Assembly: GCA_964586485.1 (NCBI GenBank)
Contig: CAZPII010000001.1
Location: forward strand, 2,334 to 66,333
Direction of reading: 5' to 3'
Length of the DNA stretch: 64,000 bases
Source of the DNA: an uncultured Atribacterota bacterium
Lineage (GTDB): Bacteria; Atribacterota; Phoenicimicrobiia; Phoenicimicrobiales; Stramentimicrobiaceae
Part shown: in pieces, positions 1 through 64,000 of the stretch
Layout: each line of letters opens with the position of its first letter
Position numbering within the stretch: the first letter of the stretch is position 1
Made by a program: the position numbers and the translations under genes
Notes under the pieces: generated by a model
Database searches by the model: none
Seen by the model: only the letters and a program-made list of their open reading frames with translations
What the model was told of the DNA's origin: nothing

Positions 1-151
1 TCAAGTTTACATTTATTTATGTTTTTTTCATTCAATTCAAATTACAAATTTAGCGCTTTTTTTGAATGTTTTAGGATTACCCACCTGCCAAGCGCCGAAT
101 ATTTTTTATTTGAACTAGAATGGTTCGACAATTGAGGACATTAACCCATAC

Positions 152-185
152 GCACTATGCACTGGATGCACTGGATGCACTGGAT
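152..185. repeat. 9-bp tandem repeat GCACTGGAT x3 preceded by a degenerate copy (GCACTAT)
   Basis: Read directly: gcactat gcactggat gcactggat gcactggat. It is a relatively GC-rich island in the non-coding leader. Confidence 0.9.
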
Positions 186-235
186 AAACAATATGAAACT
201 AAAACAAATAGATAGTAGTAAAAAGAAAAAAAGAA

Positions 236-335
236 AAAATAAGGTATAAGTGAAATAATTATGAACACGCCTCGTTTTTTGTTATATTGAATATATGTAT
301 TGTTTAAAATAAGGTATAAGTGAAATAATTATGAA
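236..335 (+). repeat. 30-bp direct repeat AAAATAAGGTATAAGTGAAATAATTATGAA (copies 236-265 and 306-335)
   Basis: Exact 30/30 match 70 bp apart. Each copy carries an AAGG SD-like element and an ATG (261 and 331). Confidence 0.9.
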
Positions 336-658
336 AACAAAAGAATTAATTAAAAAAAATAGAAAACATAACCAAGAAAACAGGTGAGATAGATGTCATA
401 ATATTTGACCAATTTGAAGATCCAATGGATATTGTTGATTTAGATATTGGATCTGATGATAGTAATTTGTTTTTAGTATTGGAAATAGAATATAGTAAGG
501 GATTGAGTTTGAAAAAGAATAGAAATAAATGGAAAGTAATTATTATGAATCAAAAGAAATAGTTAGAAAAACTGAGGCAAAGTTAAAAAAATTAAATTCA
601 AAGTCAGTATAAAAATGTAAACAATCAAATAAAAAACGATGGATAGGAAATAGATATA

Positions 659-883
659 ATGATAGGAAGTGTAAATAATGAAGTATATTTTAGTTCAAGA
701 GCAATAAATGAAGGTTTAATATCAGATTTGGTATCTAGTGAAAAAATAAATATTGGTGAAATTTTTATGAGTGGATTAAAGGAAAATATGGAAAAAAATT
801 TAGATAGAATAAATGAAATAGAAAACGAACTAACAAATCAATATCATATAATTGATATTGAATCTGAAAGAAGAGAAGTATGA
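659..883 (+). CDS. hypothetical protein (74 aa)
   Basis: ORF track. ATG preceded by AGGAAA. Same-strand packing with neighbours. No motif recognised. Confidence 0.45.
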   Translation: MIGSVNNEVYFSSRAINEGLISDLVSSEKINIGEIFMSGLKENMEKNLDRINEIENELTNQYHIIDIESERREV

Positions 884-907
884 TTTGAATTATAGGAGTG
901 ATTTTAA

Positions 908-1354
908 GTGGAAAAAGAATTGATTAACAGGTCTGTTAGTTATCAAATTCAAAGCAAAAATACGCTTATTGATAAATATAAAAGGATAGTGATTTTATAT
1001 AAATATGGTGATAACTTAAATTCAATGTATGGTCATTGGATGAGTGAAAAAATTGCAATTAACTTGGCTAATAAATTAGTTAGGATTATAAATTTTGATG
1101 AAGAAAAACTTGGCAAATATTTAAAAAATGAAGCTATTTCAGATGTTGATAATATTTATTATCATATATTTTCAGATTCAATGTTTATTTCAGAAACTAT
1201 TAAATCTACTTTAAAAGTATTTGTAGACTTGAGGCTTAAAATAGTTATGCTTGAAATTACAAATTGTTTTAATTCCAGTTATAAAGGGTTTGGAATAAAT
1301 TTAACCCTATCTTTTGAAGATATTGAATTGTTTATAGATAGAATTATGGAGTAA
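908..1354 (+). CDS. hypothetical protein (148 aa)
   Basis: GTG start about 10 nt after AGGAG (893-897). No motif recognised. Confidence 0.5.
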   Translation: MEKELINRSVSYQIQSKNTLIDKYKRIVILYKYGDNLNSMYGHWMSEKIAINLANKLVRIINFDEEKLGKYLKNEAISDVDNIYYHIFSDSMFISETIKSTLKVFVDLRLKIVMLEITNCFNSSYKGFGINLTLSFEDIELFIDRIME

Positions 1355-1530
1355 AAGTAAAATTATTATCATAATACTTTAAATTATGATAATATTGAAA
1401 TGTTAAAATGTTAAAATAGGTTGATTTATATGCACAGTTATATGAAGAAACTATTAAAAGAGAATATTAGGTATTCATTAATACAGATATTAAAAAATAT
1501 AAAAAACACTACCCTAAAGAATTTGAATCA

Positions 1531-1758
1531 TTGAGTATTCATGAATTGAATAATAGATTTTGCATACCATCTATGCTTATAATTTTATCTGAAAATCCGG
1601 GGCTCCCTAAAAATTTATCAAATAGAGAAGAATTCATAAAACTAACTACGGGTGTACAAAAATTATCAGCGCAATGCGTGTTATTTTTAGAGAGAATGAG
1701 TGATAAACAATATGAAACACAGTTACAAAAAGCATATGAATTAAGTAAGGAGAATTGA
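1531..1758 (+). CDS. hypothetical protein (75 aa)
   Basis: TTG start with weak RBS, so the start is uncertain. Confidence 0.35.
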   Translation: MSIHELNNRFCIPSMLIILSENPGLPKNLSNREEFIKLTTGVQKLSAQCVLFLERMSDKQYETQLQKAYELSKEN

Positions 1759-1763
1759 ATAGA

Positions 1764-2129
1764 ATGAGATTAATAACAGAGGAAGATTTGAAAAAATTTA
1801 GAGAGCAAAAAGATACAAGTCAGAAAGATGCAAAAGAAATAAATGTAATAGTGAAATTATTCAACCCGTATGGGCCTCATACTTGGTATATATATGATAT
1901 TTTTAACGAGTATCATATAAATGAAAAAACAAAAGCTAGTGAAATTGATTTAGTGTGGTGTTTCGCTGATTTAGGTGACGCGTTAAATGCTGAGTGCGGA
2001 TCTGCGAGTGTCAAGGAATTAGAAAAAATCAGAATAAAACCATTCGATGGTAAAATAGAAAGAGATTTATATTGGGAACCTACAAGTTTAGAATCAGTTA
2101 TTAACAAGGTGAAAGCGAGGAATAAATGA
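1764..2129 (+). CDS. DUF2958-like protein
   Basis: ATG 1764 lies 11 nt after AAGGAG (the track start at TTG 1755 is too close to the SD). The pattern VKLFNPYGPHTWYIYD...FADLGD..ECGSASVKELEKI...IERDLYWEP matches my recollection of DUF2958. Confidence 0.5.
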   Translation: MRLITEEDLKKFREQKDTSQKDAKEINVIVKLFNPYGPHTWYIYDIFNEYHINEKTKASEIDLVWCFADLGDALNAECGSASVKELEKIRIKPFDGKIERDLYWEPTSLESVINKVKARNK

Positions 2130-2377
2130 ACGAGAAAGCGTGTTTCAGAAAAGTAATAACCGTAACAGTTAAAAACCCTTCTGATCGCAGGAAAAAACAG
2201 TCAATACCTATGAAAGCTCCGGAGGAAGCTATAGAACTTAAGAAAAATATAATAGAATCTGTATACAAGTTTGTTGAAAAAAACACAGATACACCTGATT
2301 TTGAAAAGTTTATAGGCATACTGGAAGCCGGCGGTGAAATGTCAATTGAGTTTGGCCAAGCTATATTGTGTGAATAA
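2126..2377 (+). CDS. hypothetical protein (83 aa)
   Basis: ATGA start/stop overlap with the upstream gene. Confidence 0.5.
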   Translation: MNEKACFRKVITVTVKNPSDRRKKQSIPMKAPEEAIELKKNIIESVYKFVEKNTDTPDFEKFIGILEAGGEMSIEFGQAILCE

Positions 2378-2438
2378 TAAAAAAACCGGAGTGTAAATTT
2401 TCTATTTTGTTAAAAGATTAAGAATCCGAGGTATCATT

Positions 2439-2642
2439 ATGACACTTAGAAATAGATCTCAGGAAATTGAGAATAAAATTAAAAAAAGAATGAAATTTAT
2501 TCTTAAAAACTTAGAAGAAGGAAGATCAGTTTATATGATTGCACTTGATCTTGATATGTCAGAGTCAAGTTTAAGAAAATATTTAAAAAAAATGGGTGTT
2601 ATTCTTAAAGATATGAGGTATAAAAATAATGGAAATGGATAG
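2439..2642 (+). CDS. small helix-turn-helix protein
   Basis: GAGG RBS. The HTH-like segment RSVYMIALDLDMSESSLRKYLKKMG has a paralogous segment at 3799-3900. Confidence 0.55.
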   Translation: MTLRNRSQEIENKIKKRMKFILKNLEEGRSVYMIALDLDMSESSLRKYLKKMGVILKDMRYKNNGNG

Positions 2643-3006
2643 TGTTAAGTTAATATTAAACGATCAGTTAGAAGAATTAATTGATGGTTTAAAAAAAATA
2701 CAGAGCCAACGAGATTATTTATTGTCGAACACAAATTTTGCTGATGATAGCATTCAACATAGATCGCAAAAAGCAATGATCACTTCAAATAAAGCCAGAA
2801 TTAAAGGATTTATTCGTGATATAGGTATTATTAATGCTCTTATAGATATAATGGATTATGCAGAATTTGAATTAGAAGATAGAAATTTAATTGAGCTCGA
2901 AAATATAAAAGGAAAATTATTCTTAAAGAAAAATATTGACCATAATAAATTTGCTAAAATTCTTTTGAATCATTCTCGTATTGATTTTGACATTGTAAAT
3001 TATTAG
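2629..3006 (+). CDS. hypothetical protein (125 aa)
   Basis: ORF track; overlaps the upstream gene by 14 nt. Confidence 0.5.
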   Translation: MEMDSVKLILNDQLEELIDGLKKIQSQRDYLLSNTNFADDSIQHRSQKAMITSNKARIKGFIRDIGIINALIDIMDYAEFELEDRNLIELENIKGKLFLKKNIDHNKFAKILLNHSRIDFDIVNY

Positions 3007-3019
3007 AAGGAGCAGTGTG

Positions 3020-3457
3020 ATGTTAACAAATTATGATATTATGCGTATTGAGGACATTCTTTTTAAAGCCCAGAAACATTCTAATGTAATAAAAATCAAA
3101 CATAAATTAGAATCAATTCCCGTGCCGCAATTAGCGGAAATATACAATAGATTTTTTATGGGCCAATACCAAACCAGAATCGCCTATCGTGGTGATTTTA
3201 TTTGCAAACATGGGCCAAAAGCTTTTATAATACAGATTTTCCTTGAAGAAGAATCTAATGCGCTCATTGTTTCATCTCAATTTGACAAAAATGATTGTCA
3301 TTATGGTGAAGCAATTAAACTAAACAGCAAATTTAATGAAGATGATGGTGAACTTGATGAGATTTGTTCAGTTATAACAGAATGGTTAAATTTATTGAAT
3401 TTTGATCTAATCAAAGAGCATATAATGATTAAATCAGTTGTAGAAAGCGCATTCTAG
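3020..3457 (+). CDS. hypothetical protein (145 aa)
   Basis: ATG 3020 lies 7 nt after AAGGAG (3007-3012). The track start at GTG 3017 is less likely. Confidence 0.55.
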   Translation: MLTNYDIMRIEDILFKAQKHSNVIKIKHKLESIPVPQLAEIYNRFFMGQYQTRIAYRGDFICKHGPKAFIIQIFLEEESNALIVSSQFDKNDCHYGEAIKLNSKFNEDDGELDEICSVITEWLNLLNFDLIKEHIMIKSVVESAF

Positions 3458-3539
3458 GGAGAAACGGTTTAAATTAAAAAGTATATCATTAAAACACTCA
3501 GATATTTATGTTGATAGAAGCGAATGTATAGGAGTAAAT

Positions 3540-4200
3540 ATGAAAGAAGTTGTAAAAATAGATAAACCTTTGCGTAAAAATTCTAAAATACGTAGAAAGA
3601 ATGGAGAGATATTAGGGGAATTTCAAGATTTTGTAGAATACAACTGCGCATCACCATATGACCATATTAATACTTTACATAATAATCTTCATGATATTGG
3701 TTACACTTTATCATTAAGCGATGAAGAAATTGTCGATGATAGGCTGAAAGAATTATATGAAATAGAAAATTTAATTCAAAAAAATATTGATGTTATAAGA
3801 GAAAATAGAATACGGAATATCGGTATACGATATTGCCTTGGACTTAGGTATTTCAGAAACAAGTTTAAGAAAGTATTCAAGTAAATTAGGTTTAGTTTTA
3901 GAGAAAGAAAACAAAATAAAATTAGAACATAATAAAAATGAAAGTCAAGAAATATTAATAAATTGTACATTTTATAATAATGATGAAGTCAATATGATTT
4001 TTTATTTAATTTCTTATAAAGGAAGATTTTTATACCAAGGTGAAACAGCTAAAAATAAATGTCTTTATGAATTAATAGTGAAAGATGGTATAGGTATAAT
4101 GAAGAAAATATGTGATATAAATCAAGATATATTGAAAGACATTAAAGAGATACAACAAGAAAAAAAAATGATCACCGTGATTAAACAAAAAAACGAATAA
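3540..4200 (+). pseudogene. frameshift-split gene (3540..3884 plus 3799/3838..4200) encoding a paralog of the 2439..2642 HTH protein
   Basis: Frame A ends ...EIENLIQKNIDVIRE. Frame +1 continues EKIEYGISVYDIALDLGISETSLRKYSSKLGLVLEK, which aligns with QEIENKIKK...LEEGRSVYMIALDLDMSESSLRKYLKKMGVILKD. The junction is at the A4 run 3802-3805. Confidence 0.6.
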
Positions 4201-4256
4201 TACTATATATTTTATTATAATATAAAAAAATATGAATTTTAGAAAGGTTGGTAATT

Positions 4257-4658
4257 ATGAAAAAAGACGAATTAATAGAGCATATTAGAAAAAGTTTAGA
4301 AGATATTCTTTCAATGGAAAAAAATATATGTCCTAATTTTGGCATGGATTTTGTTGAATTAAAATTAGATCATAGTAAAACATGTGATTTGGTAAGAAAT
4401 TTTTTAGAAAAATTGCCCATTAATTCATCTAGTGTTAAAATAGAGGTTGATGAAGAAAAATCAGCAACCAGAGAAGCATTAGAGCAAAAAGAAATTCATC
4501 TGAAATTAACAGGTAGTATTTATGATGATAGTTTTTGTAATTTGCTGGCGGATGTTTATGGTTACGATAGAGAAAAATTTAAAGAAGCAGTTAGAAAACC
4601 AGTAGATTATATAGTAACAAATATAGAAATAAAAGATGGAAGAATAGAATTTAAATGA
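4257..4658 (+). CDS. hypothetical protein (133 aa)
   Basis: ATG 4257 lies 9 nt after AAAGG. The track start at TTG 4248 is less likely. Confidence 0.55.
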   Translation: MKKDELIEHIRKSLEDILSMEKNICPNFGMDFVELKLDHSKTCDLVRNFLEKLPINSSSVKIEVDEEKSATREALEQKEIHLKLTGSIYDDSFCNLLADVYGYDREKFKEAVRKPVDYIVTNIEIKDGRIEFK

Positions 4659-4668
4659 AAATAAGATA

Positions 4669-4715
4669 ATTTATTATGATAATACTTATAATTTTGATAT
4701 TATATAAATAATATA
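4669..4715 (+). repeat. 47-bp intergenic element, copy A (identical to 6151-6197)
   Basis: atttattatgataatacttataattttgatattatataaataatata, read in both places. It contains the 11-bp palindrome ATTATGATAAT. Confidence 0.9.
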
Positions 4716-4765
4716 TTTAAATGAAAATTAATTTTACGGAAGGAGCAATAAAAGGTGAATAGAAA

Positions 4766-5155
4766 ATGCAAGAAAAAACTTTAACCGATTATTTTGTTGA
4801 TTATTTAAAACCCATACAACAAGAAGATGCGAAATTTATTATGGATTTGTTTAAGACTAGGATTGAATGCAATCCTGAGTTAAACGAGCATACGAATATA
4901 GGTTATTTTTATGGAACTATGAATCTCAATGGAGAGTTAACTGATGATCCAGATGACATACCCTGCATTAGTGCTCTTGGTTTAATTAATGGGTTTCTTT
5001 GCTATATGCAAAATATGGATAAGAATTTTTTAGAAAAAGATTTTGGAAAATTTGAAAGAATACTTTTAGATTTTGATAAAACTGAAATAGAAAATGGCAA
5101 TTATGCTAATTATCAAATCATGAATACAAGAGATTGGAGGGCACCAAAAAAATGA
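4766..5155 (+). CDS. hypothetical protein (129 aa)
   Basis: ORF track, with a purine-rich RBS upstream. Confidence 0.55.
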   Translation: MQEKTLTDYFVDYLKPIQQEDAKFIMDLFKTRIECNPELNEHTNIGYFYGTMNLNGELTDDPDDIPCISALGLINGFLCYMQNMDKNFLEKDFGKFERILLDFDKTEIENGNYANYQIMNTRDWRAPKK

Positions 5156-5763
5156 AAAATTTTCAATGTTATCAAGATATAATACTTAAAAAAGATTGTA
5201 ATTATTTAATAGATTATTATTTTTTACAACTAAATTCTAAAGTAATAAATCTATTAGAAACCCGTACATCTTATGTTTCTTATAAGTCAAATAAAAGACT
5301 TTTTGAAGAAAAAAGCAATACAAAGTATTTAGATCAGATTTTGTTTGGCTTGGGGGATATATGCCAGTGTATTTTCGTTATTTGCGAAAAGCTAAATATA
5401 AATATTGATGATATTCTTCGTGCCAACACGCCTGTCAATAAGTTTTTACCACCTAAACTTGCTATTGATTCCATAGGATTGTATGAAGAATATTTTAATA
5501 AATATTTCAATTATAATAGGGATGATTACGATATTAATGTTGCTTCAATTTTTGATAGTATTCTTTTTTGCTCTGCTAATATTACTGATTTATTTATTAG
5601 GAATAAATATTATAATCAGACTTTAGATATAAATGATATTAAAATAAATTTTAATATCATTTTGTTTCAAGTTTTTAATATAGCTTTAATATATAAATTT
5701 AACTTAAGACAGGTTTTGAATTATAACGTACAAAGGCTTGATAAAACTGAAATAGAAAATTAG
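5152..5763 (+). CDS. hypothetical protein (203 aa)
   Basis: ATG 5152 forms an ATGA overlap with the upstream stop, with GGAGG 11 nt upstream. Helical-looking sequence; no secure family. Confidence 0.55.
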   Translation: MKNFQCYQDIILKKDCNYLIDYYFLQLNSKVINLLETRTSYVSYKSNKRLFEEKSNTKYLDQILFGLGDICQCIFVICEKLNINIDDILRANTPVNKFLPPKLAIDSIGLYEEYFNKYFNYNRDDYDINVASIFDSILFCSANITDLFIRNKYYNQTLDINDIKINFNIILFQVFNIALIYKFNLRQVLNYNVQRLDKTEIEN

Positions 5764-5775
5764 AAGGAGAAGTAA

Positions 5776-5970
5776 ATGATTTATTTATTAGGGAATATGC
5801 CATTAATTATGGTTGTTTTAATTTGTTTTCCATTAGCTGTTGTGATGACAATATCACTGGTTTATATATGGAGTTTTATGCATCTCGATAGAAATCAAGA
5901 AGAAGACATCAAATTTGTTCTTAGTTGGATAATGTTTATTTCTTGTTGGATTATAATGTTATTAATATAA
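5776..5970 (+). CDS. small membrane protein (two hydrophobic helices)
   Basis: AAGGAG RBS. Hydrophobic stretches LIMVVLICFPLAVVMTISLVYIW and FVLSWIMFISCWIIMLLI. Confidence 0.5.
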   Translation: MIYLLGNMPLIMVVLICFPLAVVMTISLVYIWSFMHLDRNQEEDIKFVLSWIMFISCWIIMLLI

Positions 5971-5988
5971 TATAATAGAGATATTAAT

Positions 5989-6189
5989 ATGTTAAACAAA
6001 TACGCAAATGTAGAAATTATTGAAATTTCTGAAATCCAGATCGCATTATTGAAAATGCGGCTAGAAAATCAGAAATATGTTGATACAAGTGATTTTATAA
6101 TTCCGCCTCATATTTATAATACAAGAAATGTTTGTTATCCTTCTAAGTTTATTTATTATGATAATACTTATAATTTTGATATTATATAA
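5989..6189 (+). CDS. hypothetical protein (66 aa)
   Basis: ORF track. The last 13 codons are encoded by repeat copy B, which lowers confidence. Confidence 0.35.
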   Translation: MLNKYANVEIIEISEIQIALLKMRLENQKYVDTSDFIIPPHIYNTRNVCYPSKFIYYDNTYNFDII

Positions 6190-6197
6190 ATAATATA
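6151..6197 (+). repeat. 47-bp element, copy B (identical to 4669-4715)
   Basis: Exact match read by eye. Confidence 0.9.
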
Positions 6198-6198
6198 A

Positions 6199-6384
6199 TT
6201 GTTTGGTGTTATGATGCAATATAAACAGAAAAGATTAAATGGAAAAATTGTTAGTTATGAGAAATATCTCATGTACTCAATTAATTATCTGGTTTCTGAA
6301 TATATTTTAAAACCAGATAAAAAAATAGAAAATGAAATTGTAAAAAAATGGAATGAATTAAAAAATATACATAAAAATAACTAG
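6199..6384 (+). CDS. hypothetical protein (61 aa)
   Basis: TTG start in the track; in-frame ATGs lie at 6211 and 6214. Confidence 0.4.
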   Translation: MFGVMMQYKQKRLNGKIVSYEKYLMYSINYLVSEYILKPDKKIENEIVKKWNELKNIHKNN

Positions 6385-6396
6385 AAAGAGGTTAAA

Positions 6397-7275
6397 ATGC
6401 CAATTGTCAAAGCTAATTTAGAAAATATTTTAAATAAAATCGGAATAAATTGTCAGCATTTACCCGAACACTTAAAATATGTTTTAATTAATTTGAAATA
6501 CTCTAATGAACCATTAAAATATAGATTTTTTAAATTTTTAAATTCAGTTTGTTATAATTATGATAGAATGATTTTTTTTGAAGATTTTCTATATAATAGA
6601 TATAGTAAATCTCAGTTATTAGAGCGTTATGAAATAACGGAAAAAGAATTTGATGATGAAATAGATTATATTTTAGAAAGAATTAAATGTGTTAACCAAA
6701 ATCCTTATGATATTAATGAATTTAAAGAATTTCCAAGAAAAAATTATAATAAAATTTTAACTTATAAAGAAATAGAATTTTGTTTTAATGAAGATAGTTT
6801 TGATATTAGTTTATTATCTTTAAAAAATTGGCTTAAAGATCTAGGAAAAATGAATAATTTAGATTTACAACCTAATTTTAAAAAGAAAGTACCATGGAAA
6901 AAGAATCAAAAAATATCTTATTTAGAAAACTTATTTAAATACCCTTGTATTAATAATACACTTATATTTAATGCTAAGGACTACAATACTCCAGATACAT
7001 TAATTCAATGTATTGATGGAACGCAAAGAATAAACGCAACATTAGATTTTATTGATGAAAAAATACCTATTTTTGGTTCATATATTTATGAAATATCTGG
7101 TAAATTAAGTATAGGATTTGGTTTTAAAATAAAAATATTAAACTTTAAAACCGAACAAGAAATGTTAGAATGGTACTTAGAAGTTAATGAAAATTTTAAA
7201 AAATTTACAAAGAAAGATTCAGATGAAATTAAGCAGTTAATAAACTTCTTAAAATTAGAAGGGAAAAATTCATGA
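6397..7275 (+). CDS. protein with C-terminal ParB/DUF262-like domain
   Basis: GAGG RBS. The segment KKVPWKKNQKISYLENLF...LIQCIDGTQRINATLDFIDEKIPIFG resembles the (I/V)DGQQR core of DUF262/ParB-like NTPase domains. Confidence 0.4.
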   Translation: MPIVKANLENILNKIGINCQHLPEHLKYVLINLKYSNEPLKYRFFKFLNSVCYNYDRMIFFEDFLYNRYSKSQLLERYEITEKEFDDEIDYILERIKCVNQNPYDINEFKEFPRKNYNKILTYKEIEFCFNEDSFDISLLSLKNWLKDLGKMNNLDLQPNFKKKVPWKKNQKISYLENLFKYPCINNTLIFNAKDYNTPDTLIQCIDGTQRINATLDFIDEKIPIFGSYIYEISGKLSIGFGFKIKILNFKTEQEMLEWYLEVNENFKKFTKKDSDEIKQLINFLKLEGKNS

Positions 7276-7532
7276 ATACTCTACCATACATTATCTTTCA
7301 AAATGAACAGTATAAGATTGAATTAGATAAAATTAAACATATGATGAGTTTTAAAATTATATTTAAAATGTATAAAAAATTCGATGACACTTGGAAAGAA
7401 ATAAAATTAGAAAATTGTAGTGTTTATGATTCTCAATTAATTTTTGGCTTTTTATGTCGAAAAATTTTAAAATTAAAAAATAAAGAAATATTTAAAAATT
7501 TAAATGATAAAATAGAAAGGAATATAAATTGA
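7272..7532 (+). CDS. hypothetical protein (86 aa)
   Basis: ATGA overlap with the upstream gene. Confidence 0.5.
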   Translation: MNTLPYIIFQNEQYKIELDKIKHMMSFKIIFKMYKKFDDTWKEIKLENCSVYDSQLIFGFLCRKILKLKNKEIFKNLNDKIERNIN

Positions 7533-7849
7533 GATTTTCAACTGATTTAGAACATAAAATAGCAGAAAGATTTTCACAACAATTAAGTGCAATTTTTACT
7601 TGCCCTTGTTGCAATAATAAGGATTTTAAAATACCAAATATGGTTTATAATCTTATTCCTATTGAAGATCAGTTAAAATCAAAAATAAGTTTTAATTTAG
7701 ATGAATCAATTAATCCATTTATATTAGTTGTTTGTAAAAAATGCGCTTATACTTCTATTTTTTCATTAATATCTTTAGGATTATTAGAGGAAACAAGATT
7801 AGCTTATACTAAATTATGTAATACGGAGCTTAAAAATAATGGATCATAA
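7529..7849 (+). CDS. zinc-ribbon protein
   Basis: TTG start after AAGGA. Cys pairs CPCC...CKKC. Confidence 0.5.
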   Translation: MRFSTDLEHKIAERFSQQLSAIFTCPCCNNKDFKIPNMVYNLIPIEDQLKSKISFNLDESINPFILVVCKKCAYTSIFSLISLGLLEETRLAYTKLCNTELKNNGS

Positions 7850-8081
7850 TTTATTAAATAGGTTAGAATTTTTAAATTCATTACCTAAATATACCAAAGA
7901 TGACATGATAAAAGGCTTATATTCAAACAATATAAGTTCAGAAAAACTTACAATAGATAAGATTATATTATTAAGAACATATGATAAATATGACAAAATA
8001 ACTAAAGCTGATTATTATGTTATAATTTATTTTTTATTAGAGAACATTTTTAAGCTAAAAAATGTGATAAATCAATTTTAG
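7839..8081 (+). CDS. hypothetical protein (80 aa)
   Basis: ORF track; overlaps the upstream gene by 11 nt. Confidence 0.45.
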   Translation: MDHNLLNRLEFLNSLPKYTKDDMIKGLYSNNISSEKLTIDKIILLRTYDKYDKITKADYYVIIYFLLENIFKLKNVINQF

Positions 8082-8132
8082 AAAGTCTGGTATCAAAACT
8101 TTTAGATTTATATTTTAACTTGAGGTAAATAA

Positions 8133-8438
8133 ATGGATAAAATGGAAAGGCTAGCAAAAGAAGCGTTTGTATTAGTTAAAAACTGCCCGTACTGTTATAA
8201 AAGAGCTAGTAATGAGCTAAAGGAACTTTTACCCAAAGGCTATATTGATGTAATGTATGAGTATTTAAACGCTAATAGAAATAAATTATTTGCAGCTGAC
8301 GAAATAACAAAAAATATTTCTTTAGATTTGTGTTATACTTCTGCCGTTAATAGATTAGATAGGTTATATAAGGAGAATAAAATTGTAAGATTTAGAAAAA
8401 GTGAATTACACGTTTATAAATATGGTATATTTGATTAG
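8133..8438 (+). CDS. hypothetical protein (101 aa)
   Basis: GAGGT RBS. N-terminal CPYC motif. Confidence 0.5.
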   Translation: MDKMERLAKEAFVLVKNCPYCYKRASNELKELLPKGYIDVMYEYLNANRNKLFAADEITKNISLDLCYTSAVNRLDRLYKENKIVRFRKSELHVYKYGIFD

Positions 8439-8448
8439 GGAAAATGGA

Positions 8449-9024
8449 ATGGATAAATTAATAATTGGTATTTCTGGAAAACAACGCTCAGGAAAATCTT
8501 TAATGGCGTCTATATTAGAATTAATATATGGTTATGAGAGAATTGATTTGGCTAAACCACTTAAAGTTAAATTAGCCAAGAAATTGGTTGATGATAATGG
8601 CGGCTGTTTATTGTTGAAAGAAGCACTTGATAAAATAGAAAATCAAAAAGATTTTTATAGGCCATTTCTTATTGATTTTGGAAAAAAATTAAAATTAGAA
8701 CACGGTAATGATTATTTAATAAAATTAGGGTTAAAAAATTCTAAAAATAATAAAATTATATTTGAAAATATAAAAACCAAAGAGGAGTTTGATTATATTA
8801 AAAGCCAGAATGGTATAATGGTAAGAATAGAGCGCTCAAGAGAATTAAGAAATGGTATTTGTTATTCATCAGAAAAAGATATTACAGAAACTGATTTAGA
8901 TGATGTAAAACATGATTACACTATAATAAATAATAGTTCAGAAATATATAATTATGCCTTGAAAATAATTACTTGGTATTTGTATTGCGAAATAGAGGCT
9001 GGTTTAAAAAATGATCAGATATAA
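8449..9024 (+). CDS. P-loop kinase (dNMP-kinase-like)
   Basis: Start taken at MDKLIIGISGKQRSGKS (Walker A GxxxxGKS), just after the stop of the upstream gene. The track start at 8401 overlaps that gene. Confidence 0.5.
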   Translation: MDKLIIGISGKQRSGKSLMASILELIYGYERIDLAKPLKVKLAKKLVDDNGGCLLLKEALDKIENQKDFYRPFLIDFGKKLKLEHGNDYLIKLGLKNSKNNKIIFENIKTKEEFDYIKSQNGIMVRIERSRELRNGICYSSEKDITETDLDDVKHDYTIINNSSEIYNYALKIITWYLYCEIEAGLKNDQI

Positions 9025-9166
9025 ATTTATTAATAATAATAAAATTAAATTTTATTGTCCCTGCTGTGGTAACAGATTCATTAAGGAAAATAAAAAATAT
9101 ATGATTTTACAAGTTTCAATTTGTCCCAATTGTCAATTTGAAAGTTATCCAATTAAAATTAAGTAA
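9011..9166 (+). CDS. small zinc-ribbon protein (51 aa, below the ORF-track cutoff)
   Basis: My translation: MIRYKFINNNKIKFYCPCCGNRFIKENKKYMILQVSICPNCQFESYPIKIK, with CxxC...CxxC. Confidence 0.4.
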   Translation: MIRYKFINNNKIKFYCPCCGNRFIKENKKYMILQVSICPNCQFESYPIKIK

Positions 9167-9239
9167 ATTAACAATTCAATAGAAACAATATAAATAATGT
9201 AATTTTTGTTGTATACTTGTTGTGTGGAGTTTTAAAAGT

Positions 9240-9554
9240 ATGGATGAAGTTAAAAAAATGAATAAAAAATTAAGCTTAAGTTTAAAAGAATGCCTTGAAT
9301 TATATTTAGAAAAAATATTTCAAAATAAAGAAAAGGATTATGTTGTTTTTTCATTTTTAGGTATAAACGATATTGTAGTTGGTAGAAACAAAGATTTTAT
9401 CTGGATGTCAAATAGTGATAAAGATGGATTTATATGGTGGGTTGATGGATTGGAACTTAAAACAGTGGAAATTGAAGAAAAAATCCCCACCGTTTTAGAT
9501 GATTTAAGTTCTATTACTGATGATATTTATTCTTTTTGCTCATCATTATGTTGA
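9240..9554 (+). CDS. hypothetical protein (104 aa)
   Basis: ATG 9240 follows TGGAG. The track start is GTG 9222. Confidence 0.45.
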   Translation: MDEVKKMNKKLSLSLKECLELYLEKIFQNKEKDYVVFSFLGINDIVVGRNKDFIWMSNSDKDGFIWWVDGLELKTVEIEEKIPTVLDDLSSITDDIYSFCSSLC

Positions 9555-9859
9555 GATTTCTTTTGATCTTTATCTTTTTGAGCCTTAATAATAAATTTTA
9601 ATAATTCTTCAGTGTTTTCAAGTGCTGCACATAATGAATGAGCTTCAATTGGCAATTCGGGACCGCCAGCTATGTTTAGAACTAATAATTGTGGCGAACT
9701 ATTATCAGAATTAGTTAATTTTGATTGCACAGTTTCTTTTAATTGCTTAACGTTATTAAGTTGTTGTTGTAAAAGTTCTATTTCAGTTGTTGGTATTTTT
9801 TTTGATCTAACTTTATCCCTGAATCTATCAGGTAACACTAATTGATTTTGATTATTCAT
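9527..9859 (-). CDS. hypothetical protein (110 aa), the only convincing minus-strand gene
   Basis: GAAGGA RBS about 7 nt upstream on the - strand. It is not nested in a + gene except for a 28-nt 3' overlap. Coiled-coil-like, Lys/Gln-rich tail. Confidence 0.55.
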   Translation of the reverse strand: MNNQNQLVLPDRFRDKVRSKKIPTTEIELLQQQLNNVKQLKETVQSKLTNSDNSSPQLLVLNIAGGPELPIEAHSLCAALENTEELLKFIIKAQKDKDQKKSQHNDEQKE

Positions 9860-9915
9860 GTGGCTATCCTTCTATTTATTACATACCTTAAATTATCATA
9901 TCATAATACTGAATT

Positions 9916-9944
9916 ATTTTATATAATTATAATATGCATATCAA
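9916..9944 (-). promoter_or_regulatory. candidate sigma70-type promoter for the minus-strand gene
   Basis: On the - strand: TTGATA (9944-9939), 17-nt spacer, TAAAAT (9921-9916). Confidence 0.35.
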
Positions 9945-9959
9945 CATGAGGGATTTTTT

Positions 9960-10379
9960 ATGGAATTTAACCTATTAAAAGAAAAAGATAGAGAAAAAAT
10001 AAAACAAACAATTGATAAAGAGGGATTTTGTTGTTTTTCCAATAACAAAATACCAGAATTAGAAATTATGAATGGAAAATTTTATGAAGAAACATTTGGT
10101 TTTTCTAAAACTTATACTGAGGTTTTGGAAAATTGGGAATTAGATGAAAAAGAAAAAGAAGATATTTTAAGAAAAAATAGTTTAGAAAAAATAATTCCAG
10201 ATGATTTTTATGTTTGGCGAACCCCGGGACCATTAGAGGAAAAATTAACAGAAATATATGGTCCCGGTTACATTAGGGAAATCGAAATAAATTCTGATAT
10301 TGATTTATTATTAGAAAAAATTGATAAAATTCATTATGAAAATATAGGCATTATTCGTTTATTAAAAGGACAAAAATGA
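9960..10379 (+). CDS. hypothetical protein (139 aa)
   Basis: GAGGG RBS; acidic protein. Confidence 0.55.
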   Translation: MEFNLLKEKDREKIKQTIDKEGFCCFSNNKIPELEIMNGKFYEETFGFSKTYTEVLENWELDEKEKEDILRKNSLEKIIPDDFYVWRTPGPLEEKLTEIYGPGYIREIEINSDIDLLLEKIDKIHYENIGIIRLLKGQK

Positions 10380-10813
10380 GAGAAATACCTTCAAACTTAA
10401 TTTTATTCGGAGACATAATAAAATATAAAAGAAAGAAACTTGGGCTAACCCAAGCTAAAATGGCTAAAAAAATAAAAATAAGCTCTGTCGCCCTAAGTAA
10501 TATAGAGAGAAATATAGAGTTTCCAAGTGAGCAATTGTATAACGAAATACTATATTATTTAAAATTAGAAAGAAAATTTGAAAAAGGTGTTAGATTTAAA
10601 AAAAGATTATTGAGATATTTAAGTAATAATTGTGACATTTATTTTTTATTAAAAACAATAACATATGACGCCAGATGTGAAATACAAGAAAATATTTTAG
10701 AAAAACAATTAAAACTTAGGAAAAAACGTAAGAAAAAAGCTTTAGAATTTAAAGACGAATTAATGAGAAAAAAAAGGAAATGTATGGATAGAATAAAAAT
10801 AAGGGAGATTTAA
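10376..10813 (+). CDS. XRE-family helix-turn-helix protein
   Basis: LGLTQAKMAKKIKISSVALSNIERN is a canonical XRE HTH. ATGA overlap with the upstream gene. Confidence 0.7.
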   Translation: MREIPSNLILFGDIIKYKRKKLGLTQAKMAKKIKISSVALSNIERNIEFPSEQLYNEILYYLKLERKFEKGVRFKKRLLRYLSNNCDIYFLLKTITYDARCEIQENILEKQLKLRKKRKKKALEFKDELMRKKRKCMDRIKIREI

Positions 10814-10814
10814 A

Positions 10815-11276
10815 ATGGTAATTGAAATTAAAGAAAACAAAATGATGATAACAGGATATGAATTTGATTATATGAAAATTAATCCAATTATTAACAAGGT
10901 TGGTATAACATTCAATGGGTCAATTTATGACCATGGGACAAAATCATTTCTACATATTGATTCTAAAAAATTCCCCACCTCTTCAGCTAATGGGGCTATT
11001 GGAATTGTACAAGAAATAAAAGCAGAAAAAGTTTTATTATTTATCCAAGCAACAACAAATATACATAATGCTTGCTGCAGGCTAAATGTAACTAAAAGTT
11101 ATATTTTTTCAAATCAAAAAAGAGCTTTAAGCTTATTAAATGCATATATGAATGAGTATTATATAAATAATCAAAATTTTTACCTATGTTATAAAATAAC
11201 AAAATCTATATATACTTCAAGATCGATTTATTCAACGCTTAAAAACTCTCATAGACCTAGATTTAATTTTATTTAA
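10815..11276 (+). CDS. hypothetical protein (153 aa)
   Basis: AGGGAG RBS. Confidence 0.5.
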   Translation: MVIEIKENKMMITGYEFDYMKINPIINKVGITFNGSIYDHGTKSFLHIDSKKFPTSSANGAIGIVQEIKAEKVLLFIQATTNIHNACCRLNVTKSYIFSNQKRALSLLNAYMNEYYINNQNFYLCYKITKSIYTSRSIYSTLKNSHRPRFNFI

Positions 11277-11286
11277 GGAGAATTTT

Positions 11287-11460
11287 ATGAAAAAATGTAT
11301 AAATTGTGCCTTTTGGATTCAAAAAACACCATTTTTTAATGATATAGCTTTTGGTGTTTGCTGCTCTCAGGATGTTCATGAGAAACATAAAGGCGAAAGA
11401 AAAACAGATTCAGAACAAAGTTGTGAATATTTTATAGAAAAAGTAAAGGAGAAAAAATGA
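11287..11460 (+). CDS. small Cys-rich protein (57 aa, below the ORF-track cutoff)
   Basis: AAGGAG RBS. My translation: MKKCINCAFWIQKTPFFNDIAFGVCCSQDVHEKHKGERKTDSEQSCEYFIEKVKEKK. ATGA overlap with the next gene. Confidence 0.45.
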   Translation: MKKCINCAFWIQKTPFFNDIAFGVCCSQDVHEKHKGERKTDSEQSCEYFIEKVKEKK

Positions 11461-11948
11461 AAAAATCAGTTAAAGAAACTATTTTAGTCGATTCTTATCA
11501 AGAAAAATTAACAAAAATTGGTAAAATAAGTGAAAAAAATGAGAACATATTAGGGATTTATATTTTTAAAATTAAAAAAGGAGAAGATTTAGTATATTTT
11601 GCTATTTATCAAAGCAAAAATGATATTGAAATTATTTGTAAAAATAGAAAAAGAAAAAGAGTGTTAACAAAAATGTTAGAAACATTATTAGTTCTTGGTG
11701 ATATTCAATATGAAGATTATTTAAAACATTTTCCAAGAGAAAAGAGGGAGAATGTTGATAGTTCAAATATTAAGTCGATTGGTTATACTAATAAAATAGA
11801 ACTTTTAGAAATAGAATTTAATAATAATCGAGTTTATGAATATTATGAAGTTCCAGAAAAAATTTATATTGAATTTATAAACTCTGAATCAATTGGTTCT
11901 GCGTTTCATAAACTTATTAGAAATGTATTTTCATACAAACAACAATAA
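11457..11948 (+). CDS. KTSC-domain protein
   Basis: The C-terminus IKSIGYTNKIELLEIEFNNNRVYEYYEVPEKIYIEFINSESIGSAFHKLIRNVFSY matches the KTSC (PF13619) pattern. Confidence 0.7.
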   Translation: MKKSVKETILVDSYQEKLTKIGKISEKNENILGIYIFKIKKGEDLVYFAIYQSKNDIEIICKNRKRKRVLTKMLETLLVLGDIQYEDYLKHFPREKRENVDSSNIKSIGYTNKIELLEIEFNNNRVYEYYEVPEKIYIEFINSESIGSAFHKLIRNVFSYKQQ

Positions 11949-11954
11949 TGATGA

Positions 11955-11995
11955 TTCTTTTTTATGTATATGTTTATATACAAACATAAAAAGAA
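11955..11995. other. stem-loop at the early/late boundary
   Basis: ttcttttttatgt...acataaaaagaa gives 12 bp with a 1-nt bulge. No downstream T-run. It is followed by the tandem AAACGCAGC(A/G) x2 at 11994-12013. Confidence 0.6.
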
Positions 11996-12045
11996 ACGCA
12001 GCAAAACGCAGCGTACGTTGTGTAAAATATAAATAATTATAAAAA

Positions 12046-12055
12046 TTGAATAAAT
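12046..12055 (+). promoter_or_regulatory. TTGAATAAAT motif, copy 1 (upstream of the structural block)
   Basis: The same 10-mer occurs at 14581 and 21240, in each case 45-75 nt upstream of a structural gene. Confidence 0.3.
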
Positions 12056-12074
12056 TACAAAATAACTTTAATTA

Positions 12075-12083
12075 TGGTAATAT
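12075..12083 (+). promoter_or_regulatory. extended -10-like element TGgTAATAT
   Basis: Read directly, about 37 nt upstream of ATG 12120. Confidence 0.3.
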
Positions 12084-12119
12084 GAAACTGTTTTTAAAGT
12101 TATTTTTTTGGAGGAATTT

Positions 12120-12458
12120 ATGTTAAATGTTAAAGAAATTTTTAATTCAGATCATACTCAAATAACAACTGATTTTAAAATTGAATCAAGTGTTACCGTT
12201 CCGCAACCAACTGGAAAAGAATTAGTATATTATATAGATTATACTAAAGGAAGTGAAACAAATGTCATTATTGAGTTTTTAAATAGTTATAATGAATCTG
12301 ATTTCTTTAAAATTAATGAAATTGATTCATTAACTTTAGATGAAACAAACAAAGTAAGTATTAGAGTCAAAGCTCAACCGGTTAATTCTTTAAGGGTCAA
12401 ATCAACTGATGCTATTAATTCTAATACAAATTTAAAAATAAAAACATACCTTGATTAG
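12120..12458 (+). CDS. hypothetical protein (112 aa), first gene of the late block
   Basis: ATG 12120 lies 5 nt after GGAGG (12110-12114). The track start at TTG 12108 overlaps the SD. Confidence 0.5.
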   Translation: MLNVKEIFNSDHTQITTDFKIESSVTVPQPTGKELVYYIDYTKGSETNVIIEFLNSYNESDFFKINEIDSLTLDETNKVSIRVKAQPVNSLRVKSTDAINSNTNLKIKTYLD

Positions 12459-12533
12459 GTATAAAGTTTCAGACAGATTTATAAAAATAAGTAAAATATT
12501 GGTTGGAATTTTTAAAAAATAAAGGAGAAAAGA

Positions 12534-12986
12534 ATGTCTTTAAATTCACTAGGCTATGAAATGATTGGTAGTAATGAATCAAATATAGCTGGTTTGGCCT
12601 CATTGCTATCTAAAGATCAACTCATTGAAGCTGAAATAGATCAAAATGGGGCTTCTATTCCAATTTGTCTATTCCCTCATTATGCCAAGATTGAAAGTGT
12701 AAAGCTTCTTGCCCTTGCTGAAAGCCATGATGCGAGTGTGCATAATTTAAAAGCAAACTGTTCAATTGACGGCAATGATTTAATTGATAGTGACAAATCA
12801 TTAAATACGGCCAATGGCTGGCAGGCAGATGCATTATTTGATTTAGGTGTAAATCAAAATTTAGATGTTAAACCTAATAGTGTCCTGAAACTTGATATTG
12901 AAAATGAAAATGGCACAACCGCAACAATAACAGGGTTACTTGTTTGTGTTAAATTCAGACATCCACTTAGCGAGTTTAAAAAATAA
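12534..12986 (+). CDS. hypothetical structural-module protein (150 aa)
   Basis: AAAGGAG RBS. Sits immediately upstream of the prohead protease. Confidence 0.5.
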   Translation: MSLNSLGYEMIGSNESNIAGLASLLSKDQLIEAEIDQNGASIPICLFPHYAKIESVKLLALAESHDASVHNLKANCSIDGNDLIDSDKSLNTANGWQADALFDLGVNQNLDVKPNSVLKLDIENENGTTATITGLLVCVKFRHPLSEFKK

Positions 12987-12988
12987 TT

Positions 12989-13477
12989 ATGTTAGAAGCA
13001 AAATGCACATCTTTATTTAAGTTTGGTCTTGTATCTGATTCTTTTTTTAGACAAGTTATGAAAAAAGAGTTTTCTCATATGAGAAAATTTGAAGTATCAG
13101 ATCAAGATCTTGAAAAAGGCATTATTTCTGGTATATTTAGCGCCTCCAATGTTATTGATGCTCATGGTGATGTTATTTCTAGTCAAGAATTAGAAAAAGC
13201 AGCTCATGATTTTATGTTGCGCGGTCAAAGAGGTTTGACCCTTGTAAAAGGCGGCAAACCCGGATTCGGACATAAAAAATCAATAGACGCCTATATTGTA
13301 GAGACTTGGATCGAACAAGATCAAGAAGATCCAGTTAGCTCTTTTGGCGAACCAAACCTTTTATGGAAAGGTAAAATAAAAATTAATGATCCAGAAATAA
13401 GATCAGAAATTAAAAAAGGTAATATTATTGGTTTTAGCATTGGAGGCTTCCATTATAGGATTTTAAGAGAACAGTAA
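12989..13477 (+). CDS. XkdF-like prohead protease (Peptidase_S78_2-type)
   Basis: VIDAHGDVISSQELEKAAHDFM and GFSIGG match the XkdF-family pattern. Positioned before the scaffold and capsid genes. Confidence 0.65.
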   Translation: MLEAKCTSLFKFGLVSDSFFRQVMKKEFSHMRKFEVSDQDLEKGIISGIFSASNVIDAHGDVISSQELEKAAHDFMLRGQRGLTLVKGGKPGFGHKKSIDAYIVETWIEQDQEDPVSSFGEPNLLWKGKIKINDPEIRSEIKKGNIIGFSIGGFHYRILREQ

Positions 13478-13490
13478 AGGTAAAAAATTT

Positions 13491-14567
13491 ATGAATATAC
13501 CAGATTTTTTTAAAGCTGCTTTTAATAAAAGCTTAACTAATCCAAATCAAAAAAATATATATGATACTAGAGATCTTGAGGTTAACGAGATTACTTTAGT
13601 ACATAAAGAAGAAGCGGTTCCAGCAAATCCAAAAGCAAAAGTTTTAATGTATAAAACCGCTTCAAATAACATTATTGAATCAACAAAAGTATTTGTTGAT
13701 GGTTTGCAAAAATTAAATTCTTTAAAAGCTGACGAGCAAACAAAAACTGAAATCTTAAAAAAAGGTGTTGATGAATATATTAAGCATCTTTCAAACTCTT
13801 CTAACAGTAATATAGATGATAATACAGAAAGCGAAGGAGATTCAGAAACTATGGACCCTAAAGATTTAGAAAAAATTCAAGAATTATTTAAACAAGGTGT
13901 TACACCTATTACTCAGTCTATTGAGGAATTGAAAAAATCAACCGAACAAAAACTAGACGACCATTCAAAAAGACTTGATTCATTAGAAAAACAGAATCAA
14001 GAGGAAAACAAGCCAGATAAAACTGAAGATCAAATTGCTTCTGCTTCAAGTCAAGAAAGCGTGCAAGAAAATAATACTAAACAAGCTGATGAAAATCAAA
14101 ATGTTGACGAAGCCCAGAAAGCTATTGATGACCTCAAAAAACAACTAGATGAAGAGAAGCAAAAAATTCTCAATGAAGACGAAAAATTTGCCAAAACAAA
14201 AGAAGAATTAGAAAAAATTGAACTTGAAGCTTTAAGTAAGTCTGATAAAATCAACTCTATTCAAGAGTCTATCGAGCGCCTTACAAAAACAAACAATGAT
14301 TACAATTATGAGCTTAATAAATCTATGCAAGAAGGCATCGGCATGTTAACTGAATTATTCAAAGCTATGGCAAAAGATAATAAAGATTTATCAGATAAAG
14401 TAAAAACTCTTGAAAAGAGCTCGATTGGTAAATCACGTAGTTTAGACAATGTGTTTGCGCCTTCAAATAAAACATCTAATTCTGTAGATGAAGATGATTC
14501 TATGTTTTCTGATGTTTTTGATTTTGACGCTATGGAGAAAATAGCTAATATAAAAAGAAAAAATTAA
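13491..14567 (+). CDS. scaffolding protein
   Basis: Acidic, Lys/Glu-rich and coiled-coil-like (DDLKKQLDEEKQKILNEDEKFAKTKEELEKIELE). Lies between the protease and the capsid gene. Confidence 0.6.
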   Translation: MNIPDFFKAAFNKSLTNPNQKNIYDTRDLEVNEITLVHKEEAVPANPKAKVLMYKTASNNIIESTKVFVDGLQKLNSLKADEQTKTEILKKGVDEYIKHLSNSSNSNIDDNTESEGDSETMDPKDLEKIQELFKQGVTPITQSIEELKKSTEQKLDDHSKRLDSLEKQNQEENKPDKTEDQIASASSQESVQENNTKQADENQNVDEAQKAIDDLKKQLDEEKQKILNEDEKFAKTKEELEKIELEALSKSDKINSIQESIERLTKTNNDYNYELNKSMQEGIGMLTELFKAMAKDNKDLSDKVKTLEKSSIGKSRSLDNVFAPSNKTSNSVDEDDSMFSDVFDFDAMEKIANIKRKN

Positions 14568-14580
14568 TCAATCAATTACT

Positions 14581-14591
14581 TTGAATAAATA
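14581..14591 (+). promoter_or_regulatory. TTGAATAAATA motif, copy 2 (45 nt upstream of the capsid gene)
   Basis: Exact 11-mer shared with 21240-21250. Confidence 0.3.
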
Positions 14592-14625
14592 AGACGTTAA
14601 TAAATAGTTAAAAGGAGTTTTATAA

Positions 14626-15924
14626 ATGGAAAATGAAGTATTGCGGAAGGACACGATCAAGGTTTATAATCTTGGTCAGGGTACCTTAGACCCTGCAAGG
14701 ACTAATACTTTTATTACAAAGGTTAGAAATCATTCAAAGTTTTTACAAATGATCAGGGTTGAAACCAAGTCACAAAAAGAAAATAAAATTGATAAAGTAA
14801 TGCTTGGTGAGCCGATCACTGAAAAAGCTGACGAGCATCAGCTCAGTACAAGGTTTGATTCTCCAGTCTTCGGTCAAATTAAGTATTCGACCGAAAAACT
14901 TCGTTCTCAGTATTCAATGACTTGGGAATCTTTAAGAGAAAATCTTGAGAAAAAATCTTTCTCTACAACTTATATGAATATGGTCAGACAGAAACTTGCT
15001 GATGACTATGAATTATTAGGAATTCAAGGCGTAGAGGGAACATCTGGCGACACTCCACAGGCAAAATTATTACGTTGTAATAATGGATTTGATTATTTAA
15101 CTCAAGAAAACAGCAATTTACTTGATGTTGGTGGCTCAACAATGTCAACAAGCATGTTCTCAGAAGCATTAAAAAGAATGCCTGTTAAATATAGAAAAGA
15201 TCCATCTAAATTACGCTGGTTCTGTTCGCCAAATGCGAAAATTGATTACATCAAAATGCTACAAGGTAGAGCAACACCTTTGGGCGATTTATATACAGTT
15301 CAAAATATGCCAGTTTATGCTAATGGGATATTAATTGAAGATATACCTTATATTCCGGACGATAAGCCATTAACAGTATCTACAGCTACCGCTGCATATT
15401 TAAAATCAGAAAGACAAGGCCCGTTTAACATTGAGGAAGGCGTTAATGATAATTTAGTCATTAATGTTAATTCTACAGGCAATGTATCGGTAAAACTTCA
15501 ACCGGGCGGATGGAGTGCGCAAGAAATATGCGCTCAAATTAATAGGCAGCTTGATTATTTCCTTTGTGAAGACAATGGATATGGATTTATTGTCTTTAGA
15601 ACTAGAACAAAAGGATCAACCTCAACTTTTGTTATTGGTTCTGCTAGTGACAATGCCTATTCAACACTTGGGATTTCTGAAGGCCCATATGCTGGGCAAA
15701 ACGCCGCCTCTACAAATGTTAAACGTGAAGGCTCATTTATCTGGCTAGCTGATCCTATGAACTTTATTCAAGTTATTTTAGGACAAATGAGAATTTACAA
15801 TGACTACTATCCTAGAACTGATCATTTTGAGACAGTTATTTATCATGAAAATGATTATGTTATTGAAGAATACGAAGCGATAGTAAAAATCATTAATTTG
15901 AAAATAGACAATGACTATCTCTGA
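14626..15924 (+). CDS. major capsid protein (HK97-fold type) with an inserted ~90-aa domain
   Basis: AAAGGAG RBS. At 432 aa it follows the protease and scaffold and is followed by a strong terminator. The insertion at about 15427-15700 resembles segments of two fibre proteins. Confidence 0.8.
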   Translation: MENEVLRKDTIKVYNLGQGTLDPARTNTFITKVRNHSKFLQMIRVETKSQKENKIDKVMLGEPITEKADEHQLSTRFDSPVFGQIKYSTEKLRSQYSMTWESLRENLEKKSFSTTYMNMVRQKLADDYELLGIQGVEGTSGDTPQAKLLRCNNGFDYLTQENSNLLDVGGSTMSTSMFSEALKRMPVKYRKDPSKLRWFCSPNAKIDYIKMLQGRATPLGDLYTVQNMPVYANGILIEDIPYIPDDKPLTVSTATAAYLKSERQGPFNIEEGVNDNLVINVNSTGNVSVKLQPGGWSAQEICAQINRQLDYFLCEDNGYGFIVFRTRTKGSTSTFVIGSASDNAYSTLGISEGPYAGQNAASTNVKREGSFIWLADPMNFIQVILGQMRIYNDYYPRTDHFETVIYHENDYVIEEYEAIVKIINLKIDNDYL

Positions 15925-15944
15925 TATAGTAACTTTATCCATCA

Positions 15945-15986
15945 AGCCATCCTGAGTATTTTTTATTCAGGATGGCTAATTTTATT
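15945..15986 (+). terminator. rho-independent terminator after the capsid gene
   Basis: 11-bp perfect stem agccatcctga/tcaggatggct with an 11-nt loop, followed by aattttatt. Confidence 0.75.
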
Positions 15987-16050
15987 GACTTTAATTGATT
16001 CCTTTATTACTATATAATAATTGATGGAATTAATTTAAAGGAGATAGTAA

Positions 16051-16539
16051 ATGGGTCAATCATTTAAAAAAGAACTTTGTTTAGCAAATGAAAAATTAAG
16101 TTTTGCAGTCAGATCGCCAATGTCAGGTATAGTTTATGATTTTAATAAAAATCATAAACAAAACATAGTAACAAACAAAGATGATTATATTTACTTAATG
16201 AATGAATATGGAAAAAGATTAAGGGAAGTTGATCCAGATAATCCTCAAGCAATTAATTCAGAAATGAACTTAGATCAGACACTTGCTTTAAGAAATAATC
16301 GATATTCAAAATTTGTTGATCCAGAATTAGCTGATGAAAATGAAGAAAGAATTATATTTGGTGAAAAAGCTAGTGAAATTGAAAAAATTGATTCTGATGA
16401 AAGCGGGTTTATATTAGTTTATATGAAAAATGGCAAAATAAAAAAAGTAGGTGCCGAAGAACAAAATAAAACTGAAACAACTAAAAAAGAAAAACCTCAA
16501 GAAAAAATTGCAATTGCTAGAAGGAGATTAATTGAATAG
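16051..16539 (+). CDS. hypothetical head-associated protein (162 aa)
   Basis: AAAGGAG RBS. Assignment is by position only. Confidence 0.45.
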   Translation: MGQSFKKELCLANEKLSFAVRSPMSGIVYDFNKNHKQNIVTNKDDYIYLMNEYGKRLREVDPDNPQAINSEMNLDQTLALRNNRYSKFVDPELADENEERIIFGEKASEIEKIDSDESGFILVYMKNGKIKKVGAEEQNKTETTKKEKPQEKIAIARRRLIE

Positions 16540-17234
16540 TGCCATATATAGATTTACAATATATTAGAAATGAGGGTTATGAAGGAAGTGAAGAAAGATT
16601 TAATCTTTTAACTGAATCCATAACAGATTTTATTGATATGTTTTGTAAAAATATATTTAGAGCATTAAAGAAAACTCTTGATATTGATGGTTGTGACGGC
16701 TGCATGCTTCCTGCACCTTATTCTATTATTAGAATTGATTCTGTATCTATATATGATGGAAGTAAATTTAATTCAGTAGATAATTCAAGTTATGTTTATT
16801 ATAAAGGTAATGATCCATCTGTAGATATGTTTCCTAGAATTTGCCTTAGGGATCCCCAGAGAATATTCCCATTTGGTTATCAAAATATAAAAGTCAACGG
16901 CATATGGGGATGTTGTAATATTGAAGACAATCCAGAATTCAATTCATCTTTGCCTGAAAATGATCAAACAAATTCAAGATATATTTATACTACACCAGAT
17001 TTAATAAAAAAAGCTTGTGCAAAATTATTTTTTCTTTTAGAACCAAAATTAAATGATTGGCAACCTAATTTTGATGTAAAAATGATACCTTATATAATAA
17101 AAGAAAGAACTGATGGTCATTCATATGAGCTGTCTGATAAAATTGTTGATTCATTAGGTGGATTAACAGGTGATAAACATATAGACTATATTTTAGAAAT
17201 GTATTCAAGATATAATACAGTGACAATTGTTTAA
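16539..17234 (+). CDS. head-tail connector (gp6-like) protein
   Basis: GTG start overlapping the upstream stop. The N-terminal pattern is typical of gp6-like connectors, and the position fits. Confidence 0.45.
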   Translation: MPYIDLQYIRNEGYEGSEERFNLLTESITDFIDMFCKNIFRALKKTLDIDGCDGCMLPAPYSIIRIDSVSIYDGSKFNSVDNSSYVYYKGNDPSVDMFPRICLRDPQRIFPFGYQNIKVNGIWGCCNIEDNPEFNSSLPENDQTNSRYIYTTPDLIKKACAKLFFLLEPKLNDWQPNFDVKMIPYIIKERTDGHSYELSDKIVDSLGGLTGDKHIDYILEMYSRYNTVTIV

Positions 17235-17236
17235 TT

Positions 17237-17653
17237 ATGATACCAAAATTAATTCATCCTGTTTTAATTGAAGTTGTATTTTTCGATAAAGAAAATGCTT
17301 ATTATGATTCAATATTGAAAGAGCACATAGGTAAACCAACTTATACTAAACCCACTGTAGTACTTGGACAAAGGGGGTTTCCAAAAGATCAAGCTGAATT
17401 AAATATGGTAGCCGGCGGCGATAGCAAAATGGCTGATGGATATTTTTTAACATATCAATCGGAGTGGAGAGAAAAACTAGCTCTTCAAGAAGGTGAAGAA
17501 TTTAATTTAGATATTTTTAAGTCGGCTAAAATTGTAAAGCATGAAAATTATCAGGTTGATTATAAAATAATTGAAGCTATACCCTGTACAACATATAACC
17601 ATAGAACATATTTTATTAAACTTGAATACACTACTCCTCAAAAAGGAATGTAA
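17237..17653 (+). CDS. head-closure/adaptor protein (positional)
   Basis: Size and position only. Confidence 0.35.
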   Translation: MIPKLIHPVLIEVVFFDKENAYYDSILKEHIGKPTYTKPTVVLGQRGFPKDQAELNMVAGGDSKMADGYFLTYQSEWREKLALQEGEEFNLDIFKSAKIVKHENYQVDYKIIEAIPCTTYNHRTYFIKLEYTTPQKGM

Positions 17654-18291
17654 TGATTAATTTAAAAATGGAATTAAGAGATAGAGAGTGGGAGCAAGCC
17701 ATGATTGGTCTACAAATGAATGGTGATAGGGTTCCGCAGAGATTTGCCCATGTTATAGGTGGATATTTAGCAGAAAAAGTTAGAAAAAATTTACTTAGTC
17801 AAAAATTTGCTTCAACTTGGAAACCATTGAGCCGTCTTACATTAATGGCAAAAAAACAAAATAGAGATAAGATTTTAATTGAAACAGAAAAAATGGCTAA
17901 CGATATAAGTTATACTTATGATATAAAAAACAAGCGTTTATATATTGGCGTCCCTAATTATAAAAGAAGATCAGCCATGTTATCTATGGTTCATGAATAC
18001 GGGGCTTGGATAAAAAAATCAGGTGCCGGAAAATTAAATAAAGGTGGGTTGGGGAATTTATTTTCTGGTTTAAAAAAACATGCGCCTAAATCAGGAAAAA
18101 AAGGCAATTATATAAGAATACCTCCAAGACCATTTATAGCGCCAACAATTGATGAAGAAATAAATCATGGAGACCTTCACCAAGTAATAGATAAAGATTT
18201 AGACTATATGATGACTAAAATTTTAAAAGGTAAAAATATAAAAGAATCAAGGGGTATTTTAGAAAAATTAGTAGGCGATTTAATAGCATGA
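17653..18291 (+). CDS. HK97 gp10-like neck/tail-attachment protein
   Basis: TAATG overlap. The IPPRPFIAPT motif is typical of the gp10 family. Confidence 0.5.
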   Translation: MINLKMELRDREWEQAMIGLQMNGDRVPQRFAHVIGGYLAEKVRKNLLSQKFASTWKPLSRLTLMAKKQNRDKILIETEKMANDISYTYDIKNKRLYIGVPNYKRRSAMLSMVHEYGAWIKKSGAGKLNKGGLGNLFSGLKKHAPKSGKKGNYIRIPPRPFIAPTIDEEINHGDLHQVIDKDLDYMMTKILKGKNIKESRGILEKLVGDLIA

Positions 18292-18878
18292 GTAATGAAA
18301 TAACACAAAAAGATATTAATGATTGTGAATTTTTAGATGTTTTAAGATCATTGGTTGAAAAATTGCAAGACAATTGTTGCAAACAAGTATATGTATATAC
18401 TAATTCTTATTTTAATAAAAATCCAAATGATTCCGAGTTTCATATAGTTAGCGAATCCGAGTTGCCACAAATAGCTATTGTCCGTATTATTTCAAGAGAA
18501 TTAAGATTAAGAAGATCACTATATAAGCATAAAATTTCAAATTTAGAAAATTTGACCTTTAAAAATATTGGTAGAGCAAAATTTTTTGACTTCTTTTTTG
18601 ACTTAAATATATTATCAACAAGCGCTAATGAAAGCTCTGCGATAAAATGGAAAATTCATAAATTTTGGGAAGATTCAGATCATCTTATAGATACTATATC
18701 TGGTAAAACTTATACCTTTGATATGCTTCAAGATGATGTTTTTGAAATAGAACCTAATATATCGGATTTAAGTGTTGTTGGTACGCAAATAAAAATTGGT
18801 CAAGTGCCAGTTTTTGGCAATATAGAGCAAACAGGACATTTGGTTGAAACTTTTATTCCAAATATAGCGGTAAATTAG
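18288..18878 (+). CDS. tail completion/terminator protein (positional)
   Basis: ATGA overlap. Lies upstream of the sheath gene. Confidence 0.3.
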   Translation: MSNEITQKDINDCEFLDVLRSLVEKLQDNCCKQVYVYTNSYFNKNPNDSEFHIVSESELPQIAIVRIISRELRLRRSLYKHKISNLENLTFKNIGRAKFFDFFFDLNILSTSANESSAIKWKIHKFWEDSDHLIDTISGKTYTFDMLQDDVFEIEPNISDLSVVGTQIKIGQVPVFGNIEQTGHLVETFIPNIAVN

Positions 18879-18884
18879 GAGTTT

Positions 18885-19187
18885 ATGATGAAAAAAATAG
18901 TTCTTAAAAATATGTCTAAAATAACATTATGTTTTCCGTTAGTTAAAAGTGGTAGTGTTTTTTATTTGGAGTCCGGACAAAAATCTGAGCCAATAGATGA
19001 AGCGCTGGTTTCTCATCAAATTAAAAAAGCTATTTTAAAAGGTGTTTTACAAGTAGTTCCTGAAGTAAAAAAGTCTACTGTTAAAAAAGAAGACAAGCCT
19101 AAAGAAGATAAAACAGAAAAAACCAGTGAAATTCAAGAAGTAACAAAAAACACTGATGAAATTGAAAACGATATAAAAAAGAAATAA
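18885..19187 (+). CDS. hypothetical protein (100 aa, Lys/Glu-rich tail)
   Basis: AGGAG RBS. Confidence 0.4.
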   Translation: MMKKIVLKNMSKITLCFPLVKSGSVFYLESGQKSEPIDEALVSHQIKKAILKGVLQVVPEVKKSTVKKEDKPKEDKTEKTSEIQEVTKNTDEIENDIKKK

Positions 19188-19220
19188 ATTAGCAATAGTT
19201 AATAGTTAAAGGAGTAAGAT

Positions 19221-21236
19221 ATGAGCCTATACAGTTCAGCGGGTGTCTACACTAATATTGTTGACGCCTCTTTATATGTCTCTAATGCCGGGCAACATAC
19301 AACCGCTATGTTATTAGTTACAGAAAAAGGTCCAATTAATGAACCAATAATAATATTTGATTTTAACCAATTTGTAACCGTTTTTGGGTCTTATGGCATA
19401 GAAGGTAGAATTGATGCCTTTATGATTAAAAAGTTTTTTGAAGAGGGTGGTAATAGATTAATCGTAGTTGGTATTGCCCATTATACAGATATTACTGACG
19501 ATTCAACTCTTACAGCTCTAAAATCTTCATTAACATTAAAAGATCGCAAGATTGGTGTTGATAAGACTCAAAATGATATTATTTTAGCTGAAGCCAATTC
19601 GCCAAAGACTTGGGGCGATAAAATATCAGTTACAACTCAGAAATATTCTATTATTACTACGATTAATTTAACTACTGGCGATACTGAATTGGTTTTGAAC
19701 TCTTCTAATGATGTTGAAATTGGTGATAAAATTACTATAAGCGACGGCACACACTCTTATACAACTGTTATAACCAGTAAAGACAATGGGTTAAATAAAA
19801 TTTATTTCCCAGCTTACAATGGTGCGGATACTATAGTGGCCGGGGCGAGCGTTTCAAGTTCGTCAACTCATAGAGCTTTAACAGTTATAGACAATGATGA
19901 ATCATTAAAATCCGACGATACTACTTTAACTTTAAATAGTGTTGCGGGTATAAATATTGGCAGTATAATTACTGTCTTAGATAAAAGAACTACAAATCCT
20001 AATTTTGTATCTTTTGTTGTTAAAGGAATAAACAATAGAACAGTAACATTTGATAGTGTTGGCTCTATTACTGAAATATTAGCCGAAAATTCTAAAGTAG
20101 TTTCTCAAGAATTTCAGATGATAACTTATTATGAATCAGAATTTAGAAATTATTTGAAATATTTAAGCCCACTGGCGAGCAATAAAACTGATGGTATTTC
20201 AATGATGATGTCAAATTCTAAATATGATATCAATTCATCTATTATTACTAATGCCGCTGATCCTTTAGACAGGATACCGGAAGCTGTTAATAAAACATAT
20301 TTATCCGGTGGATCAGATGGAGTCAGTAGTTTATCGACTAGTGATTATATTGGCGACCCTAGCACAAAAACCGGACTATATGCACTTGATGCTATGGATG
20401 ATATTGATATTATTTGCGCTGTAGGAGTGCCTAGGATTGGCAATACCCCGGGCTCAATCGATCCTGATCTTCAAAATGCTATAATTAATTATTCAAAGAA
20501 TAATAAAACAACAACCAGATGCATTGTAGACCCACCTTCCGGCTTAACACCGCAACAAGTAAGAGATTATAGATATGGCGAAGGCGGCTTTGGGAATGAA
20601 ATCCCGTTTGCGTCTGAAAAAGGTAGTTTACATTATCCTTGGGAAAAAGAAAACCATCCTATAACAGGCGAAACTATTTATTTACCTCCAGCCTGTCTTA
20701 TTGCCGGCCGCCATGCTAGAAGCTATACTATGTCATATCCACATAGAGCACCTGCTGGCCCTAATAGGACTATTGTTACTACAAAAGGTTTTGAAACTAA
20801 GGTAAGTAGATCAGAAGATGATTTCTTAAGTCTGGCTAATATTAATGTAACGAGATCTTTTTCAGAAGGGGCTTATATTAATGGACAAAGAACACTTTCT
20901 AATGTTACTTCTGGGCTTGATAGTATTAATGTTGTTGATTGTGTTCATTATATAGTTCGACGCCTCGAAAAAGTTCAACAAGCTATAAAATTTGAACCTA
21001 ATGATTCTGATACTTGGAAACGTGTTGTAAAAATTGTACAACCGTTTTTAAAACAAGTCAAAGATGAAAGAGGGTTGTATTATTATGATGTAACTTGTGG
21101 GCCAACGCAAAATACAGGTCAATCAATAGATAATAAAGAATTATATTGTTTAATTGTTATACAACCAACAAAAGCCGCTGAAAAAATAATCAATACGCTT
21201 GTCATAGAGTCTACTCAGACTTATTCTTTTATCTAA
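19221..21236 (+). CDS. contractile tail sheath protein
   Basis: AAAGGAG RBS. At 671 aa it lies directly upstream of the tube gene. The C-terminal region (NINVTRSFSEGAYINGQRTLS) is typical of the sheath family, and there is an internal tandem-duplicated insertion. Confidence 0.85.
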   Translation: MSLYSSAGVYTNIVDASLYVSNAGQHTTAMLLVTEKGPINEPIIIFDFNQFVTVFGSYGIEGRIDAFMIKKFFEEGGNRLIVVGIAHYTDITDDSTLTALKSSLTLKDRKIGVDKTQNDIILAEANSPKTWGDKISVTTQKYSIITTINLTTGDTELVLNSSNDVEIGDKITISDGTHSYTTVITSKDNGLNKIYFPAYNGADTIVAGASVSSSSTHRALTVIDNDESLKSDDTTLTLNSVAGINIGSIITVLDKRTTNPNFVSFVVKGINNRTVTFDSVGSITEILAENSKVVSQEFQMITYYESEFRNYLKYLSPLASNKTDGISMMMSNSKYDINSSIITNAADPLDRIPEAVNKTYLSGGSDGVSSLSTSDYIGDPSTKTGLYALDAMDDIDIICAVGVPRIGNTPGSIDPDLQNAIINYSKNNKTTTRCIVDPPSGLTPQQVRDYRYGEGGFGNEIPFASEKGSLHYPWEKENHPITGETIYLPPACLIAGRHARSYTMSYPHRAPAGPNRTIVTTKGFETKVSRSEDDFLSLANINVTRSFSEGAYINGQRTLSNVTSGLDSINVVDCVHYIVRRLEKVQQAIKFEPNDSDTWKRVVKIVQPFLKQVKDERGLYYYDVTCGPTQNTGQSIDNKELYCLIVIQPTKAAEKIINTLVIESTQTYSFI

Positions 21237-21239
21237 TTA

Positions 21240-21250
21240 ATTGAATAAAT
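21240..21250 (+). promoter_or_regulatory. TTGAATAAATA motif, copy 3 (52 nt upstream of the tube gene)
   Basis: Exact 11-mer shared with 14581-14591. Confidence 0.3.
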
Positions 21251-21291
21251 AGTGTTTTGTTTAAATTAGTAATTAATTAAGGAGTAATATA

Positions 21292-21864
21292 ATGTTAAAA
21301 GCCCCAGAAAGCGTAATGCATTTAATGCAAAACTGGCAATTTGCTATTGAGATTGATGGTTTTATGTCCGCTTTATTTACCAAGGGCGCCCCGCCTGAAA
21401 TAACAAATAATAAAGTTGAATTTGATTCGGCCGGATCATTATACACTATGCCTGCCGCTGGCAGGGTTGTGTTTGGAACAATCACGCTAGAAAAAGGAAT
21501 TTTAGCCGATGGAACCGATGATGCCGCGTTGCAATGGTTATTCCACACAATGAATGTCCAGTTACAAAATGGTTGGATTCCTCAAGATTATATGAGAACC
21601 ATCGATTTGGTTAAAGCTGGAAGAACCGGTAAGCCATTTAGAAGATGGAGGCTTTTTAGTGCCTTTATTTCTCAGTTAACCTATAGTGATCTTGAAGGAT
21701 CAAGTGATGATAATACAATAGAAACACTTTCTATTGATTATCACTATGCATACCCAATAGATCCAGATGGTTATAATGCTAATCCTATTTATGACGATAG
21801 ACCAGAGCAAAACGTTGTAACAAGAACGTTAAACACTGCCGCTCAAATCTTAGGCGCACAATAA
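21292..21864 (+). CDS. tail tube protein (T4 gp19 / conserved phage tail region family)
   Basis: FAIEIDGF...FTKGAPPEITNNKVEF...GRVVFGTITLEKG matches the TIGR02241/PF06841 pattern. Follows the sheath gene. Confidence 0.8.
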   Translation: MLKAPESVMHLMQNWQFAIEIDGFMSALFTKGAPPEITNNKVEFDSAGSLYTMPAAGRVVFGTITLEKGILADGTDDAALQWLFHTMNVQLQNGWIPQDYMRTIDLVKAGRTGKPFRRWRLFSAFISQLTYSDLEGSSDDNTIETLSIDYHYAYPIDPDGYNANPIYDDRPEQNVVTRTLNTAAQILGAQ

Positions 21865-21889
21865 AAGAATCCCTATATATTAAAATAAG

Positions 21890-21945
21890 CTTCACCTATT
21901 TTATCTATCGTGTATAATGGTAAAATATGGTGAAGTTTATTTTTT
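21890..21945 (+). terminator. stem-loop plus T-run after the tube gene
   Basis: cttcacctatttta / taaaata(t)ggtgaag gives 14 bp with 1 bulge, then tttatttttt. The loop contains TGTATAAT. Confidence 0.5.
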
Positions 21946-21958
21946 AAAGGAGATAGTT

Positions 21959-22873
21959 ATGGAAAGCTTACTTTCAGTTATTGGCGGCTCAAGAGAGAGA
22001 GAATTTACACTTCCTTCTGGAAAATTAGTAAAAATTAAAGAAATGGACGGCTGGTGTGAAGACCTTTTAGCTAGTGAAGCGTTTCAGAGTGAAAAAGAAA
22101 AACAATCTAAATTTTCAAAAAGAAGCAATAAAGCTTTTGATAAAGTTTTAGCTTATTGCACTACTTATCTTGATGGTTGCGGTGAAAATGTAACCGTTAA
22201 CGACATAAATAATCTTTATTCTTATGATTACTTATTTTTAGCTATGGCTATGCGTATTGTTTCAAGAGGTGACGAGTATAAAGTTGAAATAAATTGTGAA
22301 GAGTGTGGTGCAGTTAATGTATTTATTTATCAGAGTTTAACTGAAGAAATTTTAGATAAAAGTAAAACATTACAGGATTTAAACAGTATTCAGGGTGTCG
22401 ATGTTGAAAAAGAAGAATATCATGCTGAAGTTTTTGATATTATATTTGTTCTTAAGTTTTTAAAATCTAAAGATCAAAATGTTTTAGAAGAAAGAATAAA
22501 ACTTGATGGTAATAGGAAAAATAATTCTCACATCATTCTTATGCATTGTAAAGGCTGGTATAAAAAAGGAGCCGACCCAAGTACGATTCAACCATTAAAC
22601 ATTGATTTAATTAGAAAAATGCCTATGAGTTATACCACTGAAATAAAAGATAGAATAGAAGATATTAAATTTGGCCCTGATATAACAGTTCAATCTTATT
22701 GTAGAAATTGTAATTCTTATATGGAGGGTTCATTAATGACACGGGATTTTTTCCTTGCCAATTCCCGCAAGAAGAAATATTCTTCATGTGGCAACTCAAA
22801 TGCAGAGGAGGATATGAAGAATTCATGTCAATGCCAGTCTCAACAAGAAAAAGAATCTACCAAAATTGTGTAA
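21959..22873 (+). CDS. tail assembly chaperone (candidate -1 frameshift to 22938)
   Basis: ATG 21959 lies 6 nt after AAAGGAG; the track start at 21917 falls inside the terminator hairpin. Lies between the tube and tape-measure genes. Slippery T_TTT_TTC at 22747-22753. Confidence 0.5.
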   Translation: MESLLSVIGGSREREFTLPSGKLVKIKEMDGWCEDLLASEAFQSEKEKQSKFSKRSNKAFDKVLAYCTTYLDGCGENVTVNDINNLYSYDYLFLAMAMRIVSRGDEYKVEINCEECGAVNVFIYQSLTEEILDKSKTLQDLNSIQGVDVEKEEYHAEVFDIIFVLKFLKSKDQNVLEERIKLDGNRKNNSHIILMHCKGWYKKGADPSTIQPLNIDLIRKMPMSYTTEIKDRIEDIKFGPDITVQSYCRNCNSYMEGSLMTRDFFLANSRKKKYSSCGNSNAEEDMKNSCQCQSQQEKESTKIV

Positions 22874-22937
22874 AATATAACGAAGAGCTTAAATCAGAAT
22901 TAGATAAAATTAAAAGTAAAAAAGGAAAAGTCAAATA

Positions 22938-25900
22938 ATGGCCCATAAAGTAGCGGCACATTTTTATCTTGACATGGCTGGTAATTTTTTACAGCAGTCA
23001 AAATTAGTTTATAATTCATTTAGAAGACTACGAAATGAATCAGATGAATGGCGTAGTTCATTAACTGGTGCTATTACGCAGTTTAGTTTTGGACTAGCTG
23101 GTGCCGCCACTGGTGTTGCTACTTTAAACGCCATGATGCAGCCGGGCATAAGAATGTCAGCCGAATATGAATTAGGCTTAAGAAAAGTCTGGACCATGTT
23201 TGATCTTGGCGAAGGTTTTGTTAAAAAACTCGGTAATCAAATGCTAGATTTATCATCATATTTTGGCGAAAGTATAGCGATTACTGAGGCCGCTGAATAT
23301 CAAGCGTTATCATCTGGTATTGTTGATGTATCAGATTCAATGATGTTTATGGACGCCGCCAGTAGACTGGCTATTGGTGGTGTTACTGATATGAAAACAG
23401 CTGTTGATGGATTAACATCAATTATGGGTGCATACAGTATGGAAGCCGAAAAAATGGTTGAAGTCACTGATGCAATGTTTTTAGCAGCCAAAATGGGTAA
23501 AACTGAAATCTGGGAGTTATCGCAGCATTTAGGCCGAGTCGTGCCTATGGCAGCTCAATTTGGTGTCACGCCGGATGAAGTTATGGCGGCTGTTTCCACA
23601 ATGACTACGCAGGGCCTTTCTACAGCCCATGCCGTAACACGCCTAAACGCTATGATGGCATCAATCATGAAAGCAGAAAGAAACAAGGCCGCCATGGAAG
23701 AGGCGCAAAGATTAGGCGTTGATTTTTCAGTTGCGTCTTTGCAGGAAAAAGGTCTTTTAAAATTCTTTAGCGATGTAATTAACGCCCAAGGCTTTATGAC
23801 TGCGTCTTGGGGTAGGTTAATGCAGGCTACAGAATCTATGGTTGGCGCTCAGTCTTTAATGGTTGAGGGTGGTAAAAGATACGCAAAACAGTTAGACAGA
23901 ATGTCTGTGAAAGCAGGAGAAACACAAAAAGCTTTTGAAAAAGTTTATAATAGTTTAATTTATCAAGGCAGAGTTCTGACTGAAACACTTAGAGCAATGG
24001 CGATTAAAGCTTTTAATCCTATTAGAGAATCATTAACGCTTTCTTTAAAATTAATTAATCCTATTCTTATAGGGATTAATAAAATTATGAGCTTGCCATT
24101 TATGGATCTTATTGGAACAGTTGGTATCTTGTTGACTTCAGCTACAATATTGGCAGCAACGCTAGCATCGTTATTGGTTACGCTTGAAAGTATTTTTAAA
24201 ATATCAAGTTTAATAGCGGCTAGTAATTTTGCAAAAGATTTATTATTTACAAGAACTATTTTTACTGGTATTTCTGAAATTGGTAAAACATTTAGTCAAA
24301 CAGCAAAAATGATGTTTTCAGGTAAAATAATAGAGAGTATGGGTTATTTTAAAAAGCAATTTAAGTCTTCTGTACTAGAGCCTACTCAGCAAGTTTCAAA
24401 AACTATTAATACAAATATGTCACTTTTAGGAACGACTTATACTAAATTCAATAAAATAGGTTCTTCAATTGTAGCTAGTAGCGATACAGTTTTTTCTAAT
24501 TTTATAAAAGGGTTTCAAAATTTAGGTGAAGCAACCAAATTAAAAAGCGCAGGCTTATTTAAGGAATTACAAGAAGGAAAATATATTGAGAATTATAAAA
24601 AGCATTTTGGAAGATCATTTGAACTAATTGGCGAAAGATGGAAATCAATAAGTAAAACTGTTATTGATTCTGTTCAATCAAGTTTTTCTTGGCTTAAAAG
24701 CGGTGATATGAAAAAAGATTTAACAGGCGTTATGTCAGGTCTTAATTTTAAAGAAACTTTCAATAATATGCGTAGATCATTTGAAAGCTCTATAGCTAGC
24801 TTAAGCGCAACAATAGCATCTTTGAGCACAACAATAACAGGTATCGTCTCAAGCGTAGGTGGGGCAATATCGACTGTTTTAAGAACACTTGGCGCTATTT
24901 TTATAGAAATTGTTATACCAATGCTTCTTATAGGCGCTATGGTTTGGGCTACCATTGAGGGTTTGAGAAAAATTTGGCAAATTTTAACTAATTTATATAA
25001 TGATAATTTCTTAGGTATAAAAGCTTTTGTTGAATTTATAGCATCAATATTAAGTGATATTGGTGATTTAATGTACGCTTCTTTTCTTGGATTTAGAAGA
25101 GGGTTTATGGACTCTTTTATGCCTATAATAGATCAAATGAGAGATATATTTGATCCTATTATAATAGCGATTCAAAGATTAAAAGATGCATTTTCAGAAT
25201 TATTAGTAATATTTGGATTTTCAAGAGATCCTTTAAAACGCCAATATCAATTTTGGAAATTAATTGGTCAAGTTATTGGTTTTGTTACTAAATTAATTGC
25301 CGGCCCATTAGTTAGGTCTTTACGTAATACAGTTTTAATATTAACTCATTTTATAAATTCAATAACATCAACGGTTAGTTTTATTAAAGGGTTTTTCTCT
25401 GTATTTGAAAGCGCATTTGAAAATATCCGTATGGCTTTTTCTCCATTATTAAAAGCTTTAGATGATTTATTTAATACTGTACATAGTTTTGTTTCAGTTT
25501 TAACTGGTTCTTTATTTGGTCGTGATTTTGGCACAAAAGCAAATTCAATGTTTTCTTCTATGGAAAAAGCAGGTGCAGCTTTTGGCTCGTTCATAAAGTA
25601 TTTTATTGAGCCATATTTAAAAACATTAGTAAAACAAATTGAGATTATAACTTGGTCATTAAAACTTTTAAGAAGTTTAATGGAGTTTGTTCGAGATGTT
25701 GTTTCTAATATGCCTTGGGCTGCAAGCGGTGAATCAGTTGCCACATATACTCCGGCCCATGTTCCGGTTGTAGCGCAGTCAGCCGCTGTTTCAGGTGGCG
25801 CTCAACAGCCACAAAAACAAACTTTTGCTTCTGATGAAAAAATTGAACAAACAAATAAAATACTTACAAAAATATTAGAAAATGTTTCTCAATCCAACTC

Positions 25901-25982
25901 AACTCAAAAAGGAAATAAGAATTATAGAACTATTGATGAATTATTAGGTAGTTATATAGACAATGCTGGGAATGTTATTTAA
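22938..25982 (+). CDS. tape measure protein
   Basis: 1014 aa, helical, with a central hydrophobic segment, in the canonical position after the chaperone. Confidence 0.85.
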   Translation: MAHKVAAHFYLDMAGNFLQQSKLVYNSFRRLRNESDEWRSSLTGAITQFSFGLAGAATGVATLNAMMQPGIRMSAEYELGLRKVWTMFDLGEGFVKKLGNQMLDLSSYFGESIAITEAAEYQALSSGIVDVSDSMMFMDAASRLAIGGVTDMKTAVDGLTSIMGAYSMEAEKMVEVTDAMFLAAKMGKTEIWELSQHLGRVVPMAAQFGVTPDEVMAAVSTMTTQGLSTAHAVTRLNAMMASIMKAERNKAAMEEAQRLGVDFSVASLQEKGLLKFFSDVINAQGFMTASWGRLMQATESMVGAQSLMVEGGKRYAKQLDRMSVKAGETQKAFEKVYNSLIYQGRVLTETLRAMAIKAFNPIRESLTLSLKLINPILIGINKIMSLPFMDLIGTVGILLTSATILAATLASLLVTLESIFKISSLIAASNFAKDLLFTRTIFTGISEIGKTFSQTAKMMFSGKIIESMGYFKKQFKSSVLEPTQQVSKTINTNMSLLGTTYTKFNKIGSSIVASSDTVFSNFIKGFQNLGEATKLKSAGLFKELQEGKYIENYKKHFGRSFELIGERWKSISKTVIDSVQSSFSWLKSGDMKKDLTGVMSGLNFKETFNNMRRSFESSIASLSATIASLSTTITGIVSSVGGAISTVLRTLGAIFIEIVIPMLLIGAMVWATIEGLRKIWQILTNLYNDNFLGIKAFVEFIASILSDIGDLMYASFLGFRRGFMDSFMPIIDQMRDIFDPIIIAIQRLKDAFSELLVIFGFSRDPLKRQYQFWKLIGQVIGFVTKLIAGPLVRSLRNTVLILTHFINSITSTVSFIKGFFSVFESAFENIRMAFSPLLKALDDLFNTVHSFVSVLTGSLFGRDFGTKANSMFSSMEKAGAAFGSFIKYFIEPYLKTLVKQIEIITWSLKLLRSLMEFVRDVVSNMPWAASGESVATYTPAHVPVVAQSAAVSGGAQQPQKQTFASDEKIEQTNKILTKILENVSQSNSTQKGNKNYRTIDELLGSYIDNAGNVI

Positions 25983-26716
25983 TGTCTGAATTATTATCAA
26001 AACAACCAACCAAAGGATTAATAATGGATGTTGAAAATCCATCGAGTATTTTGTATTTTCAATTTAATCCAATTGAAATAGATGATTCATATTCAGCCAG
26101 ATATAATGATCATAATATACCGGGCTTAATATTTCCTCGTTCACAGTGGTCAAATGGCACAAATAGAATGATTAAATTTGAATTACACTTTTTTTATTCA
26201 GAAAGAAATAGACAAGAAATTTTGAGAAAATGTTCATTTTTAAGATCTTTTTTAGAGCCAGATTATGAAGCTGTTTCAAAATTAGTAAAAGCACCAAAAT
26301 ATTTATTATTTGGATTTGGTAAATTATACAAAGGTATAATGGAGATGAGAAAATGCGATATCAAGTATCATGAATTATTTGATCCTGTCACTTTATACCC
26401 TATGAAAGCAATATGTTCAATTGAATTAAAAGAAATTGCTTTAAAAATTCCTGAATTTACAGTTCAGAAATCATCTATAAAACAATATGATTCAAGTGGT
26501 AGAGGTATAAGTGGAAGCAATTTTGTCCCACCGCCACCAACAACTCAAGGTGGCGAAACATTAAATGCTTTAAACTCAAGTCAAGTAGCGCAAAGCTATA
26601 TTGCTAAGGCTAAAAATGCTTTAAATGTTAACCATGTAATTAACAGATATGCTGATGTAGCCACGGCAGCCAATAGTAAATTGTCTCAATATATACCGTT
26701 TAATTTGTTTGGGTGA
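25982..26716 (+). CDS. tube-initiator-like / CIS-tube N-terminal-domain protein
   Basis: TAATG overlap. ILYFQFNPIEIDDSYSARY...RMIKFELHFFY resembles the tube-fold initiator pattern. Confidence 0.4.
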   Translation: MSELLSKQPTKGLIMDVENPSSILYFQFNPIEIDDSYSARYNDHNIPGLIFPRSQWSNGTNRMIKFELHFFYSERNRQEILRKCSFLRSFLEPDYEAVSKLVKAPKYLLFGFGKLYKGIMEMRKCDIKYHELFDPVTLYPMKAICSIELKEIALKIPEFTVQKSSIKQYDSSGRGISGSNFVPPPPTTQGGETLNALNSSQVAQSYIAKAKNALNVNHVINRYADVATAANSKLSQYIPFNLFG

Positions 26717-26718
26717 TT

Positions 26719-27021
26719 ATGGTAAAAAAATCTAACAGATATAAAGATTGTTATATAATCCGTCGCCATAAAGATGACGGTGGCTATATTCATTTATCAA
26801 CTTATAGAAAAAGAAAAATAATTAATAGGACAACTGATATTTATCATACAGTTGTTATTAATGATACGCTTGACAAACTTGCTTACATGTATTATCAAGA
26901 TGAAAAATTATGGTGGGTTATAGCTGAATATAATAACCTATCATTCCCATTTGAATTAGAAGTTGGAAAAACACTTATATTACCTGATTACAATACAGTA
27001 GTTAATAAAATTTTAGTGTAA
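26719..27021 (+). CDS. LysM-like tail protein (gpX/XkdP-like)
   Basis: YHTVVINDTLDKLAYMYYQDEKLWWVIAEYNNL...VGKTLILPD is a LysM pattern. Confidence 0.65.
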   Translation: MVKKSNRYKDCYIIRRHKDDGGYIHLSTYRKRKIINRTTDIYHTVVINDTLDKLAYMYYQDEKLWWVIAEYNNLSFPFELEVGKTLILPDYNTVVNKILV

Positions 27022-27022
27022 T

Positions 27023-29038
27023 ATGGCCAGTAATTATTTACCAATAACAACTACATTAAATGACACCGAAATCAGAGAACCTCAAGTTATTCTGACTTTA
27101 AAAAATGGCGATGAATTTCCGCCATTTTATAGGCAAAAACTTAAAAGATTTCAATATGAAAGAAAGGAAAATAAACCTGCCGAATGCATAATGACATTTT
27201 TGGATTTAAATTTTTATGATGAAATTGAATGGTATTTACATTTAGAGGAATCATATATAAATGCACAATGGGGTTATCCAACGGCATTGTCACCTAAAGT
27301 CTTATTATATGTAGCGCAAGCAGTTCCTACTTTTGGTGAAGATATAGAAATGATGATTAAATGCTATGACGAATCAGTAAATATGGATTCAATAAAAAAG
27401 AGAATTTGGCGTAGATCATTAACGGAAGTTTCGCAGGGTGGAAGAAATGAATTTTTTAGAATATCAGATATTGTTAGGCAAATAGCAAAAGAACATGGTC
27501 TCAAGCCAGAAATAGATGATACAATTCCAGTTCATACAATGGAGCAAGATATAAATGCTATTAATCAAGATTGTAGTGATCGTGATTTTATTAATAGTAA
27601 GCTTTTAAGAAAAAGCCAATCTGCTGCAACTGGCGGTAACAGGTATGTTTTTTGGGTTAAAAATAATATTTTATACTTCAGAGAATCCGGCAGAAGCGCG
27701 CCGCCCGTATGGGTGTTTGAATATAGAAAAAATTCTGACGGTATGATTAAACAATTTAGACCCAATCTTCAACAAAAGAAAGGCAAAAGAAAAGGCTCTA
27801 AAAGAAAAAAATCAATATTTGTTGATTTAGAAAAAGGAGAAGCTAGAGAATATGGTAATGCCGATGGGTCTGAAAATGATCCATTAAATCCCGAAAGCCC
27901 AGAATTTTTTGATAAAAAAAAGAACACTCAAAAAATACTTGAACTTGATAAAATTGGTGTTCTTGGTGCAAATGTTTTTGGCAATGTTATGACTGGAAAC
28001 CCTACGGGCGCAATTGGATCAGTTGTATTTAGTGACCTTACTTTTTCTACATTAAGAAAAACTGGTATTTTGAGCGGTGATCTTATTACTGGTGCAAAAG
28101 ATAAAATTGTTGATAAAACTTGGCATTCATTAAAAAAAATAAAGAAAATTCAGCATTCTGAAGATAAATCTCTTGTAGATTTAAGTGAAGATTTTGCAGA
28201 TATTGTAGCCGATAGCGGTGAAGTTGTAACATATAGTGATTTTATAATGAATGACGTTACAGAGAAAATAGAGTCAGATGTTGAAGCGAACGAGGCTAAA
28301 TTTAAAGAGTTAGATGCAACACTTGATATAATAGGTTTTCCTTGGATAGATTCTGATCAAAATTTAATAATAACTAATACCTGCACTATGACAAATGGCA
28401 CATATTATATAGAAACCTGTAAACATGTTATTGACGATACAGATGGATATATTTGTTCTTTAAATATAAAACGAGATGCTGAAGGCAAACAGTTGCCCAA
28501 AATGCCAAAAGGATATAGTGATTTTGAATATAATTTAATAGATAAATCATATCAAGGACCAGAAATTATTGAACCAGCAAAAAGAGAAGGATGGGGCAAG
28601 CCATTTGAAGGCTCTTATCCATTGACTTCATATTTTGGCTGGAGAGTTCATCCTATAAGTAAAACAGTTAAATTTCATGAAGGCGTTGATTTTGGTTGTC
28701 CTAATAATACTCCGTTAATTGCTGTTAAAGATGGAACCATAATACATTCTGGATGGATATCGGGATATGGCTATACTGTTATAATTGATCATGGTGGCGG
28801 CTATCAGTCATTATATGCCCATATGTCAGATGTTACAAATGATGGTATTAAAGTTTCTGCCGGCTCAAGAGTGGTGAAGGGCCAAGTCGTAGGATTGTCC
28901 GATAACTCAGGTGGTTCAACGGGGCCTCATTTGCATTTTGCGATTAAAAAGACAAATGAAAGCCAGACTTATAGGAGAGGTGATCAAACTAAAACAACAA
29001 ATTATGTTAATCCATTAAATTACATACCAGCGAGTTAG
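27023..29038 (+). CDS. baseplate hub (gpD/XkdQ-like) with C-terminal M23 peptidase
   Basis: Position after the LysM gene. The C-terminus has FHEGVDFG (HxxxD) and GPHLHFAI (HxH), the LytM/M23 zinc motifs. Confidence 0.75.
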   Translation: MASNYLPITTTLNDTEIREPQVILTLKNGDEFPPFYRQKLKRFQYERKENKPAECIMTFLDLNFYDEIEWYLHLEESYINAQWGYPTALSPKVLLYVAQAVPTFGEDIEMMIKCYDESVNMDSIKKRIWRRSLTEVSQGGRNEFFRISDIVRQIAKEHGLKPEIDDTIPVHTMEQDINAINQDCSDRDFINSKLLRKSQSAATGGNRYVFWVKNNILYFRESGRSAPPVWVFEYRKNSDGMIKQFRPNLQQKKGKRKGSKRKKSIFVDLEKGEAREYGNADGSENDPLNPESPEFFDKKKNTQKILELDKIGVLGANVFGNVMTGNPTGAIGSVVFSDLTFSTLRKTGILSGDLITGAKDKIVDKTWHSLKKIKKIQHSEDKSLVDLSEDFADIVADSGEVVTYSDFIMNDVTEKIESDVEANEAKFKELDATLDIIGFPWIDSDQNLIITNTCTMTNGTYYIETCKHVIDDTDGYICSLNIKRDAEGKQLPKMPKGYSDFEYNLIDKSYQGPEIIEPAKREGWGKPFEGSYPLTSYFGWRVHPISKTVKFHEGVDFGCPNNTPLIAVKDGTIIHSGWISGYGYTVIIDHGGGYQSLYAHMSDVTNDGIKVSAGSRVVKGQVVGLSDNSGGSTGPHLHFAIKKTNESQTYRRGDQTKTTNYVNPLNYIPAS

Positions 29039-29040
29039 TT

Positions 29041-30417
29041 ATGACAAGATTTAGTGATTTATTACAAACATATACAATAGAAAAACATTCTGATAAAGAA
29101 TATAGAAAATTCTTTGCTTTTATTCATTCCGCCAATGACCCGACAAGGCGAGGCAGGGTTAGATTGCATATACCAGAATTATTCGGCACTAAAGAATCCG
29201 ATTATACTGATTGGGTTCCAGTGCGAGCGTTCTCAGGTGGTTTAGATTGCGGCTCTATGGTCACGCCTGAGAAAAATGACAAAGGTATTGCGATTGTTTC
29301 ATTTATACATGGAAACAATCAATATCCAATTGTTGAGGGTTTTATAATTAATGGTGATCTTCATGACCCCAACGGCCCTGAGGAGTCAAAAGAATTATGC
29401 GATGGTCAAGGGTGCATTGATTGTGTTGAAAAAGATTTATTACCTATAGATTTAAAGGAGCACAAAAAATATCATAATCATACTAATGAGTTTTATTGTC
29501 CTAAAATTAAAACTTTGTATAAAAGTCCAAAGGGCGCGGCTTTAATATTAGGTGATCGTGGCGAAAAAGAATTTCTAAGATTTATTGATCAAACAGGTCA
29601 AGTTTTAGAATTTAGTTGTCCTGTAAAAAAAGAAAAAACAAGGAAAAGAGGGCTTAATAATGCACTGAACGGTGATCAATTTGATACAGAAGAAGATATT
29701 ATAGATGATGGTGCATATATTAAATTAATGGATCTTGCTAACCAAATGATGCATTTTCAGTCTAAATTTGGTGAAGAATTAATATGTTTTTTAAATAGAA
29801 ATAAAGAAGGTGATAGTTCCCATAAAGTCTTAATGACAGTTAAAGAAAATGAAGAAGAATATTCTATTACACAAGATATAAAGGGTAGGATTCAATCATT
29901 AGTTTTTGATGGAAGAAAGAATTTAGAATCTATAAAATTAACAGGTAAATGTGGAAATTACTTATTAATTTCATCTAAGCCGGGTTTAGAAGTTAATACA
30001 TTTTATTCTAAAAGAGACACAGAGATAATGAGCGATAGAAAACATTTTTTTATAAGCTCTGATGATACATTAATTGAATCTGGTACGAAAATTGATATAA
30101 TTGCGCCAAGTATTAATTTGCAAGGCAATGTGTTTTTATCAGGTTATGGCGGGGTTGGTGGTAATTTTACTTGGTCGTATAATTGGCGTAAAGAAACAGC
30201 TCAAAGCTATATTGAATCTGTTAGCAATGGTAGTTATGAACTCCGCTCAGGATCAACTTTTGATATAGTGTCTGGAACAAATTTAAGTATAGATGCTGGC
30301 GCTAATTATAATATTTCTTGCGGGGATAAATTTGAAGTCTCATCACCTATAATTAATTTAAATGGTCAAGTTTATGTTAACGGGCATCAATTGATTTATG
30401 GACATAATTCTTGGTAA
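29041..30417 (+). CDS. baseplate spike (gpV / Mu gp45 / gp5 OB-fold type)
   Basis: GRVRLHIPELFG...DWVPVRAFSGG...VSFIHGNNQYPIVEG is the gpV pattern. The C-terminal region is repetitive and beta-rich. Confidence 0.7.
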   Translation: MTRFSDLLQTYTIEKHSDKEYRKFFAFIHSANDPTRRGRVRLHIPELFGTKESDYTDWVPVRAFSGGLDCGSMVTPEKNDKGIAIVSFIHGNNQYPIVEGFIINGDLHDPNGPEESKELCDGQGCIDCVEKDLLPIDLKEHKKYHNHTNEFYCPKIKTLYKSPKGAALILGDRGEKEFLRFIDQTGQVLEFSCPVKKEKTRKRGLNNALNGDQFDTEEDIIDDGAYIKLMDLANQMMHFQSKFGEELICFLNRNKEGDSSHKVLMTVKENEEEYSITQDIKGRIQSLVFDGRKNLESIKLTGKCGNYLLISSKPGLEVNTFYSKRDTEIMSDRKHFFISSDDTLIESGTKIDIIAPSINLQGNVFLSGYGGVGGNFTWSYNWRKETAQSYIESVSNGSYELRSGSTFDIVSGTNLSIDAGANYNISCGDKFEVSSPIINLNGQVYVNGHQLIYGHNSW

Positions 30418-30452
30418 ATAGTAATATATTATAATTATCAGAAAGGACTAAA

Positions 30453-30929
30453 ATGGGGTCAAATATTGTACCATTTGAAATAATTAAAGATCGCCCGATT
30501 GAAATATTAGGTAAGGGTTTAAAATATCCTTTTGAAATTGAGCCATATGATGAGAATTATAATGGAGTCCAGACTTCATCTGATTATTATAAAATTCAGC
30601 AAAGTATAGCTAGTATTTTAGGAACGCCTATAGGATCGAGATTTTTTAATAGAGAGTTTGGATCAAAATTATATTTGTTGAAATTTGAGCCTAATGATGA
30701 AATATTTGCTTCAACCGCTACATTTTTTATTGCTGAATCTCTTTATAAATGGGAAAAAAGAATAACTTTAAATAATGTTGCTTATGATATGTCACCCTAT
30801 ATGATAGATAATTATTATGTATTTATTAGCACTTATTTTACAATAATAAGAACTCAAGTTAGTGGAAATTATGTTTTTCCTTTTTACAGAGGTGTTCCGC
30901 CAGTTCATCCAGATCAAGGAGGTTTCTAA
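30453..30929 (+). CDS. baseplate wedge protein (GPW/gp25 family)
   Basis: IQQSIASILGTPIGSRFFNREFGSKLYLLKFEPND is the gp25-like signature. Confidence 0.8.
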   Translation: MGSNIVPFEIIKDRPIEILGKGLKYPFEIEPYDENYNGVQTSSDYYKIQQSIASILGTPIGSRFFNREFGSKLYLLKFEPNDEIFASTATFFIAESLYKWEKRITLNNVAYDMSPYMIDNYYVFISTYFTIIRTQVSGNYVFPFYRGVPPVHPDQGGF

Positions 30930-32390
30930 ATGGAATATTTAAGTAGAATTCGGTATACCTCAAGGGATTTTGATACAATCAGGGCTAGTTGTATTGGGTC
31001 TATTCAGAATTTTGTTCCTGAATATACTGACCATAATGAATCAGATTTAGGCATAGTTCTTATTGACCATTTTTCTGGTATTGAAGATCAAGTTAATTTT
31101 TATATTGATAAAGAGGTTAATGAATGTTTTATTGATACGGCACAAGAATTTGAAAATGTTGTTAATTTATTAAAACTTATTGCCTATACAGTTACCAATT
31201 ATGTTCCAGCTTCAACAAATATAACTTTTCAATTAGAAAGCGCAATATCAAATGATATTATTATACCAGCGGGTTCACGGGTGCAATGTAATGACGTTAA
31301 TAGTGCTTATATTTTTAATATTATTAATGATATATCTATACCGGCGGGTCAATTAGGTGGAACAGGCGCGGCTTTCGAAGGAACATTTTTTGCCGAAACA
31401 CTTGGCACATCTGATGGATCAACTCCTTATCAAGAATTTGAATTAACCAACTTAGATTGGCTTGATGATCATTTAGTTATTTATGAAGAGGATACTGAAG
31501 GAATCAAGACATATTATGATAGGGTTAATATATTTGAATTTTCTGATTATAATGAATCGGTTTATAAAGTTGAAATAAGTGAATTTAAAACTAAAATAAT
31601 TTTTGGAAACACAGTTCATGGTAAGATTCCTGAACTTGGATCTGAAATAAAAGCTGAATATTACAGGGGTCATGGTAGGTTAGGGAATGTTTCGGCAAAT
31701 ACTATTAAAACTATTCTTGATCCTATTCATGATGCTCTAGGCAATGAAGTTGATATAACAGTTAATAATTCAAAAGCCGCTACTGGCGGTAAGGGTAGGG
31801 AGACAATAAATGAAGCCAGAGTAAACGGCCCTGCTTCACTAAAAACAATGTATAGAGCGGTTACGCTGGAGGATTATAATACCTTTGCTAAATCTTTTAG
31901 AGATACTAATTATGGATCTATTTCAAAAGCTTCTGCTGTTTTAAATACTGAATATTATACTTCAATTGATATTTATGTTTTATGCGAAGATCAGTTTGGT
32001 TATGCGCAATTAGCAAGCGATCCTTTAAAAGACGCTTTGTTGGATTATATAGATAATGTAAGAATAGCTACAACTGAAATAAATATTAAAGATGCTATCC
32101 TTAAACCAATTGATATAGATGCTACAGTTTATGTTATGCCTAATTATAATATAGAAGATGTTGAGGCAAAAGCGCTATCGCTTTTAGATAGTTTATTTTT
32201 GGTTCAAAATGCTGATTTCGGCGCTAATAATGAAGTCGTTGCATTATCAGATTTATATTCATTACTTAATTCTTCTGCCGATGGTGTAGCGTATGTTCTA
32301 ATATCAAATCCTAATAGTAATATTCCAGTTGGAAAACATGAGTTTCCTGTCAAAGGAACATTTAATATAAACTTTGCTGAGGTTGAATAA
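30930..32390 (+). CDS. baseplate J-like protein
   Basis: RDFDTIRASCIGSIQNFVPEYTDHNESDLGIVLIDHFSGIEDQVNFYIDKEVNECFIDTA is the gpJ N-terminal pattern. Confidence 0.8.
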   Translation: MEYLSRIRYTSRDFDTIRASCIGSIQNFVPEYTDHNESDLGIVLIDHFSGIEDQVNFYIDKEVNECFIDTAQEFENVVNLLKLIAYTVTNYVPASTNITFQLESAISNDIIIPAGSRVQCNDVNSAYIFNIINDISIPAGQLGGTGAAFEGTFFAETLGTSDGSTPYQEFELTNLDWLDDHLVIYEEDTEGIKTYYDRVNIFEFSDYNESVYKVEISEFKTKIIFGNTVHGKIPELGSEIKAEYYRGHGRLGNVSANTIKTILDPIHDALGNEVDITVNNSKAATGGKGRETINEARVNGPASLKTMYRAVTLEDYNTFAKSFRDTNYGSISKASAVLNTEYYTSIDIYVLCEDQFGYAQLASDPLKDALLDYIDNVRIATTEINIKDAILKPIDIDATVYVMPNYNIEDVEAKALSLLDSLFLVQNADFGANNEVVALSDLYSLLNSSADGVAYVLISNPNSNIPVGKHEFPVKGTFNINFAEVE

Positions 32391-35332
32391 TGACTTTTGA
32401 ATTTAACTGTGAGCCCTATTGGCTTCCCGGTAAATTAATGGATCTTTTACCTGATATATATCGGGATAATGATATATTAAATCCTCAATATTTGTTAGAT
32501 GTTGGATATGGTAAAGAAGGTCAATTTGAAAGATATCTTCATGTTTTTGAGCAAGAATTAGATAGAACAAAATGTTTAGTCGACCATATGACAAAATTGG
32601 TTGATATAGATTCTTGTCCTTGTTATATAATTCCTTATTTGGCGAGATTAGTTGGCTTAGAACCTAATTATGATTTAAGTTGCGATGATCAAAGAAGAGA
32701 AGTCAAAAGTATTGTTGAGGTTTATAAAAGAAAAGGCACAATACCCGGAATAATTGATTTGTGTAGAACTTTTACTGATTTTAAGGTTCAAGTTGTTGAG
32801 TTTTATAAGAATTTATTCATTTACAATAAATTAGATAGAACGTATTTAGGGCCGTATAACGATGACCATTTGGGTGAAGTTCTTCTGGATACAAGTCATC
32901 GATATTACTCGCCAAGAGATGATTTTTATCAAAGAAGTGCGCTTGGCCTTGTATTAACGGCAAACCATTGTGATGATAGTTTAATTAATACAAGATTAAA
33001 AAAATTAAAAAGAGTTTTAAACTTGTATATACCAGAAGCTTCTGTTGCCTTTATTATAGTTCAATGGAAATGCAAAATGACACTTGATTTTGTTTCTGGA
33101 GCAGAAGTTAGAACAAATATGATAATGAAATTTCTCAATCAGACTGGACCTTATTGGGCTAGACATTGGCTTGAATATAATAAATTATGGAAAAAATATA
33201 ATGATCCAAAATATTTTTATGCCGGTCCCGGCCCTTATATTAATAGGTTTGAAGAACTGGTTATTTTAGCAGAGACAATTTATGAAACAGTTGCGCCAAC
33301 ACTTCCTCCAACTGTTACAAATAGTGAGTTTAGTGGGTTTGCCAATTTTAATCCTTTTATTATGCAATACCATTATTTTGATAGTATTGCATATGGCAAA
33401 GTTGATGAATATGACCCCGTAACTAAGCAATGGAATAATATGCGCACCCATGATCAACCAACTCAGGGTTTGTTTAATGTCGATAGTGCTTTGTTTTCTC
33501 TAACTGATTATTGGGATGGTTTTTATACTGATGTATCGGCTCGTTATACTGAGATTGACGGTTGGCAATTAATTGGTGGAGATTCGCCGGGAAGTTATGG
33601 GGGAAATACTTTAATTTTTAAAGATGGTTCAACTTGGTATCTAACAGCATATAGGTATGGTGGTATTTTATATTCTGCCCCTAATTGGAATGGCCCTTGG
33701 CTTCAAATAAGCGGCTTAACATCATCTGGCAATCCGTTGATTCCACCTGTTTTTATTGAATCGGAAAGAAAAATTATATCAGTTGATTTAAATGATAAAA
33801 TTTATACTTATCACCTTGATACTGGTTATCAAGAAATGGCAAATCCATTTTCTAATTCGGGTTATTATAAAAAGTGTAAAGTTATAGATGGTAGAATTTT
33901 ATTTTTAGGCGGAAATCCCGGCGACGCCGCTGTGATTCATGAGTTTGATTCTACTAATTTAAATATAAATGAAGATCACAGTTATAAAATTCCTAATCCA
34001 TATGATGATTTGGTTTTAGTTGATATAGAAAAGAAAGATGATCAGTTTATTATTATAGGCTATACCGAGGGATGGGAAAGATGGGCTAATATTATATTTA
34101 GTTGTGATCTTGATTTTACTAATTGGCAAATGCTTCATTTAATTCCTTTAAATTATGAACAAAGATATTCGCGTGTTTCCGGTATAACAACTGATTCAAT
34201 AGATAATAAAGTTGTAGTCGGATACGATAACCCAATTCAAGCAACAAGATATGAATCCTTTGCCTCATTAGAGCTACCAGATGTTCAAAGTATTAATTTA
34301 GAAAACTCACTTCAATTTGATTCTGTATCTTTAAATGCAGAAATTCAGTCATTTATAACATTTAATTCTGACCAATATTTGGTTTATAACTACGAAGATA
34401 CAGTTGATAAGGCTAAAGTTGTTAAGCGGGTCGCGACTGATTCTTGGTCTTCAGTGTTAGAAAAAGATACCAAATTTTATGACCTTAATATTGTGAACTC
34501 TGAATTATATTTAGGTTCAAGATATTATCATAAAACCGATACCGAGAATTGGTTAGATGGGCCATATAAGTTTAATGGTTCTAGTTGGGTTGAGATCGAT
34601 GCACAACATTATACAGAAGATTATGGGGGCTCAGAGAATCCTCATTATGGGCATGTTAATTTCTTTTCTGAAACTAATGGTTCGTATTGGTCTTTTGCTA
34701 TGGAAGGTCATGCTTCGTTTGATGAAAGTGTTTTATACAGTGGAAGCACTCCTGATAATTATAATGTTTATCCTAATTATTCTTGGCAATCAATAGATTA
34801 TTATAGATTTAGAAATCCTTTATTATTCGATAATAAGGTTTATTTTTTAACAGGCGAAGTTGATGAGAAATTAAGAAAAATATTAGAGTTTGATGGTGTT
34901 GATATAACTGAGCATGATTTTAATGCGTATAATAGTAATTTTATAAGTCTTAGAAATATTGGCGGAAGATTAATAGCATTTGGCGATAAACACAATATTG
35001 AAGATTATAGGGTTTTGGTTTTGGATGTTACAGATCCCACTAATCCAATAGATTATTCACATTATATTTCGTATCAATTTGCTAATAAATTGATTTTAAC
35101 CGATGGAGTTCAAGTTGGAAGCGATATTTTTATTATTGGTTATGATAATGATACTAAGGAAAATGTTATCCTAATAACCAAAGATAAAATTAAATATACT
35201 GAATTATACAGGGAAGCTCAACAAATAATAAATTCTCAGTATAGGTTTATTATCTTTGACGGAACTGATATACTTATTGGTGTTGGAAAATATAGTGGCG
35301 TTATGATAAAAAGGTTTTCTTTAACTTATTAG
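32390..35332 (+). CDS. gpI-like baseplate protein fused to a ~600-aa repetitive beta-rich (propeller-like) extension
   Basis: N-terminus LMDLLPDIYRDND...DSCPCYIIPYLARLVGLE is the P2 gpI pattern. The C-terminal part has repeated motifs: DGRILFLGG, DDQFIIIGY, DNKVVVGYD, NSELYLGSR, DNKVYFLTG, GGRLIAFGD, GSDIFIIGY. Confidence 0.6.
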   Translation: MTFEFNCEPYWLPGKLMDLLPDIYRDNDILNPQYLLDVGYGKEGQFERYLHVFEQELDRTKCLVDHMTKLVDIDSCPCYIIPYLARLVGLEPNYDLSCDDQRREVKSIVEVYKRKGTIPGIIDLCRTFTDFKVQVVEFYKNLFIYNKLDRTYLGPYNDDHLGEVLLDTSHRYYSPRDDFYQRSALGLVLTANHCDDSLINTRLKKLKRVLNLYIPEASVAFIIVQWKCKMTLDFVSGAEVRTNMIMKFLNQTGPYWARHWLEYNKLWKKYNDPKYFYAGPGPYINRFEELVILAETIYETVAPTLPPTVTNSEFSGFANFNPFIMQYHYFDSIAYGKVDEYDPVTKQWNNMRTHDQPTQGLFNVDSALFSLTDYWDGFYTDVSARYTEIDGWQLIGGDSPGSYGGNTLIFKDGSTWYLTAYRYGGILYSAPNWNGPWLQISGLTSSGNPLIPPVFIESERKIISVDLNDKIYTYHLDTGYQEMANPFSNSGYYKKCKVIDGRILFLGGNPGDAAVIHEFDSTNLNINEDHSYKIPNPYDDLVLVDIEKKDDQFIIIGYTEGWERWANIIFSCDLDFTNWQMLHLIPLNYEQRYSRVSGITTDSIDNKVVVGYDNPIQATRYESFASLELPDVQSINLENSLQFDSVSLNAEIQSFITFNSDQYLVYNYEDTVDKAKVVKRVATDSWSSVLEKDTKFYDLNIVNSELYLGSRYYHKTDTENWLDGPYKFNGSSWVEIDAQHYTEDYGGSENPHYGHVNFFSETNGSYWSFAMEGHASFDESVLYSGSTPDNYNVYPNYSWQSIDYYRFRNPLLFDNKVYFLTGEVDEKLRKILEFDGVDITEHDFNAYNSNFISLRNIGGRLIAFGDKHNIEDYRVLVLDVTDPTNPIDYSHYISYQFANKLILTDGVQVGSDIFIIGYDNDTKENVILITKDKIKYTELYREAQQIINSQYRFIIFDGTDILIGVGKYSGVMIKRFSLTY

Positions 35333-35341
35333 GAGAATTTT

Positions 35342-35896
35342 ATGACTAACCAAATCTGTTTAAACCTTCAAAAAAGAATTATAGGACGATATAAAGATGT
35401 CATTATTTATAAAAATGGCAGGGTAGAAGTAATAGATTTTAAAGATAATCTTGTTGTAAATGTTGTCGGTGAATTTGCGGCTGGTTTATTTATAGGTGAT
35501 CCTGACGTTCAAGCTAATTTAGGTAATATACATTTTGCCATTGGGCGTGGTGATCCTAATTGGGATACATTACCAGATAAAGGAAAATCAAATGAACTTC
35601 CAACTGTTACTCAATTATATGATGAAATAACAAGAGTAAGTAAAGATTCCGTTGCCTATATTGATACTTGGGATGGGTCGGTTTTAGATCCGGGTCAAAA
35701 ATCTAATTTTATAAGAATAATTTTCTTACTTGATGATACTATTGCTATAGATGAATATATAAGAGAGTTTGGTTTGTTCTTTTTTGGCACGAGCGCTGCT
35801 GATAGCGGGTTTATGTTTGATTATGTTATTCATGCTTCATATCAAAAAACCAGCGACATTAAACAAATAATTAGAACTTTTGAAATAATGTTTTAA
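35342..35896 (+). CDS. hypothetical baseplate/fibre-associated protein (184 aa)
   Basis: AGGAG RBS. Assignment is by position only. Confidence 0.35.
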   Translation: MTNQICLNLQKRIIGRYKDVIIYKNGRVEVIDFKDNLVVNVVGEFAAGLFIGDPDVQANLGNIHFAIGRGDPNWDTLPDKGKSNELPTVTQLYDEITRVSKDSVAYIDTWDGSVLDPGQKSNFIRIIFLLDDTIAIDEYIREFGLFFFGTSAADSGFMFDYVIHASYQKTSDIKQIIRTFEIMF

Positions 35897-35907
35897 AGGA
35901 GAATATT

Positions 35908-38550
35908 ATGACCCAAAGAGATTATCCAGATGGCTGGAGTAATAAAGGTGACAAAGGGCATTTAAAAGATGCTTATAATGAGTATAAAAATTATTATCGT
36001 GTTTTTCAAGAACATAGTCAGCCAGCTATAGAACAAGATGTAAACGAAGCCAAAAAGATAGAAGAAAATTTTTTTACAAGATTCCTTCATGATTTTTTTC
36101 CTAATTATTTTATAGGTGAATCATTTAAAATTGAAGCTAATGGTGTCGATAATGATTTTTCAATTCAAGGTGGCATAGGTTTTGAAGGTGTCGATTTTGA
36201 ATTTAATAACAGGGCATATATTCATGGTATGCCTGTTGTTATATGTGAAAACATTACATATAAAACACAAGACATTTCTCAGCCTGCATTAGCCCCGCCA
36301 CCTTCAGGCACGAGAGAAGATATAGTTTATATTGACGCTTGGTTAAAAGAAGTAGATTATACCGACGATGAAGACATAGAATATGAACCTGTCAATAAAG
36401 GTTTTACAACAAGATTAAAAATGATAGCAGAAATAAAAGTTGCTCAAGGCGGCAGGCCAGTAGAAAGATATATTGATTCAAATGGTTTAGAACACTATAC
36501 AGCTGTTATTGCTAAGCTAGAGCGTGATACAGGAAATTCAATTACTTCTGGTATGATAACTGATTTACGATCTAAAACTAATACCTTTGCTTATGTTCAA
36601 AGTTCTAATTCAGAGACATTTGCTTTATCTGACGGGTCTAGTTTATCGGTTAATATCAATGAGGCAGGCGTTCAAACCATAACATTTTTAGAAACAGATT
36701 TTAATGATATTGGCCTAGCAACAGCGGATGAAGTTGTTAAAGTTATATCAAGAGATTTAGTTGATGGTATAGCTTATAAAGATAAAGATGGAAAAATATT
36801 TATAAGATCTAATGATCATGGTATAAATTCATCTGTTGAAATAACAGGTGGCTCAGCAAACACTCAATTCGGTTTTTCAACAAGTTCTGTGTCTGGTGAA
36901 GACGGAAATCTTTTACCAACATTTTTTACACAGCAAGGTTTAGTAAAAGCTTTGGGTGATTCATTAATATCAGGTATTAGTGGCGAAGGTGATGCCGGGA
37001 CTTTTACAGAAACAAATCATTTAAAAATAGTTGGCGGAACCAACATATTAACAACACTGTCAAATGACGGTGATGACGGAAAGATTGAAATATCTGTAGA
37101 CGGCCTTGAGCAAGGTATATCAAATTTACATGCTGACGGAGGTATGGCTAATCCGGCAGCTAACGCTACAACACTAAGGATTTTAGGTGGAACAAATTGC
37201 GCCACAGAATTAACCCAGAATGATGATAATGATTTCACTTTAACTATTAATGCGACCGGTGGTGGCGGATTAGGTGGAAGTGGATCATATAAAAGAATAG
37301 ATAAAGTTTCATCAGATGGTGTTGATCAGGGCGATGGATATTTCAGATTTGATCTTGGGGTTGGTAATGAATATATGGTTGGGCAATCTAATCCTTGTCC
37401 ATTAATTGTTTTTCAAGGTGTTGATCATCTTCACGAAGGCGAGACAAAAGACTGGAAACCTGTTGGCGCCACTGGTGTGCCGTCATCCTTTGTTGATATC
37501 GCTGGCCCTATTAGTCCTAATAATAATTACGCTTTTTATGTTTTAATTGAGCAAGAGACAGGTATAAGTGGCTCTGGTAATACCGGAACATTTACTAATT
37601 GCAGTGATATTCAAGTTATTGGTGGTCAATCATTAAATGTTGTTGCTTCTGAACCTTCACCTGCTAATGGCAAATTTCAAATAGATGTTGTAGGCAGCCT
37701 TGTTGATGGTAGTGATGCTTCGTCTAAGCATCATCATAATTCACTTTATGCTACAGTTGGGCATACTCATTCTGAAATTAATGAAATGCAAAGTATACTT
37801 AGATATTACGCCAACAACATGAAATTATTTTTAGATGTAATGGATAGGCCGCTCGGTCCTTGGTCAACCCTAGGTTCCACAAGAGTATTAATTAGAGATA
37901 ATTATAATGAATATACGGTAAATGGCCTATATACTGGTGGTGATTATTATCTTAGAGGTTTAAATACAAATTTAGTATGGGATATATCTACTGTCAATGA
38001 CAGAGGGAGTTCACCAAAATACTGGGATCTGTATATAAGATGGGATGGTGGAAATATTGTTAAAGAATGGTCATATGCCGGTGATACACCTTATAGTACA
38101 AAATCAGGTGCTCCAGATGAATGGCTGTGTATAGGCAGTATTTATGGTATCAAAAATGGATCATCATTTGGTATTTTTGATGTTGATTCTATTTTTGATA
38201 AACAAGAAATTTGGTATAATCGCGAAACATCGTCGGCAGTTAATGATGTGATAGTAACAAAGGGGAATTTCGGCAAAAGATGTTTAGTTTATGCTAGCGC
38301 TTATATAAATGGATCTGGTTCGCAATTATTCCTGACATTAACTTTATGTGGCCGTCCATATTATCAACAAAGCTCCTCAAATCCCATAGGGCCGGCTCCT
38401 TTTGATCATGGCGGTTGTTCTATGGCGGCATTGGAATTTGCTCAAGGTACTCAAGGTACCATAGTTGCATATAGCATACTTACACAATACAAGTACGGCG
38501 CCAATATAGCGAGGGAGGGGGCGCTGGTTGTTTATAAAAAAGTAATATAA
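35908..38550 (+). CDS. tail fibre-like protein (880 aa)
   Basis: AAAGGAG RBS. Gly-rich linker GGGGLGGSG and His motifs SKHHHNSLYATVGHTHSEI. Carries the shared ~90-aa module at about 36616-36900. Confidence 0.55.
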   Translation: MTQRDYPDGWSNKGDKGHLKDAYNEYKNYYRVFQEHSQPAIEQDVNEAKKIEENFFTRFLHDFFPNYFIGESFKIEANGVDNDFSIQGGIGFEGVDFEFNNRAYIHGMPVVICENITYKTQDISQPALAPPPSGTREDIVYIDAWLKEVDYTDDEDIEYEPVNKGFTTRLKMIAEIKVAQGGRPVERYIDSNGLEHYTAVIAKLERDTGNSITSGMITDLRSKTNTFAYVQSSNSETFALSDGSSLSVNINEAGVQTITFLETDFNDIGLATADEVVKVISRDLVDGIAYKDKDGKIFIRSNDHGINSSVEITGGSANTQFGFSTSSVSGEDGNLLPTFFTQQGLVKALGDSLISGISGEGDAGTFTETNHLKIVGGTNILTTLSNDGDDGKIEISVDGLEQGISNLHADGGMANPAANATTLRILGGTNCATELTQNDDNDFTLTINATGGGGLGGSGSYKRIDKVSSDGVDQGDGYFRFDLGVGNEYMVGQSNPCPLIVFQGVDHLHEGETKDWKPVGATGVPSSFVDIAGPISPNNNYAFYVLIEQETGISGSGNTGTFTNCSDIQVIGGQSLNVVASEPSPANGKFQIDVVGSLVDGSDASSKHHHNSLYATVGHTHSEINEMQSILRYYANNMKLFLDVMDRPLGPWSTLGSTRVLIRDNYNEYTVNGLYTGGDYYLRGLNTNLVWDISTVNDRGSSPKYWDLYIRWDGGNIVKEWSYAGDTPYSTKSGAPDEWLCIGSIYGIKNGSSFGIFDVDSIFDKQEIWYNRETSSAVNDVIVTKGNFGKRCLVYASAYINGSGSQLFLTLTLCGRPYYQQSSSNPIGPAPFDHGGCSMAALEFAQGTQGTIVAYSILTQYKYGANIAREGALVVYKKVI

Positions 38551-38560
38551 GGAGTGATTT

Positions 38561-39448
38561 ATGGGCGGTTCTTTTTCACAAAAAACAAATTTAGAAACAA
38601 TAAAAGATTCAGCATATATAGATGATTTTGATTCTACAAAATTTGATTCTGTTTTTAATGATGGGACAATAAGTGGATCCTCAGCGCATCATCATAATGA
38701 CCTATATATATCATCATCTGTTACTTATAATGATATGTTCTTAAATGAATTTGGTTTTACACCTAATTTATTTTTAGAAATAGGTGATTCTGGTGGTAAT
38801 ACAGGCAGTGATATTATTATTAATGCCAGTGTTGATAACAGTGTTTCAGTTAACATTAATGATACTCTATATACTAATGAATCACAGGTTGCATATTCTA
38901 TTTTTGGTTCTGGTTTAACAGTTGATAAATTTTATGACGTTTATGTCACTAATGATGGATCTAATTTTATAATTGATTTAAATTGTGTTGTTTTATCTGG
39001 TGACACGCCTTATCAATCGACTAATCCTGATCCTAATTTTTATACTAGAGTTGGATCTGCATTTATAACATCTGATATAGCCGGGACTGATCTGGCTATT
39101 TATTGTGCTGATACTGAAAACTCTAAAAGAGGTTATAGATGTTATCCTGAAAAAGTCAACGATGCGTCGAGAACATTAATTCCTGTTTTTAAACCAAGTA
39201 ATGTCTCAATGAACCTTTATGCTCCATCCGGTATAGACGATTTTGTTAGCTTAGAATATGTGATATCACCATATACATTTATTCTTTATTCTGATCCTGA
39301 TCTAACAAATGCTGATTCTGATAGCATATCATTTTATATTGATACACCGGGCCTATATGATGTTAATACTGAAATTAATGCTGGTAGTATTGATTATTCT
39401 TTGATAACAAACATAAATCCTCTAGTTATTAATAGTTATATAATTTAA
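38561..39448 (+). CDS. tail fibre-like protein (295 aa)
   Basis: AAGGAG RBS. SSAHHHNDLYISS motif shared with the upstream fibre. Confidence 0.4.
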   Translation: MGGSFSQKTNLETIKDSAYIDDFDSTKFDSVFNDGTISGSSAHHHNDLYISSSVTYNDMFLNEFGFTPNLFLEIGDSGGNTGSDIIINASVDNSVSVNINDTLYTNESQVAYSIFGSGLTVDKFYDVYVTNDGSNFIIDLNCVVLSGDTPYQSTNPDPNFYTRVGSAFITSDIAGTDLAIYCADTENSKRGYRCYPEKVNDASRTLIPVFKPSNVSMNLYAPSGIDDFVSLEYVISPYTFILYSDPDLTNADSDSISFYIDTPGLYDVNTEINAGSIDYSLITNINPLVINSYII

Positions 39449-39459
39449 AGGAGCTAGTA

Positions 39460-39885
39460 ATGCAAATAGTTGAACTAAATAAATCACAAAGCCTTATAAG
39501 TGCTTGGAAATTACAAAATCTTTTATTAACTGTAACAAGGCAGGACAATGATAAGGTTTATGTTAATGTTGCTGATGATCTTGGTGTTGATTTGGCAGTG
39601 ATGCAAGATATATTAGATAATTTAGATTCATTGCCTCCTCCATCTTATGTTCAGGTTTGTCTAACTGATATCATTTCTTCCTGTGAGACAATTGATATTC
39701 CAATTATAACAGAAGATAGTTTTTATAAAGCTTTGTTTTCTCAACAAAAAGATGGATCTGTTAAATTTAATTTATCACTGGCTCAAAGTTTTGTTGATCA
39801 TTTAGATTCAAATACTACGTTAACTGATCTTTCTGTTTCTGGTGTTAAAAATGTTTTTGTAAATTTAGGATTATTAATTACGTAA
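39460..39885 (+). CDS. hypothetical protein (141 aa)
   Basis: AAAGGAG RBS. Confidence 0.4.
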   Translation: MQIVELNKSQSLISAWKLQNLLLTVTRQDNDKVYVNVADDLGVDLAVMQDILDNLDSLPPPSYVQVCLTDIISSCETIDIPIITEDSFYKALFSQQKDGSVKFNLSLAQSFVDHLDSNTTLTDLSVSGVKNVFVNLGLLIT

Positions 39886-39898
39886 GAAAGAGGTTAAA

Positions 39899-40297
39899 AT
39901 GTTACAAGTTATTCTTAGTGGCCTTGAGACAATAAATGTAACCTCTTATAAACGTTTAGAGGTTTCTTTATTGTCTCAAGATGGTTATAAAATACCATAT
40001 AGAAATTTACTTAAAAAAATAAAAGGCGAAAGACCTCTTCCTATTATGATTAAATTTAATTCTGAGTTACCTGAAGGCTCTGTTGTTTATGCTGAAATAG
40101 ATGGTAAGAACAAAAGAGAATGTCAACCTGTCAGTAGTGAATTTGGTCTTTATCAGTTAAGTTTTTTTGCCGATGATTTTTTAACTGTTGGAGTAAAACC
40201 TTTACGTATTTATTTTAAAATTGATAGTCAAAATATTTTAGAATATGTACAAGAAAAATTTGATTTTGAAGTCTCATATAAAGAAAGGCAGGTTTAA
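39899..40297 (+). CDS. hypothetical protein (132 aa)
   Basis: AGAGG RBS. Confidence 0.4.
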   Translation: MLQVILSGLETINVTSYKRLEVSLLSQDGYKIPYRNLLKKIKGERPLPIMIKFNSELPEGSVVYAEIDGKNKRECQPVSSEFGLYQLSFFADDFLTVGVKPLRIYFKIDSQNILEYVQEKFDFEVSYKERQV

Positions 40298-40300
40298 AAT

Positions 40301-40690
40301 ATGAGTGAAATTCTTTTAAGAGTCAGGGATACAAATACTCAGGAAACATATGATCCTTATTTTGAGTTAAAAAATGTTGACGGTAATGACTATGCTGTTA
40401 TGTCAATGAACATCAATCAACCAAGGGCTATATCTTTTTTTGAAGATGAAATTGATAATAATGGAACACCTTTAACATTTGCTTATCCAACACTTTCAAT
40501 TAGTGTAACGAATAAAAGCAAGGGTGTTAGCGCTCCTAATCTTATGGTTTCTTTAGATTCAGGCTCAACATATGGCACAATTGAGCCCGGTGAATCATTA
40601 GTATTTGATGTTAGTAGAAACTCTATAATAATAAAATCAGAAAGCGAGTCATTACCGGCAAGGTATAGAGTTTCTTACGGATTTAGATAA
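40301..40690 (+). CDS. hypothetical protein (129 aa)
   Basis: ORF track; tightly packed with neighbours. Confidence 0.4.
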   Translation: MSEILLRVRDTNTQETYDPYFELKNVDGNDYAVMSMNINQPRAISFFEDEIDNNGTPLTFAYPTLSISVTNKSKGVSAPNLMVSLDSGSTYGTIEPGESLVFDVSRNSIIIKSESESLPARYRVSYGFR

Positions 40691-40722
40691 AATATAGTTA
40701 TAATTATTTATGAGGAGTTATC

Positions 40723-43188
40723 ATGTCAAACAAAATCAATTTGCCAGAATTACCCAAACACTTGGGTTTTGGTGGAACAGCAATAGATAAGTTCGTACCG
40801 GTTTTTCTCCAAGAAATAAAAGATCAATTAGAAGGTTTTGATGTCAGTGTTAATCCTTTAAATTTCAAAGGTGGCTGGGACGCGGACGCCAACGATCCTG
40901 AATTATCTGATGATGGCGGGGGCGGAGATGCGAACGATTTTTATATTGTAGAAACAGCTGGAAGCTCAGAGATTGATGGTATTAATGATTGGCAATTAAA
41001 AGATTGGATTATTAATACTGGCGAAAAATGGGTTAAAATTGATAATACGGATTTAGTTGTTTCTATATGTGACAAGACTGGTGTTGTTACACTTGATGGT
41101 GAAGACATTGATTATGATAACACTACAAGCGGCTTGACGGCAGAAGAAGTGCAGGCGGCCATTGATGAAATTGTTACTTTGATTCCTTCAGTTTCTAATT
41201 TTATTTCACAAGAGCTGATCGATGCAAAAGGCGATCTACTTGTTGGTTCATCTGATAATACTGTTGCCAAATTATCAGCCGGATCAAATGGTCAATTTTT
41301 ACAATCTGACGACACACAAGTAAATGGTGTTAAATGGGCCGACGTATCTTCCACTGAGCAAACGTATTATGTTGCTAATAATGGTGCTGAATTAGATGCC
41401 GCTATTGTTGCGCTGAATTCTGTTGGTGGTGGTATAATTCAATTAGCCGGACCAGATATATCATATTCACCCGCTGATAATAGAAATATTAGTAATATTC
41501 ATATTATCGGTAGTACAACTGGCATCGCAATGACAAAAATAACATTCAATAATGCTAATTATTGGTATGGTGATAATATTAATTTATCTCATATTAGAAT
41601 AGATCCATATTTGACAAATCCAGTTATTAAGTTGGTTTCTGCAAATGCAGCATTTATGCGTCTGGATAAAATTCAACATAGAGGAAGTCCAGTTGAATTT
41701 CAAATTGACGCCGATATTCCGGCATTATATATGTGGGCTGAACAGGTTGTTAGTTGCAAATTTAAAAATTCATCAAATACTACAGCTTATCTTTTTGACA
41801 ACTCTAATATAACATTTGAAGGTGGAACAGTTTATATTGATGATACAAGCACATCATCTGGCCAAACTACTCAGAATTTAATGTCGGTTGCAGAAAAAAA
41901 TAGTTATAATAATTCAGGCTCTGGTTTATCAGCTATAAATGTTCAGAACGCTATTGATGAAGTTAACACAAGGGTTACAGTTTTAGGTGCAAGAACATAT
42001 GAGGATCAGGTTTTACATGATGTAAAAGCTCTTGGCGATGCCACGCCTGATGTGGTTTTGACCGGAACTGCCGCTGGTGATCTTCAGACTGCTTTAGACA
42101 ATTTAAATGAAGGCGAAATCCTTCAGATTGATACAAGCGCTGTTTATTCTCCTATTTTGTTACCAGCAACAAACGGGATTAAAGTAAAAGTTGGCGACGG
42201 CTTTTTACCGTCAATAACAGGTGCAAATTGTATTAAGATTCCAGACGGATTAACAAACCAAATCATTTCCGGTATACTTATTGAAAATTGTACAACCGCA
42301 AGGCAAAATGAGTATGGTGCCGGTATTGCTCTGGAACATCAAGCAAAATTTGATAATTTAATATTTTGGAATATAACGATTCAAAATGTTCTATCTGGCT
42401 CTGGCGTTATGTTGAGCTACCATCAATCAATAAGCGGTGACAATTATGCTACGGCAAGTCTTTTATCTGAAATGTCAACTAAGTTAGCTTTTGTTGATTG
42501 TTTCTTGCATAAAGCTGTTAACGAAAAAATAGAAGGCGCAAGTATAGCTGTTAGAGGTATTAATAAACCTTATTTCCACAAAGTCCATTGTGATTCACAA
42601 GATCAGGGGAGAGGAATATCTCTACAAAATTGTATAAATATATTACTTGATGGAAATAAAATCATTAATACTCAAGATGGAAATGGCGGTGAAGCAATCA
42701 AAGTAGATGCCATTGGTTCACCTTCCGGATATACAAATACTGGAATTATTAAAAATAATATTTGCGCTTACGCAATTGAAGGTATTGATTTAGATGATAT
42801 GGTTGATGCTTTAGTTTATAACAATACCACTTGGAATTGTACAGGAGATGGTATATCATTTGATGACAGTGCCGTATCTGGCGTTGCATTAAATAATATT
42901 TGTTTTAATTCTGAAAATGGTATTAGAATTGAATCAGGTGCAATTGATGTATTTTTGAAGAAAAATGTTTGTTTTAATAACACGACTAATTATAATGTTC
43001 CAGTTGCTTATACGTTATGCCCGTCTAATTCAAATACAATGATGGATATGTTTAATGGTTCAAATTCTATACCATTTGTTGCCGATACGCCGGCAAATTG
43101 GGCAACATCAGTTCCATTAAACGCGCTTGATGCAATTAATAGAATTGCTAATGATTTAGCTACATTAGCAGGTGCTCCAATATCATAA
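40723..43188 (+). CDS. tail fibre/spike with right-handed beta-helix (pectate-lyase-like) region
   Basis: GAGGAG RBS. Repeated N-rich rungs (NNICAYAIEGIDLDD, NNTTWNCTGDGISFDD, NNICFNSENGIRIESG, KNVCFNNT) are typical of PbH1 repeats. Confidence 0.6.
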   Translation: MSNKINLPELPKHLGFGGTAIDKFVPVFLQEIKDQLEGFDVSVNPLNFKGGWDADANDPELSDDGGGGDANDFYIVETAGSSEIDGINDWQLKDWIINTGEKWVKIDNTDLVVSICDKTGVVTLDGEDIDYDNTTSGLTAEEVQAAIDEIVTLIPSVSNFISQELIDAKGDLLVGSSDNTVAKLSAGSNGQFLQSDDTQVNGVKWADVSSTEQTYYVANNGAELDAAIVALNSVGGGIIQLAGPDISYSPADNRNISNIHIIGSTTGIAMTKITFNNANYWYGDNINLSHIRIDPYLTNPVIKLVSANAAFMRLDKIQHRGSPVEFQIDADIPALYMWAEQVVSCKFKNSSNTTAYLFDNSNITFEGGTVYIDDTSTSSGQTTQNLMSVAEKNSYNNSGSGLSAINVQNAIDEVNTRVTVLGARTYEDQVLHDVKALGDATPDVVLTGTAAGDLQTALDNLNEGEILQIDTSAVYSPILLPATNGIKVKVGDGFLPSITGANCIKIPDGLTNQIISGILIENCTTARQNEYGAGIALEHQAKFDNLIFWNITIQNVLSGSGVMLSYHQSISGDNYATASLLSEMSTKLAFVDCFLHKAVNEKIEGASIAVRGINKPYFHKVHCDSQDQGRGISLQNCINILLDGNKIINTQDGNGGEAIKVDAIGSPSGYTNTGIIKNNICAYAIEGIDLDDMVDALVYNNTTWNCTGDGISFDDSAVSGVALNNICFNSENGIRIESGAIDVFLKKNVCFNNTTNYNVPVAYTLCPSNSNTMMDMFNGSNSIPFVADTPANWATSVPLNALDAINRIANDLATLAGAPIS

Positions 43189-43973
43189 TGTATAATTTAA
43201 TTTTAGGCTCCGGCGGTGTCCGGGGGTTTTCTCAAATTGGCGTTATTAGAGCCATTGAAAAATTAGAGCTGCCTATTGATAAAGTTTGCGGTGTTTCAAT
43301 AGGCGCTCTAATTGGCGCTTTTTATACTAATGGCTGGAATAGTTATGAAATAGAAAATTGGTTAATAGATAAAAACTTCTATTATCTTATTCTAAGAAAT
43401 CCTTTGATAGTATTTAAAGAAATGATCAAATATCAAAGATTTATGCCGCCATTTACAACAAAAAGAATAGTTAGATTAATTTTAGATGAAGATATAATAC
43501 ATAGAAATAATTTTTATGTTGCAATAGCAAATAGAACTGGGCGCAAAACGGAAATTTATAACAATACATCTTTAAGAACTTTAGAGCAACTTTTAAGTGC
43601 CACAGCAGCTATACCAGCGTTTTTTGAGCCTATATTCATTGATGGTTGCAGGTATTGTGATGGTGGAACATATATAGGAAATTGTCCAGTTGATATATTT
43701 AATGATAATAATACTAATATTGCTATTCAAATAAGTAAACCTTCTGTAAAACCAGATAGTGTTGGATTAGTTTCCGATATGCTTGATTCTATAGAGGGGT
43801 TACAATATAACATTTATTTAGAGCAGTTAGATGATTCTAAAAAAGAAATAATTATAGAGCCAGATTGCACTCATGTTAATTCAATCGATTTTCATATTGG
43901 TTTAAAAGATAGAAAGAAATTAATTGATATAGGATATAAGTATGCCCTGCAATGTTTAAAGGGAGTTGATTAA
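43188..43973 (+). CDS. patatin-like phospholipase
   Basis: GSGGVRG (aa 7-13), GVSIG (aa 35-39, GxSxG) and CDGG (aa 157-160). TAATG overlaps at both ends. Confidence 0.85.
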   Translation: MYNLILGSGGVRGFSQIGVIRAIEKLELPIDKVCGVSIGALIGAFYTNGWNSYEIENWLIDKNFYYLILRNPLIVFKEMIKYQRFMPPFTTKRIVRLILDEDIIHRNNFYVAIANRTGRKTEIYNNTSLRTLEQLLSATAAIPAFFEPIFIDGCRYCDGGTYIGNCPVDIFNDNNTNIAIQISKPSVKPDSVGLVSDMLDSIEGLQYNIYLEQLDDSKKEIIIEPDCTHVNSIDFHIGLKDRKKLIDIGYKYALQCLKGVD

Positions 43974-45049
43974 TGACTAGAATTAGAATAAGTTCTCCAT
44001 ATATTAATCCAAATAAAACATTAGAAAAATATGGGAATTATGTTACCGTTGACAATACTGGCGGCGGTGATTACGAGGATTTTCAATCTGCTTTAGACGC
44101 AATTATTGATGCAGATGAAGATAATAAATATATTGTAGCCGGCTATGGGCGAGGTGTATATTCAGGTCAAATTATCTTAGATAAACCTTTTATTAAATTG
44201 GCCTTTATGAATCCTATAGTTATTGAATCTGATCAGTCTCCAGTTTTAAAAATATCTAATAATTATGAATTACACGAAAACCTATATATTAGATCAATTA
44301 ACACTACATTAAATACCGACACAGTTTTATTGGAAACTCTTTGCAGCCCCGGGTTTTATAATAGTGTATTTTACGGAAAAAACGGGGCTTTTTCTTTAAG
44401 AATTAATGAAGCAGTTGTAGAATTAAATGATGTTAAATGTAATAGTAATTATAATTCGATAAAAATTGAAAACTCTGGTGTTTTAGTTTTTAAAGAAGGT
44501 GAAATAAATTCTGGCACTTCTTATAAAGATATAATTCAAGAGGTTTTATCAACTGTAAAATTAGGTCAAGTTCAATATAATAATAATAATAATAAATTAA
44601 CTTTAGATGGTACGCTTGAATTATTATCTAAAGCTTTTAATATTGAATTTGATAATAGTAATGTATCGCTTAAAAATGATCCAGAAAATGTACAAGATGC
44701 AATTGAAGCTTTATTTAAAAACTCTATTAAATCAAAACAGGTTAATAATTCAATCTCGCCTTATTATATTGACACTAAAGATAAATTGCTATACATTGAT
44801 TCTGGATCTGGCGCTATAACTTTATATATGCCTGAAGTTTCTCGGGTTGAATTCCAAGAGTTTGATATTTATGTTTCTAATTATGTGAATAATATTACTG
44901 TTTTAACTCAGGGTGGTGATTATTTTTATAAAAGTTTCTCATCATCAAATCAAGCTATTTTAAAAAATCAAAATTCAATTTTAAAGCTTAAGGCTTTAAA
45001 AGATCATGTTTTTGAAATATCAAGTTCAGTAGAAGTAAATTTTAGTTAA
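43973..45049 (+). CDS. beta-helix-like protein (pectinesterase/pectin-lyase-fold N-terminal signature)
   Basis: VTVDNTGGGDYEDFQSALDAIIDADEDNKYIVAGYGRGVYSGQIILDKPFIKLAF resembles the start of pectin-lyase-fold enzymes. Confidence 0.4.
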   Translation: MTRIRISSPYINPNKTLEKYGNYVTVDNTGGGDYEDFQSALDAIIDADEDNKYIVAGYGRGVYSGQIILDKPFIKLAFMNPIVIESDQSPVLKISNNYELHENLYIRSINTTLNTDTVLLETLCSPGFYNSVFYGKNGAFSLRINEAVVELNDVKCNSNYNSIKIENSGVLVFKEGEINSGTSYKDIIQEVLSTVKLGQVQYNNNNNKLTLDGTLELLSKAFNIEFDNSNVSLKNDPENVQDAIEALFKNSIKSKQVNNSISPYYIDTKDKLLYIDSGSGAITLYMPEVSRVEFQEFDIYVSNYVNNITVLTQGGDYFYKSFSSSNQAILKNQNSILKLKALKDHVFEISSSVEVNFS

Positions 45050-45061
45050 AAGGAGAATTTT

Positions 45062-46828
45062 ATGGCTGTTGTTGAATTACATTATTTAGGTGTTCCTGTA
45101 GCTCATAAAGAGGGCACAACAAACTCGACTTTTAAAGTTGGAGATAATGTAACATTAGGTCAGGGTTCATATGTTGATGCCACTGGCCAAATAGATTTTG
45201 GAACTACAGATTTAGTCACATCTGGAGATGTGACACTCACGGGCGCGGTTGATTTATCAGGTGCCACATCTGTTTCAGTTCCTACACCTACGTCAAGTGG
45301 TCATGCTGCAAATAAAGGTTATGTAGATAATGTAGCATCTAATATTTCAAACAAAGGTTCTGTTTTAGCGTATCAAGATACTCCGCCGGTTTCGCCAAAT
45401 GATGGTGATAAATACTTAGTCAAGGCCACTGCTACTGGAGATTGGGCGGGTCAAGAAGGTAAAATTGCTACATATGATAGTGACACAACATCTTGGTCAT
45501 TTAGCAGCGCTCCTGTTGAGGGCTGGGTTGTTTTCAACCAAGACGATTCTGATTCGATTTATGGCGATAGACAGTTAGTTTATACTGATTCTGGTTGGGA
45601 TACGTTCTCAAGTACAATTTATCATGAAAATCTTCCAGATGTTGATAGCGGAACTTATAAACATTTAACCGCTACACAGAGAACAGCTTTAACTGGTGGT
45701 GCATCAACTGACGCTGACGCTCAACATACCCATGATAGTAAGGCTGATAAAGTATCTTCACCTACAGCGGGTAATTTTGCCGGATTAGATGTTAATGGTA
45801 ATCTAACTGATTCCGGTTCTTCTTCTAGTGATTTCGCCTCGGCGTCGCATAGTCAAAACGATTCAACTATTAATATTAGCGGTTCACATGATGCATTATT
45901 AAGTGCAGCATCAACATTAGATGATGCTTTAGTTGTGTTAGATGATTTAGATGATTCAGATTTAAATTTATCAGGGTCACATGATGGTAATTTAAGTGCT
46001 TCCACTACTTTAGCTGATGCTATGGCGGTTTTAGATGATTTATCAACTGGAACATCAACGGCTAGTGAAACCTCAACTGTAGTTACAAGTTTTGATGGTT
46101 TATTATCTGCTTCTGACGATGATGTTCAAAAAGCTTTAGATACATTAGATGATCATGGAGTGACAGACCATAAGGCATCAGGTTTAACAGCGGGTCATGT
46201 ATTGAGAGCAACCGGTGCCGATTCCATGGCATTTGGCGCAATTCAAGCCTCTGATTTACCTTCAAATATAGATGCTTTAAAAATTGGTTCTGGTGATGTT
46301 ACAAATACAGAATATGGTTATTTAGCTAATGTAACTAGTGATATTCAAGATCAGATAGATGGTAAAGCAGATTCTTCTCACAATCATGATACGGATTATA
46401 TCAGTATAATATCAAGCCCTACAGCTGGTAATGCTGTGAAACAAACAGCAGGTGGTGAACTGGAAGATGCTGGTTTTGCAATTGATGAATATGAAGGTTC
46501 ACTTACTTTAAAAGAAAAGACTGTTTCTAATACTACACTTGATCTCGGATCATCAGCAAATAAAAATGTTGGTTTTGTTTCTGCCTATGCTGACACAGCT
46601 AATGTAACAATTACATTGCCTGATTTAGCAACAAATGTTGGAAAACAATATGTCATTGATGCCGCAAGTATAACAGGTGCGTATAAGGTTAATGTTCAAA
46701 GAGCTGGAACTGATACTTTATATGGCGGTTATTCACAGGCACAATTAGGAACTACTGATCATAGTATCAGATTAATAGCTGGTAAAAATAGCTGGAAATT
46801 TGATGCCGTTGGTGCAACTTTAAGTTAA
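45062..46828 (+). CDS. tail fibre protein with DUF2793-like segment and ~30-aa repeats
   Basis: AANKGYVDN; PPVSPNDGDKYLVKATATGDWAGQEGKIATYDSDTTSWSF is DUF2793-like. Three repeats end in ..LDDALVVLDDL, ..LADAMAVLDDL and ..VQKALDTLDDH. Confidence 0.6.
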   Translation: MAVVELHYLGVPVAHKEGTTNSTFKVGDNVTLGQGSYVDATGQIDFGTTDLVTSGDVTLTGAVDLSGATSVSVPTPTSSGHAANKGYVDNVASNISNKGSVLAYQDTPPVSPNDGDKYLVKATATGDWAGQEGKIATYDSDTTSWSFSSAPVEGWVVFNQDDSDSIYGDRQLVYTDSGWDTFSSTIYHENLPDVDSGTYKHLTATQRTALTGGASTDADAQHTHDSKADKVSSPTAGNFAGLDVNGNLTDSGSSSSDFASASHSQNDSTINISGSHDALLSAASTLDDALVVLDDLDDSDLNLSGSHDGNLSASTTLADAMAVLDDLSTGTSTASETSTVVTSFDGLLSASDDDVQKALDTLDDHGVTDHKASGLTAGHVLRATGADSMAFGAIQASDLPSNIDALKIGSGDVTNTEYGYLANVTSDIQDQIDGKADSSHNHDTDYISIISSPTAGNAVKQTAGGELEDAGFAIDEYEGSLTLKEKTVSNTTLDLGSSANKNVGFVSAYADTANVTITLPDLATNVGKQYVIDAASITGAYKVNVQRAGTDTLYGGYSQAQLGTTDHSIRLIAGKNSWKFDAVGATLS

Positions 46829-46844
46829 TTTTTGATTATATAAG

Positions 46845-46892
46845 AAGTGGCCGGTGAAAAATAAAAATTTTGCTGGCCACTTTATGTTTTTT
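46845..46892 (+). terminator. rho-independent terminator
   Basis: Stem aagtggccgg / ctggccactt (10 bp including one G-U) with an 18-nt loop, then tatgtttttt. TATAAT follows at 46897-46902. Confidence 0.6.
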
Positions 46893-46919
46893 CTTATATA
46901 ATATTTTAGTGAGGAAAAC

Positions 46920-47405
46920 ATGTCTGTAAATCATATTTATCCGGGTATAATAGAGCCAACATTTAACAGGGTTAAAGTTGCCCAATCAACACCTGTTGAT
47001 AGTAATGAATTGGCAACAAAATCTTATGTTGATTCACAAAGTGGCGGTGGGTCTTCAAGTTTGTCTTATTCTAGCACATCTGATTCCAACGGCATATCGC
47101 AATTAGATGGTGTTTATGTTGATTCTAATGGAAAATTGGCAACTGGTAGTAGCTCTACGGATTCAGAATCTAAAATAATAGGCATAGCCAATTCTGCTAT
47201 ATCTGGCGATGCAAGTGGGTCAATTATAACTTTTGGTTTAATATCTGGATTATCAGGGTTAACACAAGGCAGTTATTATTATTTACAATCAGATGGGACT
47301 ATAAGCGTAACACCACCGTCTTCGGGTTATGTGGTAGAAATTGGACAAGCATTGAAAACAACTGAATTATTTATTAATATACAAAGAAGAGTTAAATTAG
47401 CATAA
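46920..47405 (+). CDS. small fibre-like protein (161 aa)
   Basis: GAGGAAAA RBS. ELATKSYVDSQSGGG motif; Ser/Gly-rich. Confidence 0.4.
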   Translation: MSVNHIYPGIIEPTFNRVKVAQSTPVDSNELATKSYVDSQSGGGSSSLSYSSTSDSNGISQLDGVYVDSNGKLATGSSSTDSESKIIGIANSAISGDASGSIITFGLISGLSGLTQGSYYYLQSDGTISVTPPSSGYVVEIGQALKTTELFINIQRRVKLA

Positions 47406-48322
47406 TGGCTGATAGGAAACCTTTAATATTATATAATGGAAAAACAAGAGAAACAGAGCCAGATGAATTTATAATAGCTGATTCTATTTCTTCAGGTTTG
47501 GAAGTTAGTGTTTTAAAATCAGTCAATAAATTTATGACAGATGTTAAAAAAATAACATTTGTTGGATCAAATTTAACTGTTTCGGAAAATATTACAAATC
47601 AAGCCGATATTATATTATCAACAACTAATTCTTGGGGCTGTTTGCTTGAATCGGCACCTAGAATATTTACAGGCTCTAGTCAAAAAGAAGTTACAATAGA
47701 AGATTTTTATTTGAGATTACCAGATGGTGCTCATTTAAAAAATATCGATCAAATAAAATTAGATATAAGTAATTCTGATCACAGGTATTTAAGTGTACCA
47801 GAGCAATCAGATACTTGGTATTATATTTATGTCACAGATGATTTTTCTAGTTATCCAGCTTTTGGTTTTTTTGACACTGTTCCGCCAAATGAACTTGGAG
47901 AGCATTCTGTTATTAATGCTAGATTTATAGGTTCTGTTTTTAATAATAATAATTTAGATTTTTTAAGATTTGATAAAAGTAATAATATAGTGCATTTAAC
48001 AGAAGATAAAAGTGTTGTGCAAATATTATCTTCTGGTTTAGAAAGTTCTTTTTCATACCAAGATATTAAAAAATATGTTCCAAAAACAGCCGGTAGTGTT
48101 ATCATAAATAATAATTTAAGCTCAGGTTATTTAGATATATTTGAAACATTCGGTGGTAGAAATTCAAATTTAAATGATATATATGATAATCAGATGATAA
48201 TACCGCTGGATGGAAATTTTCAACTAGGCTGTAGATATTCTGGCTCTCAAGGAACAGAAACTTTATACTTTTATGGTTATATCGAAAATATATTTATTGT
48301 GAAAACGGATGTAATTTATTAA
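47405..48322 (+). CDS. fibre-family paralog A (no LamG insert)
   Basis: TAATG overlap. Shares N-terminal (KPLILYNGKTRE) and C-terminal (WYYIYVTDD, ARFIGSV, LYFYGYIENI) motifs with the next two genes. Confidence 0.45.
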   Translation: MADRKPLILYNGKTRETEPDEFIIADSISSGLEVSVLKSVNKFMTDVKKITFVGSNLTVSENITNQADIILSTTNSWGCLLESAPRIFTGSSQKEVTIEDFYLRLPDGAHLKNIDQIKLDISNSDHRYLSVPEQSDTWYYIYVTDDFSSYPAFGFFDTVPPNELGEHSVINARFIGSVFNNNNLDFLRFDKSNNIVHLTEDKSVVQILSSGLESSFSYQDIKKYVPKTAGSVIINNNLSSGYLDIFETFGGRNSNLNDIYDNQMIIPLDGNFQLGCRYSGSQGTETLYFYGYIENIFIVKTDVIY

Positions 48323-51300
48323 TGTATAAGCCTATAGTAAGTAATAATGGGAATTTAGAAGAATTACAATCAGGTGATACCCTTTACGGGGTAGCATCTG
48401 GTGATGTTGTTCTAGATATAAAAGATGAAAACACTTTGAAAAAAGAAGGTGTTAAAAATCTTGTTTTTTCTGGTGGGGTATTTTTAGAGGATGCTGGAGG
48501 CAATGAATTAAAAATATCCTCTAGTAATGGCGGTGCAACAAGCTTTAGCCCTAGAATGCCTGTTATTTCAGGTTTAAGAAAGGCAGAGATAACTTCTAGC
48601 AATTCAGAGAATTATTCAATTTCAACCGGAAATAACGATAAAATAAAATTGAATATCGATAAATGTGGTAGTGTTGAGGTTACATTAACTTCAGGCTCAA
48701 GAACCGCTTCTCAAATATGTAATGATATTAATTTAGCATTAAATTCTTCTACTAATTATCATGATTCATATACATATGCGATTGATGATAATTCTAAAGT
48801 TAAACTAAGATCGCTTCGTTATATGAAGAACCCTGAGATTATCATAGAATCAATATCAAATGATGCCTATACTACCTTGGGTTTTTCAACTGGCACTACA
48901 GATTCTTGGAAGCAAAATGAATTAAAAGTTCACCCTTATGATTTATTGCTGCCAGATGGAACGATTCAAAAAGAAACCACTCAGAAAACATTAGATATTA
49001 CCAATGATGATGATTTAGAGCAACAAAGTCTAACAGCTAGTTCAAGTCAGAAGATTTTTAATTTTTCTGACATGAAGTTAGAAACATATGAAAAACAATA
49101 CACAACAATAACATATCCTCATATCCATTTAAGATTCAATAATAGCTTTTTCGATTTGAGCGACAATAATCATATAGTTCAAACAATAACTGGTGTAACA
49201 TTCAATTCATCAGTGAAAAAATTAGGCTCTCATAGTGCAGATTTTTCAGGCTCTTCTGCTTATCTTGATTTTGGCAATATAGCCGATTTAGAAAGAGATG
49301 AAGAGTTTTCATTTGAAGGCTGGGTAAGATTTGATTCAGTTGGCTCAGCACAAGGTATCATATCAAAAAGACTTGGTGGGGCAACTTATCAGGGATATTA
49401 TTTTGGTATTGATGGAAATAATAAGTTAACTTTCATATTAGCCAATAACCTTGGTGCTGGCCAATATCTTCACATTACTACCACATCTACTTATTCGGCC
49501 AATACTTGGTATCATTTTGTATTAACTTATGATGGCTCTGGGAATGCCAGTGGAGCAAAAATATATGTTAATAATACACTGCAAAATGTAACAATCAATA
49601 AAAATACATTGTCTGGTGATATATCTAATAGTGCCAATCTTATCATTGGAAACAATCAAGGACTGTCAATTGGTATTGATGGAAAACTTGATTCTATAAT
49701 AATCCATGGTAGTGAATTAGCAACATTAGAAATTAATGATAGATATAGAAATGGTCAATATTCTTGCCATGGGCTAGACGCGGACAAATGCTTACTTAAC
49801 CTAACTTGCTATAATAGTGTTGATGATTCAAGTTATAGAGAAAAGTCAACAACTGGAAACAATATATCATATTCAGGAACAGCACCTGATAGATATGCTG
49901 TTTTCAATGGGACATCATCAAAAATAGATCTTGGTAATGATTCATCATTATTATTTGAAAAAGATGAAGAGTTTTCATTTTCGTACTGGTTTAATCCTAG
50001 TGATGCCAGTTCAAGTTATAGAACTATTTTTAGCTCTGTTGATTCGTCAGGGGATAAAGGCATTATCGTTCGGCATCAGAATGGAAAAATTGAAGTTCAT
50101 TTAGTTAATACTTCGGGATCAAATAGCATAGTAATTTCAACTACTAATAATGTTCTCGGGACATCAAGTTTTAAACATGTTTTTATTACTTATGATGGTT
50201 CTGGGAGTGCCAATGGAGCAAAAATATATGTTAATAATGTTGAAATAACAGACATAACAACTACTTATGATAATTTAAGTGCCACCATTGTTAATAGTTC
50301 AAATAATATTAACATAGGATATGATAATAATTCAAACTACTTATATGGAAACCTAAGAGATCTTTTGATCTTTAGTGAGAAATTATCAACTTCACAAAAA
50401 GAAGAAATATACAATTCAGGGGTAAAGAAATCTTATGATTATATAAGTTATAATCCAGCTGAATTAGTATTACATCTGAATAATACTAATAATGATTCGT
50501 CACAGAATAATTATGTTGGCACGTCAACTAATATAACATATTCATCATCTGTGAAGAAATTAGGAAGTCATTCTGCAAGTTTCAATGGGATATCGTCAAA
50601 AATAGATTATAATGATGTATGTTCGTTTGAAAAAGATAAACCTTTTTCTTTTGAATTTTGGGTTTATGTAGATAGCTCAGGATCTGGTGCAAGGCCAATA
50701 TTATCGAAAATAAATTCTTCAGGTTCAAATGAAGGGTACGAAATAGAAATAAACTCTTCTGGAGGATTGCAATTCACAATTGTAGATATATCAACCTCGA
50801 TGTATGTTTATACTTCACCTGTTTCTACTGATACATTAATACATGCGGTTGTTTCTTATGATGGATCATCGAATAGAAGTGGTATGAAAATATATATTAA
50901 TAGCGTAGCGCAAAGCTTGACAACTGGCGGAAGCTCAAGTTTAAGCAATACAATAGTATCAACAGCACCATTAATTGTTGGAAGTCAATCAACTAATTGG
51001 TTTGATGGTTATATCGATGAATTGATTATTTATTCAGAAGAAATTTCTCAAGCTGATGTAAATAATAGATATAATTCAGGAAATGGTGAAGAGTATAATT
51101 TTGGCTCCGAAGAAATACCTGTATTTAAGGTTCTAGTCAATTCAGTACAGCAAGAATTGAATAATGATTATGTACTTAATTCAGAAACCCAAATTGAATT
51201 TTATTCAGGGCTTTCCTCCAGTGATATAGTAGAAGCTATAATAAAAATTGAAGGAAACAGGTGGTATTATCTCTATATCACTGATATATCATTATTTTCA

Positions 51301-51774
51301 ACTAGAAAAGTTTTTGCTTCCAATCAAAGGCCAAATTGGTTTGGTGAACATCAGAAATCAAATTTTAACGGCCGATATATAGGGTCGTTTAAAACAGATG
51401 GTCTCACAGAAATAAGACCATTTATAAAATTTGGAGATGAAGTTTTACAAGAAGAAGAAATTATATATAGTGGGACCATTACTACAGATGGTTCTAATCT
51501 AAACCTTAATGATTACTTACCTCCAACAACAAATTTAGCTAAACTATCGGCATTATCATCGACGGTTAACTCAAGGCCATACGTTTGGTCGAGGTTTGAT
51601 AGCAATTTCTTATGTTCTCTTGCTGGTAAATGCAAAGGAATTAATTATAGAGATCTTATCTATTTAACGGATGAAGAAAGAAATATCTTTCTTCAAAGAG
51701 AAGACCAAAATAATACTATAAATGTTTATTCACATGGTTATATGGAAAACGTATTAGAGCCAATTGGAGCTTAA
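48322..51774 (+). CDS. fibre-family paralog B with three LamG (Laminin_G_3/concanavalin-like) domains
   Basis: Three copies of the pattern SA(D/S)F(S/N)G.S..ID...(E/K)FSF..W......W.H...TYDGSG.A.G.KIYVN.....G..D.(L/I)II...(L/I)S...I..RYNSG, at about 49120-51110. Confidence 0.75.
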   Translation: MYKPIVSNNGNLEELQSGDTLYGVASGDVVLDIKDENTLKKEGVKNLVFSGGVFLEDAGGNELKISSSNGGATSFSPRMPVISGLRKAEITSSNSENYSISTGNNDKIKLNIDKCGSVEVTLTSGSRTASQICNDINLALNSSTNYHDSYTYAIDDNSKVKLRSLRYMKNPEIIIESISNDAYTTLGFSTGTTDSWKQNELKVHPYDLLLPDGTIQKETTQKTLDITNDDDLEQQSLTASSSQKIFNFSDMKLETYEKQYTTITYPHIHLRFNNSFFDLSDNNHIVQTITGVTFNSSVKKLGSHSADFSGSSAYLDFGNIADLERDEEFSFEGWVRFDSVGSAQGIISKRLGGATYQGYYFGIDGNNKLTFILANNLGAGQYLHITTTSTYSANTWYHFVLTYDGSGNASGAKIYVNNTLQNVTINKNTLSGDISNSANLIIGNNQGLSIGIDGKLDSIIIHGSELATLEINDRYRNGQYSCHGLDADKCLLNLTCYNSVDDSSYREKSTTGNNISYSGTAPDRYAVFNGTSSKIDLGNDSSLLFEKDEEFSFSYWFNPSDASSSYRTIFSSVDSSGDKGIIVRHQNGKIEVHLVNTSGSNSIVISTTNNVLGTSSFKHVFITYDGSGSANGAKIYVNNVEITDITTTYDNLSATIVNSSNNINIGYDNNSNYLYGNLRDLLIFSEKLSTSQKEEIYNSGVKKSYDYISYNPAELVLHLNNTNNDSSQNNYVGTSTNITYSSSVKKLGSHSASFNGISSKIDYNDVCSFEKDKPFSFEFWVYVDSSGSGARPILSKINSSGSNEGYEIEINSSGGLQFTIVDISTSMYVYTSPVSTDTLIHAVVSYDGSSNRSGMKIYINSVAQSLTTGGSSSLSNTIVSTAPLIVGSQSTNWFDGYIDELIIYSEEISQADVNNRYNSGNGEEYNFGSEEIPVFKVLVNSVQQELNNDYVLNSETQIEFYSGLSSSDIVEAIIKIEGNRWYYLYITDISLFSTRKVFASNQRPNWFGEHQKSNFNGRYIGSFKTDGLTEIRPFIKFGDEVLQEEEIIYSGTITTDGSNLNLNDYLPPTTNLAKLSALSSTVNSRPYVWSRFDSNFLCSLAGKCKGINYRDLIYLTDEERNIFLQREDQNNTINVYSHGYMENVLEPIGA

Positions 51775-51776
51775 AA

Positions 51777-53399
51777 ATGGTAGAAAAAAGAGCCACAATA
51801 TTAAATAATGGGAATTTAGAAGAAATTAGTGATAGTGATACTCTCACTAATATTGGTTCTCTTATGAATGATATAAATGACGGAACGACAACCGTTAATA
51901 ACCCTGAAGCGACTAATTTTAAAGGTTCTAATATTGAGGCTTCTCCGCATTCAAATTCAAATACTGCCGTCATAGAATTTAAATCATCTGGATCTAATAC
52001 AAAGTTTATTCAAACTAATCCAAAACTAAAATCATTTGAGATAGATAGTGATCTTAAATTGGTTGAGCTGTTAACGCAGTTTGAAAACAATTTAAATGAT
52101 GATAGTAATAATAGTTATACATTATCCAGTAATAATGTTAGCTTCTCGTCTTCAACTTATAAAATAGGTAGTTATAGTGCAAGTTTTAATGGTTCGAACA
52201 GTTATATTAACTGTGGCAACTCTTTTAACTTAAATTTTGAAAGAGATGAGGAGTTTTCGTTTGAGTTCTGGGTTTATCTCAGTTCAAAAAATGCAAATCA
52301 AATGTTCTTTACAAAAAGAAAATCATCCGCTAATAACTGGACGGGTGTGTCAATATACGTTGGTAGCGATAACACTGTTAGATTTTTATTATTAGCGGAT
52401 TCAGGCACAGGTAACTATATTCAAGCTAAAACTTCAGCTACACTAGACATAGGTCAATGGCACCATATTGTTGGCACATACAATGGGTCGAGTTTGCTTA
52501 GTGGCACAAAAATTTATATTAATGGGTCAGAGGCTACTTTATCAGGAAGTATAGATAACCTTTCTTCTAATATAAGCAACTCGGAGAATTTTTATGTTGG
52601 TGGAGATTATGTTAATAATATAAACTATTTAGATGGATTTTTAGATAGGTTTGTTGTTTATGAAAAAATATTGACAGCAGATGAAATTTCAAAACATTAT
52701 AATTCAGGTAATGGATACAGTGATGTTTATAATGAAAACATTATAAAAGTAACTCCATTTAAGTGCATGTTACCTGATGAAAGCGTTTTGGCCCAGAGTT
52801 CTATTCAATATCTTAATTTAGAAGATGCCAATGATTTTGAATCATCATATACATTGACCGGTGATCAATGGTTATATTTATATGCAACTGACGAAACCTC
52901 TTGGTCAACTAAGAAATTATTTTTCAGCACAACAAAACCTTATGCAAGGGGGTTTCATCCAACAAAAAACGCCAAATATATTGGATCAATTAGATTAAAT
53001 TCCAATATAAAAATTGAGAAGTTTAGAAAAGAAGGTTGTAATGTATTATATCAAGTTTCTCAAATTGCTTATACTAATACTACAACCTCTACTTCATTAG
53101 TTACAGTTGATCTAAGTGATCATATTCCAGAAACAACAAATGTAGCATTTGCTTTCAGTTATCAATTAACTATAGATGATACATATGTTTCATATATCAG
53201 AGGAAAAAAACAAGATAATACAGCGAAAGATTGGCCAGATGAATCGGGTCAGGGAAAAAGATATTATCCAGCAATAGTAAAAACAAATGATGATAGAGAA
53301 GTTTATCATAATTCTAATACAACTAGAACAGAAGATACAAAGCTTTATGTTTTAGGTTATATAGAGAACGTAGATAATCCATTACAGAACGTAGCATAG
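51777..53399 (+). CDS. fibre-family paralog C with one LamG domain
   Basis: SASFNGSNSYINCGN...EEFSFEFWVY...WHHIVGTYNGSSLLSGTKIYINGSE...LDRFVVYEKILTADEISKHYNSGNG. N- and C-terminal motifs are shared with paralogs A and B. Confidence 0.7.
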   Translation: MVEKRATILNNGNLEEISDSDTLTNIGSLMNDINDGTTTVNNPEATNFKGSNIEASPHSNSNTAVIEFKSSGSNTKFIQTNPKLKSFEIDSDLKLVELLTQFENNLNDDSNNSYTLSSNNVSFSSSTYKIGSYSASFNGSNSYINCGNSFNLNFERDEEFSFEFWVYLSSKNANQMFFTKRKSSANNWTGVSIYVGSDNTVRFLLLADSGTGNYIQAKTSATLDIGQWHHIVGTYNGSSLLSGTKIYINGSEATLSGSIDNLSSNISNSENFYVGGDYVNNINYLDGFLDRFVVYEKILTADEISKHYNSGNGYSDVYNENIIKVTPFKCMLPDESVLAQSSIQYLNLEDANDFESSYTLTGDQWLYLYATDETSWSTKKLFFSTTKPYARGFHPTKNAKYIGSIRLNSNIKIEKFRKEGCNVLYQVSQIAYTNTTTSTSLVTVDLSDHIPETTNVAFAFSYQLTIDDTYVSYIRGKKQDNTAKDWPDESGQGKRYYPAIVKTNDDREVYHNSNTTRTEDTKLYVLGYIENVDNPLQNVA

Positions 53400-53405
53400 G
53401 TGAGT

Positions 53406-53819
53406 ATGTATTTATTTTTTAATAAGTCCGATAATATAATACAAGCGTTTGGTATTGTTGATTTTGAATCAACTGGAGAATCAGGGTTTAATTCATTACT
53501 TCATAAGCAATACAAGGGAAATTTTAAAATACCTCAAATATTTGGCGACTTAAGAGTGCAGGAAATAACAACTGAACAGGATCAGGATACTTTTACTCTT
53601 GATTTTGATTATAAAATAAATAAAAATAATATATGTATTGAAAAACAAGTAGATGGAGTTTTTCAAATAATTGATCCTATTGATTATCAGGAGTTTGATA
53701 TAAATACAATAGTTTTTGAAACAGCTTTTGATTCTGGTGTTGTTTTAAGGTTTTCATCTAATGAAATTATAGAATATATTTTTGATGAAAACTCTGAAAC
53801 TTTTAGCGTTTCTGATTAG
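53406..53819 (+). CDS. hypothetical protein (137 aa)
   Basis: ATG 53406; the track start is GTG 53400. Confidence 0.4.
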   Translation: MYLFFNKSDNIIQAFGIVDFESTGESGFNSLLHKQYKGNFKIPQIFGDLRVQEITTEQDQDTFTLDFDYKINKNNICIEKQVDGVFQIIDPIDYQEFDINTIVFETAFDSGVVLRFSSNEIIEYIFDENSETFSVSD

Positions 53820-53835
53820 ATGAAAGGATTTAATA

Positions 53836-54249
53836 ATGCTTAAAGAAAAAGAAAAACCAGTTAAATCTAATTGTCCTGATGATTTATGTGATCACATAGA
53901 TTTTAATATTATATTTAAATGGATTAAAAATAAATATAGTGGCGTATTCAATGGTAGTATTGCTGCTATTGTCGCTGGTATTGTTGGTGTTGGCATTGTT
54001 GGGTCTCTTGTTTATTCTGAGCCAGTTCAAAAAATGGTAGACACACATATTAATGAGCTGGTTTCACAAAAAACTAAAAATTTTGCTACAAAAGAAGATG
54101 TTAAATGTTTAAAAGAAGATATAAACTTAAGATTAAGTGAACAAAATATTAGTATACGTAATATAAAAAATGATATAAAAAAGGATATGAAAAGTGTTGA
54201 TGATAAGCTTGATAGGTTAATTATGTATCAACTTGAAAGGAAAAATTAA
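53836..54249 (+). CDS. single-pass membrane protein (holin candidate)
   Basis: AAAGGA RBS. TM segment IAAIVAGIVGVGIVGSLVY followed by a charged coiled-coil tail. Lies upstream of the peptidase gene. Confidence 0.3.
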   Translation: MLKEKEKPVKSNCPDDLCDHIDFNIIFKWIKNKYSGVFNGSIAAIVAGIVGVGIVGSLVYSEPVQKMVDTHINELVSQKTKNFATKEDVKCLKEDINLRLSEQNISIRNIKNDIKKDMKSVDDKLDRLIMYQLERKN

Positions 54250-54563
54250 TGAATTGTATTGCCAATAGTATTAAAAAGATGTTTTACAATCATCTTAATG
54301 GTGATATGAGGTTTCCTGAAATAAAATTAATTCCAAAAATACTTAATGCCATTACTTATGTAGAAAGTATAAAAACATCTTCAGCTAAGATGTTAAGAAA
54401 AAATCATGCATATAAGACAAATTTAGCTGTAGATTGTTTAATGCAAGATAAAGAAATTGTTGACACTGTTGCTAATATAATGGATACTGAAAATGAAGAT
54501 CAAATACGTGGTTTTATATTTGCTAAGACAAAATATATATATGATAACAAATTTAACAGTTAA
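54249..54563 (+). CDS. hypothetical protein (104 aa)
   Basis: TAATG overlap. Confidence 0.4.
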   Translation: MNCIANSIKKMFYNHLNGDMRFPEIKLIPKILNAITYVESIKTSSAKMLRKNHAYKTNLAVDCLMQDKEIVDTVANIMDTENEDQIRGFIFAKTKYIYDNKFNS

Positions 54564-54574
54564 AGGAGTAATGT

Positions 54575-54952
54575 ATGGGATTTTGGAAAGTTTTTAGAAA
54601 AGTATTTTCAGTTGGTATCAAAATAGGAAGTTATTTTTATCCACCATTAAGGGGCTTAGTTGTTATTGATGAGGCAATCAAAATGGTCCAAAAACAAAAG
54701 AAAGATGGAAAGAAGTTTAAAAATAATGCTGAAAAGACTTGGGAAGCAGTTAATATGATATTGGCAAATGTTTCAAGGCCAGAAAATTTAGTTGTTGTCA
54801 AAGAAGCTCTTGATAATCTCGGTATAAAGGATTTAGAATTAGAACAAAATAATTTCTGGATTCCAGATGATATTTATAATAAACTTGAATCATATTTATT
54901 TAGTACGGTAAAGGGTAGATATGAAGAGTTAAAACAAAATAAAGAAATATAG
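54575..54952 (+). CDS. hypothetical protein (125 aa) with hydrophobic/amphipathic N-terminus
   Basis: AAAGGAG RBS. N-terminus MGFWKVFRKVFSVGIKIGSYFYPPLRGLVVI. Confidence 0.4.
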   Translation: MGFWKVFRKVFSVGIKIGSYFYPPLRGLVVIDEAIKMVQKQKKDGKKFKNNAEKTWEAVNMILANVSRPENLVVVKEALDNLGIKDLELEQNNFWIPDDIYNKLESYLFSTVKGRYEELKQNKEI

Positions 54953-54961
54953 GAGTATATA

Positions 54962-55690
54962 ATGTTAAGTAGTGAAAAAGCAACTTTTGATGAAGCAAAA
55001 AAAAGATATGCTTTGCTTAAACAATTTGAAGAATCTGAAAATTATAAAAAAATGAATGATCTTGTTGCTCAGCATCATGAGTTAGAAAACGACTATTTAT
55101 ATGCCGTTAATAAATTAATGAACTTAACCGATAACATAGAAGAAAAACAAACTGAACAGCCTGAAAGCAAAGATGAGGTTATTCAAATTTATAATGATTT
55201 ACCTAAAGATATGGTAAGTCCTAATTTTAAAATTTCAGAATTTGAAAATTCAAATACTGCTAAATCGTTAGGTATACCAAATAAAATGTCAGATAAACAA
55301 ATTAATCAAGCTAAATTTTTAGCTTATTATATACTTGAACCAATAAGAGATTATTATGAGTCTCCCGTTATAATTACTTCTGGCTTTAGGTGTGAAGAAT
55401 TAAATAGTAAAATTAGTTCTTCAAGTACTTCAGATCATTTATATAGTGAAGTCACATGTTCTGCGGCTGCTGATATCAAGGTGAATGGCGTTGAAATTAA
55501 AACACTTTTCAATGATCTTATTTCTGGTAGAATAAAAATAAATCAGAAATACATGAATCAAATAATTATAGAATTTGATCAAAACATAATTCATACCGCT
55601 ATACGCCTTGTTAGCCCTAAGCGAGAATTTTTAAAACGATATGTTTCAAGTGGAAGAACTTTTTATGATCGGGTAAGTAAAGAAATATAG
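54962..55690 (+). CDS. peptidase M15 (PF08291-type) cell-wall hydrolase, probable endolysin
   Basis: FKISEF...ILEPIRDYYESPVIITSGFRCEELNSKI..STSDH...AAADI...IIEFDQNIIHTAI carries the H/D/H zinc-ligand pattern. It is the last gene before a strong terminator. Confidence 0.8.
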   Translation: MLSSEKATFDEAKKRYALLKQFEESENYKKMNDLVAQHHELENDYLYAVNKLMNLTDNIEEKQTEQPESKDEVIQIYNDLPKDMVSPNFKISEFENSNTAKSLGIPNKMSDKQINQAKFLAYYILEPIRDYYESPVIITSGFRCEELNSKISSSSTSDHLYSEVTCSAAADIKVNGVEIKTLFNDLISGRIKINQKYMNQIIIEFDQNIIHTAIRLVSPKREFLKRYVSSGRTFYDRVSKEI

Positions 55691-55722
55691 TTATTCCCAA
55701 AACATACATACTATCTAAATGC

Positions 55723-55749
55723 GACACTTTTTTTAAAGTGTCTTTTTTT
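55723..55749 (+). terminator. rho-independent terminator closing the late block
   Basis: gacacttt tttt aaagtgtc (8-bp stem) followed by T7. TATAAT follows at 55751-55756. Confidence 0.8.
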
Positions 55750-55785
55750 ATATAATGAAATAATTAATTATATAGGAGAATTATT

Positions 55786-55971
55786 ATGCCAAAAGAAGTC
55801 GATGAATGTGTAACCGCGCTATTAAGAGATAATCCAGAAATGGATAGGAATGAAGCTTGGGCTATTTGTTATGCACAATATAATGAAGAACATAATAAAA
55901 TGAGTCATAATCTTTTGAATAAATGTATTCAGACATTTAATAAATATTCAAATATATTAAAAAATAATTAA
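55786..55971 (+). CDS. hypothetical protein (61 aa)
   Basis: AGGAG RBS. Confidence 0.45.
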   Translation: MPKEVDECVTALLRDNPEMDRNEAWAICYAQYNEEHNKMSHNLLNKCIQTFNKYSNILKNN

Positions 55972-56019
55972 ATATTGCTTTTAAATGTTGTAACATGTAA
56001 TTATTAAAACGAGGTTGCG

Positions 56020-56667
56020 ATGTCTAGGAAAAGGAAATTATTTATAGCTTATTGTGCTAATTGTTTAAAAAAAATTACAGTAAAGGCAAAAAGTAACGAT
56101 ACTCCTAGCTATATGAGTTTAGATCAATATAGAAAATCAGGTAGGGTATATTGCTCTGAAAAATGCTTAAATACGTTTAAAAGAAAATTATTGTCAGAAA
56201 AAATGAAATCTAGGCATCAAAAAAATAAAGTTAAATCTGATTTTATGAAAATAAATAATCCAATGTTTAATCCTGAAACTAGAAGAAAAGCAAGCGAGAC
56301 ATTGAAAAGAAAGGGCTTCAAGCCACCGAGGCCAAAAACAAGAATATCAAGACCTCAGATTTTATTAGCCGCTGCACTTGGGAAGAGCTGGAAAATAGAA
56401 TATATTTTAAATACAGGTGTTAAAGGTGGTGGTATCCCATCTAATTATAAAATTGACATTGCTAATAGTTTGTTTAAAATAGCAATAGAAGTTGATGGTA
56501 GTTCTCATGATACTTTAAAAAAACAAAAAGAAGATAAGAAAAAAGAAACATTTTTAAAATCAAGGGGGTGGAGGATTATTAGGTTTAAAAATAATGAAGT
56601 TTTAGAAGATGTAGATGATTGCGTAAGAAAGGTTAAATTATGTCAAAAGATAGAAGGTCTCAAATAA
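56020..56667 (+). CDS. Vsr/DUF559-like endonuclease-fold protein with N-terminal Cys motifs
   Basis: YKIDIANSLFKIAIEVDGSSHD...ETFLKSRGWRIIRFKNNEV matches the DUF559/Vsr core. The N-terminus has CANC...CSEKC. Confidence 0.6.
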   Translation: MSRKRKLFIAYCANCLKKITVKAKSNDTPSYMSLDQYRKSGRVYCSEKCLNTFKRKLLSEKMKSRHQKNKVKSDFMKINNPMFNPETRRKASETLKRKGFKPPRPKTRISRPQILLAAALGKSWKIEYILNTGVKGGGIPSNYKIDIANSLFKIAIEVDGSSHDTLKKQKEDKKKETFLKSRGWRIIRFKNNEVLEDVDDCVRKVKLCQKIEGLK

Positions 56668-56873
56668 ATGAAGAATTTAAATCTTATTTTAAAAAAGATA
56701 TAGATTATTTTCTTGATAACCTTTTAGATTTTAATATATTAAAATTTAGACAGCATTTAAAATTAAATTACAGACAATTTCCAATTCAATATATAGAAAA
56801 ACGCTATGGTACTGATGCTGCTAATGTATTTAAAGAGGCTTTATATAATAGAAAAATCAGGAGAAAAATATGA
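56640..56873 (+). CDS. hypothetical protein (77 aa)
   Basis: ORF track; 28-nt overlap with the upstream gene. Confidence 0.4.
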   Translation: MSKDRRSQINEEFKSYFKKDIDYFLDNLLDFNILKFRQHLKLNYRQFPIQYIEKRYGTDAANVFKEALYNRKIRRKI

Positions 56874-58450
56874 TAATAAAAAACATGATAAATATAAAAT
56901 ATAATGAATTAACCACTGCACAAAGAGAAAAATTAGATAGGTTTTTAAAAAGAAAATGTAAAAAGAAAAACCCACTATATTTTAAAACACTTAATATGGG
57001 ATTTCCTGTATATAATATAAAACCTTTAATTTACCTTTATGATCAAGATAGACAAGGTGTTTATTTATTTAGAGGCTTGTTAGACGATGTTTTAAAAGTT
57101 TTTCCAGAATTAGATATTAAGGACAATAGAAGAGATTTTAAGTGTAGTGATTTTAAAAATAATATTGTTTTAAGAAATTATCAAGAAAGAGAAGTTAATA
57201 AAATATTAGACACAAAAGCTGAACAAGGCTATATACATGCTGTTTGTAGGTCGGGTAAGACATATATGTCAATTGATTTAGTTCATAAATTAAAACAAAG
57301 AACTTTGATTTTAGTTCATACTAAATATTTATTAGAGCAGTGGAAGTCAGATATTTTATCCAATACTGATATAAAATTTGTTGGTGAGTTCCATGGTAAT
57401 AAAAAGAAACTGGGCAATCAGATAACTATAGGATTAATTCAATCTGTTGTTAAACATATAGATGAATTAAAAGATATGTTTGGTATGGTTATTTTAGATG
57501 AATGCCACCATGTGCCGGCTAGAACTTTTTTAGAAGTTATCAATGGATTTAATAGCAGATATCGATTTGGTTTGACAGCTACACTTAAAAGAAAAGATGG
57601 TCTTGAGTTCTTAATACCGCCTACATTTGGTAATGAATGCGCCAGTGTCACAAAAGAAGATGTTCATAGTATAAATAAAGCGCCCGATATAAAAATTATA
57701 ATAGTTCCAACACAATTTCAATATAACGCTGAAACAAAAATGATTAAAAAAGATAAGAATAGATTAAAATATTTGTTAAAACAAGCTATTCAAAAAGGAA
57801 ATGAGCGACAAATATCATTATTAGAAAATAAACTTAGAGATTATAATTTTAATTATATAGATTATATTGATCAAATTGTCTGTGATGATGACAGGAATAG
57901 GCTTATATTAAAACTTATAAAGAAAGAAATAAAAGGCGGAACCAGATGTCTTGTTTATTGCGATAGAATCAAGCATTGTAAGATACTTAATTTTTTCCTC
58001 AGAAAAGCCGGACACAGAACTATTAGTATTATTGGCGAAACAAAAAATAGATTATCACTAGATGGTGTTTATGAGTTTGTTGCTAATAAAATGGAAGAAA
58101 ACAAATTAAAATGTGCCATAGGAACGCCGGGTTGCATTAATGAATCTATGACAATACCAAGCCTAGGAGCTGGGTTTATTACTTGCTCTGCGACATTAAG
58201 TAATTTTGGAAAATTAGAGCAACAAATTGGACGCTTAGAATGTTATCACCCTGATGTTCCAGAAGTTAGAGTATATATTTTTTGGGATCAATTTGTGGAA
58301 AACTTTTATAACCCGTATAATAAATTATGTAAAAAATTTGGAAGCAAAAATGTATCCATTTACAAGGAAGAAAAAGAGGGTAAAGATGGAAAATCAAGAC
58401 AGAATGAGGCTGAAAGACCTCTTAGAAGAAGAAAAGAATCTTCTAAATGA
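56870..58450 (+). CDS. superfamily-2 DEAD/DEAH-box helicase (ResIII-type)
   Basis: LRNYQEREV (Q motif), CRSGKT (motif I), LDECHH (motif II), TATLKR (motif III) and QQIGRLE (motif VI). Confidence 0.85.
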   Translation: MIIKNMINIKYNELTTAQREKLDRFLKRKCKKKNPLYFKTLNMGFPVYNIKPLIYLYDQDRQGVYLFRGLLDDVLKVFPELDIKDNRRDFKCSDFKNNIVLRNYQEREVNKILDTKAEQGYIHAVCRSGKTYMSIDLVHKLKQRTLILVHTKYLLEQWKSDILSNTDIKFVGEFHGNKKKLGNQITIGLIQSVVKHIDELKDMFGMVILDECHHVPARTFLEVINGFNSRYRFGLTATLKRKDGLEFLIPPTFGNECASVTKEDVHSINKAPDIKIIIVPTQFQYNAETKMIKKDKNRLKYLLKQAIQKGNERQISLLENKLRDYNFNYIDYIDQIVCDDDRNRLILKLIKKEIKGGTRCLVYCDRIKHCKILNFFLRKAGHRTISIIGETKNRLSLDGVYEFVANKMEENKLKCAIGTPGCINESMTIPSLGAGFITCSATLSNFGKLEQQIGRLECYHPDVPEVRVYIFWDQFVENFYNPYNKLCKKFGSKNVSIYKEEKEGKDGKSRQNEAERPLRRRKESSK

Positions 58451-58985
58451 ATTAAATCTAATAACAAAAGAAATACAAAAAATAATTAAAAAATATACAA
58501 GATTATATAATCATAAAAGTTATTTAAGTAAGGATGAAGTTGTTAGAAAAGAAGAATTTGAAGAAATAGATAAAAGAAAAAAAGCCAGAGAATTGTCAAG
58601 GCAAGAAGAAAAAGAAAATCCTTCTAAAATAAAAAGATATAATAAATGGCAAGATAAAGATTCAGATGAATGGCATTATAATGATATTATTGGTTATTGG
58701 TTAACATGTTATGTTGGTCATTTTGAAATTGAAGATACTGTTTTTATATCTAAGAAAAATGTTTATATTTCAAAAATTAAATCACTTATTAAAAATCAGA
58801 AAATTGATCCAAAAGAATTGATAGATTGGTTTTTTGATTCTTTAGATGATGATTTAAGTTGGATAAATAGCGTAACAATAGGTACTTTAACTAGTAATTC
58901 AGTTTTAAGCTCTTATTTGGGTAAAAATAAGAATAAACTTAAAAAGACAAAAAGTTTTCAGTCACAAGAATATTGGAGGGATTAA
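58386..58985 (+). CDS. hypothetical protein (199 aa); its position suggests a replication-initiation/loader partner
   Basis: ATG 58386 follows AGAGGG. The track start at 58254 would overlap the helicase gene by about 200 nt. Confidence 0.35.
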   Translation: MENQDRMRLKDLLEEEKNLLNELNLITKEIQKIIKKYTRLYNHKSYLSKDEVVRKEEFEEIDKRKKARELSRQEEKENPSKIKRYNKWQDKDSDEWHYNDIIGYWLTCYVGHFEIEDTVFISKKNVYISKIKSLIKNQKIDPKELIDWFFDSLDDDLSWINSVTIGTLTSNSVLSSYLGKNKNKLKKTKSFQSQEYWRD

Positions 58986-58987
58986 GT

Positions 58988-59608
58988 GTGAAAAATGATA
59001 AACCAAAAATTGATTTTTATGTAATAAATCAAAAAACAAAATTACCACTTAAACATTTACAATCTAGTATTCAAAATTCAAGTCTTGAGCTTAAAGGTAT
59101 TATACAATATTCAGATGAGCAGCTTATATCAGCCATAATGGAAAAATATATACATAGTGTTTATATTTGCGGGCCTTCCGGAACTGGAAAAACTTGGTTG
59201 GCTACTTATTTAGGATGCAATTTGTTTCTTGAAGAATCGCGCCGCGCAATTACTTTAAAAAATATAGTACAATTTTTACAAAGTTCATCTTTGGTTAGGA
59301 TTTTTAATTTAGATCAGTTTGGAAAAGAAGATGAAATTAGCTATAATGAAATTAAGAATACAAAGTTTTTAATTTTAGATGATATTTCTATTTTTTCACC
59401 TATGTTTAAAAATAGAGATTATTATTTTGTTATGTTTGATGATCTTATTCGGTATCGGTATTCAAATCTTTTACCTACTATATTAACAAGCAATATTAAA
59501 CCAAAAGACTTAGTGAATGAATTAGGTCCGAGTTTATCAAGTATAATATTAAGTAAAAAAGAATCTAAGACTTTTATTTTAAAAAGTTGTAATTATAGGA
59601 TTGAATAA
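58988..59608 (+). CDS. DnaC/DnaI-like AAA+ helicase loader
   Basis: GTG 58988 lies 7 nt after GGAGGG. Walker A GPSGTGKT and Walker B FLILDD. Confidence 0.6.
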   Translation: MKNDKPKIDFYVINQKTKLPLKHLQSSIQNSSLELKGIIQYSDEQLISAIMEKYIHSVYICGPSGTGKTWLATYLGCNLFLEESRRAITLKNIVQFLQSSSLVRIFNLDQFGKEDEISYNEIKNTKFLILDDISIFSPMFKNRDYYFVMFDDLIRYRYSNLLPTILTSNIKPKDLVNELGPSLSSIILSKKESKTFILKSCNYRIE

Positions 59609-59628
59609 TTTTTATTAACATGTATAAT
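59601..59628 (+). promoter_or_regulatory. sigma70-type promoter (TTGAAT, 16 nt, TATAAT)
   Basis: -35 at 59601-59606 and a perfect -10 at 59623-59628, overlapping the stop of the upstream gene. Confidence 0.45.
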
Positions 59629-59677
59629 ATGTTTATCATGCAAATATTCATTCAATAATGATTCCATTCTTAACAAG

Positions 59678-59704
59678 AACTGGCTAAAATGGTCAGTTTT
59701 TGTT
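59678..59704 (+). terminator. weak stem-loop plus T-run
   Basis: aactggc/ggtcagtt gives 7 bp including one G-U, followed by ttttgtt. Confidence 0.35.
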
Positions 59705-59736
59705 ATTATAATAAATATGTACTGCATTATTTTGCT

Positions 59737-59770
59737 CCCGGTAATTACCGGGATTTTTGTTTTTTTATTT
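59737..59770 (+). terminator. rho-independent terminator
   Basis: Perfect palindrome cccggta at taccggg followed by atttttgttttttt. Confidence 0.7.
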
Positions 59771-59905
59771 ATAAAATTGATTTTATCAAGTTTATAGGAA
59801 TATTTTTTAAGTTATTATTGGGTTTTCACGTTTTTTTGTAAAAAAGTGTAAAAAAATCAAACAGAATTTAAAATTTTAGGTTTGTTTTACGATTATATTA
59901 ATGGA

Positions 59906-60017
59906 CATGGCAATGAGATTCATTCAATTAAAATTAAATAAATCTCATTACCATGGTGTAATATTACACCACTATTAAATTTTTTTAATCTGGTTTCCAG
60001 ATTAAAAATTTAATAGT
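59906..60017. other. three consecutive stem-loops
   Basis: (1) catggcaatgagatt/aatctcattaccatg, 15 bp with 1 mismatch. (2) ggtgtaat/attacacc, a 16-bp perfect palindrome. (3) actattaaattttt(tt)aatctgg/ccagattaaaaatttaatagt, about 21 bp. Confidence 0.8.
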
Positions 60018-60114
60018 GCCTTACAAAGGACAATGGAATTGGATAAAATTTTATATGATTAATATAATTTAATGCTATATTCAGGTATTAATTAATGTAA
60101 ACCATTTTTTGTAT

Positions 60115-60141
60115 ATTGAAATTATTGAAACAATTGAAGTA
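60115..60141 (+). repeat. 3 x 9-bp tandem ATTGAA(A/G)NN
   Basis: attgaaatt attgaaaca attgaagta, with an exact 9-bp period. Confidence 0.7.
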
Positions 60142-60241
60142 TTTAAAATTATTTTTAAAAGGTAAACAAGCATTAAATATTCTTTATTGTTGTTAACTAA
60201 AAAATTATATATAATCATGAAACATTATAGGAGGATCAGGG

Positions 60242-61543
60242 TTGAATGAAGAGGTAATTAAAAATTATTCTATACATAATGAACAAGTAGTTCTTAGTTG
60301 TTTAATGCAAAACAATAAGACACTTTATAGATATATTGATAGTGTTAAAGGAGAATATTTTCTTGATAAAAAATCAAAATTAATTTTAAAGGGCTTAAAG
60401 AAACTAGTTTCTAGGAAACAAAAATTTAGTCTTGATACTTTAATGGAATTTTTAGATGACGAAAATATTAGTATCAAGGAATTGCAGAAATTAATTGATA
60501 TTTATTCCAGTGCTCATAAAAATATTGAATTTCATATTTCTAAAATTGTATTAAATTATTGTAAATTGAGATCTTATAATACTTTATTAAATGAATTAGA
60601 TCAAACTTTGCTTGATTCTAAATCTGATAAAGAAGATATTTTTAATATTATTGATTTATTTAAAGATGAATTTTCAATTGTTCAAAATGCTTTAACTGAG
60701 ATTGGTGATGGTAATGAAATATTTGATAATTATCTTGATACATTAGATAGGAGATTAGAGGGTAAGGCTTTCGGAACTACTGGTTTTAAATGTTTAGATT
60801 CCGCCTTAACAGAGGGATTTTGCGATGGTAAAATTACCATACTTGGTGCCTTAAGAAGTATTGGTAAAACAACATTTTGTTGCAATATAGCTAATGCTTT
60901 GATTTCTAAAGGTTTACCTGTTATATATTTTAACCTAGAGCCCCATACTATATCTATTCTTGATCAATTGGTTTGTATGAGATTAAAAATCAGTAGAACT
61001 GATTTAATTAAATATGCTTCTAAATTAGATGATAAAATATTAGATGAAATTGAAGAAGAAGTTTATAATATTACTGTCAGGGATAATCTTTTAAAATTTG
61101 TTGATAATCCTGATGTATCATTTAATAGTATAGAAAATATATTATCAAGTAATAATTACAAATTAGCTATTATTGATTTATTTGAAAAATTAAAAGAAGT
61201 TCCTTCAGGAGATACAAAATTAATATCTCAGGCTTTAGATAGGATTCAATCAATAGCTAAAAAAACAAATACTCATATTTTAGTCGTTCAACAATTAAAC
61301 AGAGCTACTGAAAAAAGGAAAGATATTAGACCAAAACTTTCTGATTTTATGAATACGTCAAAATACGAACAGGTTGCTGATAATGTCTTTTTACTTCATA
61401 GAAATAAGTTTTTTGAACCTGAATTGATAGATGATATTTTAGAAGTAATTATAGCGAAACAAAGAGAGGGTAAACCTAATGTTAATGTTTATTTTAAGTT
61501 TCTAGGAGAGATAGCAAAAATAGAAGAGATGGGGTTAAGATGA
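60242..61543 (+). CDS. dnaB: DnaB-like replicative helicase
   Basis: TTG start 5 nt after AGGAGGA. GALRSIGKTTF (Walker A), AIIDLFEKL (Walker B region) and VVQQLNRATEKR (the DnaB SQLNR motif). Confidence 0.85.
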   Translation: MNEEVIKNYSIHNEQVVLSCLMQNNKTLYRYIDSVKGEYFLDKKSKLILKGLKKLVSRKQKFSLDTLMEFLDDENISIKELQKLIDIYSSAHKNIEFHISKIVLNYCKLRSYNTLLNELDQTLLDSKSDKEDIFNIIDLFKDEFSIVQNALTEIGDGNEIFDNYLDTLDRRLEGKAFGTTGFKCLDSALTEGFCDGKITILGALRSIGKTTFCCNIANALISKGLPVIYFNLEPHTISILDQLVCMRLKISRTDLIKYASKLDDKILDEIEEEVYNITVRDNLLKFVDNPDVSFNSIENILSSNNYKLAIIDLFEKLKEVPSGDTKLISQALDRIQSIAKKTNTHILVVQQLNRATEKRKDIRPKLSDFMNTSKYEQVADNVFLLHRNKFFEPELIDDILEVIIAKQREGKPNVNVYFKFLGEIAKIEEMGLR

Positions 61544-61782
61544 TAGTCAGAATAAAAGATATAGCTTTGGTTAAAATGGGGTGGAATTTAAAACAATTGC
61601 ATCGTGAATATGATAAAAAATTTCCTAATGATATAACTTATCAAACCTTGCTCTTGTGGGCTAGTAGAAGTGAAAACAAAAGAGTTCAGCCAAGATATGA
61701 TCAAATGGAAAAACTCTGTTATATCCTTAAATGTGATATGGGTGAATTATTTAAAGTTGAAAGGTTAAAGTTTGATCAATGA
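61540..61782 (+). CDS. small HTH-like (XRE-type) protein
   Basis: ATGA overlap. ITYQTLLLWASR...EKLCYILKCDMGELFKVE resembles the XRE HTH C-terminal part. Confidence 0.4.
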   Translation: MIVRIKDIALVKMGWNLKQLHREYDKKFPNDITYQTLLLWASRSENKRVQPRYDQMEKLCYILKCDMGELFKVERLKFDQ

Positions 61783-62812
61783 TTTTTTAAATAGAACGCC
61801 AATTAATAAGTCTTGGAAATTGTTTAAAAAATATCAATTTAGTTTTGATGTTAAATCAGTGCTTGATAATCTTTCTATATCTTATGAAGAGCGTAATGGC
61901 TGGCTGTATACATTATGTCCTTACCATAAAGATGAAAATCCATCTATGGCTTTTTGTTGTGATATGTCGAGCGGATATTATGGTATGTTTAAATGCTGGT
62001 CTTGTAATACCATAGGAAATATTATTGATCTTGTTTCTGATATTAAAACTGTTTCGTCAAAAGAGGCTTTTGATCATATTGAAAAGAATTTAAAATACAT
62101 TGATCACTGGACTGCAACTATGAATAAAAATATTAAATCATTTAAAAACAATAAGAAAAATATTGATTTACATTTTACTTTTAAACCAGTTAAAAAAGAT
62201 AGTATATTTTTTAATTATTTAGAACATCGTGGTATTTCACAAAAAGTTATAAATAAATTCAATATAATGCAATGTTCAGAAGGTTTTTATAATAATAGAA
62301 TTATTATTCCTATTTATCATAATTCTAAATTATATAGTTTTTGTGCTCGTTCGATATATAAAAATGCTTATATAAAAAAACATAGTATAACTAAAATTTT
62401 ATATCCAAAAGGCTCTTATATATCAAGGGTTTTATTTCCTGATTGTGTTAACTCGTTAAATAATAAAAAGATTATTTTGGTTGAGGGTATTTTTGATGCC
62501 TTGAGATTATACTCTTTAGGGTATAAAAATGTTTATACTACTTTTAGTAACAAAATTTCTAATGGACAAAGATATTTTTTAAATTTTGCAAAAGATATAA
62601 TTCTTATTCCTGATTCTGATGATGGTGGCAAGAGTTTTAAAAATATATTTAAAAACTCTAACATAACTTCTAATCTTTATATTTATAGTTTGCCCAAAGG
62701 TGATGATCCCGGTTCCACTGATAAAATAAACCTTGTCAATATTTATGACAAGGCTAAAATCTGTACACAATTTCATAGAAAGATTTTAAAAAGAAAGGTT
62801 ATTAATGATTAA
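61772..62812 (+). CDS. dnaG: DnaG-like primase (CHC2 zinc finger plus TOPRIM)
   Basis: CPYHKDENPSMAF...FKCWSCNTIGNIIDLV (CHC2), VEGIFDALRL and IPDSDDGG (TOPRIM). Confidence 0.85.
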   Translation: MINDFLNRTPINKSWKLFKKYQFSFDVKSVLDNLSISYEERNGWLYTLCPYHKDENPSMAFCCDMSSGYYGMFKCWSCNTIGNIIDLVSDIKTVSSKEAFDHIEKNLKYIDHWTATMNKNIKSFKNNKKNIDLHFTFKPVKKDSIFFNYLEHRGISQKVINKFNIMQCSEGFYNNRIIIPIYHNSKLYSFCARSIYKNAYIKKHSITKILYPKGSYISRVLFPDCVNSLNNKKIILVEGIFDALRLYSLGYKNVYTTFSNKISNGQRYFLNFAKDIILIPDSDDGGKSFKNIFKNSNITSNLYIYSLPKGDDPGSTDKINLVNIYDKAKICTQFHRKILKRKVIND

Positions 62813-63521
62813 ATGTTATCAGAAAAAAGAAAATTTATCAAGGAAACGAATTGATTCCTTATTATATCGTTATAAAGAGTTAAAAGATGATAATAGTTTC
62901 AATTTAGTTTATGGTTATTTAAGTATTAGAATTAATCAATTAATCAAAAAGGTGTTTGGTTCTGATTTAAGTGAAGAATATTTTTTGGATCTTAGGCAAG
63001 AATGTTTTGAAAAGATCATTTTTTCTATTAATAAATTTAAATTTAAAAAGGATAATTTTTGGTTTAAGACAAAAAATGAATTTATTAAATATTGTCGTGA
63101 TAATGGTCTTCCTTTTAAACCTGATGTTGATATTTTAGATTATTGTTTACTTCAGGTTTATAATTGTTTAAAAGATTTAAGAAGGAAATATTTTAGACAA
63201 TTAAGATATAAGAAGCTCGTTTTAGAAAAGTTATTTAATTCTTTTAAAAAGAAATATTATAATAATGATAATGAAACCAAAATTGATATTGACTTATGTA
63301 TTGATAAACAGGATAATATTCGCAACAAGGATATTGTTGCGAATATTATAAGTCTAGCAATAGAAGGAAATAAAAATCATGTTATTAAATCGATACTTAA
63401 ATTGTGGAATTTTAATAATAAAATGATTTTAAAATGTTTTTCTTTTTTAAAACATAATTTTTTATTGCATATGACTAATAAACCTTGTATTGTTAATATG
63501 ATGATAATTAAAAAGGAGTAG
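62805..63521 (+). CDS. sigma-factor-like protein (weak)
   Basis: VYGYLSIRINQLIKKVFGSDLSEEYFLDLRQECFEKIIFSINKFKF resembles sigma70 region 2. No clear region 4 was read. Confidence 0.3.
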   Translation: MIKCYQKKENLSRKRIDSLLYRYKELKDDNSFNLVYGYLSIRINQLIKKVFGSDLSEEYFLDLRQECFEKIIFSINKFKFKKDNFWFKTKNEFIKYCRDNGLPFKPDVDILDYCLLQVYNCLKDLRRKYFRQLRYKKLVLEKLFNSFKKKYYNNDNETKIDIDLCIDKQDNIRNKDIVANIISLAIEGNKNHVIKSILKLWNFNNKMILKCFSFLKHNFLLHMTNKPCIVNMMIIKKE

Positions 63522-63524
63522 ACA

Positions 63525-64000
63525 ATGGCAAAAACTAAAGGTAAATCAAAGACTAAAACTAAAACACCAAAATTAGAAATTATGCAACATTCTTATGAAA
63601 CTTTATCTGGCGTTCCATTTAAAACCAGATCAAGAAAAGAAGAGAAAATTTTTTCAGAGTTAAAAACGGCACTTAATGAATTAGTATCAAAAATAGCAAG
63701 TGAAAATACATTAAATGGCGAAGCTATTTCAAAATACAAATGTCCGATGTGCGATAATGTGGGCATAGATACATTCACTTGTATTTATTGCGGTTTTAAA
63801 TTTAATGAAAAAGATTTAAGTGATCTTACTTGTACTTTGGAAGAGTTTTCTGAGCAATTAAAATCAAAGTCTAAATCAAAGTCTAAAACTAAATCTAAGG
63901 TTGCAGATTTACCTGAAGATGAAGACGATGATGAAGACGATGATGAAGACGATGATGAATTAGAAGACGATGATGAATTAGAAGATGAAGAAGATGAAGA
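63525..64000 (+). CDS. partial CDS: zinc-ribbon protein with Lys/Ser/Thr repeats and a poly-acidic tail (runs off the window)
   Basis: ATG 63525 lies 6 nt after AAGGAG. My translation: MAKTKGKSKTKTKTP...KCPMCDN...CIYCGF...KSKSKSKSKTKSKVADLPEDEDDDEDDDEDDDELEDDDELEDEEDE. It is absent from the ORF track because no stop lies in the window. Confidence 0.6.
   Translation, partial: MAKTKGKSKTKTKTPKLEIMQHSYETLSGVPFKTRSRKEEKIFSELKTALNELVSKIASENTLNGEAISKYKCPMCDNVGIDTFTCIYCGFKFNEKDLSDLTCTLEEFSEQLKSKSKSKSKTKSKVADLPEDEDDDEDDDEDDDELEDDDELEDEEDE

Follow-up and report, generated by a model that had tools for sequence, protein, structure and literature searches.

A gene for a patatin-like acyl hydrolase of 261 aa is located, judging from its sequence and that of its neighbours, within the late operon for the tail fibres and spikes of an uncultivated myovirus, directly downstream of the gene for a beta-helix tailspike, and this arrangement recurs in other lineages. 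At the level of sequence, the conserved tailspike-patatin arrangement suggests a lipid-cutting helper for the tail. The explanation that we prefer, with a probability of roughly 0.4, is that the patatin is a late accessory lipase acting with the tailspike and perhaps carried on it.

The patatin and its family

The window, i.e., the whole 64-kb stretch of DNA that was analysed, belongs to an AT-rich (~30% GC) phage with a contractile tail and without a close isolate; no tRNA genes were found in it. The ORF of 261 aa (43188-43973, + strand) is present as described in the first-pass annotation, which had assigned it to the patatins. This assignment holds: both the profile search and the structure prediction followed by Foldseek, proposed there as checks, returned the patatin/cPLA2 fold, with a Ser/Asp dyad that aligns with that of PlpD. 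The Pfam Patatin family (PF01734) matches the protein with E = 1.2e-27 and 97.8 bits (gathering cut-off, 27.7 bits) over profile positions 1-190 of 191, a family match that, as a sequence score, is far above chance, and the search of the PDB sequences disclosed PlpD (5fqu) with E = 5e-17 and 24% identity. The AlphaFold2 model (pLDDT 88, pTM 0.88) has PlpD as its best Foldseek match (TM 0.78-0.80, E = 3.5e-17), followed in this order by CapV, CapE, potato patatin, VipD, ExoU, and cPLA2; the top 36 PDB matches (36/36) have the patatin or the cPLA2 fold.

Three motifs, all on the + strand, occur at the residues previously reported: the Gly-rich oxyanion loop GSGGVRG (aa 7-13, 43206-43226), the nucleophile elbow GVSIG (aa 35-39, 43290-43304) with the putative catalytic Ser37, and CDGG (aa 157-160, 43656-43667) with the putative catalytic Asp158. 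In the alignment with PlpD, GVSIG pairs with GTSMG and CDGG with VDGG. When 14 homologues are aligned, G35, S37, G39, and D158 are invariant (S37 and D158 in 14/14) and G7, S8, G9, G10, and G13 nearly so. The five members of the clade to which the phage protein belongs share G7, G9, and G10, G35, S37, and G39, as well as D158 and G159; G164, N165, C166, P167, and D169 are also invariant among them, within a clade-specific signature, GNCP[VI]D, that follows CDGG at aa 164-169. Since the catalytic elements are invariant in five lineages whose proteins are only 32-50% identical, selection for catalysis is indicated. The profile threshold, the oxyanion loop, the GxSxG serine, the D-G-[GA] aspartate, and the fold thus concur in placing the protein in PF01734.

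The protein consists of the catalytic domain alone, with neither a signal peptide nor a transmembrane (TM) segment nor an additional domain. Its highest 19-residue Kyte-Doolittle hydropathy is 1.37, the N-terminus is not hydrophobic, and the patatin fold begins at residue 2; no docking adaptor was recognized at the N- or the C-terminus in the AlphaFold2 model and by Foldseek. The product is therefore predicted, from sequence and model, to be a compact patatin acyl hydrolase, soluble and similar to PlpD and RssA, with the Ser37-Asp158 dyad and the oxyanion loop intact, and the intact site apparently predicts a lipid esterase activity.

PlpD, the type Vd secreted lipase of P. aeruginosa (5fqu/5fya), is the best match in both sequence and structure; the two proteins have catalytic domains of the same size, and their oxyanion loops, GxSxG serines, and DGG aspartates align. 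However, PlpD is secreted by the bacterium and is provided with a POTRA domain and a beta-barrel translocator, whereas the signal peptide, the POTRA domain, and the 16-strand beta-barrel of PlpD-type type Vd proteins are all missing from the 261-aa protein. The stand-alone proteins of the RssA/YlbK type ("NTE family protein"), which have ~260-300 aa and a patatin domain only, share the architecture of the phage protein. Against the RssA equivalog model (NF007623), the phage patatin scores 58 bits, the cut-off being 272, and cannot therefore be counted as an orthologue of RssA; its clade is further distinguished from RssA by GNCP[VI]D, by a modified lid region, and by its location among phage structural genes.

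CapV and CapE (CBASS), the second-best structural matches, share the patatin fold. CapV, however, has ~340 aa, with extra regulatory elements that are absent from the phage protein, and no cyclase or nucleotide-sensing partner is found here. The CBASS lipase model (NCBIfam NF041079, CapV) gives 20.6 bits, the cut-off being 200, and the PADLOC phospholipase effector models ~19 bits; no defence-family match was obtained for the neighbours of the patatin, which are fibre proteins, and no CD-NTase is adjacent. With scores below the family thresholds and fibre proteins as neighbours, an effector of CBASS or of another defence system was rejected, in agreement with the earlier observation that no cyclase, sensor, or defence partner lies beside the gene.

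Gene neighbourhood

In the window, baseplate genes (30930 and 32390) are followed by fibre-like genes (35908-53399), lysis candidates (53836-55690), and then replication genes. The patatin gene is surrounded by the fibre-like genes, and its placement in a tail-fibre/spike cluster, as first proposed, is supported. The gene upstream (40723-43188, + strand) encodes a tail fibre/tailspike protein of 821 aa, recognized from Pfam, PHROG, and homologues. Its N-terminal part contains tail-fibre-like segments (PHROG minor tail, tail protein, and tail fibre families match at aa 36-134, 145-211, and 383-419) and its C-terminal part a right-handed, NosD-like beta-helix domain (~aa 430-800; Pfam NosD E = 1.5e-5 at aa 671-797, Beta_helix E = 1.8e-4), so that the original description as a beta-helix fibre is correct; a search of the PDB sequences with this protein gave no match.

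Downstream of the patatin gene there is a gene for a protein of 358 aa (43973-45049, + strand), not assigned to a family, which might be a small receptor-binding protein of the spike kind. The earlier description as beta-helix-like is at most tentative: the AlphaFold2 model is all-beta but has a pLDDT of only 57, the fold matches, to tailspike or pectin-methylesterase, are weak (TM of 0.3 or below), and the Pfam, PHROG, NCBIfam, PADLOC, and PDB sequence searches were all negative. The sole homologue found is P0172 (44% identity) in L008, a lineage represented by contig JBMXNO010000101.1 of GCA_053939485.1. The next gene in the transcription unit (45062-46828, + strand) encodes a DUF2793 tail-fibre protein of 588 aa (Pfam DUF2793 E = 1.9e-12; PHROG tail fibre families), which is 56% identical to a homologue at the equivalent relative position in L008. 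This unit, which carries the patatin gene, is probably ended by a strong terminator-like hairpin at 46844-46883 (+ strand), with a 16-bp stem and then a T-run, the top-ranked site of this kind between 35000 and 54000; no strong terminator was found from 35.9 kb up to it, and the patatin gene has no promoter or terminator signature of its own. The GC and GC3 values of the patatin gene agree with those of the adjoining genes, which argues that it is not a recent insertion.

The patatin ATG shares 1 nt with the stop codon of the 821-aa ORF (TAATG at 43186-43190), and the ATG of the 358-aa ORF shares 1 nt with the patatin stop codon in the same way (TAATG at 43971-43975). Both overlaps are as originally described; the significance attached to them, i.e., that the gene is translationally coupled and thereby "wired in", does not follow. 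A 1-nt overlap occurs at 9/65 gene junctions of the window, and the gap is 15 nt or less at 38/65, so that such junctions are commonplace here and coupling alone does not mark the patatin out.

The patatin gene lies, within the fibre genes, ~10 kb upstream of the lysis genes, which form a compact region including a protein with a TM segment plus a coiled coil (53836) and an M15 endolysin (54962); the phage also encodes an M23 tail lysin. The closest phage relatives of the endolysin infect Gram-negative hosts, from which a Gram-negative, low-GC host may be suggested, but only loosely.

Distribution of the patatin and conservation of its position

The patatin clade comprises only three clusters among 1.84 billion representative proteins, and its closest relatives outside the clade are ordinary bacterial RssA/YlbK-like proteins (22-31% identity). 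No PHROG family matches the patatin at E ≤ 0.01; among 50,697 phage records there are 12 matches at E ≤ 1, none of them from a verified isolate genome. On the basis of these sequence searches, sequenced phages hardly ever carry a patatin gene. One apparent phage example, rssA_2 of "Acinetobacter phage MD-2021a", was rejected, the flanking genes (qseB, ampG, ispA) being bacterial chromosomal ones. No further relatives of the patatin were retrieved from IMG/VR (queried with the single protein and with a 3-sequence alignment), GTDB genomes, or JGI metagenome contigs, and when two neighbouring proteins (588 aa and 880 aa) were used as queries against IMG/VR, there were short motif matches or none at all, and no additional related genomes.

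In four lineages (the window, L008, L001, and L003), the patatin gene is located directly 3' of a beta-helix tailspike gene. The order beta-helix/NosD followed by patatin is found in L008-L010, L001-L002, and L003-L004, with a spacing that ranges from a 1-nt overlap to a 10-nt gap, and the patatins of the loci with this adjacency are 37-50% identical. In the comparison (BLASTP) of L001 with the window, only the tailspike and patatin genes match, plus one short fibre motif. The most divergent member of the clade, L007, is known from a 2-kb contig on which an ORF of 131 aa, instead of a beta-helix gene, lies upstream. No beta-helix-patatin fusion was observed among the 150 best patatin matches.

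The downstream side is not conserved. In L008, an additional gene (157 aa) separates the patatin gene from the homologue of the 358-aa gene, and in L001 the gene downstream of the patatin is unrelated to the 358-aa protein. Of the fibre-patatin-fibre arrangement that the first-pass annotation proposed to survey, the beta-helix-patatin pair is therefore found in three other lineages, and the immediate downstream neighbour is a different one in L008 and L001. Since, in addition, homologues of the tailspike occur without a patatin and the overlaps are routine, the idea of a three-enzyme envelope-breaching cassette is unsupported, whereas a tailspike-patatin pair is supported.

The 821-aa protein has 15 homologues at 37-46% identity; contexts were examined for six of them (6/15), all on phage-like contigs. 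In the sequence fetched from these contigs, which comprise the closest homologues of the beta-helix, no patatin lies nearby (0/6; one contig ends 53 codons past the gene), so that the tailspike enzyme family does not need a patatin. Between residues 433-761 of the 821-aa protein and the beta-helix protein encoded just before the L001 patatin, the identity is 27% (E = 2e-25). The beta-helix domain of the window is thus only 27-28% identical to its counterparts in L001 and L008, vs. 37-46% to those of the contigs in which no patatin was found; as the sequences indicate, the upstream beta-helix domain has been exchanged while the patatin kept its place, which is the pattern that an accessory gene beside a swappable receptor-binding domain would give. 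On the other hand, the phage of the window is related to that of L008 and perhaps to that of L001, so that the adjacency could be inherited synteny rather than a functional linkage.

Possible roles of the patatin

According to the preferred reading, the patatin would be a functional partner of the tailspike. The two proteins might be made together via termination-reinitiation at the TAATG overlap, and the patatin would probably remain bound to the tailspike, like the fibre accessory proteins encoded downstream of fibre genes. During adsorption or penetration, it might hydrolyse acyl esters in host envelope lipids or in the lipid anchors of surface polysaccharides, the beta-helix domain meanwhile dealing with the polysaccharide. 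The stronger form of this idea, in which the virion itself would contain the patatin, held non-covalently by the beta-helix tailspike at its C-terminal part, we regard as rather unlikely. Counted for a tailspike partner were the intact site, the position in the fibre cluster, the conserved adjacency, and the fixed patatin beside an exchanged beta-helix; to these were added the native composition, the distance from the lysis cluster, the missed defence thresholds, and the precedent of esterase tailspikes. Counted against it were the lack of a docking adaptor, the six tailspike contigs in which no patatin was found, and the possible inherited synteny, together with the L007 upstream ORF, the genome-wide occurrence of overlaps, and the lack of a fusion among the 150 best matches.

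A precedent for esterase activity in tailspikes is provided by SGNH esterases/deacetylases (PMC6989608, PMC8471582). In G7C, PP99, and Aristophanes, an esterase is joined to the adsorption apparatus, alongside or instead of a depolymerase; there, the enzyme has the SGNH fold, is a domain of the tailspike polypeptide, and removes O-acetyl groups from the polysaccharide, whereas the phage patatin has a different fold and is a separate polypeptide, whose substrate, judged from its sequence, is probably a lipid.

A second explanation, the main rival and somewhat less probable, is that the patatin works outside the virion as a soluble late lipase of the lysis stage, staying in the cytoplasm until holin triggering and then attacking the phospholipids of the inner membrane, or those of the outer membrane's inner leaflet, and so aiding the final disruption of the envelope. 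It might then be a functional analogue of mycobacteriophage LysB and of the "patatin-based lytic cassette" of phage WO. A late operon that yields a bare soluble enzyme, lacking a signal peptide as well as a TM segment and a docking domain, would suit such a role, and so would the Gram-negative hosts of the endolysin's closest phage relatives. Moreover, a crude lipobox scan near the lysis genes, which is weak evidence, found no o-spanin-like lipoprotein, and an alternative disruptor of the outer membrane would therefore have a role; but the crudeness of the scan weighs against this point, and the TM/coiled-coil protein at 53836 could itself be a spanin component. The separate compact lysis region, with the patatin gene ~10 kb upstream of it among the fibre genes, also speaks against a lysis lipase, as does the fact that in L008 and L001 the gene likewise follows the tailspike gene and not lysis genes.

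Phage WO offers a precedent for a lysis lipase, at the level of a hypothesis: it encodes, at or beside the tail module, a patatin-like phospholipase (gp45) that has been suggested to take part in lysis or in entry (PMC3173496, PMC9203015). The phage is temperate, and its host is an intracellular bacterium that has never been found to contain peptidoglycan; in its "patatin-based lytic cassette", the patatin gene is accompanied by holin-like and ankyrin genes, and there is no endolysin (PMC9203015). The likeness to the present phage lies in the family, the gene place, and the proposed role, the patatin gene being near the tail module of a tailed phage in both. However, WO has no canonical endolysin and its patatin, accompanied by holin-like and ankyrin genes, is outside the fibre genes, whereas the phage of the window encodes peptidoglycan hydrolases (M15, M23), keeps its lysis genes in a region apart, and has a patatin gene that comes after a beta-helix tailspike gene; with tailspike/fibre genes as neighbours and an encoded endolysin, it does not have a cassette of the WO kind. 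The first-pass annotation knew of no characterised tail patatin subunit; WO qualifies this statement as a partial precedent, and leaves it standing insofar as the WO patatin is itself not experimentally characterised as a tail subunit.

It is known that accessory genes often accumulate in the variable fibre region, and the patatin might be such a tail-unrelated "moron", which could exclude superinfection or act as an abortive factor, counter defence enzymatically, or modify the lipid metabolism of the host. The great rarity of the clade (three clusters among 1.84 billion representatives), its ordinary bacterial RssA/YlbK-like nearest relatives at 22-31% identity, and the six beta-helix homologue contigs without a patatin nearby are in line with this, as are the patatins known as effectors of defence systems and the patatin-like phospholipases that are morons in Burkholderia prophages (PMC2920897). 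We nevertheless judge it improbable: sensor, cyclase, and other partners are all absent and the defence-lipase scores low, the gene has the composition of its neighbours and no promoter or terminator signature of its own, and its place after the tailspike gene is kept across patatins that are 37-50% identical.

Tail-fibre assembly proteins are encoded just downstream of fibre genes, which is the canonical position of the translationally coupled patatin gene, but that the protein is a non-enzymatic assembly chaperone co-opted for the folding or trimerisation of the tailspike is highly improbable, given that the oxyanion loop, the GxSxG serine, and the D-G aspartate are invariant across five lineages at 32-50% identity, that none of the six tailspike homologues checked has a patatin nearby, and that beta-helix tailspikes usually fold without separate chaperones.

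To our knowledge, the enzymes described from phage tails have either polysaccharide (depolymerases, deacetylases) or peptidoglycan (tail lysins) as their substrate. A lipid enzyme conserved beside the tailspike would, if confirmed, add a third class of envelope-breaching activity, and a tail lipase would be worth considering as a tool against surface structures that have a lipid anchor. If the patatin acted at lysis instead, it would be the equivalent of LysB in a Gram-negative setting and would support the patatin-lysis hypothesis for WO. Were it a virion component, it would be the first case of a tailed-phage adsorption apparatus with a dedicated phospholipase/lipid-esterase subunit, active at entry, which would cleave envelope lipids or the lipid anchors of polysaccharides and thus complement polysaccharide depolymerisation.

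Sequence, fold, and rarity of the patatin

The ORF located at window positions 43188–43973 (+) encodes a protein of 261 aa, in which GSGGVRG (aa 7–13), GVSIG (aa 35–39), and CDGG (aa 157–160) occur exactly where the first-pass annotation had placed them. The Pfam Patatin profile (PF01734) matched the protein over nearly its entire length (E = 1.2e-27, 97.8 bits, cut-off 27.7), and in a sequence search of the PDB the sole solved structure matched was that of the P. aeruginosa PlpD patatin domain (E = 5e-17), in the alignment to which GVSIG lies opposite GTSMG and CDGG opposite VDGG. An alignment of 14 sequences shows no variation at G35, S37, G39, and D158 and hardly any at the glycines of the oxyanion loop. 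The AlphaFold2 model built from this alignment is confident (pLDDT 88, pTM 0.88), with the patatin fold spanning residue 2 to the C-terminus; Foldseek returned PlpD as the top match (TM 0.78–0.80, E = 3.5e-17), followed by CapV, CapE, potato patatin, VipD, ExoU, and cPLA2. The protein thus qualifies as a patatin on all sequence and structural criteria for the family, and it has the patatin/cPLA2 fold and the aligned Ser/Asp dyad on which the annotation had made its proposal depend. It lacks a signal peptide, a TM segment, and any additional domain (maximum 19-residue hydropathy 1.37). Two narrower identities were rejected, i.e., the RssA equivalog (58 bits against a cut-off of 272) and the CBASS lipase CapV (20.6 bits against 200); PADLOC matches reached only ~19 bits.

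Among 5.8 billion proteins, a word-indexed search disclosed the identical protein and two relatives at 48–50% identity, all the others being at most 31% identical. Since 1.84 billion cluster representatives, searched exhaustively with an HMM, yielded just three proteins at E ≤ 1e-30 (the patatin of the window and the homologues P0017 and P0018), followed by a sharp fall to generic patatins at E ~1e-22, these sequence comparisons argue for a clade that is real, distinct, and very rare. Its five known sequences, with an overall identity of 32–50%, all retain G7, G9, G10, G35, S37, G39, D158, and G159 and have in common a clade-specific GNCP[VI]D motif; the catalytic site is intact, and the enzyme has long been under constraint. 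As a protein it represents a small and novel clade within a familiar family, resembling PlpD and RssA.

Patatin homologues are all but missing from phage collections. The PHROG families contain no match to the patatin, and among 50,697 phage records 12 matched it at E ≤ 1, none of which is a verified isolate genome; in the viral structure library, giant and insect viruses account for most of the matches and uncultured phages for only a few. Two of the 12, labelled "Acinetobacter phage MD-2021a" (~254 kb), were rejected as phage: the genes around the match (qseB, ampG, ispA, and aroP; region CAKLQH020000002.1, 180863–193540) are ordinary bacterial chromosomal ones, and the records seem to be bacterial contigs that entered the phage collection under a wrong label.

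Genomic setting in the window

The window is a segment of a myovirus genome in which every gene lies on the + strand. The genes for the major capsid protein (start 14626), tail sheath (start 19221), tape measure protein (start 22938), M23 tail lysin (start 27023), baseplate J-like wedge (start 30930), and baseplate P2-I-like protein (start 32390) are followed by a long series of fibre-like genes (35908–53399), a gene for a 137-aa protein with one TM segment and then a long coiled coil (53836–54249), an M15 endolysin gene (start 54962), a DUF559 nuclease gene (215 aa, 56020–56667), and those for a helicase, DnaB, and primase (starts 56870, 60242, and 61772). The capsid protein is at most ~28% identical to that of any phage record, so that the phage has no close isolate. 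The relatives of the endolysin belong to phages of Gram-negative hosts (Pelagibacter, Flavobacterium, Bacteroides, Escherichia, and Vibrio), which, together with a GC content of ~30%, is no more than a loose hint of a low-GC diderm host. Window positions 1–13000 have a very low GC content (0.21–0.29) and, in a mechanical ORF list, small ORFs with many GTG/TTG starts.

Directly upstream of the patatin gene lies that of an 821-aa protein (40723–43188), in which tail-fibre-like N-terminal segments precede a C-terminal NosD/right-handed beta-helix domain; downstream are the genes for a 358-aa protein (43973–45049) and, second, a 588-aa DUF2793 tail fibre (45062–46828). The patatin gene equals its neighbours in GC (0.30) and GC3 (0.19). 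The overlaps claimed for it do exist, its ATG sharing the A of the upstream TAA stop (TAATG, 43186–43190) and its stop overlapping the downstream ATG (TAATG, 43971–43975), but they do not distinguish it, since 9 of the 65 gene junctions in the window show the same 1-nt overlap and 38 of the 65 have a gap of at most 15 nt. Directly after the DUF2793 fibre gene comes a terminator-like hairpin (46844–46883, 16-bp stem), the strongest of the region, overlapped by a promoter-like site (TGGCCA-17-TATAAT, 46874–46902), which suggests an operon boundary within the fibre cluster. The patatin gene is embedded in the late fibre/spike operon, apart from the lysis region and, as previously annotated, without a defence context.

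Other features of the cluster may be mentioned. The tail sheath (19221–21236, aa 357–610) and the 880-aa protein (35908–38550, aa 227–335) both match phrog_15814, of unknown function, and might for this reason share a decoration or Ig-like domain. Lectin-like concanavalin/Laminin_G_3 domains are found in the 1150-aa (48322–51774; three stretches, E = 1.9e-54) and 540-aa (51777–53399; one stretch) proteins. A short helical motif, xVQxAIDxL/ALDxLA, recurs in the 821-aa, 358-aa, and 588-aa proteins (40723–46828) and, in other contigs, C-terminally in beta-helix homologues (e.g., protein P0179 and that of contig L001); it is apparently a module common to fibre proteins and not one specific to the patatin.

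Conservation of the tailspike–patatin pair

In three further contigs (the 78-kb NCBI contig L008, L009, and L010), the patatin gene directly follows a 508-aa NosD/Beta_helix gene, in the order 225-aa, 508-aa, patatin, 157-aa, 358-aa, DUF2793, and 1103-aa genes, with DUF559 and DEAD helicase genes farther on. This order is syntenic with the window, the identities in L008 being 44% (358-aa proteins), 56% (DUF2793), 50% (homologue of the 880-aa protein), and 47% (DUF559). The endonuclease-like DUF559/MTES_1575 protein, whose gene has the same position in L008, between lysis region and helicase in the window, could be a homing-endonuclease-like or Vsr-like nuclease. In L001 (13.5 kb) and L002, the patatin gene begins with a 1-nt overlap onto a 536-aa Beta_helix/NosD gene and is followed by an unrelated 326-aa gene; in L003 and L004, 10 nt lie between a 535-aa Beta_helix/NosD gene and the patatin gene after it. 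BLASTP of L001 against the window found nothing in common other than the beta-helix protein, the patatin, and a single short fibre motif, and the organization of L001 upstream of the fibre block is different, SbcC-like, SbcD-like (Metallophos), and dCTP-deaminase genes (95–3444 and 5384–5947) lying directly upstream of the small fibre/beta-helix/patatin block. The 2-kb contig L007, which carries the most divergent clade member, shows a 131-aa ORF upstream of the patatin and no beta-helix gene within view. The position of the patatin directly after a beta-helix tailspike gene is conserved.

Of the fibre–patatin–fibre arrangement previously proposed, the upstream pair recurs in the L008, L001, and L003 loci, whereas the downstream partner is not kept. 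L008 has another gene between the patatin and the 358-aa protein, and L001 lacks the latter, so that the suggested three-enzyme cassette is not a conserved unit. The 358-aa protein has no family match and a single homologue was found; its all-beta model is of low confidence (pLDDT 57) and resembles tailspikes and pectin methylesterase weakly (TM ≤ 0.3); a beta-helix-like fold is no more than a possibility.

The beta-helix domain of the window (aa 430–821) has 15 homologues at 37–46% identity, to which it is closer than to the patatin-linked proteins of L001 and L008 (27–28%). The contexts of six of them were examined, most with recognisable phage genes (e.g., capsid, head-tail joining, Laminin_G_3, BppU_N, DNA ligase, and methyltransferase), and their fetched flanks contain no patatin gene (tblastn negative at E ≤ 10), although one contig (L026) stops 53 codons past the beta-helix gene and gives little information on the downstream neighbour. 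In two of them (L015 and L024) a Laminin_G_3 gene follows the tailspike homologue. From the nearer homologues having no patatin in their flanks we conclude that this tailspike enzyme family has no need of a patatin and that the lineage with the patatin has kept it in place but exchanged the beta-helix head encoded upstream. The 150 highest-ranking patatin matches include no beta-helix–patatin fusion.

Possible roles of the patatin

The reading that we favour, with a probability of roughly 0.4, is that the patatin is produced together with the tailspike and acts jointly with it, perhaps attached to it in the manner common among accessory proteins encoded downstream of fibre genes; the enzyme would hydrolyse ester-linked acyl chains of the host envelope at adsorption or entry. 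The nearest functional analogy is with SGNH esterase tailspikes, which differ in fold and substrate and in being part of the tailspike polypeptide.

The main rival, which we consider somewhat less probable, is a soluble late lipase that would exit via the holin lesion and help to dismantle membranes. The bare-domain architecture of the patatin fits this role, as does the fact that a crude scan near the lysis genes found no lipobox partner, i.e., no o-spanin; the 137-aa TM/coiled-coil protein just upstream of the M15 endolysin region could be a candidate holin or i-spanin. For the Wolbachia phage WO patatin (PMC3173496, PMC9203015), whose gene adjoins the tail module, a membrane-dismantling role has been put forward as a hypothesis only. 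The patatin gene of the window lies, however, ~10 kb away from the lysis genes. A moron, as patatin genes are in Burkholderia prophages (PMC2920897), or a defence role is improbable, given the locus without defence context and the low CBASS lipase and PADLOC scores. Explanations outside those considered hold a slightly smaller share, and a non-catalytic chaperone role is very improbable.

In agreement with the first-pass annotation, searching the literature brought up no tailed phage with a characterised patatin or phospholipase associated with its virion, and neither the phage WO nor the Burkholderia prophage patatins have been demonstrated as tail components. With its link to the virion drawn from gene position, the arrangement described here is real, rare, and conserved, and points to a potentially new and testable role.

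What the first reader, a model, noticed from the sequence alone, without database searches (positions are those of the whole stretch)
47405..53399. Three consecutive paralogous fibre genes forming a 0 / 3 / 1 LamG-insertion series
ORFs 47405..48322 (305 aa), 48322..51774 (1150 aa) and 51777..53399 (540 aa) share an N-terminal anchor motif: KPLILYNGKTRETEPDEFI / KPIVSNNGNLEELQSGDTL / RATILNNGNLEEISDSDTL. They also share a ~200-aa C-terminal domain with collinear motifs: WYYIYVTDD / WYYLYITDI / WLYLYATDE; ARFIGSV / GRYIGSF / AKYIGSI; LYFYGYIENI / VYSHGYMENV / LYVLGYIENV. Between these ends the three genes carry zero, three and one Laminin_G_3-type (concanavalin-like lectin) domains. This looks like one scaffold with a variable lectin cargo, arisen by tandem gene duplication plus intragenic domain amplification. 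Nucleotide-level repeats such as ggagcaaaaatatatgttaataat occur at about 49551 and about 50215. Weaker versions of the C-terminal motifs also appear in 35908..38550 (YWDLYIRWDG, EWLCIGSIYG) and 38561..39448 (FYDVYVTNDG, TRVGSAFITSD). I could not match the conserved N- and C-terminal modules to a named family.
Basis: seen in the sequence. Interest (0 to 1): 0.6.

Follow-up and report, generated by a model that had tools for sequence, protein, structure and literature searches.

The report
Three phage tail-fibre tip paralogues
Three neighbouring genes of an uncultured contractile-tailed phage encode host-attachment proteins that share a short plug and a common tip module, and carry zero, three or one sugar-binding-type domains in between; this is a clean but fairly ordinary case of how phages mix and match attachment parts.

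Summary
ORFs 47405-48322, 48322-51774 and 51777-53399 are real, adjacent and translationally coupled. They carry 0, 3 and 1 Laminin_G_3 domains (Pfam, 184 and 90 bits). They share a ~220-aa C-terminal domain (P0002/P0003 E 2e-39, P0001/P0003 3e-10) and a ~60-aa N-terminal module.

The C-terminal module can now be placed. It belongs to a very large, mostly unnamed family of phage fibre-tip domains: 14,686 clusters at 50% identity. It always lies at the C-terminus of fibres. The first half of the domain is related to the second (beta-sandwich) domain of the Bordetella phage receptor-binding protein Mtd (PF21916). The second half is hypervariable. Other phages carry 4-9 tandem copies.

The best reading is three receptor-binding proteins with a common anchor, different heads and optional LamG glycan-binding modules.

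Two claims are corrected:
- The two "weaker" candidates (35908-38550, 38561-39448) do not match this domain, though they are related to each other.
- P0002 is not a simple insertion variant. It keeps a vestigial start of the tip domain upstream of its LamG array.

The duplications are old (20-40% identity). Variation in LamG copy number among relatives could not be tested. The scan has noted similar swappable lectin-headed fibre cassettes on other DNA.

The parts
46844..46902 (+). Terminator-like hairpin (46844-46883, 16 pairs) overlapping a promoter-like site (46874-46902). It marks the start of the transcription unit that holds the three genes.
   Evidence: Consensus scan. The next strong terminator-like site is at 55723-55742. 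These are consensus matches only.
46920..47405 (+). 161-aa protein with a tail-fibre-type N-terminal motif (NELATKSYVDS). It is translationally coupled to P0001 and is a candidate adaptor or stalk.
   Evidence: phrog_4368, 3.5e-10. Its C-terminus and its position directly upstream of the P0001 orthologue are kept in L005. The adaptor role is inferred.
47405..48322 (+). P0001, 305 aa: N-anchor (aa 1-60, 47405-47584), linker, then tip domain (aa 87-305, 47663-48319). No LamG domain.
   Evidence: AF2 model has pLDDT 85-95 over aa 81-300 and is all-beta. Orthologue P0230 is 41% identical.
48322..48489 (+). P0002 N-anchor (aa 1-56).
   Evidence: Five-sequence alignment and HMM. Orthologue P0238 is 51% identical.
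48574..48873 (+). P0002 aa ~85-184: small accessory domain (TA.QIC.DIN ... LGF). It also occurs in other phage tail proteins.
   Evidence: IMG/VR loci L007-L010. No Pfam family.
48874..49071 (+). P0002 aa 185-250: vestigial second copy of the start of the tip domain (ELKVHPYDLLLPDGT...LDITNDDD). It decays before the WYY strand.
   Evidence: BLASTP 5e-5 and 2e-4. 27.1 bits against at most 12.7 in 1000 shuffles.
49150..51096 (+). P0002 LamG array: three Laminin_G_3 domains (aa 277-482, 500-705, 723-925), period about 663-672 nt.
   Evidence: Pairwise identity is 32-40%.
51097..51771 (+). P0002 tip domain (aa 926-1150).
   Evidence: (9.2e-57).
51777..51944 (+). P0003 N-anchor (aa 1-56).
52089..52724 (+). 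P0003 single Laminin_G_3 domain (aa 105-316).
   Evidence: (2.8e-25).
52728..53396 (+). P0003 tip domain (aa 318-540).
   Evidence: (5.6e-60).
53400..53819 (+). 139-aa gene abutting the stop of P0003. Function unknown; it is the last gene before the lysis block.
   Evidence: no family hit.

Best explanation
The three genes encode three receptor-binding tail proteins (short fibres or fibre tips) of a ~110-kb uncultured P2-type-baseplate myovirus.

Each protein has three kinds of part:
1. A shared ~60-aa N-terminal module. It most likely plugs the protein into the same kind of docking site on the baseplate or on an adaptor.
2. An optional middle part: nothing in P0001; one LamG in P0003; a small domain, a vestigial neck start and three LamG domains in P0002.
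3. A ~220-aa distal tip. Its first half is a conserved Mtd-second-domain-like beta-sandwich 'neck'. Its second half is a divergent beta-rich 'head', closed by a conserved last strand (GY[IM]EN[IV]).

The divergent heads are inferred to recognise different host surface receptors. The LamG (concanavalin-like) modules are inferred to add carbohydrate binding, avidity or reach.

Shown here: domain content, paralogy, family membership of the tip, its terminal position in fibres, and tandem arrays in other phages. Inferred: virion location, oligomeric state, docking partner and ligands.
For: Context:
- The genes lie at the end of the tail module, after sheath, tape measure, M23 hub, gpJ-like wedge, gpI-like protein, a beta-helix tailspike and a DUF2793 protein, and before the lysis genes.

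Domains:
- LamG count is 0/3/1.
- The tip domain is shared.
- The N-anchor occurs only in these three ORFs of the contig and in the orthologues.

Family:
- Profile A2 finds 14,686 clusters at E<=1e-3.
- In longer members the domain is C-terminal, after collagen repeats, DUF2793 or Ig-like repeats.
- 19 of 56 members pass PF21916 'Mtd second domain'.
- hhalign places the conserved core on Mtd residues 73-149.

Structure:
- The AF2 model of the tip is confident.
- It matches predicted structures of the Xanthomonas phage XAJ2 DUF2793 protein (7.9e-12) and the Pseudomonas phage PPpW-3 'tail-collar fibre' (2.4e-7).
- GenBank phages annotate relatives as tail fibre proteins.

Neck/head pattern:
- Seven paralogues in one IMG/VR phage are 71% identical in the first half and 18% in the second.
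- Arrays of 4-9 copies follow a long fibre gene.

Literature:
- DUF2793 tail proteins with variable C-termini are virion components. In DMS3 and JBD26 their authors conclude that they bind the pilus (bioRxiv 10.1101/150227).
Against: - There is no direct evidence that the proteins are in the virion or that they bind anything.
- The three window proteins do not reach any Pfam threshold for PF21916 themselves. The link is transitive, and the direct hhalign to Mtd is marginal (E 0.048).
- No solved structure matches the tip (best PDB hit 2e-3, TM 0.2).
- Only a monomer could be modelled, and the N-anchor is of low confidence (pLDDT 47-69).
- LamG_3 belongs to a lectin/glucanase superfamily, so a non-lectin role is possible.
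- Apart from the two window proteins, no LamG domain was detected in the family members that were screened. There is therefore no precedent that clarifies the role of this fusion.
Confidence: 0.7

Rival explanations
1. The three proteins are serial segments of one composite fibre, joined end to end like T4 gp34-37, rather than parallel alternative receptor-binding proteins.
For: The genes are adjacent and translationally coupled in one operon, together with a small fibre-like gene upstream.
Against: All three share the same N-terminal module and the same terminal tip domain, so they would occupy equivalent positions. In other family members the domain is always the C-terminal end of the protein. 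Stand-alone ~250-aa copies exist in arrays.
Confidence: 0.08
2. The LamG domains are not lectins. They are structural spacers, or glycan-degrading modules of the concanavalin-like glucanase type. In that case the 0/3/1 series sets reach or enzymatic activity rather than binding.
For: PF13385 is described as 'Concanavalin A-like lectin/glucanases superfamily'. The three in-line copies would lengthen the protein markedly.
Against: No glycoside-hydrolase family was hit by Pfam or PHROGs. The phage has a separate beta-helix tailspike candidate at 40723-43188. Catalytic residues were not examined here.
Confidence: 0.15
3. Only one of the three is a functional virion protein at a time. The others serve mainly as a reservoir of alternative heads for recombinational tip exchange.
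For: Other phages carry one long fibre ending in this domain followed by 4-9 short stand-alone copies with a highly conserved first half (71% identity), which would favour homologous exchange. P0002 looks like the product of such a graft.
Against: In the window all three have intact ORFs, their own N-anchor and coupled or Shine-Dalgarno-preceded starts. Their first halves are only ~26% identical, too low for frequent homologous recombination. The P0001 and P0002 orthologues are kept in a relative.
Confidence: 0.07

Closest known systems
Mtd (major tropism determinant) of Bordetella phage BPP-1: beta-prism, beta-sandwich, C-type-lectin head (Pfam PF21916 = its second domain)
   Same: Both are terminal receptor-binding proteins of a tail fibre. 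A conserved beta-sandwich 'neck' precedes a variable receptor-binding head. Family members of the window's tip domain pass PF21916, and the conserved core aligns to Mtd residues 73-149.
   Different: The head is not a C-type-lectin fold. There is no variable/template repeat pair, and no reverse transcriptase anywhere in the genome, so this is not a DGR target. The window proteins themselves do not reach the PF21916 threshold. LamG modules are absent from Mtd.
DUF2793 (PF10983) tail proteins, e.g. Pseudomonas phages DMS3 gp49 and JBD26 gp59 (bioRxiv 10.1101/150227), and the Xanthomonas phage XAJ2 DUF2793 protein
   Same: Both have a conserved N-terminal attachment part plus a divergent C-terminal receptor-binding part. 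The XAJ2 protein's predicted structure matches the window tip domain (7.9e-12, 228 columns, rmsd 3.7). Family member P0171 combines DUF2793 with this tip.
   Different: P0001-P0003 use a different ~60-aa anchor, not DUF2793. DUF2793 sits in the separate 588-aa neighbour at 45062-46828. DMS3 and JBD26 are siphoviruses, and it was not checked whether their C-terminal parts belong to this tip family.
Modular receptor-binding proteins with conserved shoulder/neck and exchangeable head, and carbohydrate-binding-module decorations of tail proteins, in lactococcal and streptococcal siphophages (from general knowledge, not tested here)
   Same: The same design logic: conserved attachment and neck, swappable head, optional carbohydrate-binding modules, several paralogues per genome.
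   Different: No sequence or fold relationship was shown here. The host range and phage type differ. LamG_3 domains lie in line upstream of the tip rather than on Dit/Tal proteins.
Bdellovibrio bacteriovorus MAT fibre Bd2133 tip (PDB 8OND; PMC10769870)
   Same: It is the best PDB Foldseek hit (E 2.1e-3, probability 0.84). It is a chimeric trimeric fibre with an exchangeable beta-sandwich tip. A Bdellovibrionota MAG carries three tandem cellular paralogues of the window's tip domain.
   Different: TM-score is only ~0.2 and rmsd 34 A, so no real fold match is shown. There is no sequence similarity.

Membership tests
Laminin_G_3 (PF13385), concanavalin-like lectin/glucanase superfamily | Score above the Pfam gathering threshold (27.6 bits) over the full 151-position model | tested here: met
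   P0002 scores 184.4 bits with 3 stretches. P0003 scores 89.7 bits with 1 stretch covering model positions 1-151. P0001 has none.
Laminin_G_3 (PF13385) | Carbohydrate or other ligand binding by the domain | not testable with these tools
   This needs glycan arrays or binding assays with recombinant domains.
Phage fibre-tip family defined here by profile A2/A4 (overlaps phrog_17105, phrog_34307, phrog_19294) | Full-length match to the ~230-position profile with the conserved motifs (TWYYIY, [KR]R.[IV]G., final GY..[DN][IL] strand) | tested here: met
   P0003 5.6e-60, P0001 1.4e-58, P0002 9.2e-57, each covering profile positions 19/25-249. The three window proteins are rows of profile A2, so these scores are partly self-matches. 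The independent support is the pairwise BLASTP matches and the 14,686 other clusters hit.
Phage fibre-tip family (A2/A4) | Position at the C-terminal end of a tail-fibre-type protein in a tail gene module | tested here: met
Mtd second domain (PF21916) | Score above the Pfam gathering threshold (24.6 bits) | tested here: not met
   P0001-P0003 have no hit at E<=0.1. Four family members tested individually score 27-32 bits, and 19 of 56 members hit at E<=1e-3. hhalign of A4 against Mtd gives E 0.048 over Mtd 73-149. The homology is transitive only.
DGR target proteins (Mtd-type) | C-type-lectin fold head with a variable repeat, a cognate template repeat and a reverse transcriptase nearby | tested here: not met
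   No RVT_1 match in the whole assembly, which includes the 110-kb phage contig. No long direct repeat of that kind lies in the region.
DUF2793 (PF10983) tail proteins | N-terminal DUF2793 domain | tested here: not met
   No hit in P0001-P0003. It is present in the neighbour 45062-46828 at aa 105-165, 1.9e-12.

The most novel reading that the evidence does not exclude
The Mtd-neck-plus-variable-head module would be a major, structurally unsolved class of phage receptor-binding tip: about 14,700 clusters at 50% identity and no PDB match. Phages, and some predatory bacteria, would deploy it as plug-in cassettes. In this phage a dedicated 60-aa plug would let three different heads occupy the same docking site, so that one virion, or a mixed virion population, carries several specificities. 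The rare in-line LamG triplet would act as a glycan-scanning arm upstream of the protein-specific head.
Probability: 0.3. Interest if true: 0.5.

Novelty: new member of a known kind. Interest (0 to 1): 0.33.

Why it matters
The practical value is in annotation. A ~220-aa domain with no Pfam model for its full length can now be recognised as a fibre tip with a conserved neck and a variable head. PHROGs label its families mostly 'unknown function'. No structure has been solved, yet it occurs in about 14,700 protein clusters, and many phages hold it as tandem arrays. That helps host-range prediction for uncultured phages and nominates a good target for structure determination. The specific 0/3/1 LamG series illustrates modular evolution of receptor-binding proteins and includes a visible recombination scar in P0002. 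It does not reveal a new kind of system.

Tried and rejected
Searches that gave nothing useful:
- tblastn of P0001 and P0003 against GenBank phages found only weak LamG hits, or nothing.
- Word-indexed searches with the P0003 tip and with P0005 found only the queries themselves.
- IMG/VR scans with P0001 and P0003 found nothing.
- The metagenome scan gave only one distant relative, L006. The GTDB genome scan gave none. Variation in LamG copy number among close relatives therefore could not be examined.
- The only close relative, L005, is a 1.5-kb contig that breaks off inside the P0002 orthologue.
- An IMG/VR scan with the P0002 N-terminus retrieved only proteins that share its small accessory domain.
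- PDB sequence searches with profiles A2 and A4 gave no hit.
- Foldseek against the PDB gave nothing at E<=1e-3.

Ideas tested and dropped:
- Membership of 35908-38550 and 38561-39448 in the tip family. hhalign and HMM tests were all non-significant, and the AF2 model of P0005 was unusable (pLDDT 27.9). It is rejected on present evidence.
- DGR involvement, suggested by the Mtd link. It is rejected because there is no reverse transcriptase.
- Acquisition of the phage LamG domains from the binned genome's own giant LamG protein. It is rejected because identity is only 24%.

Full report
**Setting.** The window is bases 2334-66333 of contig C1 of a 2.0-Mb, 290-contig metagenome-assembled genome. 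C1 is 109,699 bp at 28.9% G+C, against 34.8% for the whole bin. Its first 50 bases recur at its end. It is therefore most likely a complete phage genome binned with a cellular genome.

All genes in the region lie on the + strand. PHROGs and Pfam identify the following:
- a major head protein (14626)
- a tail sheath (19221)
- a tape measure (22938)
- a hub with an M23 peptidase (27023)
- a gpJ/gp6-like wedge (30930)
- a Tail_P2_I protein with a long extension (32390)
- a beta-helix tailspike candidate (40723), followed by a patatin gene (43188)
- a 588-aa DUF2793 protein (45062)

This is a contractile-tailed phage with a P2-type baseplate. It has no close cultured relative: the sheath is at most 33% identical over 42% of its length to anything in GenBank phages.

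**The observation.** The three ORFs are exactly as described.
- P0001 and P0002 start on TAATG overlaps with the preceding stop. P0003 starts 2 nt after the stop of P0002, behind a GGAG.
- A 16-pair terminator-like hairpin lies at 46844-46883 and a promoter-like site at 46874-46902, just upstream of gene 46920. The next strong terminator-like site is at 55723. So the 161-aa gene, the three paralogues, a 139-aa gene and the lysis genes look like one unit. This rests on consensus matches only.
- Pfam finds Laminin_G_3 three times in P0002 (1.9e-54), once in P0003 (2.8e-25) and not at all in P0001. A whole-genome scan finds exactly these four copies on the phage contig.
- BLASTP gives P0002 vs P0003 at 2e-39 over 425 collinear residues (third LamG plus C-terminal domain), P0001 vs P0003 at 3e-10, and P0001 vs P0002 at 9e-6.
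- The 24-nt repeat is exact at 49552 and 50215, with none expected by chance. It is the core of a 63-nt patch that is 87% identical between LamG1 and LamG2. Those two domains are otherwise only 32% identical in protein.

**The N-terminal module.** Pairwise, the N-terminal motif is weak: 0.003 for P0002/P0003 and 0.68 for P0001/P0002.
- A 1.5-kb contig from another sample (L005, Logan SRR15425350) carries an orthologue of P0001 (P0230, 41% identical). It is preceded by the conserved C-terminus of the 161-aa protein. It is followed by the start of a P0002 orthologue (P0238, 51% identical).
- With these, the first ~60 residues of all five proteins align. The alignment covers the K-P-x-[IVL]...NG.[LI].E[LI]...D..[LI] hairpin and a second block, [VT][KE]K[IL].F.GS.
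- An HMM of this module finds only the three ORFs on the whole contig. It also finds one further family member, P0149, in which the motif is followed directly by the tip domain.
- In the AlphaFold model this part forms a short hairpin and a helix at low confidence. That would fit a segment that folds on assembly.

**What the C-terminal domain is.** The window proteins give no Pfam or PHROG hit for it and no GenBank phage hit.
- An IMG/VR scan with the three-sequence alignment found a 156-kb viral contig (L001/G001). It carries seven stand-alone ~250-aa paralogues, plus two more copies inside longer frames, nine in all. Two LamG-ending proteins are interleaved with them.
- A profile of the ten sequences (A2) was run against 1.84 billion representative proteins. 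It gave 14,686 hits at E<=1e-3, 7,757 at 1e-10 and 414 at 1e-30. The three window proteins score 1e-57 to 1e-60 over the whole profile, though they are themselves rows of it.
- In longer members the domain is at the C-terminal end. It follows collagen repeats (PF01391), DUF2793 (PF10983) or long runs of Ig-like repeats. Some proteins carry two to four copies.
- Nineteen of 56 members pass Pfam PF21916, 'Mtd second domain', with model positions ~5-79 of 115 on the conserved core ...V.I..G....DDG....S.ITVDIT.SGANGLDTGSE...TWYYIW.
- hhalign of the 106-sequence alignment against BPP-1 Mtd itself aligns this core and the following PSGYT.KR.VG motif to Mtd residues 73-149. Significance is marginal (E 0.048).
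- PHROGs places family members in phrog_17105 and phrog_34307 (unknown function) and phrog_19294 (tail fiber protein).
- GenBank phages with the domain include Xanthomonas phage XAJ2, Microcystis phages MaAM05 and Mwe-JY13, Burkholderia phage FLC9 and Pseudomonas phage vB_PsaM_M1. They annotate it as tail fibre or hypothetical.

**Structure.**
- With the 106-row alignment, AlphaFold2 models residues 81-300 of P0001 as an all-beta domain of about 17 strands, at pLDDT mostly 85-95.
- Foldseek finds nothing in the PDB at E<=1e-3. The best hit is the Bdellovibrio Bd2133 fibre tip, 8OND, at 2e-3 and TM 0.2. The remaining hits are generic jelly-roll or sandwich proteins.
- Against predicted viral structures, Foldseek matches the XAJ2 DUF2793 protein (7.9e-12, 228 columns, rmsd 3.7), several uncultured Caudovirales proteins, and the PPpW-3 'tail-collar fibre' (2.4e-7).
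- The full tip fold therefore has no solved representative that these tools could find.

**Neck and head.**
- Among the seven G001 paralogues, the first half of the domain is 71% identical and the second half 18%.
- In the window the values are 26% and 18%, with the last strand (GY[IM]EN[IV]) at 50%.
- A second phage contig (L012, 103.5 kb) has a 910-aa fibre ending in the domain, followed by four stand-alone ~251-aa copies.
- A conserved neck, a hypervariable head and tandem arrays are the familiar signature of receptor-binding cassettes.
- DUF2793 tail proteins with variable C-termini are virion components. In DMS3 and JBD26 their authors conclude that they are the pilus-binding parts (10.1101/150227).

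**History of the three genes.**
- In a maximum-likelihood tree of 86 family domains, the three window tips and P0230 form one clade (SH-aLRT 95). P0001+P0230 (97) and P0002+P0003 are the two pairs. The tool warns of long branches and of shared skewed composition, so this fits duplication within the lineage but does not prove it.
- The four LamG domains are 32-40% identical to one another with no clear sub-grouping. They are less similar to the LamG domains of G001 (26-27%), of cyanophages (26-29%) and of the bin's own giant LamG protein on contig C94 (24%).
- The duplications are old. The relative in L005 already has both a P0001-like and a P0002-like gene.
- P0002 is not simply P0001 with inserts. 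After its anchor it has an extra ~100-aa domain that recurs in tail proteins of other phages.
- It then has a vestigial copy of the first ~60 residues of the tip domain (ELKVHPYDLLLPDGT...LDITNDDD). This scores 27.1 bits against a profile of the other copies, with at most 12.7 in 1000 shuffles. It decays before the WYY strand.
- Only then come the three LamG domains and a complete tip that is collinear with the LamG+tip of P0003.
- The simplest reading is that a [LamG + tip] block of the P0003 type was grafted by recombination into a P0001-type gene inside its neck, and that the LamG domain was then amplified.

**The two 'weaker' candidates.**
- The proteins at 35908-38550 and 38561-39448 are related to each other: BLASTP 4.6e-6, and 29% identity over ~290 aligned residues including an HHHN.LY motif.
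- They do not match the tip family. hhalign gives E 0.19, 0.27 and 0.12. The 106-sequence HMM gives E 0.4-0.5 in a 19-protein search.
- No homologues could be collected, and the structure model was unusable (pLDDT 27.9).
- The motif resemblance (FYDVYVTNDG, TRVGSAF) remains a visual impression only.

**Mechanism.** The best-supported account is three parallel receptor-binding proteins that use a common plug, different heads and optional LamG modules. Confidence is about 0.7.
- Shown: the gene structure, the domain content, the paralogy, the family and its terminal position in fibres, the neck/head conservation pattern, and the absence of a diversity-generating retroelement (no reverse transcriptase).
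- Inferred: virion incorporation, trimeric state, the docking partner (the co-transcribed 161-aa protein or the baseplate), and the ligands of the heads and the LamG domains.
- Rivals: a serial composite fibre; LamG as spacer or enzyme; a reservoir of heads for exchange. Each is weighed in its own section of this report.

**Novelty and limits.**
- Modular receptor-binding proteins with swappable heads and added carbohydrate-binding modules are well known. This scan has also noted similar lectin-headed fibre cassettes on other DNA.
- What is new is modest. The tip module is placed in a very large, structurally unsolved family with an Mtd-like neck. Apart from the two window proteins, no LamG domain was detected in the family members that were screened. 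P0002 carries a visible recombination scar.
- Variation in LamG copy number among relatives could not be tested, because only one truncated relative was found.

Noticed in passing
window 35908-38550 and 38561-39448: The 880-aa and 295-aa proteins share a ~290-aa C-terminal region (29% identity; BLASTP 4.6e-6; HHHN.LY motif). They form a second, separate pair of fibre-tip paralogues at the P2 H/G position. They have no detectable homologues elsewhere by the word-indexed search.
   Followed up: partly
window 45062-46828: The 588-aa protein carries DUF2793 (PF10983, aa 105-165, 1.9e-12), the attachment domain of DMS3 gp49-type tail proteins. A strong terminator-like hairpin follows at 46844-46883.
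   Followed up: partly
G000 contig C1 (whole, 109,699 bp): The contig holding the window has 28.9% G+C against 34.8% for the bin, and its first 50 bases recur at its end. It is probably a complete phage genome binned into a cellular MAG.
   Followed up: partly
G000 contig C94:400-6543: The bin contains an open frame of at least 2181 aa with at least seven Laminin_G_3 domains. These are only ~24% identical to the phage LamG domains. It may be a giant surface protein of the putative host.
   Followed up: no
L001/G001 (IMGVR_UViG_3300022188_000006) and L012 (JGI 3300018080 contig, 103.5 kb), 7243-13033: Other phages carry a long fibre ending in the tip domain, followed by 4-9 stand-alone ~250-aa copies. 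The first half is conserved (71% identity) and the second half hypervariable (18%). How anchor-less stand-alone tips would be used is unexplained; attachment or a recombination reservoir are both possible.
   Followed up: partly
L011 (NCBI GCA_964358645.1, Bdellovibrionota MAG) 6715-9772: Three tandem 316-332-aa paralogues of the tip domain have signal-peptide-like N-termini and sit among cellular genes (N-acyltransferase, S8 and C25 peptidases, radical SAM). This may be cellular use of a phage fibre tip by a predatory-bacterium lineage.
   Followed up: partly
window 49513-49575 vs 50176-50238: A 63-nt patch is 87% identical, with a 24-nt exact core, between LamG1 and LamG2 of P0002. The two domains are otherwise only 32% identical in protein. 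This could be local gene conversion or strong codon-level constraint on the core strand.
   Followed up: no
window 48574-48873 (P0002 aa ~85-184): A small domain (TA.QIC.DIN ... LGF) with no Pfam family recurs in ~770-aa tail-region proteins of four IMG/VR contigs (L007-L010).
   Followed up: partly
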